A DNA stretch of 64,000 bases from Oscillospiraceae bacterium (GCA_015063785.1 SVTM01000005.1:35841-99840), one strand, 5' to 3'. Counted from the stretch's first letter, positions 1 through 64,000 are shown. Numbers and translations are program-made. The notes: a model not told the origin generated them from the letters alone.

Positions 1-426
1 TCGCCCTCGGTTTCCGGAAAATATTCATCAGCACCCGACTATTTTGACTATGCAAAAGACGCCCTTGCCGAAATGTTTTCGCTTGTCGGTTATCCCGAAT
101 TTGACGCTGACGGCATTATGACACGGGGCGTTCTCGTGCGCCACCTCGTTTTGCCCTCAAACGTCGACGAAACAAAAAAAGTTATCGACTACCTCGCGCA
201 GAATTATGACACAGAAAAGTTGTACGTCAGCCTTATGTGCCAGTATTTTCCCACCCACAAAGCCTTTGATTTTCCCGAGATCTCCCGCAGGCTTACAACA
301 CTTGAGTATCAAAAGGTACTGAAATATGCTGCGGAAAAGGGAATTGTCAACGGTTTTTGCCAGGAAAAAAGCTCGGCAAAGCAAGAATACGTTCCGCAGT
401 TTTTCAGCAAACTCGATTTTTCGTAA
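1..426 (+). CDS. PflX-like radical SAM protein (putative PFL-activating family), 5'-truncated by window edge
   Basis: Frame is open from base 1; motifs GVLVRHLVLP, SLMCQYFP and RRLTTLEY match the PflX-like C-terminus. Confidence 0.8.
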   Translation, partial: SPSVSGKYSSAPDYFDYAKDALAEMFSLVGYPEFDADGIMTRGVLVRHLVLPSNVDETKKVIDYLAQNYDTEKLYVSLMCQYFPTHKAFDFPEISRRLTTLEYQKVLKYAAEKGIVNGFCQEKSSAKQEYVPQFFSKLDFS

Positions 427-521
427 AATTGTTAAAAACATTAAATACCGATTGAAATTTTCAGGTATTTAATATATAATATATCATGTAGATTTGTTTT
501 TTCCGAAAGGATGTGGCAGGA

Positions 522-1307
522 ATGACTATCACCGGTATCTGTCTTATCGCAGTGGCGACAGTGTCGGTTTTTTTGCTGTGCGGCAATATTTTTCTTGTCC
601 TGCGTCATCTTTCTCAAAAAAAGAAGCTTGACGAAGTGCAAAAGCGCACTTCCTTGCTGCTTTCTACCGTCGCCCACGATATCAGATCTCCGCTGACCTC
701 GGTAAAAGGCTTTGCCGATGCCATGCTTGACGGAACAGTTGATGACGAGAAAAAAGAACAGTATCTCGCCGTCATATCCTCCGAAAGTGACAGACTTTCG
801 CGAATCGCCTCCCGTCTTTGCGAAAATGACGATGGCGCGCTTGACGGCGAAGTTTTCGGTATCTGCGAACAGATCAGACGCGCGTATCTTCTTGTCGAAA
901 AAAAGATTGAGGCCCGCGACCTTTCAGTGGATCTTTTGTTCGGTGATGACGAGATCTACGTTTTTGCAAACGCCGATGCCTGCTTTGAGATCGTCCTCAA
1001 TCTTTTCGAAAACGCCGCAAAATACTGTGCAGATGCAGGCAGCATCGCATGGAAGGTGGAAGACAAAGATCAAAAAGTCTTTGTGTCTGTAAAAAACAGA
1101 ACCCTTCCGCTTGACAAAAACTTCGACGTTTTTGCCCCTCGTGAAAGGGGAAAGAGTGCAACAGGCGCAGGCTTTGGCCTTGGGCTTTACATTTCAAAAA
1201 AGCTTGCCCTGCGAATGGGTACAGACATCTCTTTTCGCTCATATACGGAAGATAACGGAGAATTTTGCGAATTTTCCATTTGTCTGCCTGCAGCCGACGA
1301 GATATGA
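522..1307 (+). CDS. Orphan sensor histidine kinase (1 TM, HisKA, HATPase)
   Basis: H-box VAHDIRSPL, N-box NLFENAAKY, G2 box GFGLGL; ATG at 522 chosen over GTG at 513. Confidence 0.85.
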   Translation: MTITGICLIAVATVSVFLLCGNIFLVLRHLSQKKKLDEVQKRTSLLLSTVAHDIRSPLTSVKGFADAMLDGTVDDEKKEQYLAVISSESDRLSRIASRLCENDDGALDGEVFGICEQIRRAYLLVEKKIEARDLSVDLLFGDDEIYVFANADACFEIVLNLFENAAKYCADAGSIAWKVEDKDQKVFVSVKNRTLPLDKNFDVFAPRERGKSATGAGFGLGLYISKKLALRMGTDISFRSYTEDNGEFCEFSICLPAADEI

Positions 1308-2041
1308 GATTATTTCGCTTTTTCGGGCGTCTGTTTTTCCCCGAAATCTGCTGTATCTGCGGCGAAGTCAAGGTGCCTGTTCTTGATAAGGGAAAAATCT
1401 CATTCAACAGCGGAAAAAACATTATCGAAAGCCCTTTCTGCGAGGATTGCACCAAACGCATGGAAGAAAGCTTTTATAAAGCGCACCCCGATTTGCGTAA
1501 AACAGGAAGCCCATCAGTATATCTTTTCGGTTTTTCGGACGAAACGGTGCAGCGCTCAATCTATCACCTCAAAACTCACAACTGCGCCGCCTGCCGCAGA
1601 TTTTTTGCAAAGCTGTGCGGCGAAGTTATGAAAGATATGCTTTTGGAAATGAACGGAGAAGTTTTTCTCACGAATATTCCGAGAAGCGTTTCGCTTTTTG
1701 ACAAATACGGTTTTGATCAGTCGGAAGAAGTTCTTCGAACTTTTGTTCGCTTGGATTCTTCCTTTTCATATTGCAAACTCATCGAGCGTGACAAAAGATA
1801 TAAAGCGCCCCAAAGGATGTTGAATGCACAGGAAAGACTGATCAATGCACGCAGAAGTCTGAAGCTTGTTGACAATGCAGAAGTTCCGAAAAACATCATT
1901 GTCCTTGATGACATGATAACAACAGGCGCAACAGCAACCACAGCACGCGACCTGTTGATAAACCGCGGAGCAACTGACGTCAGATTCCTGTTTATAGCAG
2001 GAGCAGAAAATTTTAAAGAAAGGAGAAACAAGAATGAATGA
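1304..2041 (+). CDS. comFC: ComF family protein (double zinc ribbon + PRTase domain)
   Basis: FPEICCIC...FCEDC zinc ribbon, GFDQSE, LDDMITTGAT PRPP motif; ATGA overlap with the upstream stop. Confidence 0.85.
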   Translation: MRLFRFFGRLFFPEICCICGEVKVPVLDKGKISFNSGKNIIESPFCEDCTKRMEESFYKAHPDLRKTGSPSVYLFGFSDETVQRSIYHLKTHNCAACRRFFAKLCGEVMKDMLLEMNGEVFLTNIPRSVSLFDKYGFDQSEEVLRTFVRLDSSFSYCKLIERDKRYKAPQRMLNAQERLINARRSLKLVDNAEVPKNIIVLDDMITTGATATTARDLLINRGATDVRFLFIAGAENFKERRNKNE

Positions 2042-3053
2042 TATAGCCATCGACCTCGGCACGTCAACCGTCCAGGTCTACGTTAAAGGAAAGGGCGTTA
2101 TAATCGAAGAACCTTCGGTCGTTGCAGTCGACCGTGTAAGCGGAAAAGTTCTTAAGGTGGGAAAAGAAGCTGAGCAGATGCTTGGTAGAACCCCCGGCAA
2201 TATCCTTGCTGTCCGTCCTCTTTCGGGAGGAGTCATATCCGACTATGGAGCCACCCTTACGATGCTCAAATCTCTTATCAAGAGAGCCACAGGTACGGCG
2301 TTTTTTAAACCGCGCGTTATCATCAGCGTTCCCTCCAGCATTACAGAGGTTGAAGAACGCGCCCTGTGCGATGCCGCCATTTCGGCAGGCGCAAAAAAAA
2401 CCTATCTTATCGAAGGTCCGGTTGCCGCCGCAATCGGCGCAGGCGTTGACATTTCAAAGCCCGTCGGCAACCTCGTCGTTGATATCGGCGGAGGAACAAC
2501 AGACGTTGCAGTCATTTCTATGCACAACGTTGTTACCTGCGAATCGATCAAATTTGCAGGCGACGCCGTTAACGAAGCCATCATAAAATACATCCGCAGA
2601 AAATATAATATTCTCATCGGCGAGCGCACAGCAGAAGATGTTAAAATAAACATCGGATGCGCGTGGCCCTGCGAAAAAATCAGCAAGATGGAAGTAAAGG
2701 GCAGATGTCTGATTGAAGGTCTTCCAAAAATGATCGAGATATCCTCGCAAGAACTTCTTGAAGCCATCGAAGAGCCTGTCACTTCCATCGTGAACGCCGT
2801 CTGTACTGTAATCGAGCGTACACCTCCCGAGCTTGTAGGAGACATTTCTGCCTCGGGTATCGTTATGACAGGTGGCACATCACGCCTTTTCGGGCTTGAT
2901 AAGCTTGTAGAGCACGTCACCGGCATTCGCACCTTTATTGCCGAAAATCCCGAAAAATGCGTTTGTATCGGATCGGGCAGATCGCTCGACAGTCTTTCTC
3001 AAAAAGAGCCCGGCACCATCAACCTTGCTCGTCAGCTCCACGAAAGGCTCTGA
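2034..3053 (+). CDS. mreB: Rod shape-determining protein, MreB/Mbl family
   Basis: IAIDLGT, EPSVVAVD, VDIGGGTTD and MTGGTS actin-fold motifs. Confidence 0.93.
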   Translation: MNDIAIDLGTSTVQVYVKGKGVIIEEPSVVAVDRVSGKVLKVGKEAEQMLGRTPGNILAVRPLSGGVISDYGATLTMLKSLIKRATGTAFFKPRVIISVPSSITEVEERALCDAAISAGAKKTYLIEGPVAAAIGAGVDISKPVGNLVVDIGGGTTDVAVISMHNVVTCESIKFAGDAVNEAIIKYIRRKYNILIGERTAEDVKINIGCAWPCEKISKMEVKGRCLIEGLPKMIEISSQELLEAIEEPVTSIVNAVCTVIERTPPELVGDISASGIVMTGGTSRLFGLDKLVEHVTGIRTFIAENPEKCVCIGSGRSLDSLSQKEPGTINLARQLHERL

Positions 3054-3082
3054 TTTTATAGAATGTTCACAGCTTTTGCCTA

Positions 3083-3098
3083 TGTTTCACGTGAAACA
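3083..3098. promoter_or_regulatory. parS centromere site (perfect consensus)
   Basis: TGTTTCACGTGAAACA perfect palindrome, intergenic, about 7 kb from dnaA. Confidence 0.95.
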
Positions 3099-3108
3099 CA
3101 GACAAAAA

Positions 3109-3124
3109 TGTTTCATGTGAAACA
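3109..3124. promoter_or_regulatory. parS centromere site (1 mismatch)
   Basis: TGTTTCATGTGAAACA, 10 bp after the first site. Confidence 0.9.
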
Positions 3125-3170
3125 TTTTTTGCAGAATATACACACAATATACAAAACTATGGAGAATTAA

Positions 3171-4181
3171 ATGCAGGGCGGAAAAAACACTCCCGACGTA
3201 TCTGCGCTTACCGCAGGCGAGAAAAGGGTTCTGACCAACGTTTTGTCGGCCTTTTCAAACGGCAACTTTGCCCATTCATACATACTCGAAGGCGGAAGCG
3301 GGGCTTCGCGCCTGCGCTGTGCTGAAATAATTGCCTGCGCCGCAGTCTGCACCAAAATGTCCGGCAAACACGGGGCATATCCGTGCTTTGCCTGCGACCA
3401 ATGCAGAAAAATACTCGATCGGGACCATACAGATATAAAAGTGATCTCGCCCGAAAAAGAGGCGGGAAAAAGCAGAGTTGAGATCCGCGTTGACACAATT
3501 CGCACAATCAGAAAAGAGGCGTACGTGCTTCCGACAGACTGCGAATATCATATATACATCATTAACGAGAGCGAAAAGATGAACGTCAACGCACAAAACG
3601 CTCTGCTGAAAATACTCGAAGAACCACCGCAAAACACTATTTTTATTCTTCTCGCACCGTCAAAAGAGCTTCTGTTGCCCACTGTTGTGTCTCGAGTTCA
3701 GGCGCATACCCTGGGAAAAAGCAGTGTGGAAGAAACACAGGAGGTTTTTGCAACAAAATTTCCGTCACTCCCAAAAGAATCGGTCAAAAGAGCAGCGCGT
3801 TTGCAATGCGCTCTTGACAAAATAGAACTTGATGCCCCGGATATAAAAACGGTAGATACTGCTTATGCTCTTGTGAGACAGTATTTTCTCGAAAAAAACC
3901 ATCGCCTCACCGAAAGTCTACCGTCAAACAAAGACGAACTGTTCCTTACACTCTGCGTGCTTGCAATAGCAAGTCGGGATATTGCCGTTTCCAAGAAAAA
4001 CGAAAGGCAGACACTTTTCGTCTTTGATCAAGGCCCAGAATTTGATAGCGCAAAAAGCGCAGTTTCTATGCGCAGAGCCATGGAACTCTACGAAGCATTT
4101 TCTCGGGCAGCAGAAAGAATACAGGCATCTGGCAACGTCGGCTCGGTATTGGCAGAACTTTTTTCTGCCGTCAGAAAATGA
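3171..4181 (+). CDS. holB: DNA polymerase III delta' subunit
   Basis: HSYILEG, PCFACDQC zinc module, AQNALLKILEEPP, LLPTVVSR; precedes yaaT as in Firmicutes. Confidence 0.9.
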   Translation: MQGGKNTPDVSALTAGEKRVLTNVLSAFSNGNFAHSYILEGGSGASRLRCAEIIACAAVCTKMSGKHGAYPCFACDQCRKILDRDHTDIKVISPEKEAGKSRVEIRVDTIRTIRKEAYVLPTDCEYHIYIINESEKMNVNAQNALLKILEEPPQNTIFILLAPSKELLLPTVVSRVQAHTLGKSSVEETQEVFATKFPSLPKESVKRAARLQCALDKIELDAPDIKTVDTAYALVRQYFLEKNHRLTESLPSNKDELFLTLCVLAIASRDIAVSKKNERQTLFVFDQGPEFDSAKSAVSMRRAMELYEAFSRAAERIQASGNVGSVLAELFSAVRK

Positions 4182-4208
4182 CCTAACCAAGAAAGGTAAA
4201 AAACATAA

Positions 4209-5801
4209 ATGGATAAAAAAGACAGAAACACAAAGCCCGGTGACAGCGAAATTGTCACCAAAAAGGGCTTTCTGATAACACCGCCAAAGCGCACCAAAGA
4301 CAAAAAACAGGATACTATCGAAAGCAATATTAAGCCTGCCGTCACCGTCAACAAAAACTCTGAAGAAAAAAAGCAGGGCGGAAATCAGGAACAGAAAAAA
4401 CACGAAAAAAACAATCACCAAAAAGATCGCAGAAAATTCGGCAAAAAACCCCATCAATCAGCACATACTGTGGAGGAACAGGCGCAACAACCGAAGGATA
4501 ACTCTCAAAAGAACCAAAACAATCAGCAGCCTCGGCACAAGCCTTCCAAATACCGCAATGAAAAGCCAAACCACGATCAAAGGCAAGATAATCAGAACAA
4601 AAGTAAAAACGACCGCCAGCAAAATCGTAAAGATCGCGACCGAACAGGCAAACAGCCTCAGCAGAACCGCAACGATCAGCACGGCCAGAGTCAGCAGAAC
4701 AGAGAAAAGGACAGGGAAAGAGACAAGAAAAACCGCGGTGCAGGCAAGATAGATCCGTCAATTCTCAGCGATCTCGGCTTCGTGTCAAACAACTATGCAA
4801 AAAGCCGACCCGTCGAAGAATCTACCGAAACCGAGACATCCCAGCCCTTTGACTATTCCAATGCCATCCCTCTAAGAGATCAGATTTATCCTCCGAAGAA
4901 GGAGAAGAAAGATCTGACAGAAGAGGAAAAACAGGGCAAAACAGAAATAATCGGCATCCGCTTTAAGGAAGCAGGCAAGATATATTATTTCGATCCCAAC
5001 GGCGAACAGGTCGACTTTGGCACACCCGTCATTGTCGAGACTGCCCGTGGACTCGAATATGGCTATACCGCCATTGGCAACCGGTACATTCCCACCGACA
5101 CCATAGTTTCGCCACTGAAAAAGATCATCCGCATTGCAAAACGTGAGGACACCGAACGCCTCGAGGCAAACAAGCGTCTTGAAAAACAAGCAGAAAGCGT
5201 TTTCATCGAAAAGGTGGCAAAACTCGGACTCGAAATGTCACTTGTGGGTGTTGAATATACCTTTGACAATACTAAGATCCTCTTCTATTTTGCAGCAGAA
5301 AACCGCATCGACTTCCGCGAGCTTGTAAAAGAGCTTGCATCTGTCTTCCGCACAAGAATAGAGCTACGCCAGGTGGGCGTTCGAGATGAAGCAAAAATGC
5401 TCGGTGGCCTTGGCGTTTGCGGCAGACCCTTGTGCTGTAGCACATTTCTTGGCGAATTTGCCCAAGTTTCTATAAAAATGGCAAAAGACCAGAGTCTTTC
5501 GCTCAATTCTTCAAAAATCTCTGGTACCTGTGGCAGACTTCTCTGCTGTCTGCGTTATGAGGACGAGGTATATCAGCAGGAATTCGAGCGCACTCCCAAA
5601 GTAGATGCCATTGTCGAAACCGAAGAAGGTCGCGGCGTCGTTGTTGAAACCAACCCCTTAAAGGGTATCGTCCGAGTAAGACTCGATTCCAACAAAGACG
5701 CTCCGCCCCACGCTTTCCACCGCGACAAGGTGAAGATTCTCGGCTATATCAAAAAGAATGAGTCAGTCGACGCCGAGCTTAAGGCGCTTGAAAAAGAATG
5801 A
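4209..5801 (+). CDS. yaaT: RicT/YaaT (PSP1 domain) with long low-complexity N-terminal extension
   Basis: GIRFKEAGKIYYF, RIDFRELVKELA, GVCGRPLCC, SGTCGRLLCCLRYE. Confidence 0.92.
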   Translation: MDKKDRNTKPGDSEIVTKKGFLITPPKRTKDKKQDTIESNIKPAVTVNKNSEEKKQGGNQEQKKHEKNNHQKDRRKFGKKPHQSAHTVEEQAQQPKDNSQKNQNNQQPRHKPSKYRNEKPNHDQRQDNQNKSKNDRQQNRKDRDRTGKQPQQNRNDQHGQSQQNREKDRERDKKNRGAGKIDPSILSDLGFVSNNYAKSRPVEESTETETSQPFDYSNAIPLRDQIYPPKKEKKDLTEEEKQGKTEIIGIRFKEAGKIYYFDPNGEQVDFGTPVIVETARGLEYGYTAIGNRYIPTDTIVSPLKKIIRIAKREDTERLEANKRLEKQAESVFIEKVAKLGLEMSLVGVEYTFDNTKILFYFAAENRIDFRELVKELASVFRTRIELRQVGVRDEAKMLGGLGVCGRPLCCSTFLGEFAQVSIKMAKDQSLSLNSSKISGTCGRLLCCLRYEDEVYQQEFERTPKVDAIVETEEGRGVVVETNPLKGIVRVRLDSNKDAPPHAFHRDKVKILGYIKKNESVDAELKALEKE

Positions 5802-5847
5802 TCCGCTTTTTCAATTTGAAAATTTGATGAAATGTGCATCATTTTTC

Positions 5848-5876
5848 TTGACAAGAGACAGTAAAGAGTATATAAT
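5848..5876 (+). promoter_or_regulatory. SigA promoter of marR-ABC operon
   Basis: TTGACA-17bp-TATAAT perfect consensus. Confidence 0.9.
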
Positions 5877-5878
5877 AA

Positions 5879-5906
5879 TTAGCGTGCTAAATATTAGCGC
5901 GCTAAT
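5879..5906. promoter_or_regulatory. Tandem MarR operator palindromes
   Basis: TTAGCGTGCTAA (5879-5890) and ATTAGCGCGCTAAT (5893-5906) immediately after the -10 element. Confidence 0.8.
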
Positions 5907-5941
5907 TTTTTTCGCTAATTTTTTGGAAAGGAGAACGTATA

Positions 5942-6424
5942 ATGGAACAAAAGAAAAGTGCAGAAAAACTTTCAAACCACGAGCTGGTGCGCCTTTTTAT
6001 CCACACCGACAAGCTCCACAGAAATCTCATCGAACAGCGTATGTCCGATCTGAATCTGCACCGAAGCCAGCACATTATGCTTTTGTGTATATCGGCATTT
6101 GAAACCCCACCAACACAAAAGGACATTGCAAAAAAGCTTGATATATCGGCAGCTACCGTTGCCGTAACAATAAAAAAACTCGAACAGGCAGGTTTTGTAA
6201 CAAAAGCCACAAGCGACAGCGACAACCGATGCAACCGTGTGAGTATCACAGACGAGGGACGTAACATTCTTGAGCAGGCAAAGATGATATTTGAAAATGT
6301 CGACGAGAATATGCTTTCCGGTCTTACCAACGAGGAACTGTCGAACTTTGTCGAATATCTTAAAAAAATACAGGCAAATCTCAGATCCGACGGAGCCACC
6401 CTCCCACCGCACAAATGCTGTTAA
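5942..6424 (+). CDS. MarR family transcriptional regulator
   Basis: TQKDIAKKLDISAATVAVTIKKLEQAGFV winged HTH; DNRCNRVSITDEG. Confidence 0.92.
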   Translation: MEQKKSAEKLSNHELVRLFIHTDKLHRNLIEQRMSDLNLHRSQHIMLLCISAFETPPTQKDIAKKLDISAATVAVTIKKLEQAGFVTKATSDSDNRCNRVSITDEGRNILEQAKMIFENVDENMLSGLTNEELSNFVEYLKKIQANLRSDGATLPPHKCC

Positions 6425-6453
6425 CGATACAACAACGAAAGGATGATATTTTC

Positions 6454-8232
6454 TTGAAACGCTGGTTAAGCTATGTGAAGCCATATAAGCTTCAATTTAT
6501 TCTCGGACCTTTATGTATGCTCATTGAGGTCGCAGGCGAAGTTCTTATGCCGATGTTTCTCGGCATGATAATAAACGGTGCCACAGACGGCACTCTAACC
6601 TCCGCAAAATCGCTGGGAATTGCAGGCATGATGATCCTTTGTGCCATCCTGATGATGGCAGGCGGCGTGGGAGGCGCATATTTCGGAGCAAAAGCTTCTG
6701 TAAACTATGCCAACGATATCCGTCGCGATATATACAAGCAAGTACAGAAATTTTCTTTTGCCAATATTGACAAATTCTCCACAGGCTCGCTTGTTACCCG
6801 TCTGACAAACGATATTCAGCAGATACAAAACTTTGTAAACATGCTTCTGCGAATGTGTTTGCGCTCGCCGGGTATGCTGATCGGTGCCCTCATCATGGCA
6901 ATCTCTTTGCGCCCGTCGCTGTCGGTCATTTTTGCCGTCACGGTGCCTATGATGATAATCTCCATCTTCCTTGTAATCAGAGCCGCTTTTCCCCGTTTTT
7001 CTATCATGCAGAAAAAGGTCGATAAGCTCAACTCCACAGTTCAAGAAAACGTGTCTAACGTTCGCGTTGTAAAATCCTTTGTCAGAGCCGATTACGAAAC
7101 CGAAAAATTTGAAAGCGCCAACGCTGACCTCAAAAAATCCGGACTTTCCGCCATGAAGATCATGATTCTCAACGGACCCATCATGACACTCTTTATGAAT
7201 ATAACCATCGCTCTTGTCGTTTGGTTCGGTTCTCAGTTGGTTATGGGTGGGGGAGAAAATCCCATGGATGTGGGAGATCTTTCGCAGTTCCTCACCTACG
7301 TAAATCAGATCCTCATGTCGCTGATGACCCTTACATTCATGTTCATGTCCACCTCCCGTGCCATGGCAAGCGGAAAACGTATAAACGAAGTTCTTGACGA
7401 AAACATAGACATCACAGATGAAAACTGTGCAAATCCCGATGCCGTCGTCACCCGTGGCGATATCGAATTTAAGAACATCACCTTCCGCTATTTCAAACAC
7501 AGCGAAGACCCCGTACTTGAAAAAATAAATCTCAAAATTCCCGCAGGCTCAACCGTCGGCATCATCGGCTCTACGGGATGCGGAAAAACCACCCTTGTTT
7601 CGCTTATCCCACGTCTTTACGACACCGACGAGGGCGAAGTGCTTGTCGACGGAGTAAATGTGCGCGATTACAGCCTTTATAACCTGCGCGAAGGTGTGGG
7701 CATGGTGCTTCAGAAAAACATTCTTTTCTCGGGTACCATAGAGGATAATCTGCGTTGGGGCGACGAGGACGCAACAATGGAAGAAATAATCGCCGCAGCC
7801 AATGCGTCGCAGGCAGACGGCTTTGTTCGCTCGTTCAAAGATGGATATTTAACCGAGCTCGAGCAGGGCGGCGTAAATGTTTCGGGTGGTCAAAAACAGC
7901 GTCTTTGCATCGCAAGAGCTCTACTTAAAAAACCAAAAATTCTTATTCTCGATGACTCTACAAGCGCTGTCGATACTGCAACAGAAGCAAAGATCCGCGA
8001 ACAGTTTAAAACAGGTCTTCGCGATTCCACAAAGATAATCATTGCACAAAGAATTATGTCTGTTATGGACGCCGATATGATCGTCGTTATGAACGACGGC
8101 AAGATCACGGGTATCGGCACCCACGAAGAGCTTCTTGAATCAAACAACGAATACAACGAAATATACGTTTCGCAGATGGAAGGCAAGGAAGTTAAAGCCA
8201 CTTCCACAGACATTTCTGTAAAGGAGGGCTGA
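6454..8232 (+). CDS. Heterodimeric ABC exporter subunit (degenerate NBD)
   Basis: TMD plus GSTGCGKT, VSGGQKQR, degenerate LDDS and AQR; TTG start after GAAAGGA. Confidence 0.92.
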   Translation: MKRWLSYVKPYKLQFILGPLCMLIEVAGEVLMPMFLGMIINGATDGTLTSAKSLGIAGMMILCAILMMAGGVGGAYFGAKASVNYANDIRRDIYKQVQKFSFANIDKFSTGSLVTRLTNDIQQIQNFVNMLLRMCLRSPGMLIGALIMAISLRPSLSVIFAVTVPMMIISIFLVIRAAFPRFSIMQKKVDKLNSTVQENVSNVRVVKSFVRADYETEKFESANADLKKSGLSAMKIMILNGPIMTLFMNITIALVVWFGSQLVMGGGENPMDVGDLSQFLTYVNQILMSLMTLTFMFMSTSRAMASGKRINEVLDENIDITDENCANPDAVVTRGDIEFKNITFRYFKHSEDPVLEKINLKIPAGSTVGIIGSTGCGKTTLVSLIPRLYDTDEGEVLVDGVNVRDYSLYNLREGVGMVLQKNILFSGTIEDNLRWGDEDATMEEIIAAANASQADGFVRSFKDGYLTELEQGGVNVSGGQKQRLCIARALLKKPKILILDDSTSAVDTATEAKIREQFKTGLRDSTKIIIAQRIMSVMDADMIVVMNDGKITGIGTHEELLESNNEYNEIYVSQMEGKEVKATSTDISVKEG

Positions 8233-8235
8233 GAA

Positions 8236-10224
8236 ATGGCAAGAACATTACAAGAACTGCAAAAACAATATAATTCCTCAGCCGCCGCACAAAAAGCCAT
8301 GATGATGAGAGGTCCCGGCGGACCTCGCGGAGGAATGGGTGGAAAAGGTAAACCAAAAAACACAAAACAGACTATAAAAAGACTTTTTGGCTACGTCGGA
8401 AAATACAAGTTCCGTCTTATCGGCGTTATTTTCTGTATGCTTTTTGCCGCTGTATCAGGCCTTATCGGCTCTTTCATGCTTGCACCGATCATCAACAAAA
8501 TTTCGACTTTCATCGGTATCACAGGCGAAATGAGCGCCATGGAAAAAATGACAGACGGAGTTATCTCGTCTATCGTTTCTGCTGTGCAGGAGCCTGTTAA
8601 AAATCTTATAAACTTTATTGATTTTGGCGGTTTTGCCGACGTTATGGTATATATCTTCGTGGCACTCTTCATTCTGCTTTCGGTATATATCGTAGAGGTA
8701 ATCACAAATTATCTGCAAAGCAGAATAATGATGACAGTATCGCAAGGTTCGCTCGAAGCTATCAGAAACGACCTTTTCAGAAAACTTCAAAAGCTGCCCG
8801 TCAGATATTTTGACAATCATCCCACAGGTGAGATAATGAGCCGATTTACCAACGACGTCGATAACATCGGTATGATGCTGGATAACTCGCTGGTTTCTGT
8901 AATCTCCGGTCTTGTAACCCTTATCGGTACTCTTACCTTTATGATAACCACAAATATCTGGCTGACAATAATTACCGTTGTTTTCGTTCCTATCTTCGCA
9001 AAAGGTGGCATGATAATCGCAGGTAAAAGCCGAAAATTCTATTCGGGACAGCAAGCAGCCCTCGGAGCCATCAACGGATATATCGAAGAGACTGTAACAG
9101 GTCAAAAAGTAATCAAAGTTTTCAACCACGAGTCTGATTCTATCGAAGAGTTTTCGTCTCTTAATGACGATCTTCGCGAAAAGCAGTTCAAGGCTCAATT
9201 CTATGGCGGTATAATGGGCCCCATAATGGGAAATACCTCACAGATCAGCTATGCTCTCACCGTAGGTATCGGTGGCGTGCTCATGTGTGTTTCGGGCCTT
9301 ACACCCGGTGCTCTCACCGTATTTGCACAGTACGCAAGAAGGTTTTCTTTCCCCATAAATAACATTTCCCAGCAGGTCAGCTCAATCTTTTCGGCTCTTG
9401 CCGGTGCAGAGCGAGTTTTTGCTGTGATCGACAGCGATCCCGAACCCGCCGACATTGAAAATGCAGAAGACTTCTCTGGCGAAAAGCAGATGGAAGGTCA
9501 TGTTGTTCTCGATAATGTTTCGTTCGGATATATTCCCGAAAAAACTGTTCTCAAAAACATTTCTCTTTATGCAAAACCGGGACAAAAAATTGCCTTCGTT
9601 GGCTCCACAGGTGCGGGAAAAACCACCATCACAAACCTTCTCAACAGGTTTTATGATATCGAAGAGGGCACTATCACCATCGACGGCGTAAATATCAAAG
9701 ATATAAAAATGGACGTACTTCGAAAAAATATTGCCATGGTGCTTCAGGATACTCACCTCTTCTCGGGTACAGTCAGAGAAAACATTCGTTACGCCAGACT
9801 TGATGCCACCGACGAAGAGGTAGAACAAGCTGCAAAAACCGCCAGCGCACATTCTTTCATCATGCGCCTTGACAACGGATATGACACAATTCTCGAAGGC
9901 GACGGAGCAAACCTTTCACAGGGTCAACGCCAGCTTCTCAATATTGCTCGTGCTGCCCTTTCAAAGGCTCCCATTCTCGTTCTCGACGAAGCCACAAGCT
10001 CTGTTGACACACGTACCGAACGCCATATCGAACACGGCATGGACAGACTGATGAAAAACCGCACTACCTTCGTCATCGCCCACAGACTTTCAACCGTCAG
10101 AAATTCAAACGCCATCATGGTTCTTGAAAAGGGCGAAATAATTGAGCGCGGAAGTCACGAAGAGCTTCTTGACATGAAGGGCAGGTATTACGAGCTCTAT
10201 ACAGGAAAAGTCGAGCTCGACTGA
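8236..10224 (+). CDS. Heterodimeric ABC exporter subunit (consensus NBD)
   Basis: GSTGAGKT, LSQGQRQ, LDEATSS, IAHRLST. Confidence 0.93.
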   Translation: MARTLQELQKQYNSSAAAQKAMMMRGPGGPRGGMGGKGKPKNTKQTIKRLFGYVGKYKFRLIGVIFCMLFAAVSGLIGSFMLAPIINKISTFIGITGEMSAMEKMTDGVISSIVSAVQEPVKNLINFIDFGGFADVMVYIFVALFILLSVYIVEVITNYLQSRIMMTVSQGSLEAIRNDLFRKLQKLPVRYFDNHPTGEIMSRFTNDVDNIGMMLDNSLVSVISGLVTLIGTLTFMITTNIWLTIITVVFVPIFAKGGMIIAGKSRKFYSGQQAALGAINGYIEETVTGQKVIKVFNHESDSIEEFSSLNDDLREKQFKAQFYGGIMGPIMGNTSQISYALTVGIGGVLMCVSGLTPGALTVFAQYARRFSFPINNISQQVSSIFSALAGAERVFAVIDSDPEPADIENAEDFSGEKQMEGHVVLDNVSFGYIPEKTVLKNISLYAKPGQKIAFVGSTGAGKTTITNLLNRFYDIEEGTITIDGVNIKDIKMDVLRKNIAMVLQDTHLFSGTVRENIRYARLDATDEEVEQAAKTASAHSFIMRLDNGYDTILEGDGANLSQGQRQLLNIARAALSKAPILVLDEATSSVDTRTERHIEHGMDRLMKNRTTFVIAHRLSTVRNSNAIMVLEKGEIIERGSHEELLDMKGRYYELYTGKVELD

Positions 10225-10250
10225 TATCGCTTTTTCAAAAACAAAAACAC

Positions 10251-10295
10251 AAACGGAGACTCTTATAAAAAAGAAGTCTCCGTTTTTCTTTTTTG
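10251..10295 (+). terminator. Intrinsic terminator
   Basis: AAACGGAGACT...AGTCTCCGTTT followed by a T tract. Confidence 0.8.
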
Positions 10296-10312
10296 CTTGG
10301 ATACAAAAGGAT

Positions 10313-10321
10313 TTTTCCACA
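10313..10321 (+). promoter_or_regulatory. DnaA box upstream of dnaA
   Basis: TTTTCCACA fits TTWTNCACA. Confidence 0.7.
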
Positions 10322-10360
10322 GTTTTCGGAATATTTATCTATATAATTATATAAAAGCCC

Positions 10361-10389
10361 TTGAAAAAAAAACTGATTTATGGTATAAT
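10361..10389 (+). promoter_or_regulatory. dnaA promoter (SigA, extended -10)
   Basis: TTGAAA-17bp-TATAAT with TGn extension. Confidence 0.8.
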
Positions 10390-10440
10390 CATGATGTATA
10401 TTTTTACTGTGGGTGAATATCGCAGAAAGGAGAGACCGTC

Positions 10441-12003
10441 ATGTCACCGGAATCTGAAATCTGGCCGTCAGTGCTCGAAATTTTACGCGGAGAATTGCGT
10501 GATACAACCTTTAACCTTTGGTTCGGAGACCTTGTTCTTCAAAAGCTTGTTGATGACAAGGCGTATCTCCAAACACCAAATCTTTTCAAAAAGAAAACCA
10601 TAGAAACAAAGTTTATGGATCAGCTACGATCCGCATTTGAAAACGTAATGGGATTTGATATTACTCCCTACGTTATTTCAACCGAATCCGAATCATTCGA
10701 AACCCAGTTTTTCAACCTCATCGAAAAAGAAGCACAGGATCAGTTCATAGAAGAACAGAAAAATAAAGGAATCATCTTTGACTCCAATTACATCGCTCCC
10801 GATCCTGATGCCGAACCCGAGCTTGTTGAACCAAAAGCCCATTCCGGCGCCTTCAAACTTTCAAAAAAGAATCTTAATTTTCCGAAGGTTTACAATTCCG
10901 AAAGCGACAGCCTTGAAAACATTCCTCTCGTAAATTACTTTGAGGATCTCGGAAACCGCGACGGAATGCTTCTTATGTCAAGATCTGTTCCCGAATACCG
11001 CCCAAGCTACACCTTCGAAAACTTCGTTGTGGGCGATTCAAACCGCATGGCGTTTGCTTCTTGCGTATCGGTGGCACAATATCCCGCGGCACAAAGTAAC
11101 CCCCTATTTCTTTATGGCCCGCCGGGCATCGGAAAAACGCACCTTCTTTACGCCATTGCTCACTACGTCGAAAAGACACGACCGTCTTTTAATATCGTCT
11201 ATTGCACAAGCGAGGATTTTACAAATGAGCTTGTTTCAGCAATAACCCATAAGTCGACTGCAGATTTCCGCGAAAAATACCGTTCTGCAGACATTCTGAT
11301 GATCGACGACATTCAGTTTATAGGCGGAAAAGAAGCGACACAACTGGAATTTTTTCACACATTCAACACTCTTTATGAGTCGGGCAAGCAAATAATTGTT
11401 GCATCCGACCGGCCACCAAAGGATATCGAAGTACTCGAAAAGCGCATACGTTCAAGATTTGAATCTGGTGCTATAATCGACATAAAAAATCCCGACCCTG
11501 AGCTTCGGTCTGCTATCATCCGCAGAAAAGCCATAGACATGGGTGTTGAAATTCCCAACAGGGCCATAGATTACATTTCAGAAAACGTCCGAGAAAATGT
11601 GCGTCAGATAGAGGGCATCATCAAACACCTCAATATCTACGCTATGCTGAAAAAACAACCCATCACCGAAGAACTCGTTCGCTCGGTGGTTGGAAACGTT
11701 ACCACAGGCCCCGTCGAGATAAGCCCCGAAAAAATAATTGACGCCGTGGCACGGAACACAGACGTTTCAAGAGAAGACATTCTCGGAAAGAGCCATGCAA
11801 AAAATGTTGCCCTTGCCCGCCACATTTCGTGCTTTCTTTTGAGAAAGCTTACCGATATGTCGCTGCAACAAATCGGAAAATTTATCGGTCGCCATCATTC
11901 AACTGTGCACGATTCTATAAGATATATCGAAGACGAGAAAAAGGACGACAAGTCGCTTGACGAAAAGATAAAAACCGTCATGCGTGAACTGGGACAAAGA
12001 TAA
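10441..12003 (+). CDS. dnaA: Chromosomal replication initiator DnaA
   Basis: YTFENFVVG, NPLFLYGPPGIGKTHL, IDDIQF, FFHTFNTL, domain IV HTH; long domain II linker. Confidence 0.97.
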   Translation: MSPESEIWPSVLEILRGELRDTTFNLWFGDLVLQKLVDDKAYLQTPNLFKKKTIETKFMDQLRSAFENVMGFDITPYVISTESESFETQFFNLIEKEAQDQFIEEQKNKGIIFDSNYIAPDPDAEPELVEPKAHSGAFKLSKKNLNFPKVYNSESDSLENIPLVNYFEDLGNRDGMLLMSRSVPEYRPSYTFENFVVGDSNRMAFASCVSVAQYPAAQSNPLFLYGPPGIGKTHLLYAIAHYVEKTRPSFNIVYCTSEDFTNELVSAITHKSTADFREKYRSADILMIDDIQFIGGKEATQLEFFHTFNTLYESGKQIIVASDRPPKDIEVLEKRIRSRFESGAIIDIKNPDPELRSAIIRRKAIDMGVEIPNRAIDYISENVRENVRQIEGIIKHLNIYAMLKKQPITEELVRSVVGNVTTGPVEISPEKIIDAVARNTDVSREDILGKSHAKNVALARHISCFLLRKLTDMSLQQIGKFIGRHHSTVHDSIRYIEDEKKDDKSLDEKIKTVMRELGQR

Positions 12004-12337
12004 TATCAAAGTTTCGGTAGTTTTCCACAACGTTTTTTCCGCAAAACCCGAAATTTTTCATTGTGGAAGCCATTGGAAAAAACGCAAATTTTTCCACATT
12101 ATATTTCCGAAATTTTCCGTATTTTTCCACACGGAAAATTTTGGACAAGCCCTTGCAAAATCAGGATTTTTGCAAAACTTCCATAAAACCCGAAAACCCT
12201 ACTGTAACTATAACTAACCTTTATTATATTCACACTCATATTGCGCGAAAGACAAAAAGAGTTTTCCGAAAGCAAAGTTTCCCAAAAAAGAAGATCGCAA
12301 AAACGCCCTTCATCTTTCAGGAAAGGATAAAGAAAAA
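12004..12337. other. oriC (dnaA-dnaN intergenic)
   Basis: TTTTCCACA at 12021, 12090 and 12123; inverted TGTGGAAGC at 12062; trio-like CTACTGTAACTATAACTA at 12199-12216 followed by an AT-rich tract. Confidence 0.85.
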
Positions 12338-13468
12338 ATGAAATTTACAGCCGACAAAAAAATGCTTGAAAAATCGATTGCTCCCGTTTGCCTTGGAGTT
12401 GCACCTAAAAACACAGATCCCTTGCTCGAAGGTATCTACATCGAAGCAAAAGACGGAACTCTCACCATGTGTTCCTATGACCGAGAAAAGGGTATCAGAA
12501 CAACTCTTGAAGCAGACGTTGAAAGAGAAGGAAAGATCGTAGTTGATGCACAAAAAACATCGGCGATCATCCATTCGCTTCCCGACGGCCCGGTTACTAT
12601 CGAGGCGGACGAAAATCTCATCATGCGCATTGTCACAGACGAAGCGGATTTTCAGATTTCGGGAAAAGATGCATCCAACTATCCCGGTCTTCCAGATGTC
12701 AAGGGCGACCTTAACTATACTCTTCAGCAAAATAAGATCCGCGCAATGATAAACAAGACCCTCTTTGCTGTTTCGCAGGATGATTCCAAGCCCATCTATA
12801 CAGGCTCACTTTTTGAAATAAACGGAAATTCTCTTCGCATCACAGCTCTTGACGGTTTTCGCGTTTCTATGAGATGTGATGAAGGTCTTACCGAAAGAGA
12901 CGACCTTGATCTTCGCTTTATCATGCCCGGCAAGGCACAAAGCGATCTTCTCCGCCTTATTTCGGACAGTGACAGACCGATATCCGTTAACATGGCAAGA
13001 AAACACATCATCTTCACCTTTGACAATGTTTATTTCATCACAAGACTTCTTGACGGTGAATTTCTTGATTACAAGAAGAAGATTCCTCCTCAGCGCACTG
13101 TTGAAGCAAGAATCAACACCGCAAGATTCATTGACAGTATCGAGCGTGCGGCTCTTATCATCGACGAGCGCATAAAAAGCTCGATAAAACTCAGCTTTGC
13201 AAATGCAAATCTTAATATCAGCGTTGCTACCATGCTTGGAAAATTTAAGGACGAATTTTCTTACGAAGAATCAGTGGAAGGAAAGCTCGACATCGGCTTT
13301 AACCACAAGATACTTCTCGATGCTCTTCGCGCCATCAATGAAGAATACGTGACGGTAACTCTTTCGCACAACCTTGGTCCTATGATAATCACTCCCGATG
13401 CAAAATCCGAGGGTAACCCCGAAAGATTCCTCTATATGATCCTTCCTGTTCAGCTCAACAACGGCTGA
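12338..13468 (+). CDS. dnaN: DNA polymerase III beta sliding clamp
   Basis: 376 aa after dnaA; ALDGFRVS, RLLDGEF, IGFNHKIL, YMILPV. Confidence 0.96.
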   Translation: MKFTADKKMLEKSIAPVCLGVAPKNTDPLLEGIYIEAKDGTLTMCSYDREKGIRTTLEADVEREGKIVVDAQKTSAIIHSLPDGPVTIEADENLIMRIVTDEADFQISGKDASNYPGLPDVKGDLNYTLQQNKIRAMINKTLFAVSQDDSKPIYTGSLFEINGNSLRITALDGFRVSMRCDEGLTERDDLDLRFIMPGKAQSDLLRLISDSDRPISVNMARKHIIFTFDNVYFITRLLDGEFLDYKKKIPPQRTVEARINTARFIDSIERAALIIDERIKSSIKLSFANANLNISVATMLGKFKDEFSYEESVEGKLDIGFNHKILLDALRAINEEYVTVTLSHNLGPMIITPDAKSEGNPERFLYMILPVQLNNG

Positions 13469-13477
13469 TATTAAAGC

Positions 13478-14725
13478 ATGAAGCTTGATTTTTTGAAAGC
13501 AAAAAGCTTTCGGAACGTCGAAAATGCGGATATCACTTTTTCTGACGGTGTAAATCTGCTTTACGGAAAAAACGGAGCAGGAAAAACAAACGCGCTTGAG
13601 GCGATTTATCTTTTTGCAATATGCAAAAGCTTTCGCACCAACAGAGATTCCGACTTCATTATGCACGGCAAAGAAAAAAGCGAGATTTCAATAGGTTTTT
13701 CCGATGTATTTATAAAAAGCGGCGAAAAAACGAAGGAAATGTCGATCTCTTTTTTTCCCACCGAAAAGAAAAGATTGCTTTACGAAGGCGTAGGTATAAC
13801 AAAAATATCTGAATTTGTTGGAAGATTCAGAGCTGTTTTTTTCACCCCCGACCATCTTTCTTTGATAAAAGGCTCGCCCGAGGAAAGAAGAAAATTTGCC
13901 GATATGGCTCTTTCGCAGATTAAACCGTCGTATATCCATGCACTTAATGAATATTCGCGCATTCTTTCTCAAAGAAATACCCTTCTGCGTAACGCAAAGC
14001 TTCTGGGAAAATGTGATAAAGACCTGCTTTTTGTATATTCCGAAGCCCTGGCAAATTCTGCTGCGGTTATAACCAAACAGCGTGCGTATTTTGCCGAATA
14101 TCTTGAAAAAGAGGCATCGAAGTTTTATAAAGAGATTTCCGGACAAAAGGAAGATCTTTTTATCCGCTATATGTCCTCTGAAAAAGAAGACCCGAAGGAT
14201 CCCGAAAAAACGAGAGAAAAATATCTTTCGTTGTACACCGCAAATATCGAAAATGAAATAAAATACGGCGCCACAAAGTATGGTCCGCATAAGGACGATT
14301 TGCTTTTTTACATCGGAAAAAACGGCAGATGCGACAGTTTTTTTGACGAAGAAAGTGCAAAAAACTGCGAGTGCGATGGCGACCATTGTGATATTGTCCG
14401 CGATTTTGACGATTGCGAAAAGAAAAAAGAAAAAAATATGATAGAATTTGCTGCCCGAACCTTTGCTTCGCAGGGTCAACAAAGATCCGCAGTTCTTTCA
14501 TTAAAGCTTGCCGAGGGAGAAATAATCCGTTCGCTCACCGGCGAATATCCCGTGTATCTTTTCGACGACGTCTTGTCAGAACTCGATTGTGGCAGAAAAA
14601 GCCATCTGCTTTCGCTTTTTTCTGACAAACAGGTCATCATCACATGCTGTGATGAAAATTCTTTTGATTCATCTCTTGTGAATAACAAAATAAAAGTTGA
14701 AAACGGACTTTATACCAAAGAATAA
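13478..14725 (+). CDS. recF: DNA replication/repair protein RecF
   Basis: FRN, GKNGAGKTN, GPHKDDL, SQGQQRS, LFDDVLSELD. Confidence 0.95.
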   Translation: MKLDFLKAKSFRNVENADITFSDGVNLLYGKNGAGKTNALEAIYLFAICKSFRTNRDSDFIMHGKEKSEISIGFSDVFIKSGEKTKEMSISFFPTEKKRLLYEGVGITKISEFVGRFRAVFFTPDHLSLIKGSPEERRKFADMALSQIKPSYIHALNEYSRILSQRNTLLRNAKLLGKCDKDLLFVYSEALANSAAVITKQRAYFAEYLEKEASKFYKEISGQKEDLFIRYMSSEKEDPKDPEKTREKYLSLYTANIENEIKYGATKYGPHKDDLLFYIGKNGRCDSFFDEESAKNCECDGDHCDIVRDFDDCEKKKEKNMIEFAARTFASQGQQRSAVLSLKLAEGEIIRSLTGEYPVYLFDDVLSELDCGRKSHLLSLFSDKQVIITCCDENSFDSSLVNNKIKVENGLYTKE

Positions 14726-14739
14726 AGAAAGGCAGAACA

Positions 14740-15003
14740 ATGCATATAAACATCGGCTCGAACAAACTTGTCCGAAAAAAAGAGATCATCGGCATTTTTG
14801 ATCTCGACACCGCGTCCCACGAAAAGGACACCAAGGATTTTCTGAAATTCTGTGAAAAAAAGAAGATCCTCGAAATGTGCGGCACAGATCTGCCAAAGGC
14901 ATTTGTTGTCACCGCCGATGATAAAAAGAAAAACAAGAATAAAAACAGCAGGGTGTATCTGACGACACTTTCGTCTGCTTCCCTTGCAGGCAGAAATAAA
15001 TAA
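14740..15003 (+). CDS. remB: RemB/DUF370 family protein
   Basis: MHINIGSNKLVRKKEIIGIFDLD...LPKAFVV; conserved position between recF and gyrB. Confidence 0.88.
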   Translation: MHINIGSNKLVRKKEIIGIFDLDTASHEKDTKDFLKFCEKKKILEMCGTDLPKAFVVTADDKKKNKNKNSRVYLTTLSSASLAGRNK

Positions 15004-17139
<2,136 letters not shown>

Positions 17140-17203
17140 TATTCTGCCCTTCGCCCATCCTTAAAAAACGATATTTTTTCACACCAAAGGAGAATTTAAA
17201 AAA

Positions 17204-19816
17204 ATGAAATGGACAGGACTTAATGAGCTTCGCGAAAGCTATCTTTCCTTCTTTGAAAGTAAGGGACATTTAAGACTTCCCAGCTTTTCTCTCATTCCTC
17301 AAAACGACAACTCGCTTCTTCTCATAAATTCGGGTATGGCACCCATGAAGCCTTATTTTCAGGGCACAAAAGAGCCTCCGAGAAGAAGAGTAACCACCTG
17401 CCAGAAGTGTATCCGTACCCCCGACCTTGATAACGTTGGAAAAACTGCACGTCATGGAACTTATTTTGAAATGCTCGGAAACTTCTCTTTCGGCGATTAT
17501 TTCAAAAAAGAAGCCATCGAATGGTCGTGGGAATATTTTACAAAGGTGCTTGAGATTCCCGAAGACAGACTTTGGCCCTCTGTTTACGAAAACGACGAAG
17601 AAGCATACAATTTCTGGAAGCAGTATGTGCCCGAAGAGCGTATTGTAAAGCTCGGCAAGGCAGACAACTTCTGGGAGCACGGTTCGGGTCCCTGTGGTCC
17701 CTGCTCCGAAATCTATTTTGATCGCGGCGAAAAATACGGCTGCGGATCTCCCGATTGTAAGCCCGGCTGCGAATGTGACAGATACATGGAGATCTGGAAC
17801 AACGTTTTCTCGCAGTTTGACAACGACGGCAAAGGCAATTATACAGAACTCGTTCAGAAAAACATCGATACCGGTATGGGTCTTGAAAGACTTGCCTGCG
17901 TAATGCAGGGAGTTGACAACCTTTTCGAGGTTGACACAGTAAGAAAGATCCTTGACACCGTTTGCGAATATTCGGGCAAAAAATACGGAGAAAACTACAA
18001 CAATGACGTATCTATCCGTATTATCACCGACCATATTAGATCTTCCACATTTATGATCTGTGACGGTGTAAAACCCTCCAACGAAGGAAGAGGCTACGTT
18101 CTCAGAAGAATTCTTCGCCGTGCGGCAAGAAACGGAAGACTTCTTGGTATCAAGGGCGCTTTCCTTGCAAAGCTTTCTGACGTTGTAATTTCTCAGAACG
18201 AAAATGCATATCCCGAGCTTTCCGCAAAGAAAGATTATATTGCAAAGGTAATCTCGATAGAAGAAGAACGTTTTGATGCCACCATCGACACAGGTCTTTC
18301 TCTTCTTTCAAAAATTATTGAAGAAGCGGGAGCAAAGGGTGTTAAGGTTATTTCCGGCGAGGATACCTTTAAGCTTTATGATACCTATGGATTCCCCTTT
18401 GACCTCACAAAGGAAATCATTGCCGATGCAGGCTTTGAGGCAGACGAGGAAGAATTCAAAAAGCTCATGAACGAACAAAAGAAGCTTGCCCGCGAAAACC
18501 GCAAGGATAACGGCGGATGGAGCAAAGACGACGTTGACCTTTTTGAAAATATTGCAGAAACTGTATTCACCGGATATACCGAAACCGAAAGCGACGCGGA
18601 AGTGATGGCTGTTGCCTCAGAAGGCATGCTCGTGGACGAGCTTTGCGATGGCGAAGGCATTGTTGTTCTTGACAAAACTCCCTTCTATGGTGAAGGCGGC
18701 GGTCAGGTCGGCGACACAGGAAAAATCTGTGGCGACGGTTTTGAAGCCGAAGTTGTTGATACAAAGAAAGCAAACGGTAAATATATGCACATTGTAAACG
18801 TGCTTTCGGGTAATATCAAGGCAGGCATGAAAGTAAAGGCCGCCATCGATACCGAAAAGCGCGAAGCGATCCGCCGCAACCATTCGACAGTGCACCTTCT
18901 CCAGGCGGCACTCAGAAAAGTTCTCGGCGATCACGTTGAACAGGCAGGCTCGTACGTTGATGCAGAAAGATTCCGTTTTGACTTCTCGCACTTTGAACCT
19001 ATGACAAAGGAACAGATCGCGCAGGTTGAAGCACTTGTAAACAACTGGATCCTTTCGGGTACAGAAATCGAAAACTTCGAAACAGATATTGAAAGCGCAA
19101 AGAAGATGGGAGCTATGGCTCTCTTCGGAGAAAAGTACGGCAACACCGTAAGAGTTGTAAAGATGGGTGAATTTTCTACCGAGCTTTGCGGCGGTACTCA
19201 TATGACCAATACCGCAAAAGCAGGCCTTTGCAAGATTCTTTATGAAAGCTCTGTTGCGGCAGGCGTAAGAAGAATCGAAGGTATCACGGGCGAAAACGTT
19301 CTCTCGTATATCTACGAAAATCTCGCCGTTATGCAGGAAGCTGCAAAGAACCTCAAGGCTCAGAACATTTCGGACATCGCCGACAAGGCAGCTGCAGTTT
19401 CGGGCGAAGTAAAAGAGCTTAAGAGCAAGATCGAAGAGCTTTCGGCAGAGATTGCAAAGTCAAAGACTTCCTCTCTTACAGATAACGCACAGCAGGTTGG
19501 AGCATACAAGCTTGTGACAGCGCGTCTTGATGGCATGAGCGGCGACGAGCTTCGTGCCGCAGGCGATATTCTCAAAGACTCTGACGAAAATATCGTTGCA
19601 GTCCTCGGCTCTGTCACCGATGGAAAGGTAACACTTCTTGCAGTCTGCGGAAAAGCAGCAGTCAAAAACGGTGCTCACGCAGGCAAGATCATCAAGGAAA
19701 CTGCCGCAATCGTAGGCGGCGGCGGTGGCGGAAGACCCGACAGCGCCCAGGCAGGCGGCAAGGATGCCACAAAGCTTGACGATGCACTTGCCAACGTAAA
19801 AAATCTTTTGGCATAA
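17204..19816 (+). CDS. alaS: Alanyl-tRNA synthetase
   Basis: HGTYFEMLGNFSFGDYFK, DTGMGLER, NHSTVHLL, ELCGGTH, GGGGGRPD. Confidence 0.97.
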   Translation: MKWTGLNELRESYLSFFESKGHLRLPSFSLIPQNDNSLLLINSGMAPMKPYFQGTKEPPRRRVTTCQKCIRTPDLDNVGKTARHGTYFEMLGNFSFGDYFKKEAIEWSWEYFTKVLEIPEDRLWPSVYENDEEAYNFWKQYVPEERIVKLGKADNFWEHGSGPCGPCSEIYFDRGEKYGCGSPDCKPGCECDRYMEIWNNVFSQFDNDGKGNYTELVQKNIDTGMGLERLACVMQGVDNLFEVDTVRKILDTVCEYSGKKYGENYNNDVSIRIITDHIRSSTFMICDGVKPSNEGRGYVLRRILRRAARNGRLLGIKGAFLAKLSDVVISQNENAYPELSAKKDYIAKVISIEEERFDATIDTGLSLLSKIIEEAGAKGVKVISGEDTFKLYDTYGFPFDLTKEIIADAGFEADEEEFKKLMNEQKKLARENRKDNGGWSKDDVDLFENIAETVFTGYTETESDAEVMAVASEGMLVDELCDGEGIVVLDKTPFYGEGGGQVGDTGKICGDGFEAEVVDTKKANGKYMHIVNVLSGNIKAGMKVKAAIDTEKREAIRRNHSTVHLLQAALRKVLGDHVEQAGSYVDAERFRFDFSHFEPMTKEQIAQVEALVNNWILSGTEIENFETDIESAKKMGAMALFGEKYGNTVRVVKMGEFSTELCGGTHMTNTAKAGLCKILYESSVAAGVRRIEGITGENVLSYIYENLAVMQEAAKNLKAQNISDIADKAAAVSGEVKELKSKIEELSAEIAKSKTSSLTDNAQQVGAYKLVTARLDGMSGDELRAAGDILKDSDENIVAVLGSVTDGKVTLLAVCGKAAVKNGAHAGKIIKETAAIVGGGGGGRPDSAQAGGKDATKLDDALANVKNLLA

Positions 19817-19909
19817 ATAAAAAATATAAAGGGGAAAACATCGGCAGAAGTTTTCCCCTATGTACAACAAAAAGTCTCATAAAATTCTATCAATCAAGAG
19901 GAATATACT

Positions 19910-20248
19910 ATGGATTGCATTTTTTGTAAAATAATCGCCGGCGAAATTCCGTCAGCAAAAGTATATGAGGACGACAAGATCCTCGCTTTCAAGGATATAA
20001 ACCCCATGGCACCAGTTCATGTGCTTGTTATTCCCAAAGAGCACATTCCCTCCTGCGACGGTATCAATTCCGAAAATTCGTCGTATGTGGCACATATTTT
20101 TGAAAACATTCCTGCCATCGCAAAGGCGGCAGGTTGTACCAACGGCTATCGCGTTATCACCAACTGCGGCGAAGATGCAAAGCAGTCGGTAAAGCATCTG
20201 CATTTTCATATTCTCGGTGGAAAATCTCTCCCCGAAAACATGGGTTGA
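19910..20248 (+). CDS. hit: HIT family nucleotide-binding protein
   Basis: CIFCKII, HLHFHILGG triad. Confidence 0.95.
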   Translation: MDCIFCKIIAGEIPSAKVYEDDKILAFKDINPMAPVHVLVIPKEHIPSCDGINSENSSYVAHIFENIPAIAKAAGCTNGYRVITNCGEDAKQSVKHLHFHILGGKSLPENMG

Positions 20249-20303
20249 AGGATATTTTCAAAGATAAAACGAACTTTTTTCCGAATATGGAGGAATTTTT
20301 TCC

Positions 20304-20852
20304 ATGGCTGAACAGAAATATTATAAACTTAATGTCGCAGGTCTTGAAAGAGATCTTCCGATTTGCCCCATAAACGAACATCTTGACATTGCTGGCTTTG
20401 TAATTTTCGGCGATATCGAGCTTACTCACGCTTGCGCTGCTGAGCTTGTAAAAAAGATCCCCGAGCACGATTATATGATAACTGCCGAATCAAAGGGTAT
20501 TCCGCTTATCCACGAAATGGCAACAATTCTCAACGAAAAGAAGCATTTTGTTGCTAGAAAAGGGTTAAAAGCGTACATGGTCGACCCAATTTCAGTGCAG
20601 GTAAAATCAATAACCACAGCTGCTGTCCAGACTCTTTATCTCGACGGTGCCGATGCCGCAATGATGAGGGGAAAAAAGATTCTTATCGTCGATGATGTCA
20701 TCAGCACGGGCGAATCTGTTGTAGCTCTCGAAAAGCTTATCGAAGAAGCAGGCGGAATCGTTTGCGGAAGAGCGGCAATTCTTGCCGAAGGTGATGCCGC
20801 ACAGCGTGATGACATTGTTTTCCTTGAAGAGCTTCCGCTTTTCTTCCATTGA
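20304..20852 (+). CDS. apt: Adenine/purine phosphoribosyltransferase family
   Basis: AESKGIP, VDDVISTGES PRPP motif. Confidence 0.8.
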   Translation: MAEQKYYKLNVAGLERDLPICPINEHLDIAGFVIFGDIELTHACAAELVKKIPEHDYMITAESKGIPLIHEMATILNEKKHFVARKGLKAYMVDPISVQVKSITTAAVQTLYLDGADAAMMRGKKILIVDDVISTGESVVALEKLIEEAGGIVCGRAAILAEGDAAQRDDIVFLEELPLFFH

Positions 20853-20855
20853 TCC

Positions 20856-21992
20856 ATGGCAGGTTATTCATATTACAAAAAGAAACAGACAAAAAGCTCG
20901 GATAACGAAAATTTATCCGAGCTTAAAGCACGTATAAAGGAAAAATCTCCTGCTGGTATATACCTTTTCCGAGGCGAAGAGGAATATATGAAGCGGTTTT
21001 ATTTTTCTGAGCTCTGCAAATCCTCAGGCGACAGCGACAGCAATGTTAATGTTATCGACGCCGAGGATTTCAGCTATGAAAGATTGCTCGATGCGGTAAA
21101 CACCGCCCCTGCTATAGATTACAGCGACAGTTTTTTTGCTGACGAGGTTGATTTTTCCGGGCCCCCTGCCATCCGCGTCATCAAAGCAGACGGAGTGCCC
21201 ATTGACAAGATGAACGACAAAGAAAAGAGCGACCTTGCCCGTCTTTGCGAGTATTTTCCGTCTGGAGTATGTCTTGTATTTTATTATTCCCATAACCCAA
21301 AAAAGGAATCGGAATATGCGAAAAGTGTAAAAGTGCTTTCAAAGTGCGAAAATGTGCTTGAAATACAGTTTGATCACGAATCTCCCACAAGTCCGTCGCT
21401 GAAAAAATGGGTGAAACGCCATTTTGATGCAAAAAAGATTGTGATTGATGCTGCAAGCGTGGACTATTTTATCGAAGCTGTGGGCAACGATATGTGTACC
21501 CTTATTTCCGAGATCGAAAAGCTTTGTGCATATGCTTTGTGCCGTGAGCTTCCGACGGTGTACAATGAAGATATTGATTTTGTCTGCATAAGAAATACTC
21601 AGGCTCGGCTTGATGATGTGTCAAAAGGTATTTTTGACGGGGATTATGGCAGAGCAATGGCGGCGCTTTCGGTGTTGAAGGCAGAAAAAGAATCTGAAAT
21701 CTATATTTTTGGCGCTATTTCCAACAAGGCAAGCGAGCTTTATACCGTTGACTATTACAAGAGTCTCGGAATGAATATTGCCGAGATTTCGGCAAAAACG
21801 GGAATTCGGGATTTTGTTGTAAAAAATGATTTCAGAATCCTTTCGAATCTTTATGCCCGAACAAAAAACGGTGCTCCGAATCCGTGTGAACGCATTGTCA
21901 GAATAATTTCGTCATATGACGAAAAGATGAAATCCTCTGCCGTGAACAAATACCTTTTGCTTGAAAATATGATTTTCAGGCTTTGCAGATAG
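20856..21992 (+). CDS. holA: DNA polymerase III delta subunit
   Basis: IYLFRGEEEY, VGNDM..LISEIEKL, C-terminal LLENMIFRL. Confidence 0.85.
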   Translation: MAGYSYYKKKQTKSSDNENLSELKARIKEKSPAGIYLFRGEEEYMKRFYFSELCKSSGDSDSNVNVIDAEDFSYERLLDAVNTAPAIDYSDSFFADEVDFSGPPAIRVIKADGVPIDKMNDKEKSDLARLCEYFPSGVCLVFYYSHNPKKESEYAKSVKVLSKCENVLEIQFDHESPTSPSLKKWVKRHFDAKKIVIDAASVDYFIEAVGNDMCTLISEIEKLCAYALCRELPTVYNEDIDFVCIRNTQARLDDVSKGIFDGDYGRAMAALSVLKAEKESEIYIFGAISNKASELYTVDYYKSLGMNIAEISAKTGIRDFVVKNDFRILSNLYARTKNGAPNPCERIVRIISSYDEKMKSSAVNKYLLLENMIFRLCR

Positions 21993-22013
21993 CACGGAGT
22001 TTATAAAAAATAT

Positions 22014-22050
22014 AAAATGCTGAACAATACCGTTCAGCATTTTTCATTTT
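22014..22050. terminator. Bidirectional intrinsic terminator
   Basis: AAAATGCTGAAC/GTTCAGCATTTT between convergent genes. Confidence 0.85.
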
Positions 22051-22053
22051 TTC

Positions 22054-22812
22054 TTATATATCTGTAACGCCTGTATCTGTTTTTGATTCAAAGCTTTTTT
22101 TATATTCCTTCGGGGACACTGCGGTTATAGATTTGAATTTTTTGGAAAAATATACATAGTCAGTATATCCGCACTGCTCCGCTATTTGTTGCAGCGAAAG
22201 AGTTTTCGAATATACTTCAATAAGAAAAACAGCGTGTTTTATTCTTATGTCGTGCAAAAAAGCCACCGGTGTTTTTCCCGTGAGTTTTTTGAAATACGAT
22301 CGTATATAATCCTCTGCATAACCGCTTTTTTTAAGCATTCTCCTGATATTTATATTGTAATCAAAATAATTCTCAGCAATTTCATCCATTATTTTTCCGA
22401 CTGCAGAGCTTATGACTTTTGTTGTATTTACATATTGCAGAATAAAATGGATATATGCTGAGCAGAGCTTTGAAAGATAACTGTGGGATTTGTGTCGGTT
22501 GTTATATATCATTTCTGCCAGCATTTTGCCTTCGCAAAAGGAGTTGTCAGATAATGATACGATGTCTTTGAAGTGAAAAAGGTTTTCAAAATCTCCACCT
22601 ATCGATATGTTTTTGAATCCGTATTCTGAGGTCGAACCGTGTTCTGTATGCGGAGGGACAATAATAATACTTCCCGGCGAAAAAGGATAGTTTATATTTT
22701 TTGTGCGAAGATGTCCTGTTCCTTTCAGATAAAGCATGATCTCATAATTGTTGTGCTTGTGCATCGGATATGTTGTGATTCCGTCTAGTGTGCGGTTTAT
22801 TTGCAGATCCAT
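22054..22812 (-). CDS. AraC family regulator
   Basis: N-terminal cupin HKHNNYEI; C-terminal IAEQCGYTDYVYFSKKFK..SPKEY. Confidence 0.92.
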   Translation of the reverse strand: MDLQINRTLDGITTYPMHKHNNYEIMLYLKGTGHLRTKNINYPFSPGSIIIVPPHTEHGSTSEYGFKNISIGGDFENLFHFKDIVSLSDNSFCEGKMLAEMIYNNRHKSHSYLSKLCSAYIHFILQYVNTTKVISSAVGKIMDEIAENYFDYNINIRRMLKKSGYAEDYIRSYFKKLTGKTPVAFLHDIRIKHAVFLIEVYSKTLSLQQIAEQCGYTDYVYFSKKFKSITAVSPKEYKKSFESKTDTGVTDI

Positions 22813-22935
22813 GGTATACCTCCTTTGCTTTATTATAGCACCGATCTATGTTTTATACAAGTTTTTTCATAAAATAACATAACTGAACAATAAAGATCTG
22901 TGTTAAAATACAATATATTAAGGAGGTGGTCTTCC

Positions 22936-24027
22936 GTGAAACAGCTGAAAGGCTTAAAAAAAGGAATGGGTATTGGCGGTTGGCTTACAAACTATAAAAG
23001 ATTCAATGTTTTGCCAAAAGATCGGAGAATGGTCATCACAATCGGCGATATGGAGCATTTTGAAAGCTATATCACCGAAAAAGATGTGGAGTATATTGCA
23101 TCTCTCGGGCTTGATCATATTCGTTTAGGTTTTGACCAAGTTGTCATTGAGGAAAGCGCATTCAAATACAGAGAAAAGATCATCGGTCTTCTTCGCAATT
23201 TTGCGGGATGGTGCAAAAAGTATGATCTTCGTCTTGTTCTGAATATGCATAAGGCTATCGGAAATTATTGTGACATTCCCGAAGAATCGGGACTGATGCA
23301 AAACGAAGAGCTTCAGAACAGATTTATTGCCGTATGGATAAAGCTGGAGGAGGTTTTTTCGGATGAAAAAGACATTGTGTTTGAGCTTCTGAACGAGGTT
23401 GTCGGTTCCACCGCAGATGAATGGAACGCCGTCGCGGAAAAAACAGTCTGCGCCATCAGGAATCTTAACAAAGACCGCTTGATAATAATCGGCGGTACAG
23501 AATGGAACACTCCTCCGGGACTTGATACTGTTAAAATATACGATGATGAAAATATAATATACACCTTCCATTGCTATGCTCCGTTTGAATTTACGCATCA
23601 GCAGGGAGTCTTGCAGGCAAGCACCTTGTATTACAACCGAAAAATGCCATATCCGACAGATGATATTGAGCGTTACAGGGAGTTTCATAGACTTCACGGA
23701 AGAAATGATTCATATATTGACATCGACAAAATGGACATTGATTATCTCAGAAGCTATTTAAGTCCCGCAAAAAGATTTATTGAGAACCATCCCGATAAGA
23801 TATTGTGGTGCGGAGAATTTGGCACTATCAGACATTGTAACATCAAATACAGAGAAAACTGGATGCGTGACATGATAACAATTCTGAAGGAATGGGACAT
23901 TCCGTATTGTGTGTGGAACTATTTAAGCACTCCAAATGACGGAAACAAATTCAGCCTTGTTGATGATGACGACCGCAAAATATTGAGTGACGAAATGGCA
24001 AGAATAATCCGCGGAGAAGTAGAATAA
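22936..24027 (+). CDS. Glycoside hydrolase family 5 (cytoplasmic)
   Basis: DHIRL, FELLNEV acid/base, YTFHCY, CGEFG nucleophile; GTG start after AGGAGG; no signal peptide. Confidence 0.88.
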   Translation: MKQLKGLKKGMGIGGWLTNYKRFNVLPKDRRMVITIGDMEHFESYITEKDVEYIASLGLDHIRLGFDQVVIEESAFKYREKIIGLLRNFAGWCKKYDLRLVLNMHKAIGNYCDIPEESGLMQNEELQNRFIAVWIKLEEVFSDEKDIVFELLNEVVGSTADEWNAVAEKTVCAIRNLNKDRLIIIGGTEWNTPPGLDTVKIYDDENIIYTFHCYAPFEFTHQQGVLQASTLYYNRKMPYPTDDIERYREFHRLHGRNDSYIDIDKMDIDYLRSYLSPAKRFIENHPDKILWCGEFGTIRHCNIKYRENWMRDMITILKEWDIPYCVWNYLSTPNDGNKFSLVDDDDRKILSDEMARIIRGEVE

Positions 24028-24064
24028 TTTTTTTCGGTAAACACAAAAATTTTGTATTAATAGA

Positions 24065-24097
24065 AAAACAGAGATGCAATTTTTGCATCTCTGTTTT
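24065..24097. terminator. Bidirectional intrinsic terminator
   Basis: 15-bp perfect stem AAAACAGAGATGCAA/TTGCATCTCTGTTTT. Confidence 0.85.
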
Positions 24098-24121
24098 GCA
24101 ATATTGGCTTAAATTCAAAGC

Positions 24122-25945
24122 TTATTTTATCGGGAAGTAGGTAAGCATTTCCTGCTCGCCGCGGTTTGCAAAGGCAAAATAAGGAATCATTTTAAGGTTG
24201 CCTGCAATCTTCTTTGGCGGTTCTTCCGAATAGATATCGTCAGACGAAATCTGCCTTTCGCCCGAAATCACGATTCCCGGAACGCCGTATTTTCCGTCTG
24301 TCACTTCAATTTTTGCATTTGTGTCTGCAAAGAAGTTTTCGACAGATTCATTGTCGGCGGTTTCCGCACAGTAAACGCAGGGACCGTACATAACGGCGAC
24401 ACGACCGATATTATCGTAAATATTTGTGTTGGCGTATACAAAGCGTGCTTTGAGGCAAAGGTCGATCTCAACGTCAAGTTTTGCGCCGACCTCAATGAAA
24501 GCATAGCCGTTTTCAACAGTATATTCTGCGGAAATTTCGGGATGTTTGCAGTAATAAGGAATTCTTACGGCAATCTTTTTAAAGCCTTCGGCTTTAACGC
24601 TGATTTTACCGTTTTTGGGGAATTCGGTCGAAAGGCAAACGCTCTTTCCGTCCTTTTTATAAGACGAAGAAATGAACTGATTTACAAAAATGATATCCTC
24701 TTCTGCAGAATAAGAATAGATATAATTGCCTATACCTGCCACCGTTCTTACAATATTGGGAGGGCAGCAGGAGCAACCGAACATTTTCTGACGGACACGG
24801 GGAATATAATGTCCTGCGCGGATAAAGTCATAGAATTTTACGGCATAATCCTCGTTTCTGATCTCAAGAGGGTTTTCGTAGAAGAAAGAATCACCGTCAA
24901 GCGACACGCCCGAAAGGGTGTTGTTGTAGAGTGTACGCTCCATTATGTCGCCGTAGTAAGAGTTTGTTTCGCAAAGTTCGAGTCTTCTTGCATACATACC
25001 GAGCGAGATAGAAGCACAGGTTTCGGCATATGCCGTTTTGTTGGGCAGGTGCCAGTCGGAGGTGTATCTTTCGCCCATATATGTCGAGCCCTGACCGCCT
25101 GTGATATACATTCTCTTCTTTGTGGCGTTGTCAAAAACTCTCTTGCAGGCATCAAGAAGCTCTTTGTCCTGCGTTTCGTACGCAAGATCGCAGACGCCCG
25201 ACATGAGGTAGTTCAGTCTTACACAGTGTCCTTCGGCATATTTTGCTTCTCTGATCTTCACATTGTCAAGGGCATAAAGAGGATCGTTGAAGAGGGGCTT
25301 GTCCTTATCATTGTTCGAGCGCTTTTCGATGAAGAAAGAGCAAAGGTCAAGATATTTCTTGTTGCCCGTGGTGCGATATAGCTTGATGAGGGCAAGCTCG
25401 ATCTCGGGGTGACCGGGAGTTACGAAATATGCACTTTCTTCTTCCACAAAGATCTTGTAAATAAGATCTGCGAAGCGGGACATGAGGTTAAGATATGTAT
25501 CTTTGCCGGTAGCCTCAAAGTATGCACACGCCGCCTCCATGTGGTGGCCGGCACAATAAAGCTCGTGGTTGTTTCTGTCTGTGAATCTTTCGGCAAGACC
25601 GAAAAGGTTATAGTACATATTGAAATAGCCGTCCTGAGTCATGTTTTTTTCAAGACCAGCTACCATGTAATCGATCTTTTTTTCGATCTCTTCGTTTTTC
25701 TCATGCATAAGGATGTAGGAAGCGCCCTCGATCCACTTTGCTATATCCGAATCCCAGAAAAGATACGGCTTTTTTCCGTCTCCGTCGGCAGGACGCCACG
25801 TGCACCAAAAAGCTTCGATCTTTCCCATATCGTCAAAACGGTTGTAAACCGCGCCAAGGGTTACGTTTCGGTTTATCTTTTGACGCTCTTTCCAAAATCC
25901 GTCGAGAATTTTTACGTCTTTACAGCTAATGGCAGAAGTTTTCAT
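24122..25945 (-). CDS. GH127 beta-L-arabinofuranosidase family
   Basis: WDSDIAKWIE, HELYCAGH, GHPEIELAL, YAETCAS, CSCCPPN. Confidence 0.92.
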   Translation of the reverse strand: MKTSAISCKDVKILDGFWKERQKINRNVTLGAVYNRFDDMGKIEAFWCTWRPADGDGKKPYLFWDSDIAKWIEGASYILMHEKNEEIEKKIDYMVAGLEKNMTQDGYFNMYYNLFGLAERFTDRNNHELYCAGHHMEAACAYFEATGKDTYLNLMSRFADLIYKIFVEEESAYFVTPGHPEIELALIKLYRTTGNKKYLDLCSFFIEKRSNNDKDKPLFNDPLYALDNVKIREAKYAEGHCVRLNYLMSGVCDLAYETQDKELLDACKRVFDNATKKRMYITGGQGSTYMGERYTSDWHLPNKTAYAETCASISLGMYARRLELCETNSYYGDIMERTLYNNTLSGVSLDGDSFFYENPLEIRNEDYAVKFYDFIRAGHYIPRVRQKMFGCSCCPPNIVRTVAGIGNYIYSYSAEEDIIFVNQFISSSYKKDGKSVCLSTEFPKNGKISVKAEGFKKIAVRIPYYCKHPEISAEYTVENGYAFIEVGAKLDVEIDLCLKARFVYANTNIYDNIGRVAVMYGPCVYCAETADNESVENFFADTNAKIEVTDGKYGVPGIVISGERQISSDDIYSEEPPKKIAGNLKMIPYFAFANRGEQEMLTYFPIK

Positions 25946-26067
25946 TTTTTGTCTCCTTCTTGAAAAAATAGCTTGACTTCAAGCCGTGTTTACCTTACAA
26001 TCTAATTATATACGAAAACAAGTAGTATTCAAGTCCAAAATTTCAGATAAAAGTGAGAAAATCCGAC

Positions 26068-26856
26068 ATGATTGAAAACAATGTGTTTAAAACAGATACC
26101 GACGATATCGTTTTTGAAAGCTGCGGTCAGTTTGTTTCGCGAGGGGAATGGATCCATCCCAGAAGAGTGGGAAATTCATTTGAAATAATTCTTGTTCTTT
26201 CGGGAAAGGTATATATTTGTGAGGAAGGCGAAAGCTTTGTGCTTGAAAAAAACGATGTTCTGATACTTTCTCCGAAAAAAGAGCATTTTGGTTATCGCAC
26301 GTCTAAAGACGTCTCGTTTTTTTGGCTTCATTTTTATTCGGATGCCATTCTTTGCGAAAAGCATTTCAGCTTTTCCGATACCGCACAGCTTGTTTTGCTT
26401 TTCAGAATGCTTTTGCATTGCAAAAACACGCCGTTTTATCCCACATCTTCAGCAGAATACCTGACGCGCCTTATTATAAACGAAATCTCTTTTTTATCCA
26501 AAAAGGTGGAAAAATCCGACAACGCTGCATACAAGGCGGCGGAATATGTGACGTCAAATTTGCGGCTGCGTCTGACTGTGGCAGACGTGGCGGCGCATCT
26601 TGGATATAATCCCGACTATCTTTGCCGTCTTTTTAGTCGTGTCTTTGGAACAAATCTAAAAAAATTTATTGCAGATGAAACAATAAAAAGAGCAAAGATG
26701 ATACTGAACGACGGGGCAAAAACTCCCGGAATGGCGGCAAGCGAGCTTGGTTTTGAAAACGAGAATCTTTTTTCAAAATTTTTCAAATACCACGAGGGGG
26801 TAACGCCCTCGCAATACATTTCAATGTGCTACAACACACATATAAATTTTAAATAA
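26068..26856 (+). CDS. AraC family regulator
   Basis: WIHPRR cupin, YNPDYLCRLF, FSKFFKYHEGVTP. Confidence 0.9.
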   Translation: MIENNVFKTDTDDIVFESCGQFVSRGEWIHPRRVGNSFEIILVLSGKVYICEEGESFVLEKNDVLILSPKKEHFGYRTSKDVSFFWLHFYSDAILCEKHFSFSDTAQLVLLFRMLLHCKNTPFYPTSSAEYLTRLIINEISFLSKKVEKSDNAAYKAAEYVTSNLRLRLTVADVAAHLGYNPDYLCRLFSRVFGTNLKKFIADETIKRAKMILNDGAKTPGMAASELGFENENLFSKFFKYHEGVTPSQYISMCYNTHINFK

Positions 26857-28444
26857 AAAAAGATAAAGCAAAAAGGGATATCACCACAGAAAGGGTGACT
26901 ATCAGATTGCAAAAACCCGAATATACGATAAATTTCTTTTCCAAAAACACGCAGGATAACAAAAATATCAAAAACATTGCCACAAACATATATATCGAAA
27001 ATGGTGGGATATGAAAGCTTGCGTATGAAAAAGGCACCGATGCAAAAACTTTTGCACATAGATCCAGAAGATATATAAAAACTTTCGGAACGAACGCCAG
27101 AATCGAAAGCAAGGGGGTTGGTAAAAAGCAAAGAAAAGCGCACAACACGAGAAAATACATTAGTATCGGAAAGAAAAAGGATGCGGCAAGGTTTGATATC
27201 GGCGATATAATCGAGATGCCGCCGAACATTGTAACAACCGGGATTGCCGCAAAGGTTTGGGCATAAACACTGGCGTTTATGGTGTTTTTAAGTTTGTAAA
27301 AGAGAGTTGAAGTGTTGTTGAAATAACTATCCCGCGCTGTTCCCGCAAAGACAAGACCTGTCATTGCAAGGTATGAAAGAAGGGTGCTTGTATCAAAAAT
27401 GCAAAAAGGATTTGCAACAGAAATTGCAATAAACGACACGGCAAGCACCGAAAAATTGTCATAATGTCTGCCTGAAAGCTCGGAAAAATAAAAACACATA
27501 CTCATTATTGTTGCTCTCACCACAGAGCCACGAAAACCCGTTATTGTCATTATGAAAAGCAGAAAAAATATCATGGCAATGGCTTGGAGCTTTTTGGAAA
27601 AATGCAGTTTTTTAAGAAAAAATTCGATAAAAGCCGACGTGATCACCACGTGAAGTCCCGAAATGCAAAGAATGGCGATAAGTCCCGAACGGGTAAAAAC
27701 ATCAAAGACGCTTTGCGAAAAGTGCGATCTGTCGCCCGTCAAAAGTGCCATGGCGTACGAAAAGGTGTCGACACCGCCGAAAGAAGAAAAAACCGTTTGC
27801 AGGTTGTCTTTTATATAATAATAGTAGTTGTGGACAATATTTCTTTTGCCGCTTTCTATTCTGCCAAGGCGAGTTAGCTCGTTGGCACAGACTCCGATGT
27901 AACATCCCTCTGACAAAGCTTTTTCTTTCGACGGGAAACCGCCTGTAAATTGCATAACCTGGCTTTTGTTGAGATAACTGAAGGATATTCCCGAAAATTC
28001 TATCTCATCGTAGACTTCACATGGAATTATCTTGTTATATACAACAACAGCTTTTGCATCTGTTGCGTTTTTTCCGCTCTGCAAAAGAGAAACGTAAAGC
28101 ACTGTTTTATTGTAATATACGCTTTTGTCTTCCACTATGGCGTGCATTTTGGTTGTGTTTTCGTTGTCGGTGTCCGAAAGCATTTTTTCGGCGCGGCGAG
28201 AACCGAGCAGAAGATGAAATACGGGACAGATAAGACAACACGCCAGCAAAAAGCAAAAAATGCTAAATTTGTTTTTGGCGACAAAAAGGAAGACTGCCGC
28301 CGCCAAAACCGCAGCCAGGGCACAGATGGCGGCGACAATATACAATCCTTTTGCACACAAAAACGCCGAAAAAACAAAAAAGATGGCAAAAAGCACGCCC
28401 GGTCTTTTAAGACTTATGATGTTTTTTGCCATTCTTATTTCCAT
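26849..28444 (-). CDS. comEC: ComEC/Rec2 competence channel (no metallo-beta-lactamase domain)
   Basis: ALLTGDR, ISGLHV, SVVRATIM, NP..IFD....LSY; multi-TM. Confidence 0.87.
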   Translation of the reverse strand: MEIRMAKNIISLKRPGVLFAIFFVFSAFLCAKGLYIVAAICALAAVLAAAVFLFVAKNKFSIFCFLLACCLICPVFHLLLGSRRAEKMLSDTDNENTTKMHAIVEDKSVYYNKTVLYVSLLQSGKNATDAKAVVVYNKIIPCEVYDEIEFSGISFSYLNKSQVMQFTGGFPSKEKALSEGCYIGVCANELTRLGRIESGKRNIVHNYYYYIKDNLQTVFSSFGGVDTFSYAMALLTGDRSHFSQSVFDVFTRSGLIAILCISGLHVVITSAFIEFFLKKLHFSKKLQAIAMIFFLLFIMTITGFRGSVVRATIMSMCFYFSELSGRHYDNFSVLAVSFIAISVANPFCIFDTSTLLSYLAMTGLVFAGTARDSYFNNTSTLFYKLKNTINASVYAQTFAAIPVVTMFGGISIISPISNLAASFFFPILMYFLVLCAFLCFLPTPLLSILAFVPKVFIYLLDLCAKVFASVPFSYASFHIPPFSIYMFVAMFLIFLLSCVFLEKKFIVYSGFCNLIVTLSVVISLFALSFFI

Positions 28445-28457
28445 TTTTCTCCGTAGC

Positions 28458-29519
28458 TCAATCGTTGTATGACCAGTGATCGTACAGATCCTCGTCGTCG
28501 TAATATCTCTCGAACGTTTCTGCCGTAAAATCTTTTACAAGGGCGTCAAGATCGTTTTCCTTGCCGTATTCAACCGTCATTTCAAAAAGAAAGTCATCGG
28601 CAAATCCGCCATAGAAGCTGATCTTTCCGTAAACAAAGCCGCCATCAAGGATAACGTCATAGTATTCTCGGCATTTTGCAAGAAAATCTTCCTTTGTGTT
28701 CAGCTGGGAATAAAACGCCACGTCAAAGACCATTTCGGTGCAAAGGGCATCGGGATCCTTAAGCGCCGCGCCTGTTATCTTGGTGTCGTCGATGTTGATG
28801 CGGACAACTCGCGTTTCATCGGGGAGCTCAAGCTCGAACAACGAAGTGAGAATGTTGCTTCGCGCTGTGAGATATTTGTGCTCGTAAAAGTTGTTGTAGC
28901 CGTCGATGATATTTTCGGGATCTTTGGCACAGATGTCTGCGCTCATAACTGCATCTTCCGAGAAGGCAACTTTTGTCATATATGCTTTTTCTTCAAAATC
29001 GTAATAGGTATATTTGACATCGGGTGCAGATTGCCCGTAGCTTTCGTTTATATACGAAAGATTGTTGCTTTGCGCGCTGATCGCCGAAAAAGGATTTCCG
29101 AACAGAAAAGCGTAAAGAACGATCGCTGCAACAAAAAGGATTACCGAAAGAATACATGTTACGGCTCTTTTTGATTTGTCAACAACAAAAGTAACCACAA
29201 GGCGTTTGATGAATATTCCGACGAACGCAAAGGCGACGGAGATGAGCGCCATAAGAAACGCCACTTTTTCAGAGCCTGCCTCGATGAGAGTGAAAAACAA
29301 TACGAAGGCAAAAACGAGTGCGCAGGTCAGCCTTTTTTTGTTATAAAACAGAGTTGCTGCGGCAGGCAGGATAAAAACAAAGGGGATTGTGCGCAATATT
29401 CCGCTCGATTCGAGCATGCTTGCCGTTGCTCCTATCATAAGCAATGTGTATACCGCAAGAAACAGCAAGTTTTTGACGATTAAAGCTTTGTTTGTTTTTA
29501 CGTTTGCGTTTTCGTTCAT
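28458..29519 (-). CDS. Hypothetical membrane protein (about 5 TM plus acidic soluble domain)
   Basis: Hydrophobic N-half ending FLFGNP; ATG at 29519 avoids overlap with ygiQ. Confidence 0.7.
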   Translation of the reverse strand: MNENANVKTNKALIVKNLLFLAVYTLLMIGATASMLESSGILRTIPFVFILPAAATLFYNKKRLTCALVFAFVLFFTLIEAGSEKVAFLMALISVAFAFVGIFIKRLVVTFVVDKSKRAVTCILSVILFVAAIVLYAFLFGNPFSAISAQSNNLSYINESYGQSAPDVKYTYYDFEEKAYMTKVAFSEDAVMSADICAKDPENIIDGYNNFYEHKYLTARSNILTSLFELELPDETRVVRINIDDTKITGAALKDPDALCTEMVFDVAFYSQLNTKEDFLAKCREYYDVILDGGFVYGKISFYGGFADDFLFEMTVEYGKENDLDALVKDFTAETFERYYDDEDLYDHWSYND

Positions 29520-29538
29520 AAGCTTTTGCCTTTCGTTT

Positions 29539-31551
29539 TTATTTTTTCTTTTTGCCGACGGTTCTACCCGTCGGTTTTTTCGTACCTTTTCCATAAATCT
29601 TTCCACTTCCGCTCATTTCGGGAGTGACTTTTCCGGTTTTGTGTCGGTTTTGGGAGCGGTCATTCTTTCGTGGAGTGCTCTTTGTGTTGCGGACGGATTT
29701 TTTTGCGGATACACCTTTGTTTTCGGGAGGTCTTTTGCCAAGCAGAGGGAGATATGCGTCGTATCTTCCCGAGAGTTTAATTGCCTTTTCCACAAGGGGG
29801 CGGTTTTCGGGTTTGTTGTATTGCAAAAGCGCACGTTGAAGTTGTTTTTCTTCGTAGCTTTTGGGAATGTAGACCTCTTTTCCGCTAAAAGGATCGTAGC
29901 CCGAATAGTACATGGTGGTGGATGCCGTGCCGGGGGTGGGATAAAAATCCTGCACCTGCTCGGGGCGGATATTGCCTTTTTTAAGATAAAGAGCAAGATC
30001 TATGGCATCCGACAGTGTGCTTCCCGGGTGGGAGGACATGAGATAGGGCACGAGATACTGCTCGAGTCCGCATTTTTTTGAAATATCAAAATATTTCTGA
30101 CAAAAAGCGTTGTAGATCTCCACGTTCGGCTTTCCCATGTGGGCAAGAACGCGGGGAGAAATATGCTCGGGCGCAACTTTCAGCTGACCGCTGACGTGGT
30201 TTTTAACAAGCTCGCGCAAAAACTCGTCGCTCTTGTCGGCCATGGCATAGTCAAAACGCACGCCCGAGCGGACAAAGACCTTCTTTACCTTTGGAAGTGC
30301 GCGGACTTTTTTGAGAATGTCGATATATTCTGTGTGGTCGGCAATAAGGTTTTTGCACGGGGTGGGAGAAAGACATCTGCGGTTGTTGCAGACAGCTTTT
30401 TTGCCCTCGCGCACAAGCTTGCAGGGGCCATGGCGGAAATTTGCCGTGGGGCCGCCCACGTCGTGGATGTATCCCTTGAAGCGCGGAAGTGTGGTAAGAA
30501 GCTTTGCCTCCTCCACCACAGATTCGCACGAGCGCGAGATGACGTTTCGTCCTTGGTTGTAGGCGATGGCGCAGAATGCGCAGGCGCCAAAACAGCCGCG
30601 GTTGTGGGTGATCGAAAATTCCACCTCGTCAATGGCGGATATGCCGCCTGCGGCATCGTATTTGGGATGCCACGTTCTTGTAAAAGGCAGGGCGTACACT
30701 TCGTCCAGCTCTTTTGTCGAAAGGGGTTCGGGGGGAGGATTTTGTATCAGCTTTACTCCACCGTCATAGTATTCAACTATCGCCTTGCCCCCGACAAAAT
30801 CCTGGTTTTCATACTGGATCTTAAAGGCGTTGGCATAGGCTTTTTTGTCGGTCTTCAGGGTCTCGTAATCGTAGGTTTCGATGTAATCGTATTTGGGGGT
30901 GTAATCGTCCTTGACACAGACGACAGTGCCGCGGATATCGCGCAGTTTTTTGACGGGAACGCCCTTTTCAAGATATTTTGCGATCTCGGGGATCGAACGC
31001 TCGCCCATGCCGTAGCTTATCATGTCGGCGCGCGAATCGATGAGAATGCTTCTTCTTACCTTGTCGTCCCAATAGTCATAATGGGCAAAACGGCGCAGCG
31101 ATGCTTCGAGTCCGCCGATGATTATCGGCACGTCGCCGTATGCTTCGCGGATGCGATTGCAATAGACAATGACGGCTCTGTCGGGACGAAGGCCCGCCTT
31201 TTTCCCGGGGGAATAATAATCGTCCGAGCGGCGTTTTTTTGCCGCGGTGTAGTTTGCCACCATCGAGTCGACGTTGCCCGAGCTTACGAGAAAGCCGAGT
31301 CGGGGTCTGCCGAAAACGCATACGCCCTTTCCCGAGCCGTCGCGGTAGCTGGTTTTGTACTCGGGTTGTGCGATTATTCCGACGGAAAAGCCGTGCGATT
31401 CAAGAAGTCTTGATATCAAAGCACAACCAAAGCTTGGATGGTCAACGTATGCATCGCCCGTGATGTATACAAAATCGGGGGCAGATATTCCCTCGGGCAG
31501 TTCTTCGGGCGACATGGGCAGAGGTTTTTGCGCAAGTCGTGTGTAGATCAT
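29539..31551 (-). CDS. ygiQ: YgiQ family (UPF0313) radical SAM protein
   Basis: GDAYVDHPSFG, RGCFGACAFC, DVGGPTAN, EQVQDFYPTP; basic tail; ATGA coupling. Confidence 0.93.
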   Translation of the reverse strand: MIYTRLAQKPLPMSPEELPEGISAPDFVYITGDAYVDHPSFGCALISRLLESHGFSVGIIAQPEYKTSYRDGSGKGVCVFGRPRLGFLVSSGNVDSMVANYTAAKKRRSDDYYSPGKKAGLRPDRAVIVYCNRIREAYGDVPIIIGGLEASLRRFAHYDYWDDKVRRSILIDSRADMISYGMGERSIPEIAKYLEKGVPVKKLRDIRGTVVCVKDDYTPKYDYIETYDYETLKTDKKAYANAFKIQYENQDFVGGKAIVEYYDGGVKLIQNPPPEPLSTKELDEVYALPFTRTWHPKYDAAGGISAIDEVEFSITHNRGCFGACAFCAIAYNQGRNVISRSCESVVEEAKLLTTLPRFKGYIHDVGGPTANFRHGPCKLVREGKKAVCNNRRCLSPTPCKNLIADHTEYIDILKKVRALPKVKKVFVRSGVRFDYAMADKSDEFLRELVKNHVSGQLKVAPEHISPRVLAHMGKPNVEIYNAFCQKYFDISKKCGLEQYLVPYLMSSHPGSTLSDAIDLALYLKKGNIRPEQVQDFYPTPGTASTTMYYSGYDPFSGKEVYIPKSYEEKQLQRALLQYNKPENRPLVEKAIKLSGRYDAYLPLLGKRPPENKGVSAKKSVRNTKSTPRKNDRSQNRHKTGKVTPEMSGSGKIYGKGTKKPTGRTVGKKKK

Positions 31552-32177
31552 TTTAAAATTATCCTTGTACGTGTGGATTGCCAGCCGCATTCGGGACAGA
31601 TGCCTTCCTGCGCCATGGCTTTGATAACGTATTCGGGGTTCAGATATCCTGCGGAGGATGCATCAACGCGCAAAACAAGCTCGGTGTTACCCGTGATCTC
31701 CGCTACGTGATATGAGAATATTTGCGGTTTTATATTAAGGTTTTTTTCACCGCTTTTGGTCTTTTTGGTCACGGTGATGTCGTCTTTGGAAAGGAATTTT
31801 TTGATATCATCGCAGATGCCAACGTGATCGGGCAGGGTGTAAAGATATTCGGCGCTTTCCACGTTTTTAAATTTCCCGCCTGCCTCCGAAACGCTTTTTA
31901 TTGTAATGTGAGGGGGCATGACGGCGCGAATCTTTTCTTCAAATTTGTCCTTGTCCATATCCACCTTCAACCCAACGTCGCACATTTCGTTTTCACCCGC
32001 CATGCCGACAGAAAGAGGAAGGGCAAAAACAAGCTTGGGATGGGGATTGAAGCCTTCGGAATAGCGAAGAGGAAGAGAAGCGCGATTGAAAGCGCGAACA
32101 AAGGTGTGGGCAAGGTCAAGATGCGAGATAAAAACAAGAGGGCCTGTTTTTGAAAAGGTTATTCTGAAATCTGTCAT
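31548..32177 (-). CDS. Radical SAM-linked protein (TIGR03936/DUF2344)
   Basis: FISHLDL, YSEGFNPHPK, LPLSVG, KKTKSG. Confidence 0.92.
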   Translation of the reverse strand: MTDFRITFSKTGPLVFISHLDLAHTFVRAFNRASLPLRYSEGFNPHPKLVFALPLSVGMAGENEMCDVGLKVDMDKDKFEEKIRAVMPPHITIKSVSEAGGKFKNVESAEYLYTLPDHVGICDDIKKFLSKDDITVTKKTKSGEKNLNIKPQIFSYHVAEITGNTELVLRVDASSAGYLNPEYVIKAMAQEGICPECGWQSTRTRIILK

Positions 32178-34087
32178 ACCTTTGCTTCCTCGCTTTCTTT
32201 GTTTTTACACTGCATTTCCTTGCAATAGGGTACGCCGTATTTGGAAATTCCGCATCCCGAGCATTTTGTTCCGCAATCGGGGGTGGTCTTTGTTTCATAA
32301 GCTTTTTCGTATTCGCGCATCAGGTATTTTTCCGAAACTCCGCAGTCGATGACCGACCAGGGAAGAACGTCGGAAAATTCAAATTTGCGGTTGGCATAAA
32401 ATTCGGGAGAAATTCCGGTTTCTTCAAAAGCACTCATCCAGTTGTCGAAATCGAAAAACTCGTCCCAACCGTCAAATATGGCACCCGTTCTGTAGGCTTT
32501 TTCGATAACTTTCGAAAGCCTTCTGTCGCCTCGTGCAAAAACGGCCTCGAGAAAGCTGACCTTTGATTCGTGCCAGCTGTAACGTATTCTGCGGCTGGTG
32601 ATATTTTGACCAAGAAGCTTTTGCTTGCGAACAAGCTCTTCTCTTGTGTCCTGGGCGCACCACTGGAAAGGCGTGTCACACTTTGGCACAAAGCAGGATA
32701 CCGAAATGTTGACCTCGCAGGATCTGCCCTTTGGTCTGTTGGGATTTTTGTAGTATTCGTCAACTATCTTCTGGGCAAGACGGGGAATTCCGACGATATC
32801 CTCGTCGGTCTCGCCGGGAAGTCCCAGCATAAAATAAAGCTTTACCGAGGTTCTGCCGTTTTTGAAAGCAGAAGCGCAGGTCGAAAGGATCTCTTCTTCT
32901 GTGAGATTTTTGTTGATTATGTCGCGCATTCTCTGGGTGCCTGCCTCGGGGGCAAAAGTGAGTCCCGATTTGCGAAGCTCTTCGATCTTTTTCATTATCT
33001 CGCTTTCAAACGAGTCTATGCGCATGGAGGGCAGCGAAAGACCAACCTTGCATTCATCGGTCCATTCCTTAAGGCAATCGACAAGCGACAAAAGCTGGGG
33101 ATAGTCGCTGATGCTGAGGGATGTCAGCGAAAGCTCCTCGTATCCTGTCGAAAGATATTGATCGCGAGCCTGCTTTGCAAGGGTTTCGTGCTCCTTCCAT
33201 CTGAAAGGACGATAGATCATGCCTGCCTGACAAAAACGGCAGCCTCGGGGACATCCACGCGCCACCTCGAGCATGATTCTGTCGTGTACGGTTTCAATAT
33301 AGGGCAGGGGCGATTTTTCGGGGAAATAGGATTTGTCAAAATCCGAAATTATGCGGCGCATAACTTTTTCGGGTACGTCGGAGGAAACGGGAGTGATGGC
33401 AGAAATTTTTCCGTTTTCGCCATCATAGCTTACTTCATAAAGCGAGGGAACGTAAAATCCCGAAAGGGTGGTTGCCACCTTTTTAAGAAATTCTTTCTTT
33501 GAATAAGCGATGCCTTTTTCCGAACATTCTTGTTTGTACGAAATATAAAGCTTTGTAAATTCCACGAGGGCTTCTTCTCCCTCGCCGATGCTGAAAAGAT
33601 CAAAAAAGTCTGCCACAGGCTCGGGATTGTACGAGCAGGGGCCACCGCCGATGATTATTGGCATATCGTCGGTTCTGTCATTGGCGTATATGGGAAGCCC
33701 TGCAAGCTCAAGGGTGTAAAGCACGTTGGTATAGCACATTTCGTACTGAAGGGTAAAGCCGATGATGTCAAAATCTGCAAGGGCATCGCCGCTTTCGTGG
33801 GCATAAAGCGGAATTTTTTCGGCAAGCAGAATGTCTCCGAAATCCTTCCATGGGGTATATGTGCGCTCGCACCAGATATCGTCGCAACTGTTCAGCGCGC
33901 CATAAAGGATTTTTACACCGAGATTTGACATTCCGATCTCGTAGGCATCGGGAAAACAGAAGGCAAAGCGAGCCTTGATCTTGGATTTGTCTTTTATCGT
34001 TTCGTTAAGCTCGCCGCCGGTGTATCTGCCGGGTTTTTGAACGGTTTTCAGAAATTTTTCGGCAAGCTGTTTTGGTGTTGGGGTCAT
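32174..34087 (-). CDS. TIGR03960 family B12-binding radical SAM protein
   Basis: KPGRYTGGE, FPDAYEIGMS, RGCPRGCRFCQAG, TFAPEAGTQR, terminal CxxxCxxCG. Confidence 0.92.
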   Translation of the reverse strand: MTPTPKQLAEKFLKTVQKPGRYTGGELNETIKDKSKIKARFAFCFPDAYEIGMSNLGVKILYGALNSCDDIWCERTYTPWKDFGDILLAEKIPLYAHESGDALADFDIIGFTLQYEMCYTNVLYTLELAGLPIYANDRTDDMPIIIGGGPCSYNPEPVADFFDLFSIGEGEEALVEFTKLYISYKQECSEKGIAYSKKEFLKKVATTLSGFYVPSLYEVSYDGENGKISAITPVSSDVPEKVMRRIISDFDKSYFPEKSPLPYIETVHDRIMLEVARGCPRGCRFCQAGMIYRPFRWKEHETLAKQARDQYLSTGYEELSLTSLSISDYPQLLSLVDCLKEWTDECKVGLSLPSMRIDSFESEIMKKIEELRKSGLTFAPEAGTQRMRDIINKNLTEEEILSTCASAFKNGRTSVKLYFMLGLPGETDEDIVGIPRLAQKIVDEYYKNPNRPKGRSCEVNISVSCFVPKCDTPFQWCAQDTREELVRKQKLLGQNITSRRIRYSWHESKVSFLEAVFARGDRRLSKVIEKAYRTGAIFDGWDEFFDFDNWMSAFEETGISPEFYANRKFEFSDVLPWSVIDCGVSEKYLMREYEKAYETKTTPDCGTKCSGCGISKYGVPYCKEMQCKNKESEEAKV

Positions 34088-34117
34088 ATGTATTTTACCT
34101 CTCTTGTCAGATGCTTG

Positions 34118-34672
34118 TTATTTGTCGTACTTTTCGACGGCGATGATAAAGGGCGCGTCGGGAGAGTTGATGAGTCGGAACTGGGTTACGCAGTAGTATT
34201 TTTTGTCAAGCTTCGAAAGCTCGCTTGTCAGCATTTCTCCCTCAAGCCGACCTTCTTCGTGGCCGGGATAGATAGAAATTACGAGCACGCCGCCTTTTTT
34301 CAGAAGCTCGATGGCTCCGGTTACGGCAGGAAGAGTGCTTTCACGCATGGTGTGCAACGATTTGTTGCCGCTGCCCGGCAGATATCCGAGATTGAACATT
34401 CCGCCATCGATGGGCTCTTTTATGTATTCCTTGCAGTTGGCGTGGCTGGAATGAATGAGCACGGCGTTTGAAAGCCCAGCATCGTCAAGCCTTTTACGAG
34501 TGTTGACAAGGGCGCTTTCCTGGATATCAAAGGCATATACCTTGCCGTCAGGCACTTTTTTGCAAAGATATTCGGTGTCGTGTCCGTTGCCCATGGTGAA
34601 ATCACAAAGCACCGAGTCGGGGCGGATTATGGGTTCTATAAAAGCCTTGGCGGCATCAAGCAGTTCAAACAT
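34118..34672 (-). CDS. SAM-dependent methyltransferase, YtqB/MnmM-like
   Basis: DFTMGNGHDT, AFDIQ, FNLGYLP, YPGHEEG. Confidence 0.88.
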   Translation of the reverse strand: MFELLDAAKAFIEPIIRPDSVLCDFTMGNGHDTEYLCKKVPDGKVYAFDIQESALVNTRKRLDDAGLSNAVLIHSSHANCKEYIKEPIDGGMFNLGYLPGSGNKSLHTMRESTLPAVTGAIELLKKGGVLVISIYPGHEEGRLEGEMLTSELSKLDKKYYCVTQFRLINSPDAPFIIAVEKYDK

Positions 34673-34782
34673 AAAAAATACCTCGGGATATGTTTTTGGA
34701 AGAAAACTTCTATCCATCTATTATAGCAGAAAAAGCGCGGGATTGGAAGAGTTTTTGGCAAAATATAAGGAAGAAAAAAGAG

Positions 34783-35682
34783 TTACGAATAGATCTTTGC
34801 CGTTTCGTGGTAGACTTTCAGAAAATCGCGAAGTATTTCGACCTTTGAAAAATCGCGGTTGTAAACGATGTTCATTTCGCGCAGCATGCTGAGGTTTTCG
34901 ATTGGAAGAACAGCGATCTTGCCCTTTTTCAGCTCGTCCATGCAGGCACTTTTGGGAAGGATGGATATGCCCAGATCTTTTCGGATAAGGTCCTTGATGG
35001 TGGCAATATTGTCGACCTCAAGCGAAATGTTGAAATTGTCGATCGATTCGCCGATGCTCGTAAGGGTGGCTTCAAAGAGCATTCGCGTGCCTGACGAGGG
35101 CAGGCGCAAGATCATCTTTTCCTGTTTCAGCGCCGAAAGGGTTACCATGGATTGGCGCGACAGCTTGTTGTTGTTGGAAAGAACACACACAAGATAGTCG
35201 GTGTCGAGCATCAGACAGTTGAAAGAAGAGCTTGTGGGTCTGCCCTCGACGATGGCAAGATCTATCTCGTAATTTTCGAGCATATCATAAAGATTTTTGA
35301 TTGTATCAGTAATAATAGTTATACTTAAATTGCGGTTTTTGCTGCCGTATTTTGCCAAAGCCTCGGTGATCAGGTTGCTCTCTGCCGTGTGGGTTATGCC
35401 GATGCGGATACGGGTCATAACCTTTTCGTTGTCCGAAAGCTCTGTCTTCATTTTTGTATAAAGCGCCGCAAGACGGCGTGCATAGCGTATAACAGTTTCT
35501 CCCTCGGGAGTGGGCTTGAACTCGCCTTTTCCGCGTATAAACAGCTTTACCGCAAGCTCCTCTTCGAGCATGCTGATGTGATGGCTGACGGCAGGCTGGG
35601 TGAGCGCGAGCTTTTGTGCTGCTTTGGTAAAATTTTTCTCTTCCGCCACCGTCAAGAGTGTTAAAAGTTTAACATCCAGCAT
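34783..35682 (-). CDS. LysR family regulator
   Basis: NFTKAAQKLALTQPAVSHHISMLE HTH. Confidence 0.93.
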   Translation of the reverse strand: MLDVKLLTLLTVAEEKNFTKAAQKLALTQPAVSHHISMLEEELAVKLFIRGKGEFKPTPEGETVIRYARRLAALYTKMKTELSDNEKVMTRIRIGITHTAESNLITEALAKYGSKNRNLSITIITDTIKNLYDMLENYEIDLAIVEGRPTSSSFNCLMLDTDYLVCVLSNNNKLSRQSMVTLSALKQEKMILRLPSSGTRMLFEATLTSIGESIDNFNISLEVDNIATIKDLIRKDLGISILPKSACMDELKKGKIAVLPIENLSMLREMNIVYNRDFSKVEILRDFLKVYHETAKIYS

Positions 35683-35811
35683 TCTTGTCAACTCCATTAA
35701 AATAATTTATAGATATCAAAATAAATATTACTTGACTTTATGTAATAATAGTGTATCATAATGTGTATATCTTTTCAAGAGGAAAAAGAAAATTTTTTGA
35801 AAGGTACCAAA

Positions 35812-37254
35812 ATGCTCAATAATATTTATGAAAAAATAGATCCGGGAGCCGTGACGATCATTGCGATTTCGCTGATGCTGTTCGTCGGTTTCCTGATGAC
35901 TCGCATCACAAAACGGCTGAAATTGCCCAATGTTACCGCCTACATCCTGACGGGCATACTCATTGGCCCGTTTTGTCTTGACCTTATTCCCGAACACGTG
36001 ATATCGGGCACAGATTTTTTGTCTGACATTGCCCTTGCCTTCATTGCTTTCAGCACCGGCGAGTTTTTCAGGTTGTCGGCACTTAAAAAGAACGGTGCAA
36101 AGGTGATTGTAATTACCCTTGCCGAAGCGCTTTTTGCTTCTCTTCTTATATTTGTGCTGACATTCTTTATTCTTCGCCTTGAGCTTGCCTTTTCGATTGT
36201 TCTTTCGGCGCTGGCGGCGGCAACAGCTCCGGCATCTACCATGATGACTCTTCGCCAGACGGGAGCAAAAGGGGATTTTGTTGACACCCTTTTGCAGGTG
36301 GTCGCTCTTGACAACATTGTTGCTATTGTAGCATACAGCATTTCTATATCGGTGGCGGTGGCTCTTTCGTCGGGAAGTAACGTCAGCGCGTCAAATGTGC
36401 TGGTACCGATCGCCACAAACATCGGTGTTCTTCTTCTCGGCTGTGTGTTCGGATATATAATGAAGCTTCTCATCCACCGTCGCTCAAACGACAACCGACT
36501 TATCATAACTGTGGCGCTTCTTTTCACCTTCTGTGGCATTTGTGCCATGCTTGGTATTTCACCTTTGCTTGGCTGTATGTCGATGGGAACGGTATATATC
36601 AACGTTGCGCAGGACGACAAGCTTTTTAAGCAGATAAACTATTTTTCGCCCCCGATACTTCTTTTGTTCTTTGTCCGCTCGGGATTAAGCTTTGATCTCG
36701 GTGCTCTTGTGGGCACGACTGGTGCCATCGGTGCGGTTTCGTTGCTGGTGGTTGGCATAACCTATTTCGTCGTGCGTATCATAGCAAAATATGCCGGTGC
36801 GTTTATCGGATGTGCCGTTGTGAAAAAATCAACGAAGATCCGCAATTTTCTCGGTCTTGCCCTTATTCCCCAGGCCGGCGTTGCTATTGGCCTTGCGGTA
36901 TTGGGAGCGCGAGAGCTTGGCGGCGAGATGGGATCTGCTCTGGAAACGATAATTCTTGCCGCAAGCGTGCTATACGAGCTGGTGGGTCCTGTGTGTGCAA
37001 AGCTTTCGCTTTATCTTTCGGGTTCGTATTCCACAAAGCTTGAGGAGATTGTGCAGGTGGAGGAAAAGACCGATGAGGGTGAGCAGAAATCGTCCCTCGA
37101 AATACTTATAGAGCGTATACAGAAGATTCAGCAGGAGCTTCCCAAAAACACCGTTTCCGAGGAGGAGCAGGCTTTCACCAGCGCCGCCGAGGAGCATTTT
37201 AACAGTCAGTTCGGCACCCGCAGATCGTATCCTCGAAACAGACGTAATTTTTAA
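35812..37254 (+). CDS. Cation:proton antiporter (CPA2-like)
   Basis: LPNVTAYILTGILIGP, ATAPAST, VVALDN, PQAGVAIG; multi-TM. Confidence 0.88.
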   Translation: MLNNIYEKIDPGAVTIIAISLMLFVGFLMTRITKRLKLPNVTAYILTGILIGPFCLDLIPEHVISGTDFLSDIALAFIAFSTGEFFRLSALKKNGAKVIVITLAEALFASLLIFVLTFFILRLELAFSIVLSALAAATAPASTMMTLRQTGAKGDFVDTLLQVVALDNIVAIVAYSISISVAVALSSGSNVSASNVLVPIATNIGVLLLGCVFGYIMKLLIHRRSNDNRLIITVALLFTFCGICAMLGISPLLGCMSMGTVYINVAQDDKLFKQINYFSPPILLLFFVRSGLSFDLGALVGTTGAIGAVSLLVVGITYFVVRIIAKYAGAFIGCAVVKKSTKIRNFLGLALIPQAGVAIGLAVLGARELGGEMGSALETIILAASVLYELVGPVCAKLSLYLSGSYSTKLEEIVQVEEKTDEGEQKSSLEILIERIQKIQQELPKNTVSEEEQAFTSAAEEHFNSQFGTRRSYPRNRRNF

Positions 37255-37266
37255 GGAGGAAGCAAG

Positions 37267-38031
37267 ATGGAATTTATCATCCCCGAAGTTTTGACAGAAA
37301 CGTCAAAGTATATCATCGACCCGGTGGCTCGCTTTCTTGGCGAATGGTCCACAGAGATCAACGCCGCCACAATCTTTCTGCGCATAATCCTTTCGGTGCT
37401 TCTTGCAGCAATAATCGGTTGCGAGCGCTCGAGCAAGCGTCACTCGGCGGGTTTGCGCACTTTCATCCTTGTTTCGCTGGCGTCAACTGTTGCCATGATG
37501 CTTGATATTTTTCTTGCCGACGTTGCAGGTATCAAATTCTATATGACGTCCGCCGCATCTGTTATTGCCACTGCAATAATCAGCGTCAATTCGATGGTTT
37601 TCAGCTCGCGAAATCAGATAAAGGGGCTTACCACCTCGGTGGGGCTTTGGACATGCGGCATCATCGGTCTTACCTGCGGCGCAGGATATTACACGGTCAC
37701 CCTTGCCGCTTTTTGCGCTCTGCTTTTGTGCCTTTCGATCTTTCCCGTATTTGAAAGATATCTCAAAAACAGATCAAACCATTTCGAAATACACCTTGAG
37801 CTTACCACCAGCGTGAAGCTGCAGGATTTTGTAACCACCATAAGAAGGCTTGGACTTAAGATCGACGATATTGAATTGAACCCTGCCTATGCAAATTCGG
37901 GTCTCAGCGTTTATTCGGTTTCGATCTCGATAAGCTCGGCGGAGCTTAAAAAGTACAAGACCCACCACGAGATAATCGAGGCTCTCAAAACCCTTGATTA
38001 CGTTTATCACATCGAAGAAATGCATGGTTGA
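37267..38031 (+). CDS. MgtC/SapB family protein
   Basis: IGCER..AGLRTF, IKGLTTSVGLW. Confidence 0.9.
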   Translation: MEFIIPEVLTETSKYIIDPVARFLGEWSTEINAATIFLRIILSVLLAAIIGCERSSKRHSAGLRTFILVSLASTVAMMLDIFLADVAGIKFYMTSAASVIATAIISVNSMVFSSRNQIKGLTTSVGLWTCGIIGLTCGAGYYTVTLAAFCALLLCLSIFPVFERYLKNRSNHFEIHLELTTSVKLQDFVTTIRRLGLKIDDIELNPAYANSGLSVYSVSISISSAELKKYKTHHEIIEALKTLDYVYHIEEMHG

Positions 38032-38036
38032 AAGGT

Positions 38037-38069
38037 AGCCCCCGACGAAGGTTCGTCGGGGGCTGTTTT
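38037..38069 (+). terminator. Intrinsic terminator
   Basis: AGCCCCCGACGAA/TTCGTCGGGGGCT then GTTTT. Confidence 0.85.
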
Positions 38070-38246
38070 GACGTGACGTGAATGAAAAATGCCGCCATTG
38101 ACCATTTTTTGCCCAAAACGGGGGTGAAAGAGGCGGTTTTTGTGTCGATTTTTGAATATTTTAAAATTGAAAAATTCAAAAAGTTGTGAAAAATATAGCA
38201 AAAAGGTGCCTGTTTACAACTTTTTTTGAAATTTCAAAAAAAATTC

Positions 38247-38275
38247 TTGCAATTTCAAAAAAACTGTGCTATACT
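38247..38275 (+). promoter_or_regulatory. gdhA promoter
   Basis: TTGCAA-17bp-TATACT with TGn extension. Confidence 0.7.
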
Positions 38276-38330
38276 AAACTGTACAAATTTTTGAAAGAAA
38301 TATTTTTCTTATATTAAGGAGGAACTCCAA

Positions 38331-39683
38331 ATGTTCAAATTGCAGTATTTCAACGATGTTTTTGCATCTGTTGAAAAGAAAAACCCCGGCGAGCCTGAAT
38401 TTCTTCAGACTGTCAAGGAAGTTCTCGAGTCCATCGAGATCGTATTCGAAAAGAGACCTGACCTCATCGAAGCAGGCATTCTCGAAAGATTTGTTGAGCC
38501 CGAACGTTTCATCCAGTTCAGAGTTAGCTGGGTTGACGACAACGGCAAGGTTCAGGTAAACCGCGGCTACCGCGTACAGTTCAACTCTGCGATCGGTCCT
38601 TATAAGGGCGGTCTCCGTTTCCATCCCTCTGTAAACTCTTCCATCATCAAGTTCCTTGGCTTCGAGCAGACACTTAAGAACAGCCTCACCAGCCTTCCCA
38701 TGGGCGGCGGTAAGGGCGGATCTGACTTTGATCCCCAGGGCAAATCCGATATGGAAGTTATGCGCTTCTGCCAGAGCTTTATGACAGAGCTTGCAAAGCA
38801 CATCGGCCCCAACACCGACGTTCCCGCAGGTGACATCGGCGTAGGTGCACGTGAAGTCGGCTATCTCTTCGGTCAGTACAAGAGACTCCAGAACGAATTT
38901 ACAGGCGTTCTCACAGGTAAGGGCATTCCTTACGGCGGTTCTCTTATCCGTCCTGAAGCAACAGGCTACGGCGCAGTTTATTATGCAGTTGAAATGCTCA
39001 AGTATTTCGGCGACGATATCAAGGGCAAGACATTTGCAGTATCCGGCTTCGGTAACGTTGCATGGGGTACAGTAAAGAAGATCAACGAGCTTGGCGGTAA
39101 GGTTGTTACAATCTCCGGTCCCGACGGTTACATCTATGATCCCGATGGAATCTGCACAGAAGAAAAGATCAACTACATGCTCGAAATGCGTGCTTCCTGC
39201 CGTAACAAGGTTCAGGACTATGCAGACAAGTTCGGCGTACAGTTCTTCCCCGGCGAAAAGCCTTGGGGCACAAAGGTAGACATCGTTATGCCTTGTGCAA
39301 CTCAGAACGAAGTTGGCATGGCTGAAGCAGAAAAGATCGTTGCTGCAGGCGTTAAATACTACATCGAAGTATCCAACATGCCCACAACAAACGAAGCTGT
39401 TGCATACCTTAAGGAAAAGGGTCTCAAGATCGCTCCTTCCAAGGCAGTTAATGCAGGCGGCGTTGCTGTTTCCGGTCTTGAAATGTCCCAGAACTCGATG
39501 CGTTACAGCTGGAGCGCAGAAGAAGTTGACGAAAAGCTCAAGATGATCATGAAGAATATCTTCAACAACTCTATCGAAGCTGCTCACACCTACGGTATGG
39601 GCGACGACCTTGTTGCAGGTGCAAACATCGCAGGCTTTATCAAGGTTGCTGAAGCCATGAAGGCTCAGGGCGTTGCATATTAA
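38331..39683 (+). CDS. gdhA: NAD(P)-specific glutamate dehydrogenase
   Basis: GPYKGGLRFHP, PMGGGKGGSDFDP, DVPAGDIGVG, RPEATGYG; strongly biased codons. Confidence 0.97.
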   Translation: MFKLQYFNDVFASVEKKNPGEPEFLQTVKEVLESIEIVFEKRPDLIEAGILERFVEPERFIQFRVSWVDDNGKVQVNRGYRVQFNSAIGPYKGGLRFHPSVNSSIIKFLGFEQTLKNSLTSLPMGGGKGGSDFDPQGKSDMEVMRFCQSFMTELAKHIGPNTDVPAGDIGVGAREVGYLFGQYKRLQNEFTGVLTGKGIPYGGSLIRPEATGYGAVYYAVEMLKYFGDDIKGKTFAVSGFGNVAWGTVKKINELGGKVVTISGPDGYIYDPDGICTEEKINYMLEMRASCRNKVQDYADKFGVQFFPGEKPWGTKVDIVMPCATQNEVGMAEAEKIVAAGVKYYIEVSNMPTTNEAVAYLKEKGLKIAPSKAVNAGGVAVSGLEMSQNSMRYSWSAEEVDEKLKMIMKNIFNNSIEAAHTYGMGDDLVAGANIAGFIKVAEAMKAQGVAY

Positions 39684-39702
39684 TTTTTTGCAATAAAAAA
39701 TC

Positions 39703-39733
39703 AACACCGTCTCGAAAGGGACGGTGTTTTTTT
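39703..39733. terminator. Intrinsic terminator
   Basis: AACACCGTCTC-GAAA-GGGACGGTGTT plus T tract. Confidence 0.88.
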
Positions 39734-39748
39734 GGTTTATCTGTCGGC

Positions 39749-41260
39749 TTACAAAAGGACGTTGATATTTCTGCAGAATTCGTTTTGTTCAACGTCCACG
39801 TCGGCATTCGTCAGTTTTTTGCCGCCGAGGTAAAAATCCTTTACCGTGATATCCGAAACTTCGCTTTCTGCCGAATGTCCGACAAAGCGCAGTTTTGGTC
39901 TGCGGTCATCGTAGAGTCGTATGTTTTCAAAGGTGATGCGGCTGTTTTTTCCGCGGCGTTTTCCGCCGCCCGAGTATTCCTCGTGAAAAGCCACCTCCAC
40001 GCAGATGGTAAAGGGAGTGTATTCGGGGTTGTCATTATGATACACGTCATCGTCCTTTTTCTGAATTATCGGACGCGCCATGATCATGTCAAATTCGATG
40101 GACATATTCTTGTACACTACGTCGTGAACGTCGGCATAATCCACATTGTAGCAGTCAAGGGGGTTTACACAGGCATGGATTATATGGCACGAATCGAAAA
40201 GAATGTCAAAAATTTCTTCTGCGCGGGTTTCGGCACCGATCTCAAGGCTTTTGCCCCAGTCGTTCCAGATAACGCAGTTTGAAACGTGCACGTTTTTGAA
40301 AACGTCATAACATTTGCCGTTGCGGTATATAGCGTCGCGTGTGGCTTTTTCGGCGTTTTCGGCAAAGAAAAAGTCAAAGCCTTTGACACAGATGGCATCG
40401 TCAAAAGTACGCAGAAAACAATTGTCAATATTTACGTTTTTGCAGTTGTGCATGTCGATTCCGTCGGAATTGTACCGCCAGCAACCGATGATCTTTACGT
40501 TGCGGATATCTATGTTTTCGCACCCCGACGGTTTGATGTTGTACACGAGCGAATCTCTTATGGTAATGCCTTCGATTTCGATATTTGTGCAGTAATTAAG
40601 CATGACAGTATGCTCTCTTACGGCGTTGTTTACGGCAGAAAAATTGTTTTCTTCGTTGGCGTCAAAGAGTATCTGCTCTTTGTTTTTGCTGTTGTCAAGG
40701 ATGCCGCGTCCGAGAATTTTTATATTTTCGGCATCGTTTGCGCGCACGCAGGCATAAACCACGGCTCCCTCATCGATGAAAAGAGTCTGGTTGCTTTCGA
40801 GGTATATCGTTCCTGCATCGTGCTCGCCTTTTCCAAAATAAATGACGTTTTCGTCATCTTTGTCTATGTTATAAATTTTTACGGGATCTGCAAAAATATG
40901 CAGTGCGTTGCTTCTGCCATAGGGTTCGACGGTGAAATATGCAGGTTTTTCGAGGGTAAAGATTATTCTGCCGTCATCGGTGATTTCGGGGGTGATCCCC
41001 AGCTCAAAAGGGCGGATCTCTGCTTTTTCAAACGGCTTTTTCGGTTTTATCTCAAAGGTAACGGGTTCATCGGTTTCAAAAGACACAAAGTTTACAAGCT
41101 CGGTCTGGTCAACACTTCTCTGATGTCCCGGCCAACGCCTGTTGAAGGGAACGGCGGATACACGGGCTGTGTTGAGGGGGACGTCAACTCCGTTTATTTT
41201 TATTTCGTAGCCGTCATGACAGAGCTCGATGGGTGTTACGGAGTATATTTTGAAACTCAT
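39749..41260 (-). CDS. Beta-helix glycoside hydrolase, GH28-like
   Basis: YFGKGEH, GRGILD, NSDGID, TFDDAI. Confidence 0.8.
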   Translation of the reverse strand: MSFKIYSVTPIELCHDGYEIKINGVDVPLNTARVSAVPFNRRWPGHQRSVDQTELVNFVSFETDEPVTFEIKPKKPFEKAEIRPFELGITPEITDDGRIIFTLEKPAYFTVEPYGRSNALHIFADPVKIYNIDKDDENVIYFGKGEHDAGTIYLESNQTLFIDEGAVVYACVRANDAENIKILGRGILDNSKNKEQILFDANEENNFSAVNNAVREHTVMLNYCTNIEIEGITIRDSLVYNIKPSGCENIDIRNVKIIGCWRYNSDGIDMHNCKNVNIDNCFLRTFDDAICVKGFDFFFAENAEKATRDAIYRNGKCYDVFKNVHVSNCVIWNDWGKSLEIGAETRAEEIFDILFDSCHIIHACVNPLDCYNVDYADVHDVVYKNMSIEFDMIMARPIIQKKDDDVYHNDNPEYTPFTICVEVAFHEEYSGGGKRRGKNSRITFENIRLYDDRRPKLRFVGHSAESEVSDITVKDFYLGGKKLTNADVDVEQNEFCRNINVLL

Positions 41261-41278
41261 GGTAGCACTCCTTTTTTA

Positions 41279-42247
41279 TTACAAAGTCGAGGTGGATTTT
41301 TTGTTATTGTTTTTTTGTCCGATGTCAGAAACAAATCTGAAAGTTGCCGGCCATATGCAGACAGCAAAGACAACGATGAGAAAATATCTGACTCCGTGGG
41401 CAACGCCTGCGCCGCCAAAAAGAGAAAGCAGGGGATCTTCCAGCATTTTTATGCCGAAAACGCCTGCCACACCCGGCACGATTTTTAAAATATTTCCGAG
41501 AAAGGTCGCCCCTGTTTCAAATCTGACAAATCTGCGCTCGATGGGATATGCCACCGCGATGCCGCAAACTCCGCCCATCATGTACCACGCATGACGTCTG
41601 GAGGATATTATGTTTTCGATCTCGTGGGCATCAAATCCCTGTGCCATATAGGAAATGACAAGATATGCCGCGGATATTGCCACCATGCACGCAATAATGA
41701 TATACATGGTGGGCGGCTTTTTGTCGACCAGTCTGAACACGTAATAAAAAAGCAAAACAAGGAATACCGCCAGCAAAGCCGATATTAAAACGTCCCACGA
41801 GGTATGTACGCCAAGATACATACGCGAGATCGCTACGAGAACGGCAAGAAGTCCGCAGGATATGTAAAGCGTGACACGGGCTTTTTTTGTTTTTGCAAGC
41901 TCTTTTGCGCTCATGGCAAAGCAACCTGCAATACTTACTGCGTTTTGGGTGTGTCCGCTGGGAAAAGAATATCCCGGTGCACCCGAGCGTGCGATCTCGA
42001 CGATCGAAAAGTCGGGATCGATTATCCACGGGCGCGGAACGCGGCAGACGAGCTTTAGGATCTGATTGATGACCGCGCCGAAAAAGCAGACCGACATCAG
42101 ATAGTATCCGAACCGCTTGCTGATGCACCAATAGACGGTTATAGCAAGGGCGATAAAAAACACTTCTGCTCCCAGCGCCGTTATGTAATAGAAGAGCTTA
42201 TCGAAAAAAGGGTGTCTGAGCCCCTCAAAAAAATACAGAATATCCAT
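41279..42247 (-). CDS. PAP2 family membrane phosphatase
   Basis: K...R.PRP, SFPSGH, SRMYLGVH. Confidence 0.92.
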   Translation of the reverse strand: MDILYFFEGLRHPFFDKLFYYITALGAEVFFIALAITVYWCISKRFGYYLMSVCFFGAVINQILKLVCRVPRPWIIDPDFSIVEIARSGAPGYSFPSGHTQNAVSIAGCFAMSAKELAKTKKARVTLYISCGLLAVLVAISRMYLGVHTSWDVLISALLAVFLVLLFYYVFRLVDKKPPTMYIIIACMVAISAAYLVISYMAQGFDAHEIENIISSRRHAWYMMGGVCGIAVAYPIERRFVRFETGATFLGNILKIVPGVAGVFGIKMLEDPLLSLFGGAGVAHGVRYFLIVVFAVCIWPATFRFVSDIGQKNNNKKSTSTL

Positions 42248-42423
42248 TTTTTCTCCGCAAATAATATTTATAATGCTATCATATCATTTTTGCAGGATTT
42301 TGTCAATAAACCGAGTGTGAACTGCTTTTTTCACCTATTGAAATAAAACTGTTGAAAAAGCCGCCATTTTGTGTTAGAATAAAGAAAAACAAAGCTTACT
42401 TTGCACAAAAAAAGGAGTCGGCA

Positions 42424-42663
42424 ATGAAGAAAAACCGCGATTATGTCAATGCCTGCGCCCTCTGCGAGCATTCGTGCTACGTGGAGTATGACGAAAAGTA
42501 TATCTGCAAATACAAAAACCGCTGTCTTGTGGTGGAAGACGATCATTCCTGCCGTCATTTCAGATTTGATCTTTTAAAGCTCGATCCTGCCCCCAAGCGC
42601 CCGTATACTGCACAGGGCGTGGAGATCGGGGACATTTCCGATAGCGCAAAAGACGGTGAATGA
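42424..42663 (+). CDS. Small Cys-rich hypothetical protein
   Basis: AAGGAG SD before ATG; CALCEH..C..C..C pattern. Confidence 0.7.
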   Translation: MKKNRDYVNACALCEHSCYVEYDEKYICKYKNRCLVVEDDHSCRHFRFDLLKLDPAPKRPYTAQGVEIGDISDSAKDGE

Positions 42664-43201
42664 TATGGAAAATACGAAAAAACACGACCTTATCCTTGAG
42701 GCGTACGAACTTCTTTCGGATGTTACGCCAAAAAAATACGATTGCGGTCTTCTCTGCTCTGCCGCCTGCTGCGGCGAAAACACGAGCCACGGTGATGAGG
42801 ACGACTGCGGAATGCTTTTGCTCCCCGGCGAAAAAGAGCTTCTTTCGGGGGAGGCAGGCTTTGATTTTCGCGACAGCGAAGAAGGATGCCTTCTTGTTTG
42901 TGGCGGAAAATGTCTGCGAGATCTGCGCCCCTTTGCTTGCCGGATTTTTCCCTTTTATCCCAAGATAGAAAAAATGGGAAAAAGACTGTCGGTGCAGATC
43001 CTTCCCGATCCGCGCGCAAAAGGGATTTGTCCGATTCTTTCGGATTTCAGACGTCGCAAGACCCATGTGGAGTTTATCCGTGCGGCAAAAAGAGCCGTGC
43101 GCGTGCTTCTTTGTGATGACGACATCAAGGGCGAGCTTATATCCCAAAGTGAAATGATCTCGGATATCGAAAGGCTGAGAGAAAGGCTCTTGGGAAAATA
43201 A
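42656..43201 (+). CDS. Cys-cluster protein (YkgJ/CxxCxxCC-like)
   Basis: DCGLLCSAACC, LLPGE, RPFACRIFP, CP. Confidence 0.75.
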   Translation: MNDMENTKKHDLILEAYELLSDVTPKKYDCGLLCSAACCGENTSHGDEDDCGMLLLPGEKELLSGEAGFDFRDSEEGCLLVCGGKCLRDLRPFACRIFPFYPKIEKMGKRLSVQILPDPRAKGICPILSDFRRRKTHVEFIRAAKRAVRVLLCDDDIKGELISQSEMISDIERLRERLLGK

Positions 43202-43216
43202 AAACGATAAAAATAT

Positions 43217-43243
43217 GGGCTGCGGCATTTGCCGCAGCCCTTT
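43217..43243. terminator. Terminator between convergent genes
   Basis: GGGCTGCGGCA/TGCCGCAGCCC. Confidence 0.8.
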
Positions 43244-43266
43244 GTGTTTTTGTTGCTGTTGCGATC

Positions 43267-44664
43267 TTACGAAAGTTTGAAGAATACGTCGAGTACCGAG
43301 AAAACAAGGATCGCCACAATACAAACTGGAGCGATGTACTTGACAACGACTTCAAAGAGCTTCTTGCCCTTGAACTTGCCGTTGATCTCAACTTCGTCGG
43401 AAATTGTCTTTGTTTTGATAACGTAGCCGACGAGGATACATGTGAGAAGAGCAACGATAGGCATGAGGATGTTGTTGCTGATGAAATCAAAGAAGTCGAG
43501 GATCGAGCCGCCTGCTGTGCCGAGGGGATTGATGAAGCTGAGAACACCAAAACCGAGCGACGAGGGAACGCCGAGAATGATCGAAATTCCGAGAGTGATG
43601 AAGCAGCAGGTCTTTCTGCCGATATGGAACTTGTCGTGGATGATGGAAACAATGGCTTCCATAAGCGAGATCGACGATGTGAGAGCCGCAAAGATGACGA
43701 GCAGGAAGAAGAGTGCGCCGACGATGTCGCCGGTGATGCCGGGCATTCCGTCAAAGACCTTTGGCAGCGAAACGAACATAAGGCTGGGACCGGACTTGAG
43801 AAGTCCGTCGAGCTGTTCGGGGTTCGAAGCAGTTGCCGAGAAAAGGGGCGGAATGATCATAAGACCCGCAAGGAAGGCGATGCCTGTGTCGAAGATCTCG
43901 ATATGGCGTACAGACGATTCGAGGTTTACGTCCTTCTTCATGTACGAGCCGTAGGTTATCATAATACCCATGGCAAGCGACATTGAATAGAAGAGCTGAC
44001 CCATCGCCGAAAGAACTGTTACGACAGAGAAGTTTTGGAAATCGGGAAGAAGATAATATTTAACACCTTCCATTGCGCCGGGGCGTGTCATACCGAAAAT
44101 AGCGATGCCGATCGAAAGGAGAACGAGAACGGGCATCATGATCTTTGATACCTTTTCGATACCCTTGTCAACGCCGAGCAGAACGACGAGAGCGGTGAGA
44201 CCGAGGAAGAGAGCAAACCAAAGAAGAGGTTCGCCTGCCTTGGAAACAAAGCCGCCAAAGAAACCGTCGGCCGCCGATTCGTGGCCCGCGCCCGAAACGT
44301 AAACGCCGAAATACTTCATTACCCAACCGCCGATTACGCAGTAGTAAGGAAGAATGATGATCGGAACTATCGCAGAAAGATAGCCGAGGAAGGAAAATTT
44401 GCTGTTGAGCTTTTTGTATGCGCCGATAGCGGAAAGACCTGTTTTTCTACCGATGGCGATTTCTGTTACCATAAGACCGAAACCAAAGGTTACGGCAAGG
44501 ATCAGATATACCAGAAGAAAGATTCCGCCGCCGTGCTTTGCGGCAAGATAGGGGAAACGCCACATGTTACCCAAACCGACTGCAGAACCTGCTGCCGCGA
44601 GAACAAAACCGAGCTTTCCCGAAAAGTTGCTTCTTTTCTGAGTGTTGTTCATAGACTCCTCCAA
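43267..44664 (-). CDS. Sodium-dependent transporter, NSS/SNF family
   Basis: AAAGSAVGLGNMWRFPY, GQLFYSMSL, YGSY, FAALTSSIS. Confidence 0.95.
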   Translation of the reverse strand: MEESMNNTQKRSNFSGKLGFVLAAAGSAVGLGNMWRFPYLAAKHGGGIFLLVYLILAVTFGFGLMVTEIAIGRKTGLSAIGAYKKLNSKFSFLGYLSAIVPIIILPYYCVIGGWVMKYFGVYVSGAGHESAADGFFGGFVSKAGEPLLWFALFLGLTALVVLLGVDKGIEKVSKIMMPVLVLLSIGIAIFGMTRPGAMEGVKYYLLPDFQNFSVVTVLSAMGQLFYSMSLAMGIMITYGSYMKKDVNLESSVRHIEIFDTGIAFLAGLMIIPPLFSATASNPEQLDGLLKSGPSLMFVSLPKVFDGMPGITGDIVGALFFLLVIFAALTSSISLMEAIVSIIHDKFHIGRKTCCFITLGISIILGVPSSLGFGVLSFINPLGTAGGSILDFFDFISNNILMPIVALLTCILVGYVIKTKTISDEVEINGKFKGKKLFEVVVKYIAPVCIVAILVFSVLDVFFKLS

Positions 44665-44828
44665 AAATGAGTATTTCTGTGACGAAAAATATATTGTTCA
44701 GTCACATTTTTATCATTTTACCATAAATTTTCTGTTTCGTCAATCCCAAAGAGTATTTTTTGTACAAAAAGACGAGCGAAATCTGTGCTTTTCGACGTTC
44801 TATCACATTGTCGGGCAGGCTTTTTCTA

Positions 44829-44857
44829 TTGACAAAAAGAAATATAAGGGATATAAT
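44829..44857 (+). promoter_or_regulatory. SigA promoter of the walRK-like operon
   Basis: TTGACA-17bp-TATAAT. Confidence 0.85.
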
Positions 44858-44913
44858 TATCTTGGAGTTGTGTATAATAATTTTGTAGATATTTGAAAGA
44901 AAGGAGCGGTAAG

Positions 44914-46152
44914 ATGAAAAAACGAAATGCCTCGTCGAAATTTCGGCGATGTTTTGCACTTTTGGCGGCGACGGTTTCGATATTTGCCGCTCTTGTTTCG
45001 GATTTTGCTTATGGCGACGAATACAACGACGCCTGGTTTAACGAATATGCCAACATATCAAAGACGGCAACAGACGAAAACGTGGTGCCCAACCTTTTCA
45101 AAAACGACAAGGCTTTCGAAAATTACAAGCGTTTCCCCCTTGTCGTGCACAACAATGTGCATTATGTTCCTCTCGAAATGTTTTTGGGGCTTGCCGACAC
45201 GAGGCTGACCTATGGCTATTCCTCCGACTATTTTTATCTTTCCCGTGAAAGATCGTCAAGATATATCTCGTTTGACGTGGAAAACAACCTCGTCACCACC
45301 CACAATCTCGAACCTTACACCCTTGAAACCAAGTTGTTCCATTCCACCAGATACATTCCCGTGGCCGAGGTGGCAAAGGTTCTTGGTATTACAATGGAAA
45401 TATATGAAAACCGCGACGAGGGGGTATATGCTCTGCGTCTTTCAGACAGCAAGGCAAAGCTTTCTTTTTCAGAGCTTATCAAGATTTACAGCCCCATCAA
45501 AAAGGACGATCCCGTGTTGCCGCCAGACAAGCCGGACCCCCCTGTGGTCGATCCGGTTGTGACTCCCGAGATTGGCAACCGCTCGATATATCTTTCGGCG
45601 GACGTGACCGATTTTAGGTTTGTAAAGCCCGTGCTTTCAATACTTGAATACAATATTCCGAAAAGCTCCTTCACCTTTTTTGTCAAACCTTCCGATATTC
45701 TGAAGCACCCTGACGAGATACGCCAGATCATAGCGGCAGGTCAGAATGTGGGATTTTTGCTGGACGCCGAGGATCCTGCAGGCTCGCTTGAGGATGCAAG
45801 GGAAAATTTGCGTCTTGTGGCAAAATGCTCGTCAAGACTTGTGAGATTTTCGGTGGGAAGCAGTGGAGTCAAGCTTTCGGACGAGGAATATGCCGCGTTT
45901 GTTGAAAAATACGGCGTGCGCGTCTGGGATTACAACATTTCGTCGGCAGACAAGCCCGATATGTACGAAAAAATGTACGGCGAGCTTTATAATCTTGCCT
46001 CGAACCGCGGAACAACAAGGGCTGTTTTCCGAATCACTCCCGGCACAAACACGGTTTCTGCCCTGCGCCGCCTTTTTGAATCGGTGCGGGCAAAAGATCA
46101 GCTTGTTATTATGAGCTGGGACGAAACCACAAGAAATTATACCGTAAGATAA
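44914..46152 (+). CDS. Secreted protein: stalk (Cu-amine-oxidase-N-like) domain, Pro linker, degenerate polysaccharide deacetylase domain
   Basis: Signal peptide; HYVPL and RYIPV repeats; PPDKPDPP linker; IYLSAD/TFFV/SRLVRF/VWDYN NodB-like motifs. Confidence 0.7.
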   Translation: MKKRNASSKFRRCFALLAATVSIFAALVSDFAYGDEYNDAWFNEYANISKTATDENVVPNLFKNDKAFENYKRFPLVVHNNVHYVPLEMFLGLADTRLTYGYSSDYFYLSRERSSRYISFDVENNLVTTHNLEPYTLETKLFHSTRYIPVAEVAKVLGITMEIYENRDEGVYALRLSDSKAKLSFSELIKIYSPIKKDDPVLPPDKPDPPVVDPVVTPEIGNRSIYLSADVTDFRFVKPVLSILEYNIPKSSFTFFVKPSDILKHPDEIRQIIAAGQNVGFLLDAEDPAGSLEDARENLRLVAKCSSRLVRFSVGSSGVKLSDEEYAAFVEKYGVRVWDYNISSADKPDMYEKMYGELYNLASNRGTTRAVFRITPGTNTVSALRRLFESVRAKDQLVIMSWDETTRNYTVR

Positions 46153-46185
46153 ACACACTTTCACGAAAGGACGGTTGTTCTTAAA

Positions 46186-46905
46186 ATGGACGGCGAAAGA
46201 AAAAAGAAAATACTCATTGTGGAGGATGAAAAGACTATTTCAGAAATCCTTCACTATACAATAACGCGCGAAGGGTACGAGGCGGTTTGTGCCTTTGACG
46301 GGCTTTCGGCTCTCGATCTTGCCCTTGAGGGAAATTTTGATCTGATATTGCTTGACGTGATGCTTCCGGGGCTTGACGGATTTGAGGTCTGCCGCAGAGT
46401 ACGCGAAAAGCTTGATACTCCCATAATCATGCTGACGGCACGAGAGGAGGAGGCGGACAAGGTGTTTGGCCTGGAGCTTGGCGCCGACGACTATATGACA
46501 AAGCCTTTCAGCCATGCCGAGCTGATATCGCGCATAAAGGCAAACATCCGCCGATATCACGGCGAAAACCGCACATCATCTGCAAGCAAAGAGCCTGCCG
46601 ATGACAGCGTTATTTCGATAAACGGCCTTGTTATAAATACAAAAAAATACAGTGTCAGCAAAAACGGTACCGAAATATCCCTTTCCAAAAAGGAATACGA
46701 CCTTGTGGAATTTTTTGCAAAAAATCGTGGCACTGTTTTTCAGCGCGAAGAGATTATGGAAAAGGTGTGGGGATATGATGGATTTTACGGTGATCTGCGC
46801 ACGGTTGACGTAACCCTTGCCCGTATCAGAAAAAAGATCGAAGAAAACCCTGCCGAACCCGAATATATTCAGAACAAGCGTGGCGTCGGATATTTTATGT
46901 CGTAA
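46186..46905 (+). CDS. walR: OmpR family response regulator, WalR/YycF-like
   Basis: ILIVEDE, LLDVMLP, GADDYMTKPF, VWGY...DLRTVDV. Confidence 0.8.
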   Translation: MDGERKKKILIVEDEKTISEILHYTITREGYEAVCAFDGLSALDLALEGNFDLILLDVMLPGLDGFEVCRRVREKLDTPIIMLTAREEEADKVFGLELGADDYMTKPFSHAELISRIKANIRRYHGENRTSSASKEPADDSVISINGLVINTKKYSVSKNGTEISLSKKEYDLVEFFAKNRGTVFQREEIMEKVWGYDGFYGDLRTVDVTLARIRKKIEENPAEPEYIQNKRGVGYFMS

Positions 46906-46923
46906 GGAAAGAGGATTTTTCTA

Positions 46924-48717
46924 ATGTTCAGAAGCCTTACTGTAAAGCTCGCGCTGATTTTTATAGTTTTCATAATCGCCGTTATGGCGGTGGTGGGCGT
47001 TTTTTTGCTGGACAGGGTAAGCTCGTTTTATGCCGATGATTTTCTTGAGCAGATGGACGAGGGTTTTACCGACCGCCTTGTAAACAGTCTTTCGGAATGT
47101 TTTGACACGGCAGATCCTGCCCAGGCGCAAAAGGATGTTATGACTGCCTATTCTGGAAGTTTCAGCTTTGATAGCTACCGCAGCTTTTATATTCTCGACA
47201 TGAGCGGCAACATCCTTGAAAGCTCGGCGGATACCGCAGGATCCGTAGTTAAGACTGCAAATCTTCTTTCGGCGATGAACCGCAAGTCCGAAGAAAACAG
47301 GGTGTCGGGCACCGAATATTTTGACTATGCCATGTATATCAAGGGCGAGGGCGGCGAGAGTATCATCTACATATACGATGATCTGACCCGAATGAAATCG
47401 CTTATCTGGGTACTCTTTTCCATCATCTTCCAGGCGCTTCTCATCGGACTTGCCATTGCGCTCTTCCTTTGCTTTTTCATGACCCGTGCCATAACCTCGC
47501 CCATCAGAAAACTGACGGCAGGTGCAAAGACTATTGCCTCGGGCGAATATGACTATCGCATCGAAAACCGCTCGCACGACGAGATTGGCGAGCTTACCGA
47601 AAACTTCAATCAGATGGCGCGCAAGATCGAACATTCGATGGCGCAGGTTTCGGGCGAGCGTGAAAAGCTTGAAACCATCTTCAGTCGCCTTGAGGATGGA
47701 GTTGCCGCCTTTGACGAAAACGGCAGAATGCTGCACATAAATGATTCTGCCTGCGATATGCTGGGAATCCCCACAGACAAGGAATACGATTTTGACGATT
47801 TTACAAAAGCCCTTGGCATGCCTGAGATAACCAGTGCCATTCTTGTAACAGAAGCCACCATCAATATTCCCGAATATACCATAAAAAAGAAGGCAGGCAC
47901 CGAGCTTATCACCGATGTCAGCTTCAACGTATTCAATTATGACATTGGAAAAACAGGCTATCTTATCGTTATTCAGGATATTACCGACAGAGCTCTGCTT
48001 GAAAAGAGCCGCCGCGAATTTATTGCCAACGTTTCGCACGAGTTGCGTACCCCCCTTACCAGTATCAAGGGTGCAACCGAGCTTATTATTGAGGACGATC
48101 AGCTTCCCGAGCCGATGCGAAAGAGATTTCTTTCGATCGTCATGAACGAAGCGGACAGAATGACCCGTATCGTAAAGGATCTTCTGGTGCTCTCGAGGCT
48201 TGAAAACCGCCGTATGTCCTGGAAAATGTCACGTTTTTCGATCCATTCTGCGCTGTCCCAGATATGCGACGCGCTTAATTCTGAGGCACAGGATCACGGA
48301 CACACCCTTACCTTTGATTCTACCATCCCTGAGGGCGAGATAATTGCCGCCGACAAGGAGCGAATCGAGCAGGTATTTACAAATCTTATAGGAAATTCCA
48401 TCAAATATACTCCCAACGGCGGAAAGATCAAGGTTACGGCATCGATGGCGCAGGAGGAAAAATATTCCTACAAGATCACCGTTGCCGACAACGGCATCGG
48501 TATCCCCGAAGAAAATCTGCCCCGAATATTCGAGCGTTTTTATCGCGTTGACAAGGCTCGAAATTCCGACGTCGGCGGCACGGGACTGGGACTTTCGATT
48601 TCGAAGGAGATCGTCGATGCTCACCACGGCGATATCAGTATAACCAGCCGCAAGGGCGAGGGTACCACTGTGACGGTGCTTTTGCCGTCGCATACAGCTG
48701 TTTGCGAAGAAGATTGA
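46924..48717 (+). CDS. walK: Sensor kinase, WalK/YycG-like (2 TM, HAMP, PAS, HisKA, HATPase)
   Basis: RREFIANVSHELRTPLT, NSIKY, DNGIG, FERFYRVDKAR, GGTGLGL. Confidence 0.8.
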   Translation: MFRSLTVKLALIFIVFIIAVMAVVGVFLLDRVSSFYADDFLEQMDEGFTDRLVNSLSECFDTADPAQAQKDVMTAYSGSFSFDSYRSFYILDMSGNILESSADTAGSVVKTANLLSAMNRKSEENRVSGTEYFDYAMYIKGEGGESIIYIYDDLTRMKSLIWVLFSIIFQALLIGLAIALFLCFFMTRAITSPIRKLTAGAKTIASGEYDYRIENRSHDEIGELTENFNQMARKIEHSMAQVSGEREKLETIFSRLEDGVAAFDENGRMLHINDSACDMLGIPTDKEYDFDDFTKALGMPEITSAILVTEATINIPEYTIKKKAGTELITDVSFNVFNYDIGKTGYLIVIQDITDRALLEKSRREFIANVSHELRTPLTSIKGATELIIEDDQLPEPMRKRFLSIVMNEADRMTRIVKDLLVLSRLENRRMSWKMSRFSIHSALSQICDALNSEAQDHGHTLTFDSTIPEGEIIAADKERIEQVFTNLIGNSIKYTPNGGKIKVTASMAQEEKYSYKITVADNGIGIPEENLPRIFERFYRVDKARNSDVGGTGLGLSISKEIVDAHHGDISITSRKGEGTTVTVLLPSHTAVCEED

Positions 48718-48767
48718 AAAAAGAGAATGCAAAAAGCGACTAAATGCCGGAACAAGCCTATTTTTGG

Positions 48768-48797
48768 TTGACAAGAGGCTCTGTTTGAGGGTATAAT
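48768..48797 (+). promoter_or_regulatory. SigA promoter of DnaC-like gene
   Basis: TTGACA-18bp-TATAAT. Confidence 0.75.
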
Positions 48798-48826
48798 TCT
48801 AATTGCTCAGAAAAGAGGTGTCTGTC

Positions 48827-49819
48827 ATTTCTTATTCGATTGACGTAAGAAAGAAAGTTAAAGAATACTTTGACGAAAAACAGAAAAAAGCCATAGAAGA
48901 AGCTCAGGAACGAAGAAACGAAGTTTATCTTCGCGTTCCTGCTGTTGCAGAAATAGACGATGCGCTGGCAAAAACAGGACTTAAGGTCTATGCCGAAGCG
49001 CTGAAAAAGGGCAACCCTGTGCCCCTTGAGGAAAGAATTGAGGCGTTGCACGAGGAAAACCGTGAGCTTCAGTCTGCCCGTGCGGATATTTTGAAGGAGG
49101 CAGGGTATTCTGCCGATTACACAAAGCCGAGATATGAATGCAAAAAATGCAACGACACGGGCTATGTGGGCATTGATCCCTGCGAATGCCTTATAAAGGC
49201 TTTGCGTCGAGAATCATATCTCAATTCGGGCCTTGGATCTATGCTGGCAGATCAAAGCTTTGACAATTTTGATATTTCACTATACCCCGAAAAATCGCGC
49301 AAAATGATGGAATTTATCCTTTTGCAGACAAAACAATATGCCGAAGATTTCGGAAAAGAGGACTGCGACAAGAATATTATGTTCTACGGCGGTACCGGAC
49401 TTGGAAAAACCCACCTTTCGACAGCAGTGGCAAAAAAGCTGATCGACCGCGGATTTTACGTGGTCTACGACACGGCGCTGAACATCATGCACACCTTTGA
49501 AAGAGAGCGTTTTTCAAAGATCGATGTGCCTGTTACTACCGACAAATATTTTGAATGCGATCTTCTTATCATCGATGATCTCGGTTCGGAATTTGCAAAT
49601 TCGTTTACCCACGCCACCCTTTACAATATTCTCAACACCCGTCTTTGTGCCGACAAGGGCACAATCATCAGCACCAACCTTTCGAGCATCGACGCCATGC
49701 GCAAGGCGTATGACGAGCGCATCGTGTCACGCGTTGTCGGTTCTTACCGCTCGTTCGGTTTTGTGGGCGAAGATATTCGTCTGCGCACGAGAAAACAAAA
49801 CGTTTCAGGCAACAAATAA
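48827..49819 (+). CDS. DnaC/DnaI-like helicase-loader ATPase (probable ATT start)
   Basis: YECKKCNDTG..CEC zinc module, GGTGLGKTHLS, LLIIDDLGSE, STNL, RIVSR. Confidence 0.85.
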   Translation: MSYSIDVRKKVKEYFDEKQKKAIEEAQERRNEVYLRVPAVAEIDDALAKTGLKVYAEALKKGNPVPLEERIEALHEENRELQSARADILKEAGYSADYTKPRYECKKCNDTGYVGIDPCECLIKALRRESYLNSGLGSMLADQSFDNFDISLYPEKSRKMMEFILLQTKQYAEDFGKEDCDKNIMFYGGTGLGKTHLSTAVAKKLIDRGFYVVYDTALNIMHTFERERFSKIDVPVTTDKYFECDLLIIDDLGSEFANSFTHATLYNILNTRLCADKGTIISTNLSSIDAMRKAYDERIVSRVVGSYRSFGFVGEDIRLRTRKQNVSGNK

Positions 49820-49850
49820 TAAATAAAAATCATACAAAGGAGAAAACACC

Positions 49851-50900
49851 ATGAAAATGTCATTCCGCTGGTATGGCGAGCAGGACCCTGTAAGTCTTGA
49901 GTACATATCGCAGATCCCTGCCATGCGCAGCGTCGTTTCGGCAGTATATTCGGTTCCTGTCGGCGAGATCTGGCCGATGGAAGAGATTCTTAAGATCAAA
50001 AAGGCGTGCGAAGACCACGGACTTATCTTTGATATTGTGGAAAGCGTTCCCGTGCACGAGGATATCAAGCTCGGCAAACCCACTCGTGACAAGTACATCG
50101 AGGTTTATTGCCAGAACATCCGCAACCTTTCCAAGGCAGGAGTAAAAGTTATCTGCTACAACTTCATGCCCGTTTTTGACTGGTTGAGATCCGACCTTTC
50201 CCACGTTAATGCCGACGGCTCCACCTCGCTTGTTTACCGCGACGAAACGGTGTTGGCGATGGACCCCAGAAAGGGTGACCTTTCGCTTCCCGGTTGGGAT
50301 TCGAGCTATACAAAAGAAGGTCTTGGCGCGCTTCTTGAAGAATACAAGAGCGTAGACGAAGAAAAGCTTTGGGAAAATATGGAATATTTCCTCAAGGGAA
50401 TTATTCCCACCTGCGAGGAGTGCGACGTCAAAATGGCGATCCACCCGGACGATCCGCCATGGGGCATTTTTGGTCTTCCCAGAGTTATTACCTGTGAAGA
50501 AAATCTCGACCGCTTCTTAAAGCTTGTCGATTCGCCCTACAACGGACTTACTTTCTGCACAGGCTCTCTCGGCGTTGATCCCAAAAACGACATTCCCTCT
50601 ATGGTCAGAAAATATTCCGCCATGGACAGAATCCCCTTTATGCACATCAGAAATATCAAGTTCACTGGCGAGCGCGACTTTGACGAGACCGCATACAAAA
50701 CCGAATACGGTTCGCTTGATATCTACGGTATCGTAAAAGCTCTTGTGGAAACAGGTTTTGACGGCTATATCCGTCCCGACCACGGCAGAATGATCTGGGG
50801 CGAAACAGGCAGACCCGGCTATGGTCTTTATGACAGAGCCATGGGCGCGGCATATATCAACGGCCTTTGGGAAGCCATAGAAAAGGACAGCAAGAAATAA
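49851..50900 (+). CDS. uxuA: Mannonate dehydratase
   Basis: [40 protein letters not shown]. Confidence 0.96.
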
Positions 50901-50905
50901 GCCAC

Positions 50906-51256
50906 ATGGAGATAAAGCGTTTTACAAAAAACGATGCAGGCTTTGTTTGTGAAAATTGCGGTTTCGAGGTCATGCCGCTGGGCAAGACCAGCAGAAATCA
51001 TTGTCCACGGTGTTTGTGTTCGATACACATTGATGTAAACCCCGGCGACCGAGCTTCGGATTGCCTGGGACTTCTCGTGCCCATCCTTTGCGAGCCCGAC
51101 CCCAAAAAAGGCTATGTAATAACTCACAAGTGCAAAAAATGCGGCGATGTTCGCCGCAATAAGGCCGCCCTGAAACTTTCGGCAAAGGATACTTTGCCCG
51201 ACGATCAGTATGACAGCGAAGAGCTGTTGATAAAATTGACGGTTTGCAGAGAATAG
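50906..51256 (+). CDS. RNHCP domain protein
   Basis: FVCENCG, RNHCPRCL, PGDRASDC, HKCKKCG. Confidence 0.9.
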   Translation: MEIKRFTKNDAGFVCENCGFEVMPLGKTSRNHCPRCLCSIHIDVNPGDRASDCLGLLVPILCEPDPKKGYVITHKCKKCGDVRRNKAALKLSAKDTLPDDQYDSEELLIKLTVCRE

Positions 51257-51266
51257 GAGAAGTATT

Positions 51267-52019
51267 GTGATACATTCATTTTTGCTTATCGGCCAGTCAA
51301 ACATGGCAGGCAGAGGTTTTCTTGCCGAAGCCCACGAGATAGATACAAAAAATATAATTCTTTTTCGCTCGGGTCGTTGGACGGCGTTTCACCGCCCTGT
51401 TCAGCCCGACAGAAGTTTTTCGGGAGTAAACCTTGCCGAAAGCTTTGCCGAAAAATATGCCGCAGAACGCGGAGTTTCGGTGGGACTTATCCCCTGTGCC
51501 GATGGCGGCACCTGTCTTGATCAATGGCAGGAGGGCAGCCTTCTTTATGATAATGCCGTAAACTGCGCCCGTCTTGCACAGCGCACCTCCACTATCGCAG
51601 GCGTGCTTTGGCATCAGGGTGAAGGAGATTGCTACGATGGCAGACAGCACGTTTATTACGAAAAGCTTGAAAAGATCTTTGCGGCATTGCGTCGCGATCT
51701 TGACCTTTACGACGTGCCTTTTCTCGTTGGAGGTCTGGGAGATTTTATTGAGATCTACGGAAACGGCGGCCTTGCCGAAGGGTTCAGAGTTGTGAATCCT
51801 GAGCTCGAACGCTATGCAAAAGATCACGAAATGACAGGCTTTGTCAGCGCAAAAGGCTTGAAACCCAATCCCGACAACCTTCATTTTTGCGCCGACGCTC
51901 TTTATGAATTTGGTCTTCGGTACTACGAAGAATTCAAAAAGCACGAGGACAAAAACAAGGTCTTCGCCGAACGGTCCACCCAAGATTCTGCGATCAGAAC
52001 GGTGTTTGAAGCACTTTGA
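51267..52019 (+). CDS. Sialate O-acetylesterase / CE6 (SASA) family esterase
   Basis: GQSNMAGRG, WHQGE, DNLHF. Confidence 0.92.
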   Translation: MIHSFLLIGQSNMAGRGFLAEAHEIDTKNIILFRSGRWTAFHRPVQPDRSFSGVNLAESFAEKYAAERGVSVGLIPCADGGTCLDQWQEGSLLYDNAVNCARLAQRTSTIAGVLWHQGEGDCYDGRQHVYYEKLEKIFAALRRDLDLYDVPFLVGGLGDFIEIYGNGGLAEGFRVVNPELERYAKDHEMTGFVSAKGLKPNPDNLHFCADALYEFGLRYYEEFKKHEDKNKVFAERSTQDSAIRTVFEAL

Positions 52020-52030
52020 CGAAAAGCATG

Positions 52031-52057
52031 AAAACCCGCCGTATGGCGGGTTTTTTT
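52031..52057 (+). terminator. Intrinsic terminator
   Basis: AAAACCCGCC/GGCGGGTTTT plus T tract. Confidence 0.88.
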
Positions 52058-52178
52058 GATGTGTGATACCATTTTAACATAGCAGAAAAAGAACAATTTT
52101 CAGCAAGAAACTCCATTGTGTTTACGGACAAAATATGATACATTATAGTTGAACAACAAATACGAAAGGAATATCTTT

Positions 52179-53867
52179 ATGATCGAAACAAGAATTTACG
52201 ATTCGCTCGTGCCTGTTTATCCCGACAGAGAGCCTGTGGGAAAGGTGAAAAAGACCTTTTTTATGTGTGAAAACCAGCCTGTTTCTTTTCAGATGGCTTT
52301 TAAGATGACCGACGGAAGTGCAAAAAACTGTGATTTTCACATAAAAACCACAACAGATCTTCCCGTCAGCATTTATTACATAAACAACGTTCCGTTTCTT
52401 CACGCGTCCACCATTGACACGGGTATGCAGACGGGACTTTTCCCCGACATTCTTGTGCCGAAAAAGACAAACCCCACCCTTCGCGTACATCAGTATTTCG
52501 GAAATGATCTTGTAACCGAGCAGGACGAAAAGGTGCGCCTGCGCGCTTATGACGACAGCTGGCAGGCAGTTTGGTTTGCGGTGAACGAGGATGCAAAAAC
52601 CGTTGAGGCAGGTATTCACAAGCTGAAATTTGAACTTTTTGACCGAAACGAAAAACCTTGTGGTGACGCCGAGGCGGAAATAGAAGTTCTTCCCGTAAAG
52701 CTTGGTGCACAAAAGCTTATGTACACCAACTGGTTCCACAACGATTGTTTGGCTGACATTTACAATGTGGAAGTTTTTTCGGATAAGTATTTCGAGATTT
52801 TTCAAACTTACGTAAAGACCGCCACCAAAAACGGCATGAACATGATTCTTATGCCTGCCTTTACTCCGCCTCTTGATACTCCTCCCGGCGGCGAAAGAAT
52901 GACGGTTCAGCTTGTCAAGGTTACAAAGAAGGGAAAGAAATACACCTTTGATTTCAGCTTGATGAAAAAATTCGTCGATATCTGCCGTAAAAACGGAATC
53001 AGATATTTTGAACATTCCCATTTGTTCACCCAATGGGGAGCAAAGGCGGCGCCCAAGATCGAAGCATACGTGGGAGGACGCAAAAAGAAGATTTTTGGTT
53101 GGGAAACCGATTCGGCATCGAAGGAATATGCAGATTTTCTTACCCAATATATCACAGAGCTCAAAAAATTTCTCAAGGAAGAAAAGCTTGAAAAGAAGAT
53201 TCTTTTCCACGTTTCAGACGAACCTCAGGAAGAACACATTCCCCACTATTCGGTGGCTTTCAATACGGTGTCGGAGCTTTTGAAGGACTATATGATGGGC
53301 GACGCTCTTTCGCACTTTGAAATATACGAGAAGGGCATTTGCAGAAACCCCATCGTTATGACCGCGGACATCAAGCCTTTTCTTGGCAAAGTGAAAAACC
53401 TTTGGGCGTATTATGTCGGCTCGGCGGCAACCATGGGTGCATCGAGCAACAGAACTTTTCACATTCCTCGAGAGCGCAACAGAATGTTGGGCGTTCAGCT
53501 GTTCTATCACGACATAAAGGGATTTTTGCACTGGGGCTACAACAATTATTATGGCGAACTCAGCCAGTATCTTTTTGATCCTGCCCTTAATCCCTGCGGA
53601 GGCTTTGCGCTGGCAGGTACGTCATTTTTTGTTTATCCTGCCTTCAACGGCGGATGCTATCAGTCGGTCAGACAAAAGATTTTTTACGAAGGTCTTGTGG
53701 ATATGCGTCTTCTCGAGCTTTTGAAAAAGCTTGTGGGAAAAGAAGCGTGCAACTCGCTTATCGAAAAGCATTTTGGTGTTCCGTCTTTTGACGTTTCGCC
53801 GCGCGATGCCGGGAACTTTGCAGAATTTATCGACGAAGTGTATGAAACGATAAAGCAGAACATATAA
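52179..53867 (+). CDS. DUF4091-containing putative glycoside hydrolase (GH123-like)
   Basis: TNWFHNDC, SHLFTQWG, HVSDEP, GFLHWGYN, FFVYP, EGLVD. Confidence 0.8.
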   Translation: MIETRIYDSLVPVYPDREPVGKVKKTFFMCENQPVSFQMAFKMTDGSAKNCDFHIKTTTDLPVSIYYINNVPFLHASTIDTGMQTGLFPDILVPKKTNPTLRVHQYFGNDLVTEQDEKVRLRAYDDSWQAVWFAVNEDAKTVEAGIHKLKFELFDRNEKPCGDAEAEIEVLPVKLGAQKLMYTNWFHNDCLADIYNVEVFSDKYFEIFQTYVKTATKNGMNMILMPAFTPPLDTPPGGERMTVQLVKVTKKGKKYTFDFSLMKKFVDICRKNGIRYFEHSHLFTQWGAKAAPKIEAYVGGRKKKIFGWETDSASKEYADFLTQYITELKKFLKEEKLEKKILFHVSDEPQEEHIPHYSVAFNTVSELLKDYMMGDALSHFEIYEKGICRNPIVMTADIKPFLGKVKNLWAYYVGSAATMGASSNRTFHIPRERNRMLGVQLFYHDIKGFLHWGYNNYYGELSQYLFDPALNPCGGFALAGTSFFVYPAFNGGCYQSVRQKIFYEGLVDMRLLELLKKLVGKEACNSLIEKHFGVPSFDVSPRDAGNFAEFIDEVYETIKQNI

Positions 53868-53871
53868 AACA

Positions 53872-53899
53872 TTCCCCTCGGGCAAAAACCGAGGGGAAA
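53872..53899. terminator. Terminator between convergent genes
   Basis: TTCCCCTCGG/CCGAGGGGAA. Confidence 0.8.
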
Positions 53900-53903
53900 T
53901 GTT

Positions 53904-54782
53904 TCATATTTTAAGATTCATCAGCACTACGGCAACTATGCCGATTGCAACGCTTGCAATCTGTCTTCGCGAAAACTTTTCGCGGAAAAGCAACAGCGAT
54001 ACAAAAAAGCTGATCACGATGCCCAAGCCCGTTTTTACCGGAGAAATGAACGAAAGGGGCAGATAGTTGTAGGTGATAAGGGTGAGAAGATTGTTTATTC
54101 CGTTGAAAACACCTGCAAATATTCCATAGACAAGGCCGTATCTGAAGGTCGATTTGAAATCTTTGCGCTCAAAGATAAACCCGAGGATAAAGAGGATGAT
54201 CGCTGCGCCACCGAGTGATATTATCAGAAATTCGTTGTTAAATCCGTCGCCAAGGTGATCGTGTTCGACTTTCCCGATTATGGCAATAATCGCGTTTGAG
54301 ATCACCGTCAGAAGTGTGCAGACCAGCCATCCGACCGTGAGCTTTTTGTCTTCTTTTTCACCTTTTGTGTAGTTCATCAGAAAAACAGAGGCGAAGATGA
54401 GAACAAGGGCCACGTAGGTTATGGGATATGTCGGCTCTTTAAGGAAGATTATACCGTAAAAAATGGGGATTATACCGCTGAAGGCAGTGAAAAGACGGGT
54501 AAGTCCAAAGGATCCCGACCGAAAGGCAAGATAGGTGGTGTAAAAACCCGTGGCATACATGAAGCAGTTGGCAATGCCGTACTGAATTACCTCGTGCGAA
54601 AAATGCAGACCGTTTTTGTCTGTTACAAAAAAATATACCATGGCGAAAAGGCAGATGATGGCGTTGAAATGCATTCCGCCCGAACCGTGCTTTTTGCCGT
54701 GCTGTTTCACAAGGATCGCTTCAAACTGATGGCAGATAAGCCCTGCAATTATCAGCAGCATCCCGATCATGCTTTCTTTCAT
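53904..54782 (-). CDS. DMT/EamA-like 10-TM transporter
   Basis: Two repeats ending IIFLKE and LLFREK. Confidence 0.8.
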   Translation of the reverse strand: MKESMIGMLLIIAGLICHQFEAILVKQHGKKHGSGGMHFNAIICLFAMVYFFVTDKNGLHFSHEVIQYGIANCFMYATGFYTTYLAFRSGSFGLTRLFTAFSGIIPIFYGIIFLKEPTYPITYVALVLIFASVFLMNYTKGEKEDKKLTVGWLVCTLLTVISNAIIAIIGKVEHDHLGDGFNNEFLIISLGGAAIILFILGFIFERKDFKSTFRYGLVYGIFAGVFNGINNLLTLITYNYLPLSFISPVKTGLGIVISFFVSLLLFREKFSRRQIASVAIGIVAVVLMNLKI

Positions 54783-54880
54783 AAACTGCCTCCGAGTATT
54801 TTGATACATGTATTATATCACATTGCGGCAAATAGTAAATATAAAAATTCCATGTTTTGATGGAATTTTTCTATTTTGGG

Positions 54881-54922
54881 GAAAACAAGAGCTCATCCGT
54901 TTCGGAAAAACAGACGAGCTCT
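54881..54922 (-). terminator. Intrinsic terminator after the glycyl radical enzyme gene
   Basis: Minus-strand stem AGAGCUCGUCUGUUU/AAACGGAUGAGCUCU (with G-U pairs) then UGUUUU. Confidence 0.65.
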
Positions 54923-54932
54923 ATTTCTTTTT

Positions 54933-56897
54933 TCATACGCAGTATTCTGTTCTGTCAATAACTGTCTGTTGCAATTCGGGGGTCAGACGGTTGAAATATT
55001 CCGAATAACCGCCGATGCGAACGATGAGATTTCCGTGTACATCGGGATTTTTGACGGCATCAATCAGATCTTCCTTGCTGACGCAGGTTATTTGCATCTG
55101 CATACCGCCATTTTTGAAATATCCGTTTGCCAGAGCCTTTATGGTTTTTGATGCCTGCTTTGCGCTGAGTTTTACGTTAAGAATCGGTGTTCCAGGCATT
55201 TTTTGTTGGCAAAGGCTTGATGCGCTGTTAAGAAGTGCTGTGATACCGGATTTGTCGTTTCCGTGTATTGAACCTATCGAATCGCATAAAGGATCGCCTG
55301 CGGCTCTGCCGTCGGGGGTGCCACCAACGCACTTTCCTGCATCGGTATATGTGGTAAACTGGATCGAAGCAGGCAAAAATTTTCCGCCCGAATATGGGAT
55401 TTTGCCGTCAAACAAAGAGCACACGTCAAAGGTCAGGCGCTGTGCCATGGTGTTGGCTTCGTCGGAATCTGTGCCGTGACGGGGGATTTCCTGAAAATTC
55501 AGGAAATTGACTCCCTCGTCAAGATGCTTTAACACCTGCTCGCCGCTGAACTTGCGACCGTCAAACACGAGATGCTTTATGACAAGCAGCGAATCCAAAA
55601 CGTTGATAAGTCCTGCCAGGTTGATGACACTCCAGGTATATCTTGCGCCGCCGTCATTGTAGTCCTTTTCTTTTTCAATACAATCGTCGATAAGTAGTGT
55701 ACGCATCGGCTGTGGGCGGAACTGTGCACGCGATTTTTGGCATTCACACACCTTGTCAAGCACGGCGGATATCTCCTGACGGCATTTTTCGATAAACTCT
55801 TTGTAAAACCCATCAAAACTTTCGGCGGACGGCAATTTTTCTCGCATAAAACGTTCGAAGATCAGAGCGACGTTTATGCCCGCATCCAGCGAGCCGACGT
55901 TGCTGATGCCCGTGAGCATGGTTTCGGTACATCCGCCGCCGCAAAAACGAAGTCTGTCCTCCTTTGGAATATCGGGAAAAAGGTCGTAAAGGGCTTTTTG
56001 ATAACCGTCTTCGTTGTATAAGCTGGGCGAGCCTCCGCCGGCAAGGATGGAATCTATCGCCGCATCCCAGATTTCCTGCGGCATATCGGGCGTGACTCTC
56101 AATTCAAGGCTTGGCCTGCGCATTCCCTTGCAGGCTTTAAGGCATTGCAGAGTCAGTGGATTGTATTCGGGACCAAGACATCCCGACCAGCCGTTGTTTG
56201 CGTCGATATTCCAGAAAAGACATCTGAAGGTTTCGGTCATATCCTCGCCGCGGTAAAAATCAAAAAGATCGGCGTCGAGATGGCCTATATTGTCGCAACC
56301 GTCCATGTAATATACAAAATTCCAGCAAACCAGAGCTTCATACAGCGTTTCGGCAGGGCCAAAGGGGACTTTTTCAAGCGCTTTGCACAATTCGCTTTTG
56401 GGAGCTCTTTTTTTCAGCAGATCAAGAGAACGCCCGTGAAAGCTTTTTATTCCGTCAAGTACGTCCAAAAGGCCCTGGCGCAGATTATCGTTTTTCATTT
56501 TTTCCACGCGCTGACGGTAGGAGGAAAGTCCTTCGCGCACGATACGGCGGAAATTCGGAAAAGAGTGGGTGTACATATTGCCGCCGACGGTATGTTCGTT
56601 GGGGACAGTGAGTTTGTAAACGTCAATATCCTGTCTTAAGACCTGAGTTGCGATCGGATCCTGCTGCCCAAGTCCGTCCCAGTCGACTGCTACCGTGTAT
56701 GAATAGTCGGGGCGTACGCACAGACCGACGTAAAAAGGTCCGCAGGGATAAAGAGGCTCGCCGCCGTATTCGGGCAGAGGACGGTTTTCAAGATATCGCC
56801 GTGTTGCCCGTGAAAAACGGACGAAGGGCGATGCGTTCGGCTCCTCGTAAAAACCTGCCGCATAGTATTCGTTCAATTTTTTGAATCTTTCCACCAT
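54933..56897 (-). CDS. Glycyl radical enzyme (PFL-like), short, substrate unknown
   Basis: C-terminal LIVRIGGYSEYF glycyl loop; GGCTE Cys loop; TPDGR. Confidence 0.9.
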   Translation of the reverse strand: MVERFKKLNEYYAAGFYEEPNASPFVRFSRATRRYLENRPLPEYGGEPLYPCGPFYVGLCVRPDYSYTVAVDWDGLGQQDPIATQVLRQDIDVYKLTVPNEHTVGGNMYTHSFPNFRRIVREGLSSYRQRVEKMKNDNLRQGLLDVLDGIKSFHGRSLDLLKKRAPKSELCKALEKVPFGPAETLYEALVCWNFVYYMDGCDNIGHLDADLFDFYRGEDMTETFRCLFWNIDANNGWSGCLGPEYNPLTLQCLKACKGMRRPSLELRVTPDMPQEIWDAAIDSILAGGGSPSLYNEDGYQKALYDLFPDIPKEDRLRFCGGGCTETMLTGISNVGSLDAGINVALIFERFMREKLPSAESFDGFYKEFIEKCRQEISAVLDKVCECQKSRAQFRPQPMRTLLIDDCIEKEKDYNDGGARYTWSVINLAGLINVLDSLLVIKHLVFDGRKFSGEQVLKHLDEGVNFLNFQEIPRHGTDSDEANTMAQRLTFDVCSLFDGKIPYSGGKFLPASIQFTTYTDAGKCVGGTPDGRAAGDPLCDSIGSIHGNDKSGITALLNSASSLCQQKMPGTPILNVKLSAKQASKTIKALANGYFKNGGMQMQITCVSKEDLIDAVKNPDVHGNLIVRIGGYSEYFNRLTPELQQTVIDRTEYCV

Positions 56898-57005
56898 ATC
56901 ACAATACCTCCGATATATTTCTACTTGTATTCTAACGCGGCTTGTGGTATTATTATAGTAATATTATTCCTGACTTCGAGTAAAAACGTTTCAAAAGGAG
57001 ATTTT

Positions 57006-57872
57006 ATGGATATACCAAAACTAAATATCGCCGTTGAAAAAGCGCATTGGAGCCACGCCGACAACTTTGAGGGCGGCGAATGCGAATATATAAAATCCTT
57101 TGTTCACCGAAATTATACAATAGGATATCACACTCACAGTTTTTATGAACTCAATATTGTTCTGGGCGGCGAAGGGTGTCACTATATCAGACAAATGTCG
57201 TGCCTTGCAAAGCCCGGATGCGTTTTTCTAATCCCTCCGCACGTACAGCACGGATATATAAACAAGAGCGGTCTTGATGTTTATCACATGTTGATACACA
57301 GGGATTTTATTGACGATTGCTTTGCGGAATTTAAAAACACAGAAGGCTTCTTCCTTTTGTTTGAAACAGAGCCGTATCTGCGTGCGCACTATAACGAGAA
57401 TATGTTTCTCACCCTGTCGCAAGGGGAGCTTGCGCAGATAAAGCAGGATATCGACGTGATAAACGAATGCGAGGCTTTGCACAACGCCAACCTTTTTATC
57501 AACGCCATCGCAAAAAAGATATTGTGCCAGCTTTGCCTTCTTATCACAAAGCAATCGGGTATTGCAGGCGATCATCTGCAGGCAAAAAAGGAATTGATAG
57601 GGGTTGCCGATTGTCTGAATTACATCCATCAGAATTTCGGCGAAAAGCTGCCCGTTTCCGAGCTTGCGGACAAGCTTCATATGTCCCGTTCAACTTTTAT
57701 ACGGCAATTCACAAAGATCTGCGGATGCTCCCCCCACGAATATATTCAGCAGTACCGCATAAAAAAGGCAAGGGAATATCTGAAAGATCCCACAAAAACG
57801 GCATCGTTTGTGGCGCAGGAATGCGGTTTTTACGATGCATCCCACATGAGAAAATATTTGTCGGCAGAATGA
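57006..57872 (+). CDS. AraC family regulator
   Basis: HTHSFYEL cupin; HMSRSTFIRQF; VAQECGFYDASH. Confidence 0.92.
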   Translation: MDIPKLNIAVEKAHWSHADNFEGGECEYIKSFVHRNYTIGYHTHSFYELNIVLGGEGCHYIRQMSCLAKPGCVFLIPPHVQHGYINKSGLDVYHMLIHRDFIDDCFAEFKNTEGFFLLFETEPYLRAHYNENMFLTLSQGELAQIKQDIDVINECEALHNANLFINAIAKKILCQLCLLITKQSGIAGDHLQAKKELIGVADCLNYIHQNFGEKLPVSELADKLHMSRSTFIRQFTKICGCSPHEYIQQYRIKKAREYLKDPTKTASFVAQECGFYDASHMRKYLSAE

Positions 57873-57876
57873 AGGC

Positions 57877-57922
57877 AAAAGAGCGTACCCGTTTTTGTTT
57901 AAAACGGGTACGCTCTTTTTTC
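57877..57922. terminator. Bidirectional intrinsic terminator
   Basis: AAAAGAGCGTACCCGTTTT/AAAACGGGTACGCTCTTTT. Confidence 0.88.
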
Positions 57923-58008
57923 TTGCAGACAATGAGATCGGATATTTCTTCAAATTGCAAAGCTTTGCCTCAAATCTCTGTTGGCAAAATTTTCAGGCGG
58001 GTTGCCCA

Positions 58009-58022
58009 GACACAAGGAAAAT
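58009..58022 (+). repeat. 14-bp direct repeat copy A (putative att site)
   Basis: GACACAAGGAAAAT identical to 62274-62287; lies inside an AATTTTC-22bp-GAAAATT inverted repeat (57988-58023). Confidence 0.7.
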
Positions 58023-58090
58023 TGCCCCGTCCCCAAACTGTTCGCAAGTATTTCTTGTTGCGGTGGGGGATTTTGCGTTGTGATTGTGTA

Positions 58091-60862
58091 TTATTCAAAA
58101 GCTTCGCAGAGGGGGCTCATATTTTCATCCCAAAGCATAACTTTTATTTTTGCGTGATTGGCAAACTCCTCAAAGGTATAGTAATCTGCTTTTCCTCTAT
58201 TCAAAAACAAGGGAACGGTATTGACTTTTTCAAGTCTTCCGTATTCATCATAGCCTGCAATATAAACAATGTAGTTTCCCGCCTCGGGGCAGCACACTGT
58301 GATAACCCCAAAATCGTTGCTGCAGTCTGAGATATCAAAGTCTTCAACCTCGGTTACGTTGAAATGCGTGAATCCTGCCAGATATGAGCCGGTTGAATTG
58401 TGTGCATAAACGTAAATGCTATAATCACGCATCTCGTATCTCGCGTTGTTTATGACAAGAGTTGCTGTACTTTCACCGGTTTCGCTGTCGGTTTCAAATC
58501 TTGTGCCAAATGCCGATTCCGAAAAGATATTCTTCATTTCGTCTTGGTCATATGCAACGGCTGTGCCGTCCTCATCGAGCTTTTCAAATCTCCACTCAAC
58601 ATCTGTCATATTTTTTGCTTTAAATGTAAAGGTCAGATCTTCGCCGTCAATACATTCCTGCGATTCAAGATTCTGTGTGATTTCGGGCTTTATTACCTTG
58701 AGTGTAAAAGCAACGGTGTTTTTGGAATTGAACGAAACCTTACCAAGCGCATTTTTCATCTCATATCCCACAGACATACTTCTTGCTGCCGACTCGGGTA
58801 CATCCTTGAATGTAACGGTTGTTTTGTAAATGCCTGAGGGCATTATTTTATGTGACTGAACATATTCACAACCGGTTTCTTCGGCATATTCTTTGAGATT
58901 ATAGAAATCGGTATTACTGCCCTGCTTTACCTGCACGATCCAGTCAACATTTTCCGCATAATCTGCCCACAGGGTAAAGGTTGCATCTCCGCCCGCTTCA
59001 AATTCTCCGCCGCTAAAGGACAAAACCTGCGGCAGATCGCCAAATGTTGTTGTGGCATATTTCGAATTTGTCTTTGAACCGTCAGTACCTGTGATCTCAC
59101 AGTAAAACTGTGCATTTGATACACCGTCTGCCGTCACCGTCAAGCAAGGAGTTGTTTCGCCCTGTATCTGTCCTTCGTCAAACAACATAGATATAAACTG
59201 TTGGGTAAGAGGAATTTTTTGTCCTGCCGCAACAACATACCATTGATATGCCGCAGCATGGTCGGCTGTAACGGAAAGCTTTGCATATTCACCGGGTTTT
59301 ACCGTAGTTGACTTCGGCTGAGTAGTAATAACAGCCGCCTGGGGCTCCGGAAGCACGGTTACCTCATAAGTCTTGTTAAATGTGCTTACGTGTGCACTGC
59401 GGATTACGGAAATATTCACATCTATTGTAACTCCGTTGGGATAATCTGCATAATTAACAATACCGTCTTCAATTATCCGGTTGGTTCCGTCTTCGCGGCG
59501 GGTTACGTTTGTTCTTACTTCAAATTCCCCTTCCATATAATCGGGAATACTGTATATCACCTCAAATGTTTCGGTCATAGATGTATCACGAACCAGTTGC
59601 GTAACCTTGGATTCGGGATCGGGCGTCGGGTAAAATTCGGTAGAAAGGAGCGAAGTACTTACAACCGTCAATCTCAGATGGCTGGTATTTACATCCTCAA
59701 GAGTACATTTAGACAGATTCAGTTGCTTTGTTTGATCAGAATCGACAATTTTCATATCAACTAAAGCAAAAGGAGAAATAAGGCTTGAAAACGGTCTTTC
59801 CAAAAGCTCAGAGAATGGATCTCCAAATGTGCCGCTTAAACCGGAAACAGCAATACCGCTTCTTCCTATATATCCGATTGCACCGTCGAAAATTCCACCG
59901 TTAATTTTCGGGAAAGTGAGCTTATCAATTTCCGCACCGCTATATCCATTATAGGTATGCATATCCGTATAAGCACTATGGAAATGATGTATTGCATAAC
60001 CGTCGGAGGCAAAAACACCGCCGTTTATCACAAGGTCAGTAGGACGGGACTGCAATTGTGCGACACCATCGGTACAGCATGTTCCAAATGCGCTTAGCTC
60101 ACGCTGATTAAGTCCCTTCATTCCCAACTCATCACCAAGCTCAGCTCCTGCATCCGTACCAAGAGACCTTGCAGCAAAAATGCCGCCGTTAATCTCAACG
60201 TGTCCCACGCTGTCAGCTATTACGGCACCACGATAATTGGTGACAATGTTGTTTGTTCCGTTGCTGTTCAGGTTTACAATCCGTGACTTCAACTGAAAAA
60301 GCCCGTCATCAATGATAAGCTTGCAAATCGGTTCAGGGCAAAGAATGTATGGAACAGTATTTCTGTTGACAGAAGATTCTCTCACCAAAAGAGCAGCTAT
60401 CTGAGTATCAGAATGGCGGTAAGCATCCATAAATATTCCACCGCCTCCAACAGAGTCGGTTATTCGTAATACCGATCCTACTTCGTTGTTGATACGGCTC
60501 ATCTCGATTGAAATAAAATTCCCGTTTTTATTTTTGTCTTCGGGATTGATATCCGTACACGAAAGAACATGACCGTTGAAATCAAACGTAACATAACCGC
60601 ACATCTGTACTGAACGACTCTCAACTTCATAAAAATCTGTTGAAGTGGTCAAATCCATATGAAGATCCTTATTAAGCTTCATTATGTAATGCGTATCAGG
60701 GTTATCAGACCACCAGACATTATACCGGAAAGCTTCGTAAAAATCTCTCCACGATGAAATATAGATTACCTTGTAGTCTACATTTTCGGTGGATGCATAC
60801 ACAGCAGGAAATAAATTGAACATGATAACAAAACAAAGCAATATTCCGATTATTCTTTTCAT
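58091..60862 (-). CDS. Large secreted/surface protein with Ig-like domains
   Basis: Signal peptide; INGG repeats; ITTQPKS..YQWY..FYCEITG Ig fold; C-terminal KVMLWDENMSPL. Confidence 0.8.
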   Translation of the reverse strand: MKRIIGILLCFVIMFNLFPAVYASTENVDYKVIYISSWRDFYEAFRYNVWWSDNPDTHYIMKLNKDLHMDLTTSTDFYEVESRSVQMCGYVTFDFNGHVLSCTDINPEDKNKNGNFISIEMSRINNEVGSVLRITDSVGGGGIFMDAYRHSDTQIAALLVRESSVNRNTVPYILCPEPICKLIIDDGLFQLKSRIVNLNSNGTNNIVTNYRGAVIADSVGHVEINGGIFAARSLGTDAGAELGDELGMKGLNQRELSAFGTCCTDGVAQLQSRPTDLVINGGVFASDGYAIHHFHSAYTDMHTYNGYSGAEIDKLTFPKINGGIFDGAIGYIGRSGIAVSGLSGTFGDPFSELLERPFSSLISPFALVDMKIVDSDQTKQLNLSKCTLEDVNTSHLRLTVVSTSLLSTEFYPTPDPESKVTQLVRDTSMTETFEVIYSIPDYMEGEFEVRTNVTRREDGTNRIIEDGIVNYADYPNGVTIDVNISVIRSAHVSTFNKTYEVTVLPEPQAAVITTQPKSTTVKPGEYAKLSVTADHAAAYQWYVVAAGQKIPLTQQFISMLFDEGQIQGETTPCLTVTADGVSNAQFYCEITGTDGSKTNSKYATTTFGDLPQVLSFSGGEFEAGGDATFTLWADYAENVDWIVQVKQGSNTDFYNLKEYAEETGCEYVQSHKIMPSGIYKTTVTFKDVPESAARSMSVGYEMKNALGKVSFNSKNTVAFTLKVIKPEITQNLESQECIDGEDLTFTFKAKNMTDVEWRFEKLDEDGTAVAYDQDEMKNIFSESAFGTRFETDSETGESTATLVINNARYEMRDYSIYVYAHNSTGSYLAGFTHFNVTEVEDFDISDCSNDFGVITVCCPEAGNYIVYIAGYDEYGRLEKVNTVPLFLNRGKADYYTFEEFANHAKIKVMLWDENMSPLCEAFE

Positions 60863-60927
60863 ATTGGTACCCTCCTTTCAGGGTTTACATTTATCTGTTT
60901 GTCATTTTTGTCAAATTAAATATGTTT

Positions 60928-61887
60928 TTATTTTGCCGGGTACTTTTCGGGATCCATGACAGACAAGATCCTGTCATACAGATAGTTTTTTTCTTCGGCG
61001 GTTGTTCTTGAGTCGTCGTAGCAAAGCTCAGCAACCGTAAAAACACTTACATTTTGAGATTGCATACCGTATTCGGTCACACTTTCACCGTCTTTTTTGT
61101 AGGTGATATAGGGTACCGCGGTGTACTCTTCGGCATAGTGTGTTTCGTCTATCTGCAGCACACATACCGTGAAGTATACATACTCGTCGGTAATCTTGAA
61201 AAGATTTACGGCAGGTGCCGTTTTTGCCTTCTTTGTTTTTCCGTCAATGACGGTGACAAAATCTTTTACGAGCTTTTCGTCACCAAGATATTTCTTTGGC
61301 AATACAACGCTTCCGAAACCAAGATCCGTATCCGATGGAGACTGGGGCTGCTCAAGAGTTTCATAAACCGATTTCGGAATAGAGAAAACAAATCTCAGGC
61401 CCTGCTCACCGTTCATTTTTATCTGTGCGCCTTCAAAGGTCATGCAGGTGGGTGTATTGTATTCAACTGCTTTTACATCGGGAGTGGAGCTGCCCGATGC
61501 ACCCATTTTGAGATATAAAGTTTTGCCTTCGATATCTGAAGTCCCGAGGGCGTTTTCTATTCTTGAGCGCTCTATCAAAAATTCGTATTCGCCGCAAGGC
61601 TCGTCGATCTGATCTATGTAGATGATGCTTTTTTCAAAACCATCCGTGTCCGATATGTCTTTGCCGAGAAGCAAAAGAGACACGCTTCTGGTCTTTTCGG
61701 GAACGGTGTATTTTATTCTGGTTATGACCGTGTGTTTATCACGTTCACCGAATATGTCTGAGTATTCTTCAAATTCAACCGAGTCGATCGTGACAACGGC
61801 ATCATCCACCGCAAGACACGGAACCACAGACACAAGCAGCAGTATCAGCATTGCTGCAAAACTGAGATAACGATAAAATGTCTTCAT
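60928..61887 (-). CDS. Secreted hypothetical protein
   Basis: Signal peptide; IIYIDQ domain and GAQIK..QGLRF domain; AGGAG SD. Confidence 0.8.
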   Translation of the reverse strand: MKTFYRYLSFAAMLILLLVSVVPCLAVDDAVVTIDSVEFEEYSDIFGERDKHTVITRIKYTVPEKTRSVSLLLLGKDISDTDGFEKSIIYIDQIDEPCGEYEFLIERSRIENALGTSDIEGKTLYLKMGASGSSTPDVKAVEYNTPTCMTFEGAQIKMNGEQGLRFVFSIPKSVYETLEQPQSPSDTDLGFGSVVLPKKYLGDEKLVKDFVTVIDGKTKKAKTAPAVNLFKITDEYVYFTVCVLQIDETHYAEEYTAVPYITYKKDGESVTEYGMQSQNVSVFTVAELCYDDSRTTAEEKNYLYDRILSVMDPEKYPAK

Positions 61888-62068
61888 TCAAATCACTCCT
61901 TAATGTTGTTTTGGGGCTTGAGCATATGTATTACCGAACCATATCCGAAAAGTATGGAATGTTCGGCCCGAATATTTGTAATGTAACTTTATTGTAACGC
62001 CGTTTTCATATTTTTTCAAGGGTTTTATGATGAAAATTACTTATATCGTCACTTTGTGAATAAAATTT

Positions 62069-62143
62069 AAAAAAAGCAGACCTTTTTCCCAAAGGTCTGC
62101 TCAGACTGAAATGCTCACCTATATTAAATATAAGTGAGCATTT
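62069..62143 (-). terminator. Double hairpin terminator after the spoIVB remnant
   Basis: AGCAGACCTTT/AAAGGTCTGCT with a minus-strand T tract; AAATGCTCAC/GTGAGCATTT. Confidence 0.7.
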
Positions 62144-62146
62144 TTA

Positions 62147-62278
62147 TTATTTAATTTTCTCCGCTTTGATGAGCATATTTTCTATAAAAATCCCGTAACC
62201 ACGTGTAGGATCGTTAACGAATACATGAGTTACTGCACCAACAAGCTTGCCGTTCTGGATTATCGGCGAACCCGACAC
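62147..62278 (-). pseudogene. spoIVB: 3' remnant of SpoIVB peptidase (S55) gene
   Basis: (V)[35 protein letters not shown] matches the SpoIVB C-terminus; homology stops at the catalytic GMSGS motif. Confidence 0.9.
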
Positions 62279-62287
62279 AAGGAAAAT
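62274..62287 (+). repeat. 14-bp direct repeat copy B, at the spoIVB breakpoint
   Basis: GACACAAGGAAAAT identical to 58009-58022. Confidence 0.7.
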
Positions 62288-62312
62288 CGGCGTGGGACAA
62301 CAAAAAATATGC

Positions 62313-63026
62313 TTACATTTGTTTTCGGCAACCGTCGACAAGGTAATTCTGGCCCGAAATATAGCTTGCTTCGTTGCTTGCCACAAACAAAATCACATTT
62401 GCAATTTCATCATAGGTGGCGGCGCGGCCCACAAACGAAAAATCTTTCATGGCGTCGCTTCCGTCGGGAGCTACGCTTCCGGGCGAAACGCAATTTACGG
62501 TGATACCTTTGTCGGACACAGCTTTTGCAAGCGCTTTTGTAAAGGATATAACCGCACCCTTTGACATGGAATAATCAACAAACCAGCTGAGACCGTAAAC
62601 ACCCGCAACCGAGCCGATGTTTACAATTCTGCCATAGCCGTTTTCGATCATGGACGGCAAAACCGCATGCGACAAATACATGGTGCCCAAAATATTAACG
62701 TCTATTACTTTCTTCCACTGCTCTGAAGAAGTGCTTGCAAAATCGGAAGCAGGGAATACCGCTGCATTGTTTATAAGAATATCTGTTTTTCCGAATTTTT
62801 CAGCCGCCTTTGCAATCGCGTTTCGTGCGGCGGCCTCATCAGATACGTCAAAATTTATTGCCATAAAGTTTTCTGTATATTTTTTTATCTCTCCGCAGGT
62901 TTCGGAAAGATCCGAAATGTCCGAAACAACAACATTTGCCCCGTTTTTTGCAAAGCCTATGGCTGTCGCTCTTCCGATACCCTTGGCGGCACCTGTTACA
63001 AAAGCTGTTTTACCTGTAAAATCCAT
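62313..63026 (-). CDS. SDR oxidoreductase (FabG-like)
   Basis: [24 protein letters not shown]. Confidence 0.93.
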
Positions 63027-63126
63027 AGTATCAACCTCCTTGTTTTATAAATACAGTATACCACTTAAAAACCATTGTTTAAATGACTGAAAATACATTT
63101 AATTTAGCCGAAAATGTACAAAGCGT

Positions 63127-63155
63127 TTGACAAAACCGCGTGTTTTATATACAAT
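63127..63155 (+). promoter_or_regulatory. SigA promoter of araC
   Basis: TTGACA-17bp-TACAAT. Confidence 0.75.
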
Positions 63156-63176
63156 ATAAAAAGCGGAGGTGAAATT

Positions 63177-63932
63177 ATGGACGAAGAAGCTTTTGTTATT
63201 ACCGAGTTTTTATCGATAAGTAAGCCGATAAACCATCAGGGAATAAGTTTTTATATTAACAAACGAGAAAGCTCTGCTTTGATTTTTCCTATACACGGGG
63301 AAATCGAATTTTCGTGGGAAACGGGAAAGGTGATTGCCGATGCCGACCACCCCGTTTTTATTCAGGAGGGCATGAGTTACTTAAACTCGTGCATGGAAAA
63401 TGCACAAAGCATAATGATAAACATCAAAGCAAAAAGCAACAAAGAAAAGATTTTTTGGCTTTTACCGCCCGACAGAGAGCATTTGCAAAAATGTTATGAC
63501 GAAATAATAGTTCTGAATGCAAATCCTACGGCAAGAAAAAGATCCAGAATATTTGAAAAAATATATCAACTGCTCGGGGAATGTTTCCCGTATGAACCCG
63601 GAGACAACAACTCGTTATTGTCCCCCGCGCTTGAAACAATTGAAAAATTTTATAACAAAAGTGACCTGACTCTTGATTTCCTGGCTGAAAGCTGTAACAT
63701 AAGCAAATCGTATATTCACAAACTTTTCAGAAAAGAGTTTGGAATGACTCCTTTTCAATATATTACAAGAATACGCATGAATCAGGCGAAAACTTTGCTG
63801 CTCGAGATGTTTCCTGTGGGGGAAGTTGCTCTTATGGTGGGATATTCCGACATTTATCAGTTTAGCAGGGCATTTAAACGATTTTATAAAATTTCTCCTG
63901 ACAAATTCAGATTCTCAAGAAAACCAATATGA
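63177..63932 (+). CDS. AraC family regulator
   Basis: ISKSYIHKLFRKEFGMTP, VGYSDIYQFSRAFK; GGAGG SD. Confidence 0.92.
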   Translation: MDEEAFVITEFLSISKPINHQGISFYINKRESSALIFPIHGEIEFSWETGKVIADADHPVFIQEGMSYLNSCMENAQSIMINIKAKSNKEKIFWLLPPDREHLQKCYDEIIVLNANPTARKRSRIFEKIYQLLGECFPYEPGDNNSLLSPALETIEKFYNKSDLTLDFLAESCNISKSYIHKLFRKEFGMTPFQYITRIRMNQAKTLLLEMFPVGEVALMVGYSDIYQFSRAFKRFYKISPDKFRFSRKPI

Positions 63933-63945
63933 TGCTTGTCCATCA

Positions 63946-63978
63946 AAAACGCTCGTCTAAATCTATAGACGAGCGTTT
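63946..63978 (+). terminator. Intrinsic terminator
   Basis: AAACGCTCGTCTA/TAGACGAGCGTTT. Confidence 0.8.
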
Positions 63979-64000
63979 CTCTTATCTAAATTTCTCTGCT

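Follow-up and report, generated by a model that had tools for sequence, protein, structure and literature searches.

A probable tandem array of accessory-gene cassettes downstream of spoIVB in gut Clostridia

The 3′ end of the sporulation protease gene spoIVB is a recurrent, exactly bounded site of gene gain in gut Clostridia. Here, we examine a window of 64,000 nucleotides, meaning the whole stretch analyzed, from an Oscillospiraceae bacterium (GCA_015063785.1; genome G000). We put at roughly 0.7 the probability that the region discussed below forms the distal portion of an array in which small accessory-gene cassettes accreted in tandem downstream of spoIVB by site-specific recombination. 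In G000, intact spoIVB is on contig C27 and the array is on C49; these are separate contigs, and their order is taken from G006, a close relative of the same genus in which the array is contiguous with spoIVB. We found no published description of this spoIVB site in the literature.

A repeated motif and the 4265-bp unit between its copies

The motif ATTTTCCTTGTGTC occurs exactly twice in the window, both times on the minus strand: at 58009–58022 (copy A) and, 4265 bp away, at 62274–62287 (copy B). As the earlier note had described, each copy is intergenic and follows a minus-strand gene. Specifically, copy A lies 69–82 nt past the stop codon of a 923-aa gene (58091–60862), and copy B lies 26–39 nt past that of an SDR gene (62313–63026). 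Across the 2.50-Mb genome (67 contigs), the 12-, 13-, and 14-mer forms of the motif are found in the same two places only. When up to two mismatches are permitted, six matches are obtained against 0.84 expected, a count that 0 of 100 shuffles reached. The motif is the proximal arm plus the crossover of two neighboring cassette ends. The suggestion that it represents a conserved att motif did not hold up: with only two copies in the genome, it represents a locally varied form of the conserved arm's proximal half (see below).

The copies are junctions. In G006, the arm on the SDR side (P_B) runs straight into the sequence that in G000 comes after copy A, forming an empty site whose break falls exactly at the motif. 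G006 thus differs from G000 by exactly the inter-copy segment, in agreement with the proposal that the copies bracket a discrete 4265-bp unit without a recombinase of its own. This unit, cassette T1 (58011–62275, minus strand), is 96.6% identical over 4185 nt to sequence on contig C17 of G006, with the homology starting at the crossover. Its parts, all on the minus strand, are arranged in the order spoIVB fragment, terminator, promoter-like site, 319-aa gene, 923-aa gene, and arm P_A.

The left end of T1 is fragB (62147–62278), a displaced spoIVB 3′ fragment that matches positions 175–210 of the 210 positions of Pfam S55. The claim that copy B joins the spoIVB 3′ end is borne out by this match, which covers residues 37–72 of the ORF at 62147–62386 (Peptidase_S55, E 1.6e-19 in the window ORF search and 1.2e-18 in a second search). 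Compared to intact spoIVB, fragB differs synonymously at 20 codons and non-synonymously at 3. A terminator had been reported after each copy. On the fragB side this stands, with a terminator-like hairpin past the stop codon (62074–62102) detected by a terminator scan and a second hairpin (~62105–62140) read from the sequence by eye. On the copy A side, a 15-bp hairpin with T runs (~57884–57925) is visible by eye and is absent from the scanner's list.

Downstream of the hairpins lies a promoter-like site, TTGAAA-17-TACAAT (61991–62019), a consensus match at 10 of 12 positions. It precedes a 319-aa cargo gene (60928–61887) whose product has a hydrophobic N-terminus and, in the Pfam search, matched no family. 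The second cargo gene is the 923-aa gene next to copy A. Its product, a putative surface protein, has a hydrophobic N-terminus and matches Ig_3 weakly; its Atlas neighbors are Ig-like, beta-helix, or dockerin proteins, which serve as leads only, because every score is below 0.9. T1 ends on the right with arm P_A (58011–58037), identified by sequence reading as terminating in TTTGGGGACGGGGCAATTTTCCTT plus GTG and containing most of copy A. The distal half of the conserved arm is missing from P_A. Thus, the left junction of T1 is full, and at its right junction the arm is half eroded and no spoIVB is recognizable.

Adjacent to fragB is cassette T2 (62276–64000, minus strand), which is cut by the window end and shares 98.0% identity with G006 over 1818 nt. 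T2 consists of the SDR gene (minus strand) and an AraC-type regulator (AraC272; 63114–63932, plus strand), both assigned by ORF and Pfam searches. Its right end is arm P_B (62276–62303, minus strand), TTGTTGTCCCACGCCGATTTTCCTT plus GTG, which contains most of copy B, has a distal half matching the conserved arm, and in G006 also sits behind the same SDR gene. The spoIVB fragment belonging to T2 lies just beyond the window, at window-equivalent 64006–64113, and T2 is bounded on both sides by arm-plus-fragment junctions.

On the far side of T1, a terminal remnant (57944–58010, minus strand) begins with TC-TGGGCAACCCGCCTGAAAATTTTGCC and shares 95% identity with G006 over 79 nt. It stands where the oldest spoIVB 3′ end would be expected. 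The idea that copy A, too, is a site joined to spoIVB failed: the remnant is unrecognizable as spoIVB, and an nhmmer search with a profile of 37 fragment bodies returned no match there even at E≤10. The array is adjoined by a variable 3.07-kb block (54878–57948) that is missing from G006 and that carries a PFL-like glycyl-radical enzyme gene (54933–56897, minus strand) and an AraC regulator gene (56925–57872, plus strand). Elsewhere in the window, at 48803–49819, an IstB-like ATPase looks like a helicase loader.

Displaced spoIVB ends and the conserved arm

G000 carries one intact spoIVB, a 410-aa open frame that matches Pfam positions 2–210, and three spoIVB 3′ fragments. Each fragment covers S55 positions 175–210, is followed by its own hairpin terminator, and starts at the Met codon of the GMSGSP motif, with ATG now GTG. 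The synonymous and non-synonymous codon differences between the fragments and the resident 3′ end number 22/2, 20/3, and 8/1. Because nearly all of these differences are synonymous, the fragments must have evolved as working gene ends. The fragment at 64006–64113 is a mosaic: after its first base, 61 nt equal the intact gene, and the next 60 nt equal the C27 fragment. With three fragments here and up to eight in relatives, tandem build-up at a spoIVB-derived site, which the earlier note had envisaged, is well founded.

The same junction recurs beyond this genus. In relatives, a conserved ~28-nt arm, TGTTGTCCCyayTTGACAACAsTC, precedes each of the 29 fragments examined at a fixed offset. The first codon after it is GTG (22 fragments) or CTG (7 fragments), and from codon 175 onward the sequence past G/CTG is spoIVB. 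Over the 18 specified arm positions, the fragments have 0–8 mismatches versus 9–12 in 13 copies that start with ATG (12 of these are intact genes, and the thirteenth is a longer duplicate in G329). Erosion has left the G000 arms with 4–7 mismatches. Fragments starting at position 175 were found in 8 of the 61 genomes of a first sample, G000 counted, and in all five multi-hit genomes that were re-examined, with a maximum of eight per genome. A strict junction pattern was matched at 16 sites, spread over 10 of 401 genomes and 6 families; its reversed control matched none. Intact sites (all ATG) and junctions (all G/CTG) have just TG in common: the preceding base goes with the arm, and the bases beyond go with the gene, as would fit LSR (large serine recombinase) exchange at a non-palindromic central dinucleotide of attP and attB that requires no longer stretch of identity. 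Consecutive junctions are, in most cases, ~0.7 to 7 kb apart, and the cassettes between them hold one to five genes, many including their own regulators. In G296, cassettes with different cargo have at least 60 nt of right-end sequence in common. The intact spoIVB of G077 is directly followed by spo0A, and two junctions in this genome are located on contigs different from the one with spoIVB.

Cassettes also occupy different positions in different genomes. T1 in G006 directly follows the 5′ part of spoIVB, its homology with T1 of G000 begins exactly at the crossover, and T1 and T2 come in opposite orders in the two genomes. In this pair, identity is higher in T1 (96.6%) and T2 (98.0%) than in the 5′ part of the flanking core gene spoIVB (90.4%). 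The spoIVB 3′ end of G006 is itself a mosaic. A further cassette is common to two genera (G012 and G008), with 91.5% identity over 1340 nt from the crossover on, and the spoIVB 5′ parts of these two genomes give no blastn match to one another at E≤1e-8. Finally, metagenome contigs reveal strain-level polymorphism exactly at these junctions: 60 nt (57978–58037) are absent from contigs of runs X3 and X8, and in contigs of runs X2 and X3, position 54877 is followed directly by 57949.

The candidate recombinase and the growth of the array

As the earlier note had stated, the window contains no integrase, transposase, or relaxase. No such Pfam domain was found in its 48 ORFs, 8 of them in 53904–64000 searched at E≤0.01 and the other 40 at E≤1e-12. 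The tyrosine-recombinase and large serine recombinase (LSR)-like matches in G000 are all on contigs other than the window's. A candidate enzyme emerged from relatives. In one element family, an LSR gene (Resolvase, Recombinase, and Zn_ribbon_recom domains) comes directly after a spoIVB 3′ segment at all three loci, and where a recombinase is present at an array head, it is a serine recombinase. In G048, assigned to the Acutalibacteraceae and thus to a family different from that of G000, the LSR-linked segment completes intact spoIVB. In L056 and L064, it lies behind arm plus GTG, and homology to G048 begins at the crossover. The three loci have 95–100% protein identity, and of the 401 genomes sampled, G048 alone carries such a locus. 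The LSRs ranking next are 29–35% identical, and none of those that could be checked adjoins spoIVB; the three LSR-like genes of G000 are unlinked and 29–33% identical. A tblastn search with the LSR (E≤1e-5) detected no remnant in loci L001–L054, except for these three G000 genes. Such an absence would be odd if every cassette were a decayed LSR element.

The following mechanism would fit these junctions. The attB site would be internal to spoIVB, where the active-site motif GMSGSP has its Met codon, with exchange occurring within or beside the TG of that codon. The left end of the incoming element would carry its own copy of the last ~42 spoIVB codons, from the serine codons to the stop, together with a terminator, and its right end would be the conserved ~28-nt arm. 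Because the element supplies a replacement 3′ end, spoIVB would stay intact, and the previous 3′ end would be pushed downstream, now behind arm plus G/CTG. Since this left arm imitates the 3′ end of spoIVB itself, integration would leave an attB-like junction on the left and an attP-like one on the right. The notion is that the site is thereby regenerated, so that arrays could grow and cassettes could be re-sorted. The enzyme is most likely an LSR from a related element. The G000 cassettes are CIME-like (CIME, cis-mobilizable element), since none encodes a recombinase.

Several observations count against accretion by this route. The LSR is known from one element family only (three loci), it has left no remnant in L001–L054, and the LSR-like genes of G000 are distant and unlinked. 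Copy A has no recognizable spoIVB, P_A is missing the conserved distal half, and a 2-bp crossover does not explain the 12 nt that P_A and P_B have in common. The G077 junctions are off the contig of intact spoIVB, and the C27–C49 link in G000 comes from G006.

Alternatively, the recombinase-free units (fragment, cargo, and arm) could be the normal mobile form, cut out as circles and then placed into the regenerated attB by an LSR acting in trans. Such a platform would work like an integron, using a serine recombinase and a protein-coding attB. In its favor are the small cassettes (junction gaps mostly ~0.7 to 7 kb), the lack of LSR remnants in cassettes of L001–L054, the presence of the LSR in just 1 of 401 genomes, the near-consensus arms of many LSR-free cassettes in six families, the common right ends in G296, the swapped order of T1 and T2, and the cassette common to two genera. 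We nonetheless consider it rather unlikely. The contigs, which were the data searched, contain no circle or excision product, the eroded arms of G000 are relic-like, and standard LSR rules bar attP × attP-like exchange, so that moving single distal cassettes needs extra assumptions. Moreover, homologous recombination between 108-nt repeats might re-sort cassettes as well, and one fragment is a mosaic.

Homologous recombination might also be the whole story: uptake of foreign DNA followed by RecA-dependent exchange, in which spoIVB 3′ sequence and neighboring fragments serve as arms and no dedicated recombinase participates. The mosaics at 64006–64113 and at the G006 spoIVB 3′ end speak in favor of this process, but every fragment starts at the identical nucleotide, ATG changed to GTG or CTG, and an LSR is present at the junction in three loci. 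Furthermore, a conserved arm that is not spoIVB precedes 29 of 29 fragments, and homologous exchange would neither create nor conserve such an arm. We judge this explanation very improbable. The prospect that there is no mobile unit, and that a 14-mer merely recurs by chance next to an unrelated remnant of a spoIVB pseudogene, is close to negligible. The absence of a spoIVB fragment at copy A and the mere two occurrences of the 14-mer are in keeping with chance, but it is contradicted by the fact that G006 lacks exactly the inter-copy segment, by the shuffles, and by the presence of the same junction anatomy in many genomes.

Known systems and the meaning of the array

The probable spoIVB array resembles CIME and other tandem-accretion arrays and SCC composite islands, and not an integron. 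Tandem accretion and CIMEs at the 3′ ends of conserved genes are exemplified by ICESt1/ICESt3-related islands at fda in Streptococcus thermophilus (described in PMC5704250, citing Pavlovic et al. 2004). In that account, a replacement end preserves the target gene, att-bearing elements that have lost their integration genes stay, and newcomers integrate alongside to form tandem arrays; the spoIVB array would be built likewise. According to the same review, the site-specific serine-recombinase IMEs so far characterized disrupt the genes they target, whereas spoIVB here is kept intact. CIME arrays use tyrosine integrases and short replaced ends; here, in contrast, the linked recombinase is an LSR, ~42 codons including the active-site serine motif are replaced, cassettes carry one to five genes, and arrays reach eight units. 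Like CIMEs, the cassettes lack integration and transfer genes (no recombinase, transposase, or relaxase domain in the window's 48 ORFs), and several tandem elements are present at one intact target gene in G000, G006, and relatives. That a related element's integrase might mobilize them is hinted at, indirectly, by the occurrence of one cassette at two array positions and of another in two genera. An LSR of their own, expected of an LSR integrative element, is missing from the window's cassettes and is carried by the related element in G048, L056, and L064.

In staphylococci, SCC and SCCmec composite islands at rlmH (orfX) are moved by Ccr large serine recombinases. With the spoIVB array they would share an LSR acting at the 3′ end of a conserved gene that remains functional, repeated att sites, tandem recombinase-free units (pseudo-SCC), and adaptive cargo. 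They differ in host clade, target gene, and cargo, which here comprises metabolic and surface genes, and the replaced gene end is much longer here. LSRs also target sporulation genes of Firmicutes in the case of intervening elements, such as skin in sigK, SPbeta in spsM, and others with SpoIVCA/SprA-type LSRs (covered in part by bioRxiv 10.1101/2022.02.25.481979). Those elements interrupt the gene and mother-cell excision restores it, whereas spoIVB here is never interrupted, its 410-aa frame being open and full length.

With integrons, the spoIVB system shares an ordered array of small, mostly recombinase-free cassettes at a fixed chromosomal site, each ending in a conserved recombination sequence. 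The integron-like machinery proposed in the earlier note was not upheld, however. The sole recombinase linked to such a junction is an LSR, there is no attI or attC-type site and no IntI tyrosine recombinase (no PF00589 match on C27 or C49, hence no IntI beside attI at the array head), and the repeated unit includes a protein-coding gene fragment. Rather than being promoterless and attC-ended, T1 has a promoter-like site and a terminator, and many cassettes have their own regulators. We tentatively entertain, as a possibility well short of even odds, a serine-recombinase counterpart of the integron. In this case, recombinase-free cassettes, with the SpoIVB catalytic C-terminal module on the left and a conserved hairpin-containing arm on the right, would be captured, stacked, and re-sorted by a trans-acting LSR at a self-regenerating spoIVB attB, sustaining a pool of metabolic and surface-protein cassettes across gut Clostridia families.

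The site brings genes into hard-to-study gut anaerobes of at least six families in one order. Its design is unusual: a serine-recombinase element would enter an important sporulation protease gene at its active-site codon and then repair that gene with its own copy of the catalytic end. The target would thus be recreated automatically, making cassette stacking possible. The signature of arm, G/CTG, and SGSP finds recently acquired accessory genes in metagenome-assembled genomes, and the array explains why contigs break at spoIVB. A potential genetic tool for these bacteria is the recombinase together with its natural attB/attP pair. If trans-mobilization of recombinase-free cassettes is true, integron-like gene capture would have a second route, independent in mechanism.

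The repeated 14-mer and the spoIVB fragments

The minus-strand 14-mer ATTTTCCTTGTGTC occurs at 58009-58022 (copy A) and 62274-62287 (copy B) of the window, and nowhere else in the draft genome (2.50 Mb, 67 contigs). Both copies are intergenic and lie just past a stop codon, that of the gene for a 923-aa protein in the case of copy A and that of an SDR gene in the case of copy B. From copy B, the reading frame runs on through the final 36 positions (175-210 of 210) of the Pfam profile for the SpoIVB peptidase S55 family (E 1.6e-19). This motif search and Pfam match confirm the earlier note's description of a repeated intergenic 14-mer with one copy fused to a spoIVB 3' end. Its statement that the window contains no recombinase also stands: a domain search of 48 window ORFs revealed no recombinase, transposase, or relaxase domain. 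One 338-aa protein (48803-49819) has an IstB-like ATPase match (E 2e-13) with no transposase alongside, and probably does not belong to an IS21 element but represents a helicase loader of the DnaC type. The genes dnaA, dnaN, recF, and gyrB lie at 10441-17139; thus, the window includes the replication-origin region, about 45 kb from the cassette array.

Across the whole genome, S55 matches fall in four places: the intact spoIVB gene (410 aa, contig C27) and three fragments, all of which span profile positions 175-210. One fragment lies in the window. A second, 6 bases past the window's end, and a third, 1.7 kb downstream of intact spoIVB, are both close to contig ends, that of C49 (whose positions 35841-99840 are the window) and that of C27, respectively. 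When aligned, the fragments start with GTG-TC(A/G)-GG where the intact gene has ATG-TCA-GG. This codon is the Met of GMSGSP, which we take to be the active-site serine motif of SpoIVB. Each fragment reaches its own stop codon, followed by a hairpin. A single GH32 gene separates intact spoIVB from the first fragment, an AraC regulator and the SDR lie between the next two, and two putative secreted or surface proteins are encoded between the window's fragment and copy A. The link between C27 and C49 is not assembled, and no further contig overlaps their ends.

Compared with the resident 3' end, the fragments differ at 22, 20, and 8 synonymous and 2, 3, and 1 non-synonymous codons, respectively. 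Because these differences are almost all synonymous, the fragments have evolved as working gene ends, not as decaying local duplicates. The fragment past the window's end (C49:99846-99953, window-equivalent 64006-64113) is a mosaic: it opens with G in place of the gene's A, agrees with the intact gene over the subsequent 61 nt, and agrees with the C27 fragment over the 60 nt after that. Such a patchwork suggests that copies underwent gene conversion or that the assembly is chimeric at the contig end. As judged from the sequence, homologous exchange between the 108-nt repeats apparently also takes place, with the mosaic as a case.

The sequence that follows copy A is different. Its first 12 nt look like a fragment start by eye, a resemblance too weak to use, and an nhmmer profile built from 37 fragment bodies finds no spoIVB match there, even at E<=10. 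A decayed spoIVB fragment behind copy A is therefore rejected. We also discarded a 24-nt match to the 3' UTR of the 923-aa gene in another genome (G002:C47), which is a terminator-like hairpin between unrelated genes. Finally, a 60-nt deletion polymorphism with 5-nt microhomology (57978-58037) removes copy A and half of the sequence after it in contigs from two metagenome runs (X3 and X8).

A conserved arm before each fragment

Among 61 relatives, this genome included, 56 possess spoIVB, and 8 have at least one fragment that begins at position 175 (at 181 in G006, a genome of the same genus). The fragment-bearing relatives include other genera and another family. In a sample of the order (401 genomes, >=90% complete), spoIVB is present in 374 genomes, and about 48 show multiple S55 matches, an upper bound that also counts split genes and second full-length copies. 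All five multi-match genomes that were re-examined harbor fragments at 175-210, with up to eight in G296.

Every fragment with flanks available (29/29) has a conserved arm before it, at an offset that does not vary. Its consensus is TGTTGTCCC-yay-TTGACAACA-sTC, with a 7-bp inverted repeat inside, and G/CTG follows. The fragments show 0-8 mismatches to the arm versus 9-12 for the 13 ATG-start copies (intact genes in 12 cases and a longer duplicate, from G329, in the remaining one), and the latter have no similar sequence upstream. A strict pattern for the junction of arm, G/CTG, and fragment matches 16 sites, a lower bound, in 10 of the 401 genomes, spanning six families; the reversed control matches none. 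The three arms in the genome under study have eroded: they depart from the consensus by 4, 5, and 7 mismatches, and at <=4 mismatches the only further arm copy is at C49:99977. The arm at copy A lacks the conserved distal half. The 14-mer is the proximal half of one arm variant plus the crossover.

The longer G329 duplicate (L054, G329:C88:33000-44500, near 9106, minus strand; profile 166-210) follows a Fic-domain gene and has spoIVB's own upstream sequence in place of the arm; this junction at spoIVB is of another type. In G077, two arm-plus-fragment junctions with differing left flanks lie at contig ends (L052 on C20, L053 on C32), and intact spoIVB, directly followed by TraX and spo0A, is on another contig; the layout reflects either a misleading assembly or an array located elsewhere in G077. 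In G296 (L045 and L046, contig C34), cassettes with different cargo have at least 60 nt of right-end sequence in common upstream of the junction. One gap between G296 junctions is only 737 nt, and another, 21 kb long, carries genes for huge Ricin-lectin and surface proteins as well as a two-component system. Pairs of a glycyl-radical enzyme and its activase are recurrent array cargo in other genomes (G096 and G231).

Cassette mobility and the proposed crossover

G006 carries, on one contig and in this order, spoIVB, genes for 319-aa and 924-aa proteins, a fragment, the AraC regulator and SDR genes, and an EamA gene. Past the SDR gene, the arm ending in TTGTTGTCCCGCGCCGATTTTCCTTGTGTC directly abuts AGGGCAACCCGCCTGAAAATTTTGCC, and the sequence starting there is the one that follows copy A in our genome (95% identical, 79 nt). 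Because the arm is joined directly to that sequence, G006 has an empty site that corresponds exactly to the 4265-bp unit between the copies; this bears out the earlier note's expectation that relatives lacking the cassette break at its motif. That cassette does exist in G006, right behind the 5' part of spoIVB (96.6% over 4185 nt), and the homology starts at the first base after the TG of the Met codon; there, a deletion has removed its right end and joined the 924-aa gene with the fragment that follows. The 4265-bp cassette and the AraC-SDR cassette are in reversed order in the two genomes, and they are 96.6% and 98.0% identical versus 90.4% for the spoIVB 5' part. Similarly, a cassette is common to two genomes of different genera, G012 and G008 (91.5% over 1340 nt, from the crossover on), and their spoIVB 5' parts yield no blastn match at E<=1e-8.

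Metagenome contigs from four runs of four studies vary at the same places as the junctions, and depth over the fragment is about three-fold. Contigs from 24 public runs contain no clean junction between the copy A arm and the window's fragment; contigs say nothing on circles. One listed joint, 62319 to 58018 in run X8, has 32 unmatched letters and is not interpretable. A 3.07-kb block beside the array (54878-57948), encoding an AraC regulator and a PFL-like glycyl-radical enzyme that has no activase gene next to it, is missing from G006 and from X2 and X3 contigs; its ends bear neither arm nor fragment.

The only sequence that all intact sites and all junctions have in common is TG; the base preceding TG agrees with the arm, and the bases succeeding it agree with the gene. 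Because TG alone is common to both, the pattern fits the 2-bp staggered exchange of serine recombinases, and we infer exchange by such an enzyme at the TG of the Met codon. The 12 nt common to the two arms of the window are not required by a 2-bp crossover. The left arm of an element would have to encode a functional SpoIVB end, hence its resemblance to the right arm of the target. Following integration, the left junction would be attB-like again and the right junction attP-like. Since the left junction would be attB-like again, repeated integration could place the newest element beside the gene. Exchange between the attB-like head and a distal arm-fragment junction would release a multi-cassette circle, and re-entry of the circle via an internal junction would generate a permuted order, as between our genome and G006.

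Candidate recombinase and known accretion systems

Among all loci of the initial set, a recombinase is present at a junction in a single case, G048, a MAG of Acutalibacteraceae. Within 16 nt after its intact spoIVB lies a gene whose 594-aa product combines Resolvase, Recombinase, and Zn_ribbon_recom domains and is therefore a large serine recombinase (LSR). An AAA ATPase and S8 peptidase pair and a BlaI/BlaR1-like pair follow as cargo (L034 3931-11206), then the arm and fragment 1, and then two recombinase-free cassettes. Members of the same element family exist at two more loci, L056 (95% protein identity) and L064 (98%); a search for LSR examples yielded 2 loci in genome contigs and 1 locus in metagenome contigs. 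The L064 copy is decayed, its LSR gene truncated after residue 177 and joined to S8-peptidase sequence (L064 3029-3190). At both loci, arm, GTG, and fragment lie immediately upstream of the LSR gene, and homology to G048 runs from the crossover on. Therefore, the left end of a single element comprises the spoIVB 3' segment and the LSR gene. Arm-like perfect hairpins with a T run and no spoIVB fragment lie roughly 150 nt upstream of the true junctions (L056 about 2355-2395, L064 about 2145-2180); they may be relic junctions or may indicate that the arm derived from a terminator hairpin.

The LSR element family is rare, being present in 1 of the 401 sampled genomes, and the order sample contains no further LSR closer than 35%. 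No other recombinase type occurs among 118 ORFs of relatives' arrays. A tblastn search (E<=1e-5) of the other loci in the set L001-L054 finds no LSR remnants, bar three unlinked LSR-like genes of the genome under study. Those genes, on C66, C21, and C41, are just 29-33% identical and are rejected as the cognate recombinase. A phage origin is likewise rejected: the arm pattern has two matches in IMG/VR, both in unrelated coding sequence that lacks spoIVB.

SCC composite islands at rlmH resemble the spoIVB array. The array pattern also matches the definition of cis-mobilizable elements and tandem accretion in PMC5704250, but the recombinase class differs, the candidate enzyme here being a serine recombinase. 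According to the same review, targets are disrupted by the site-specific serine-recombinase IMEs examined to date, whereas here the target gene is preserved. Compared with known accretion systems, the replaced segment differs in length and nature, and the cassettes are small and clean. Unlike in skin-type intervening elements, spoIVB is uninterrupted. The integron analogy drawn in the earlier note fails, as IntI and attC are both absent and the cassettes carry their own regulatory signals. Literature on spoIVB with serine recombinases, with attB and integration, or with integrases, to the extent accessible, does not describe this site; supplementary tables of large recombinase surveys may list it.

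The earlier proposal of mobile cassettes is largely right with respect to the array and the empty site; the notion of the motif as a conserved att sequence does not hold, the 14-mer being a local arm variant. A trans-mobilised, serine-recombinase-driven cassette platform is a possible, bolder reading. The feature itself is a real, recurrent site-specific accretion array at spoIVB.
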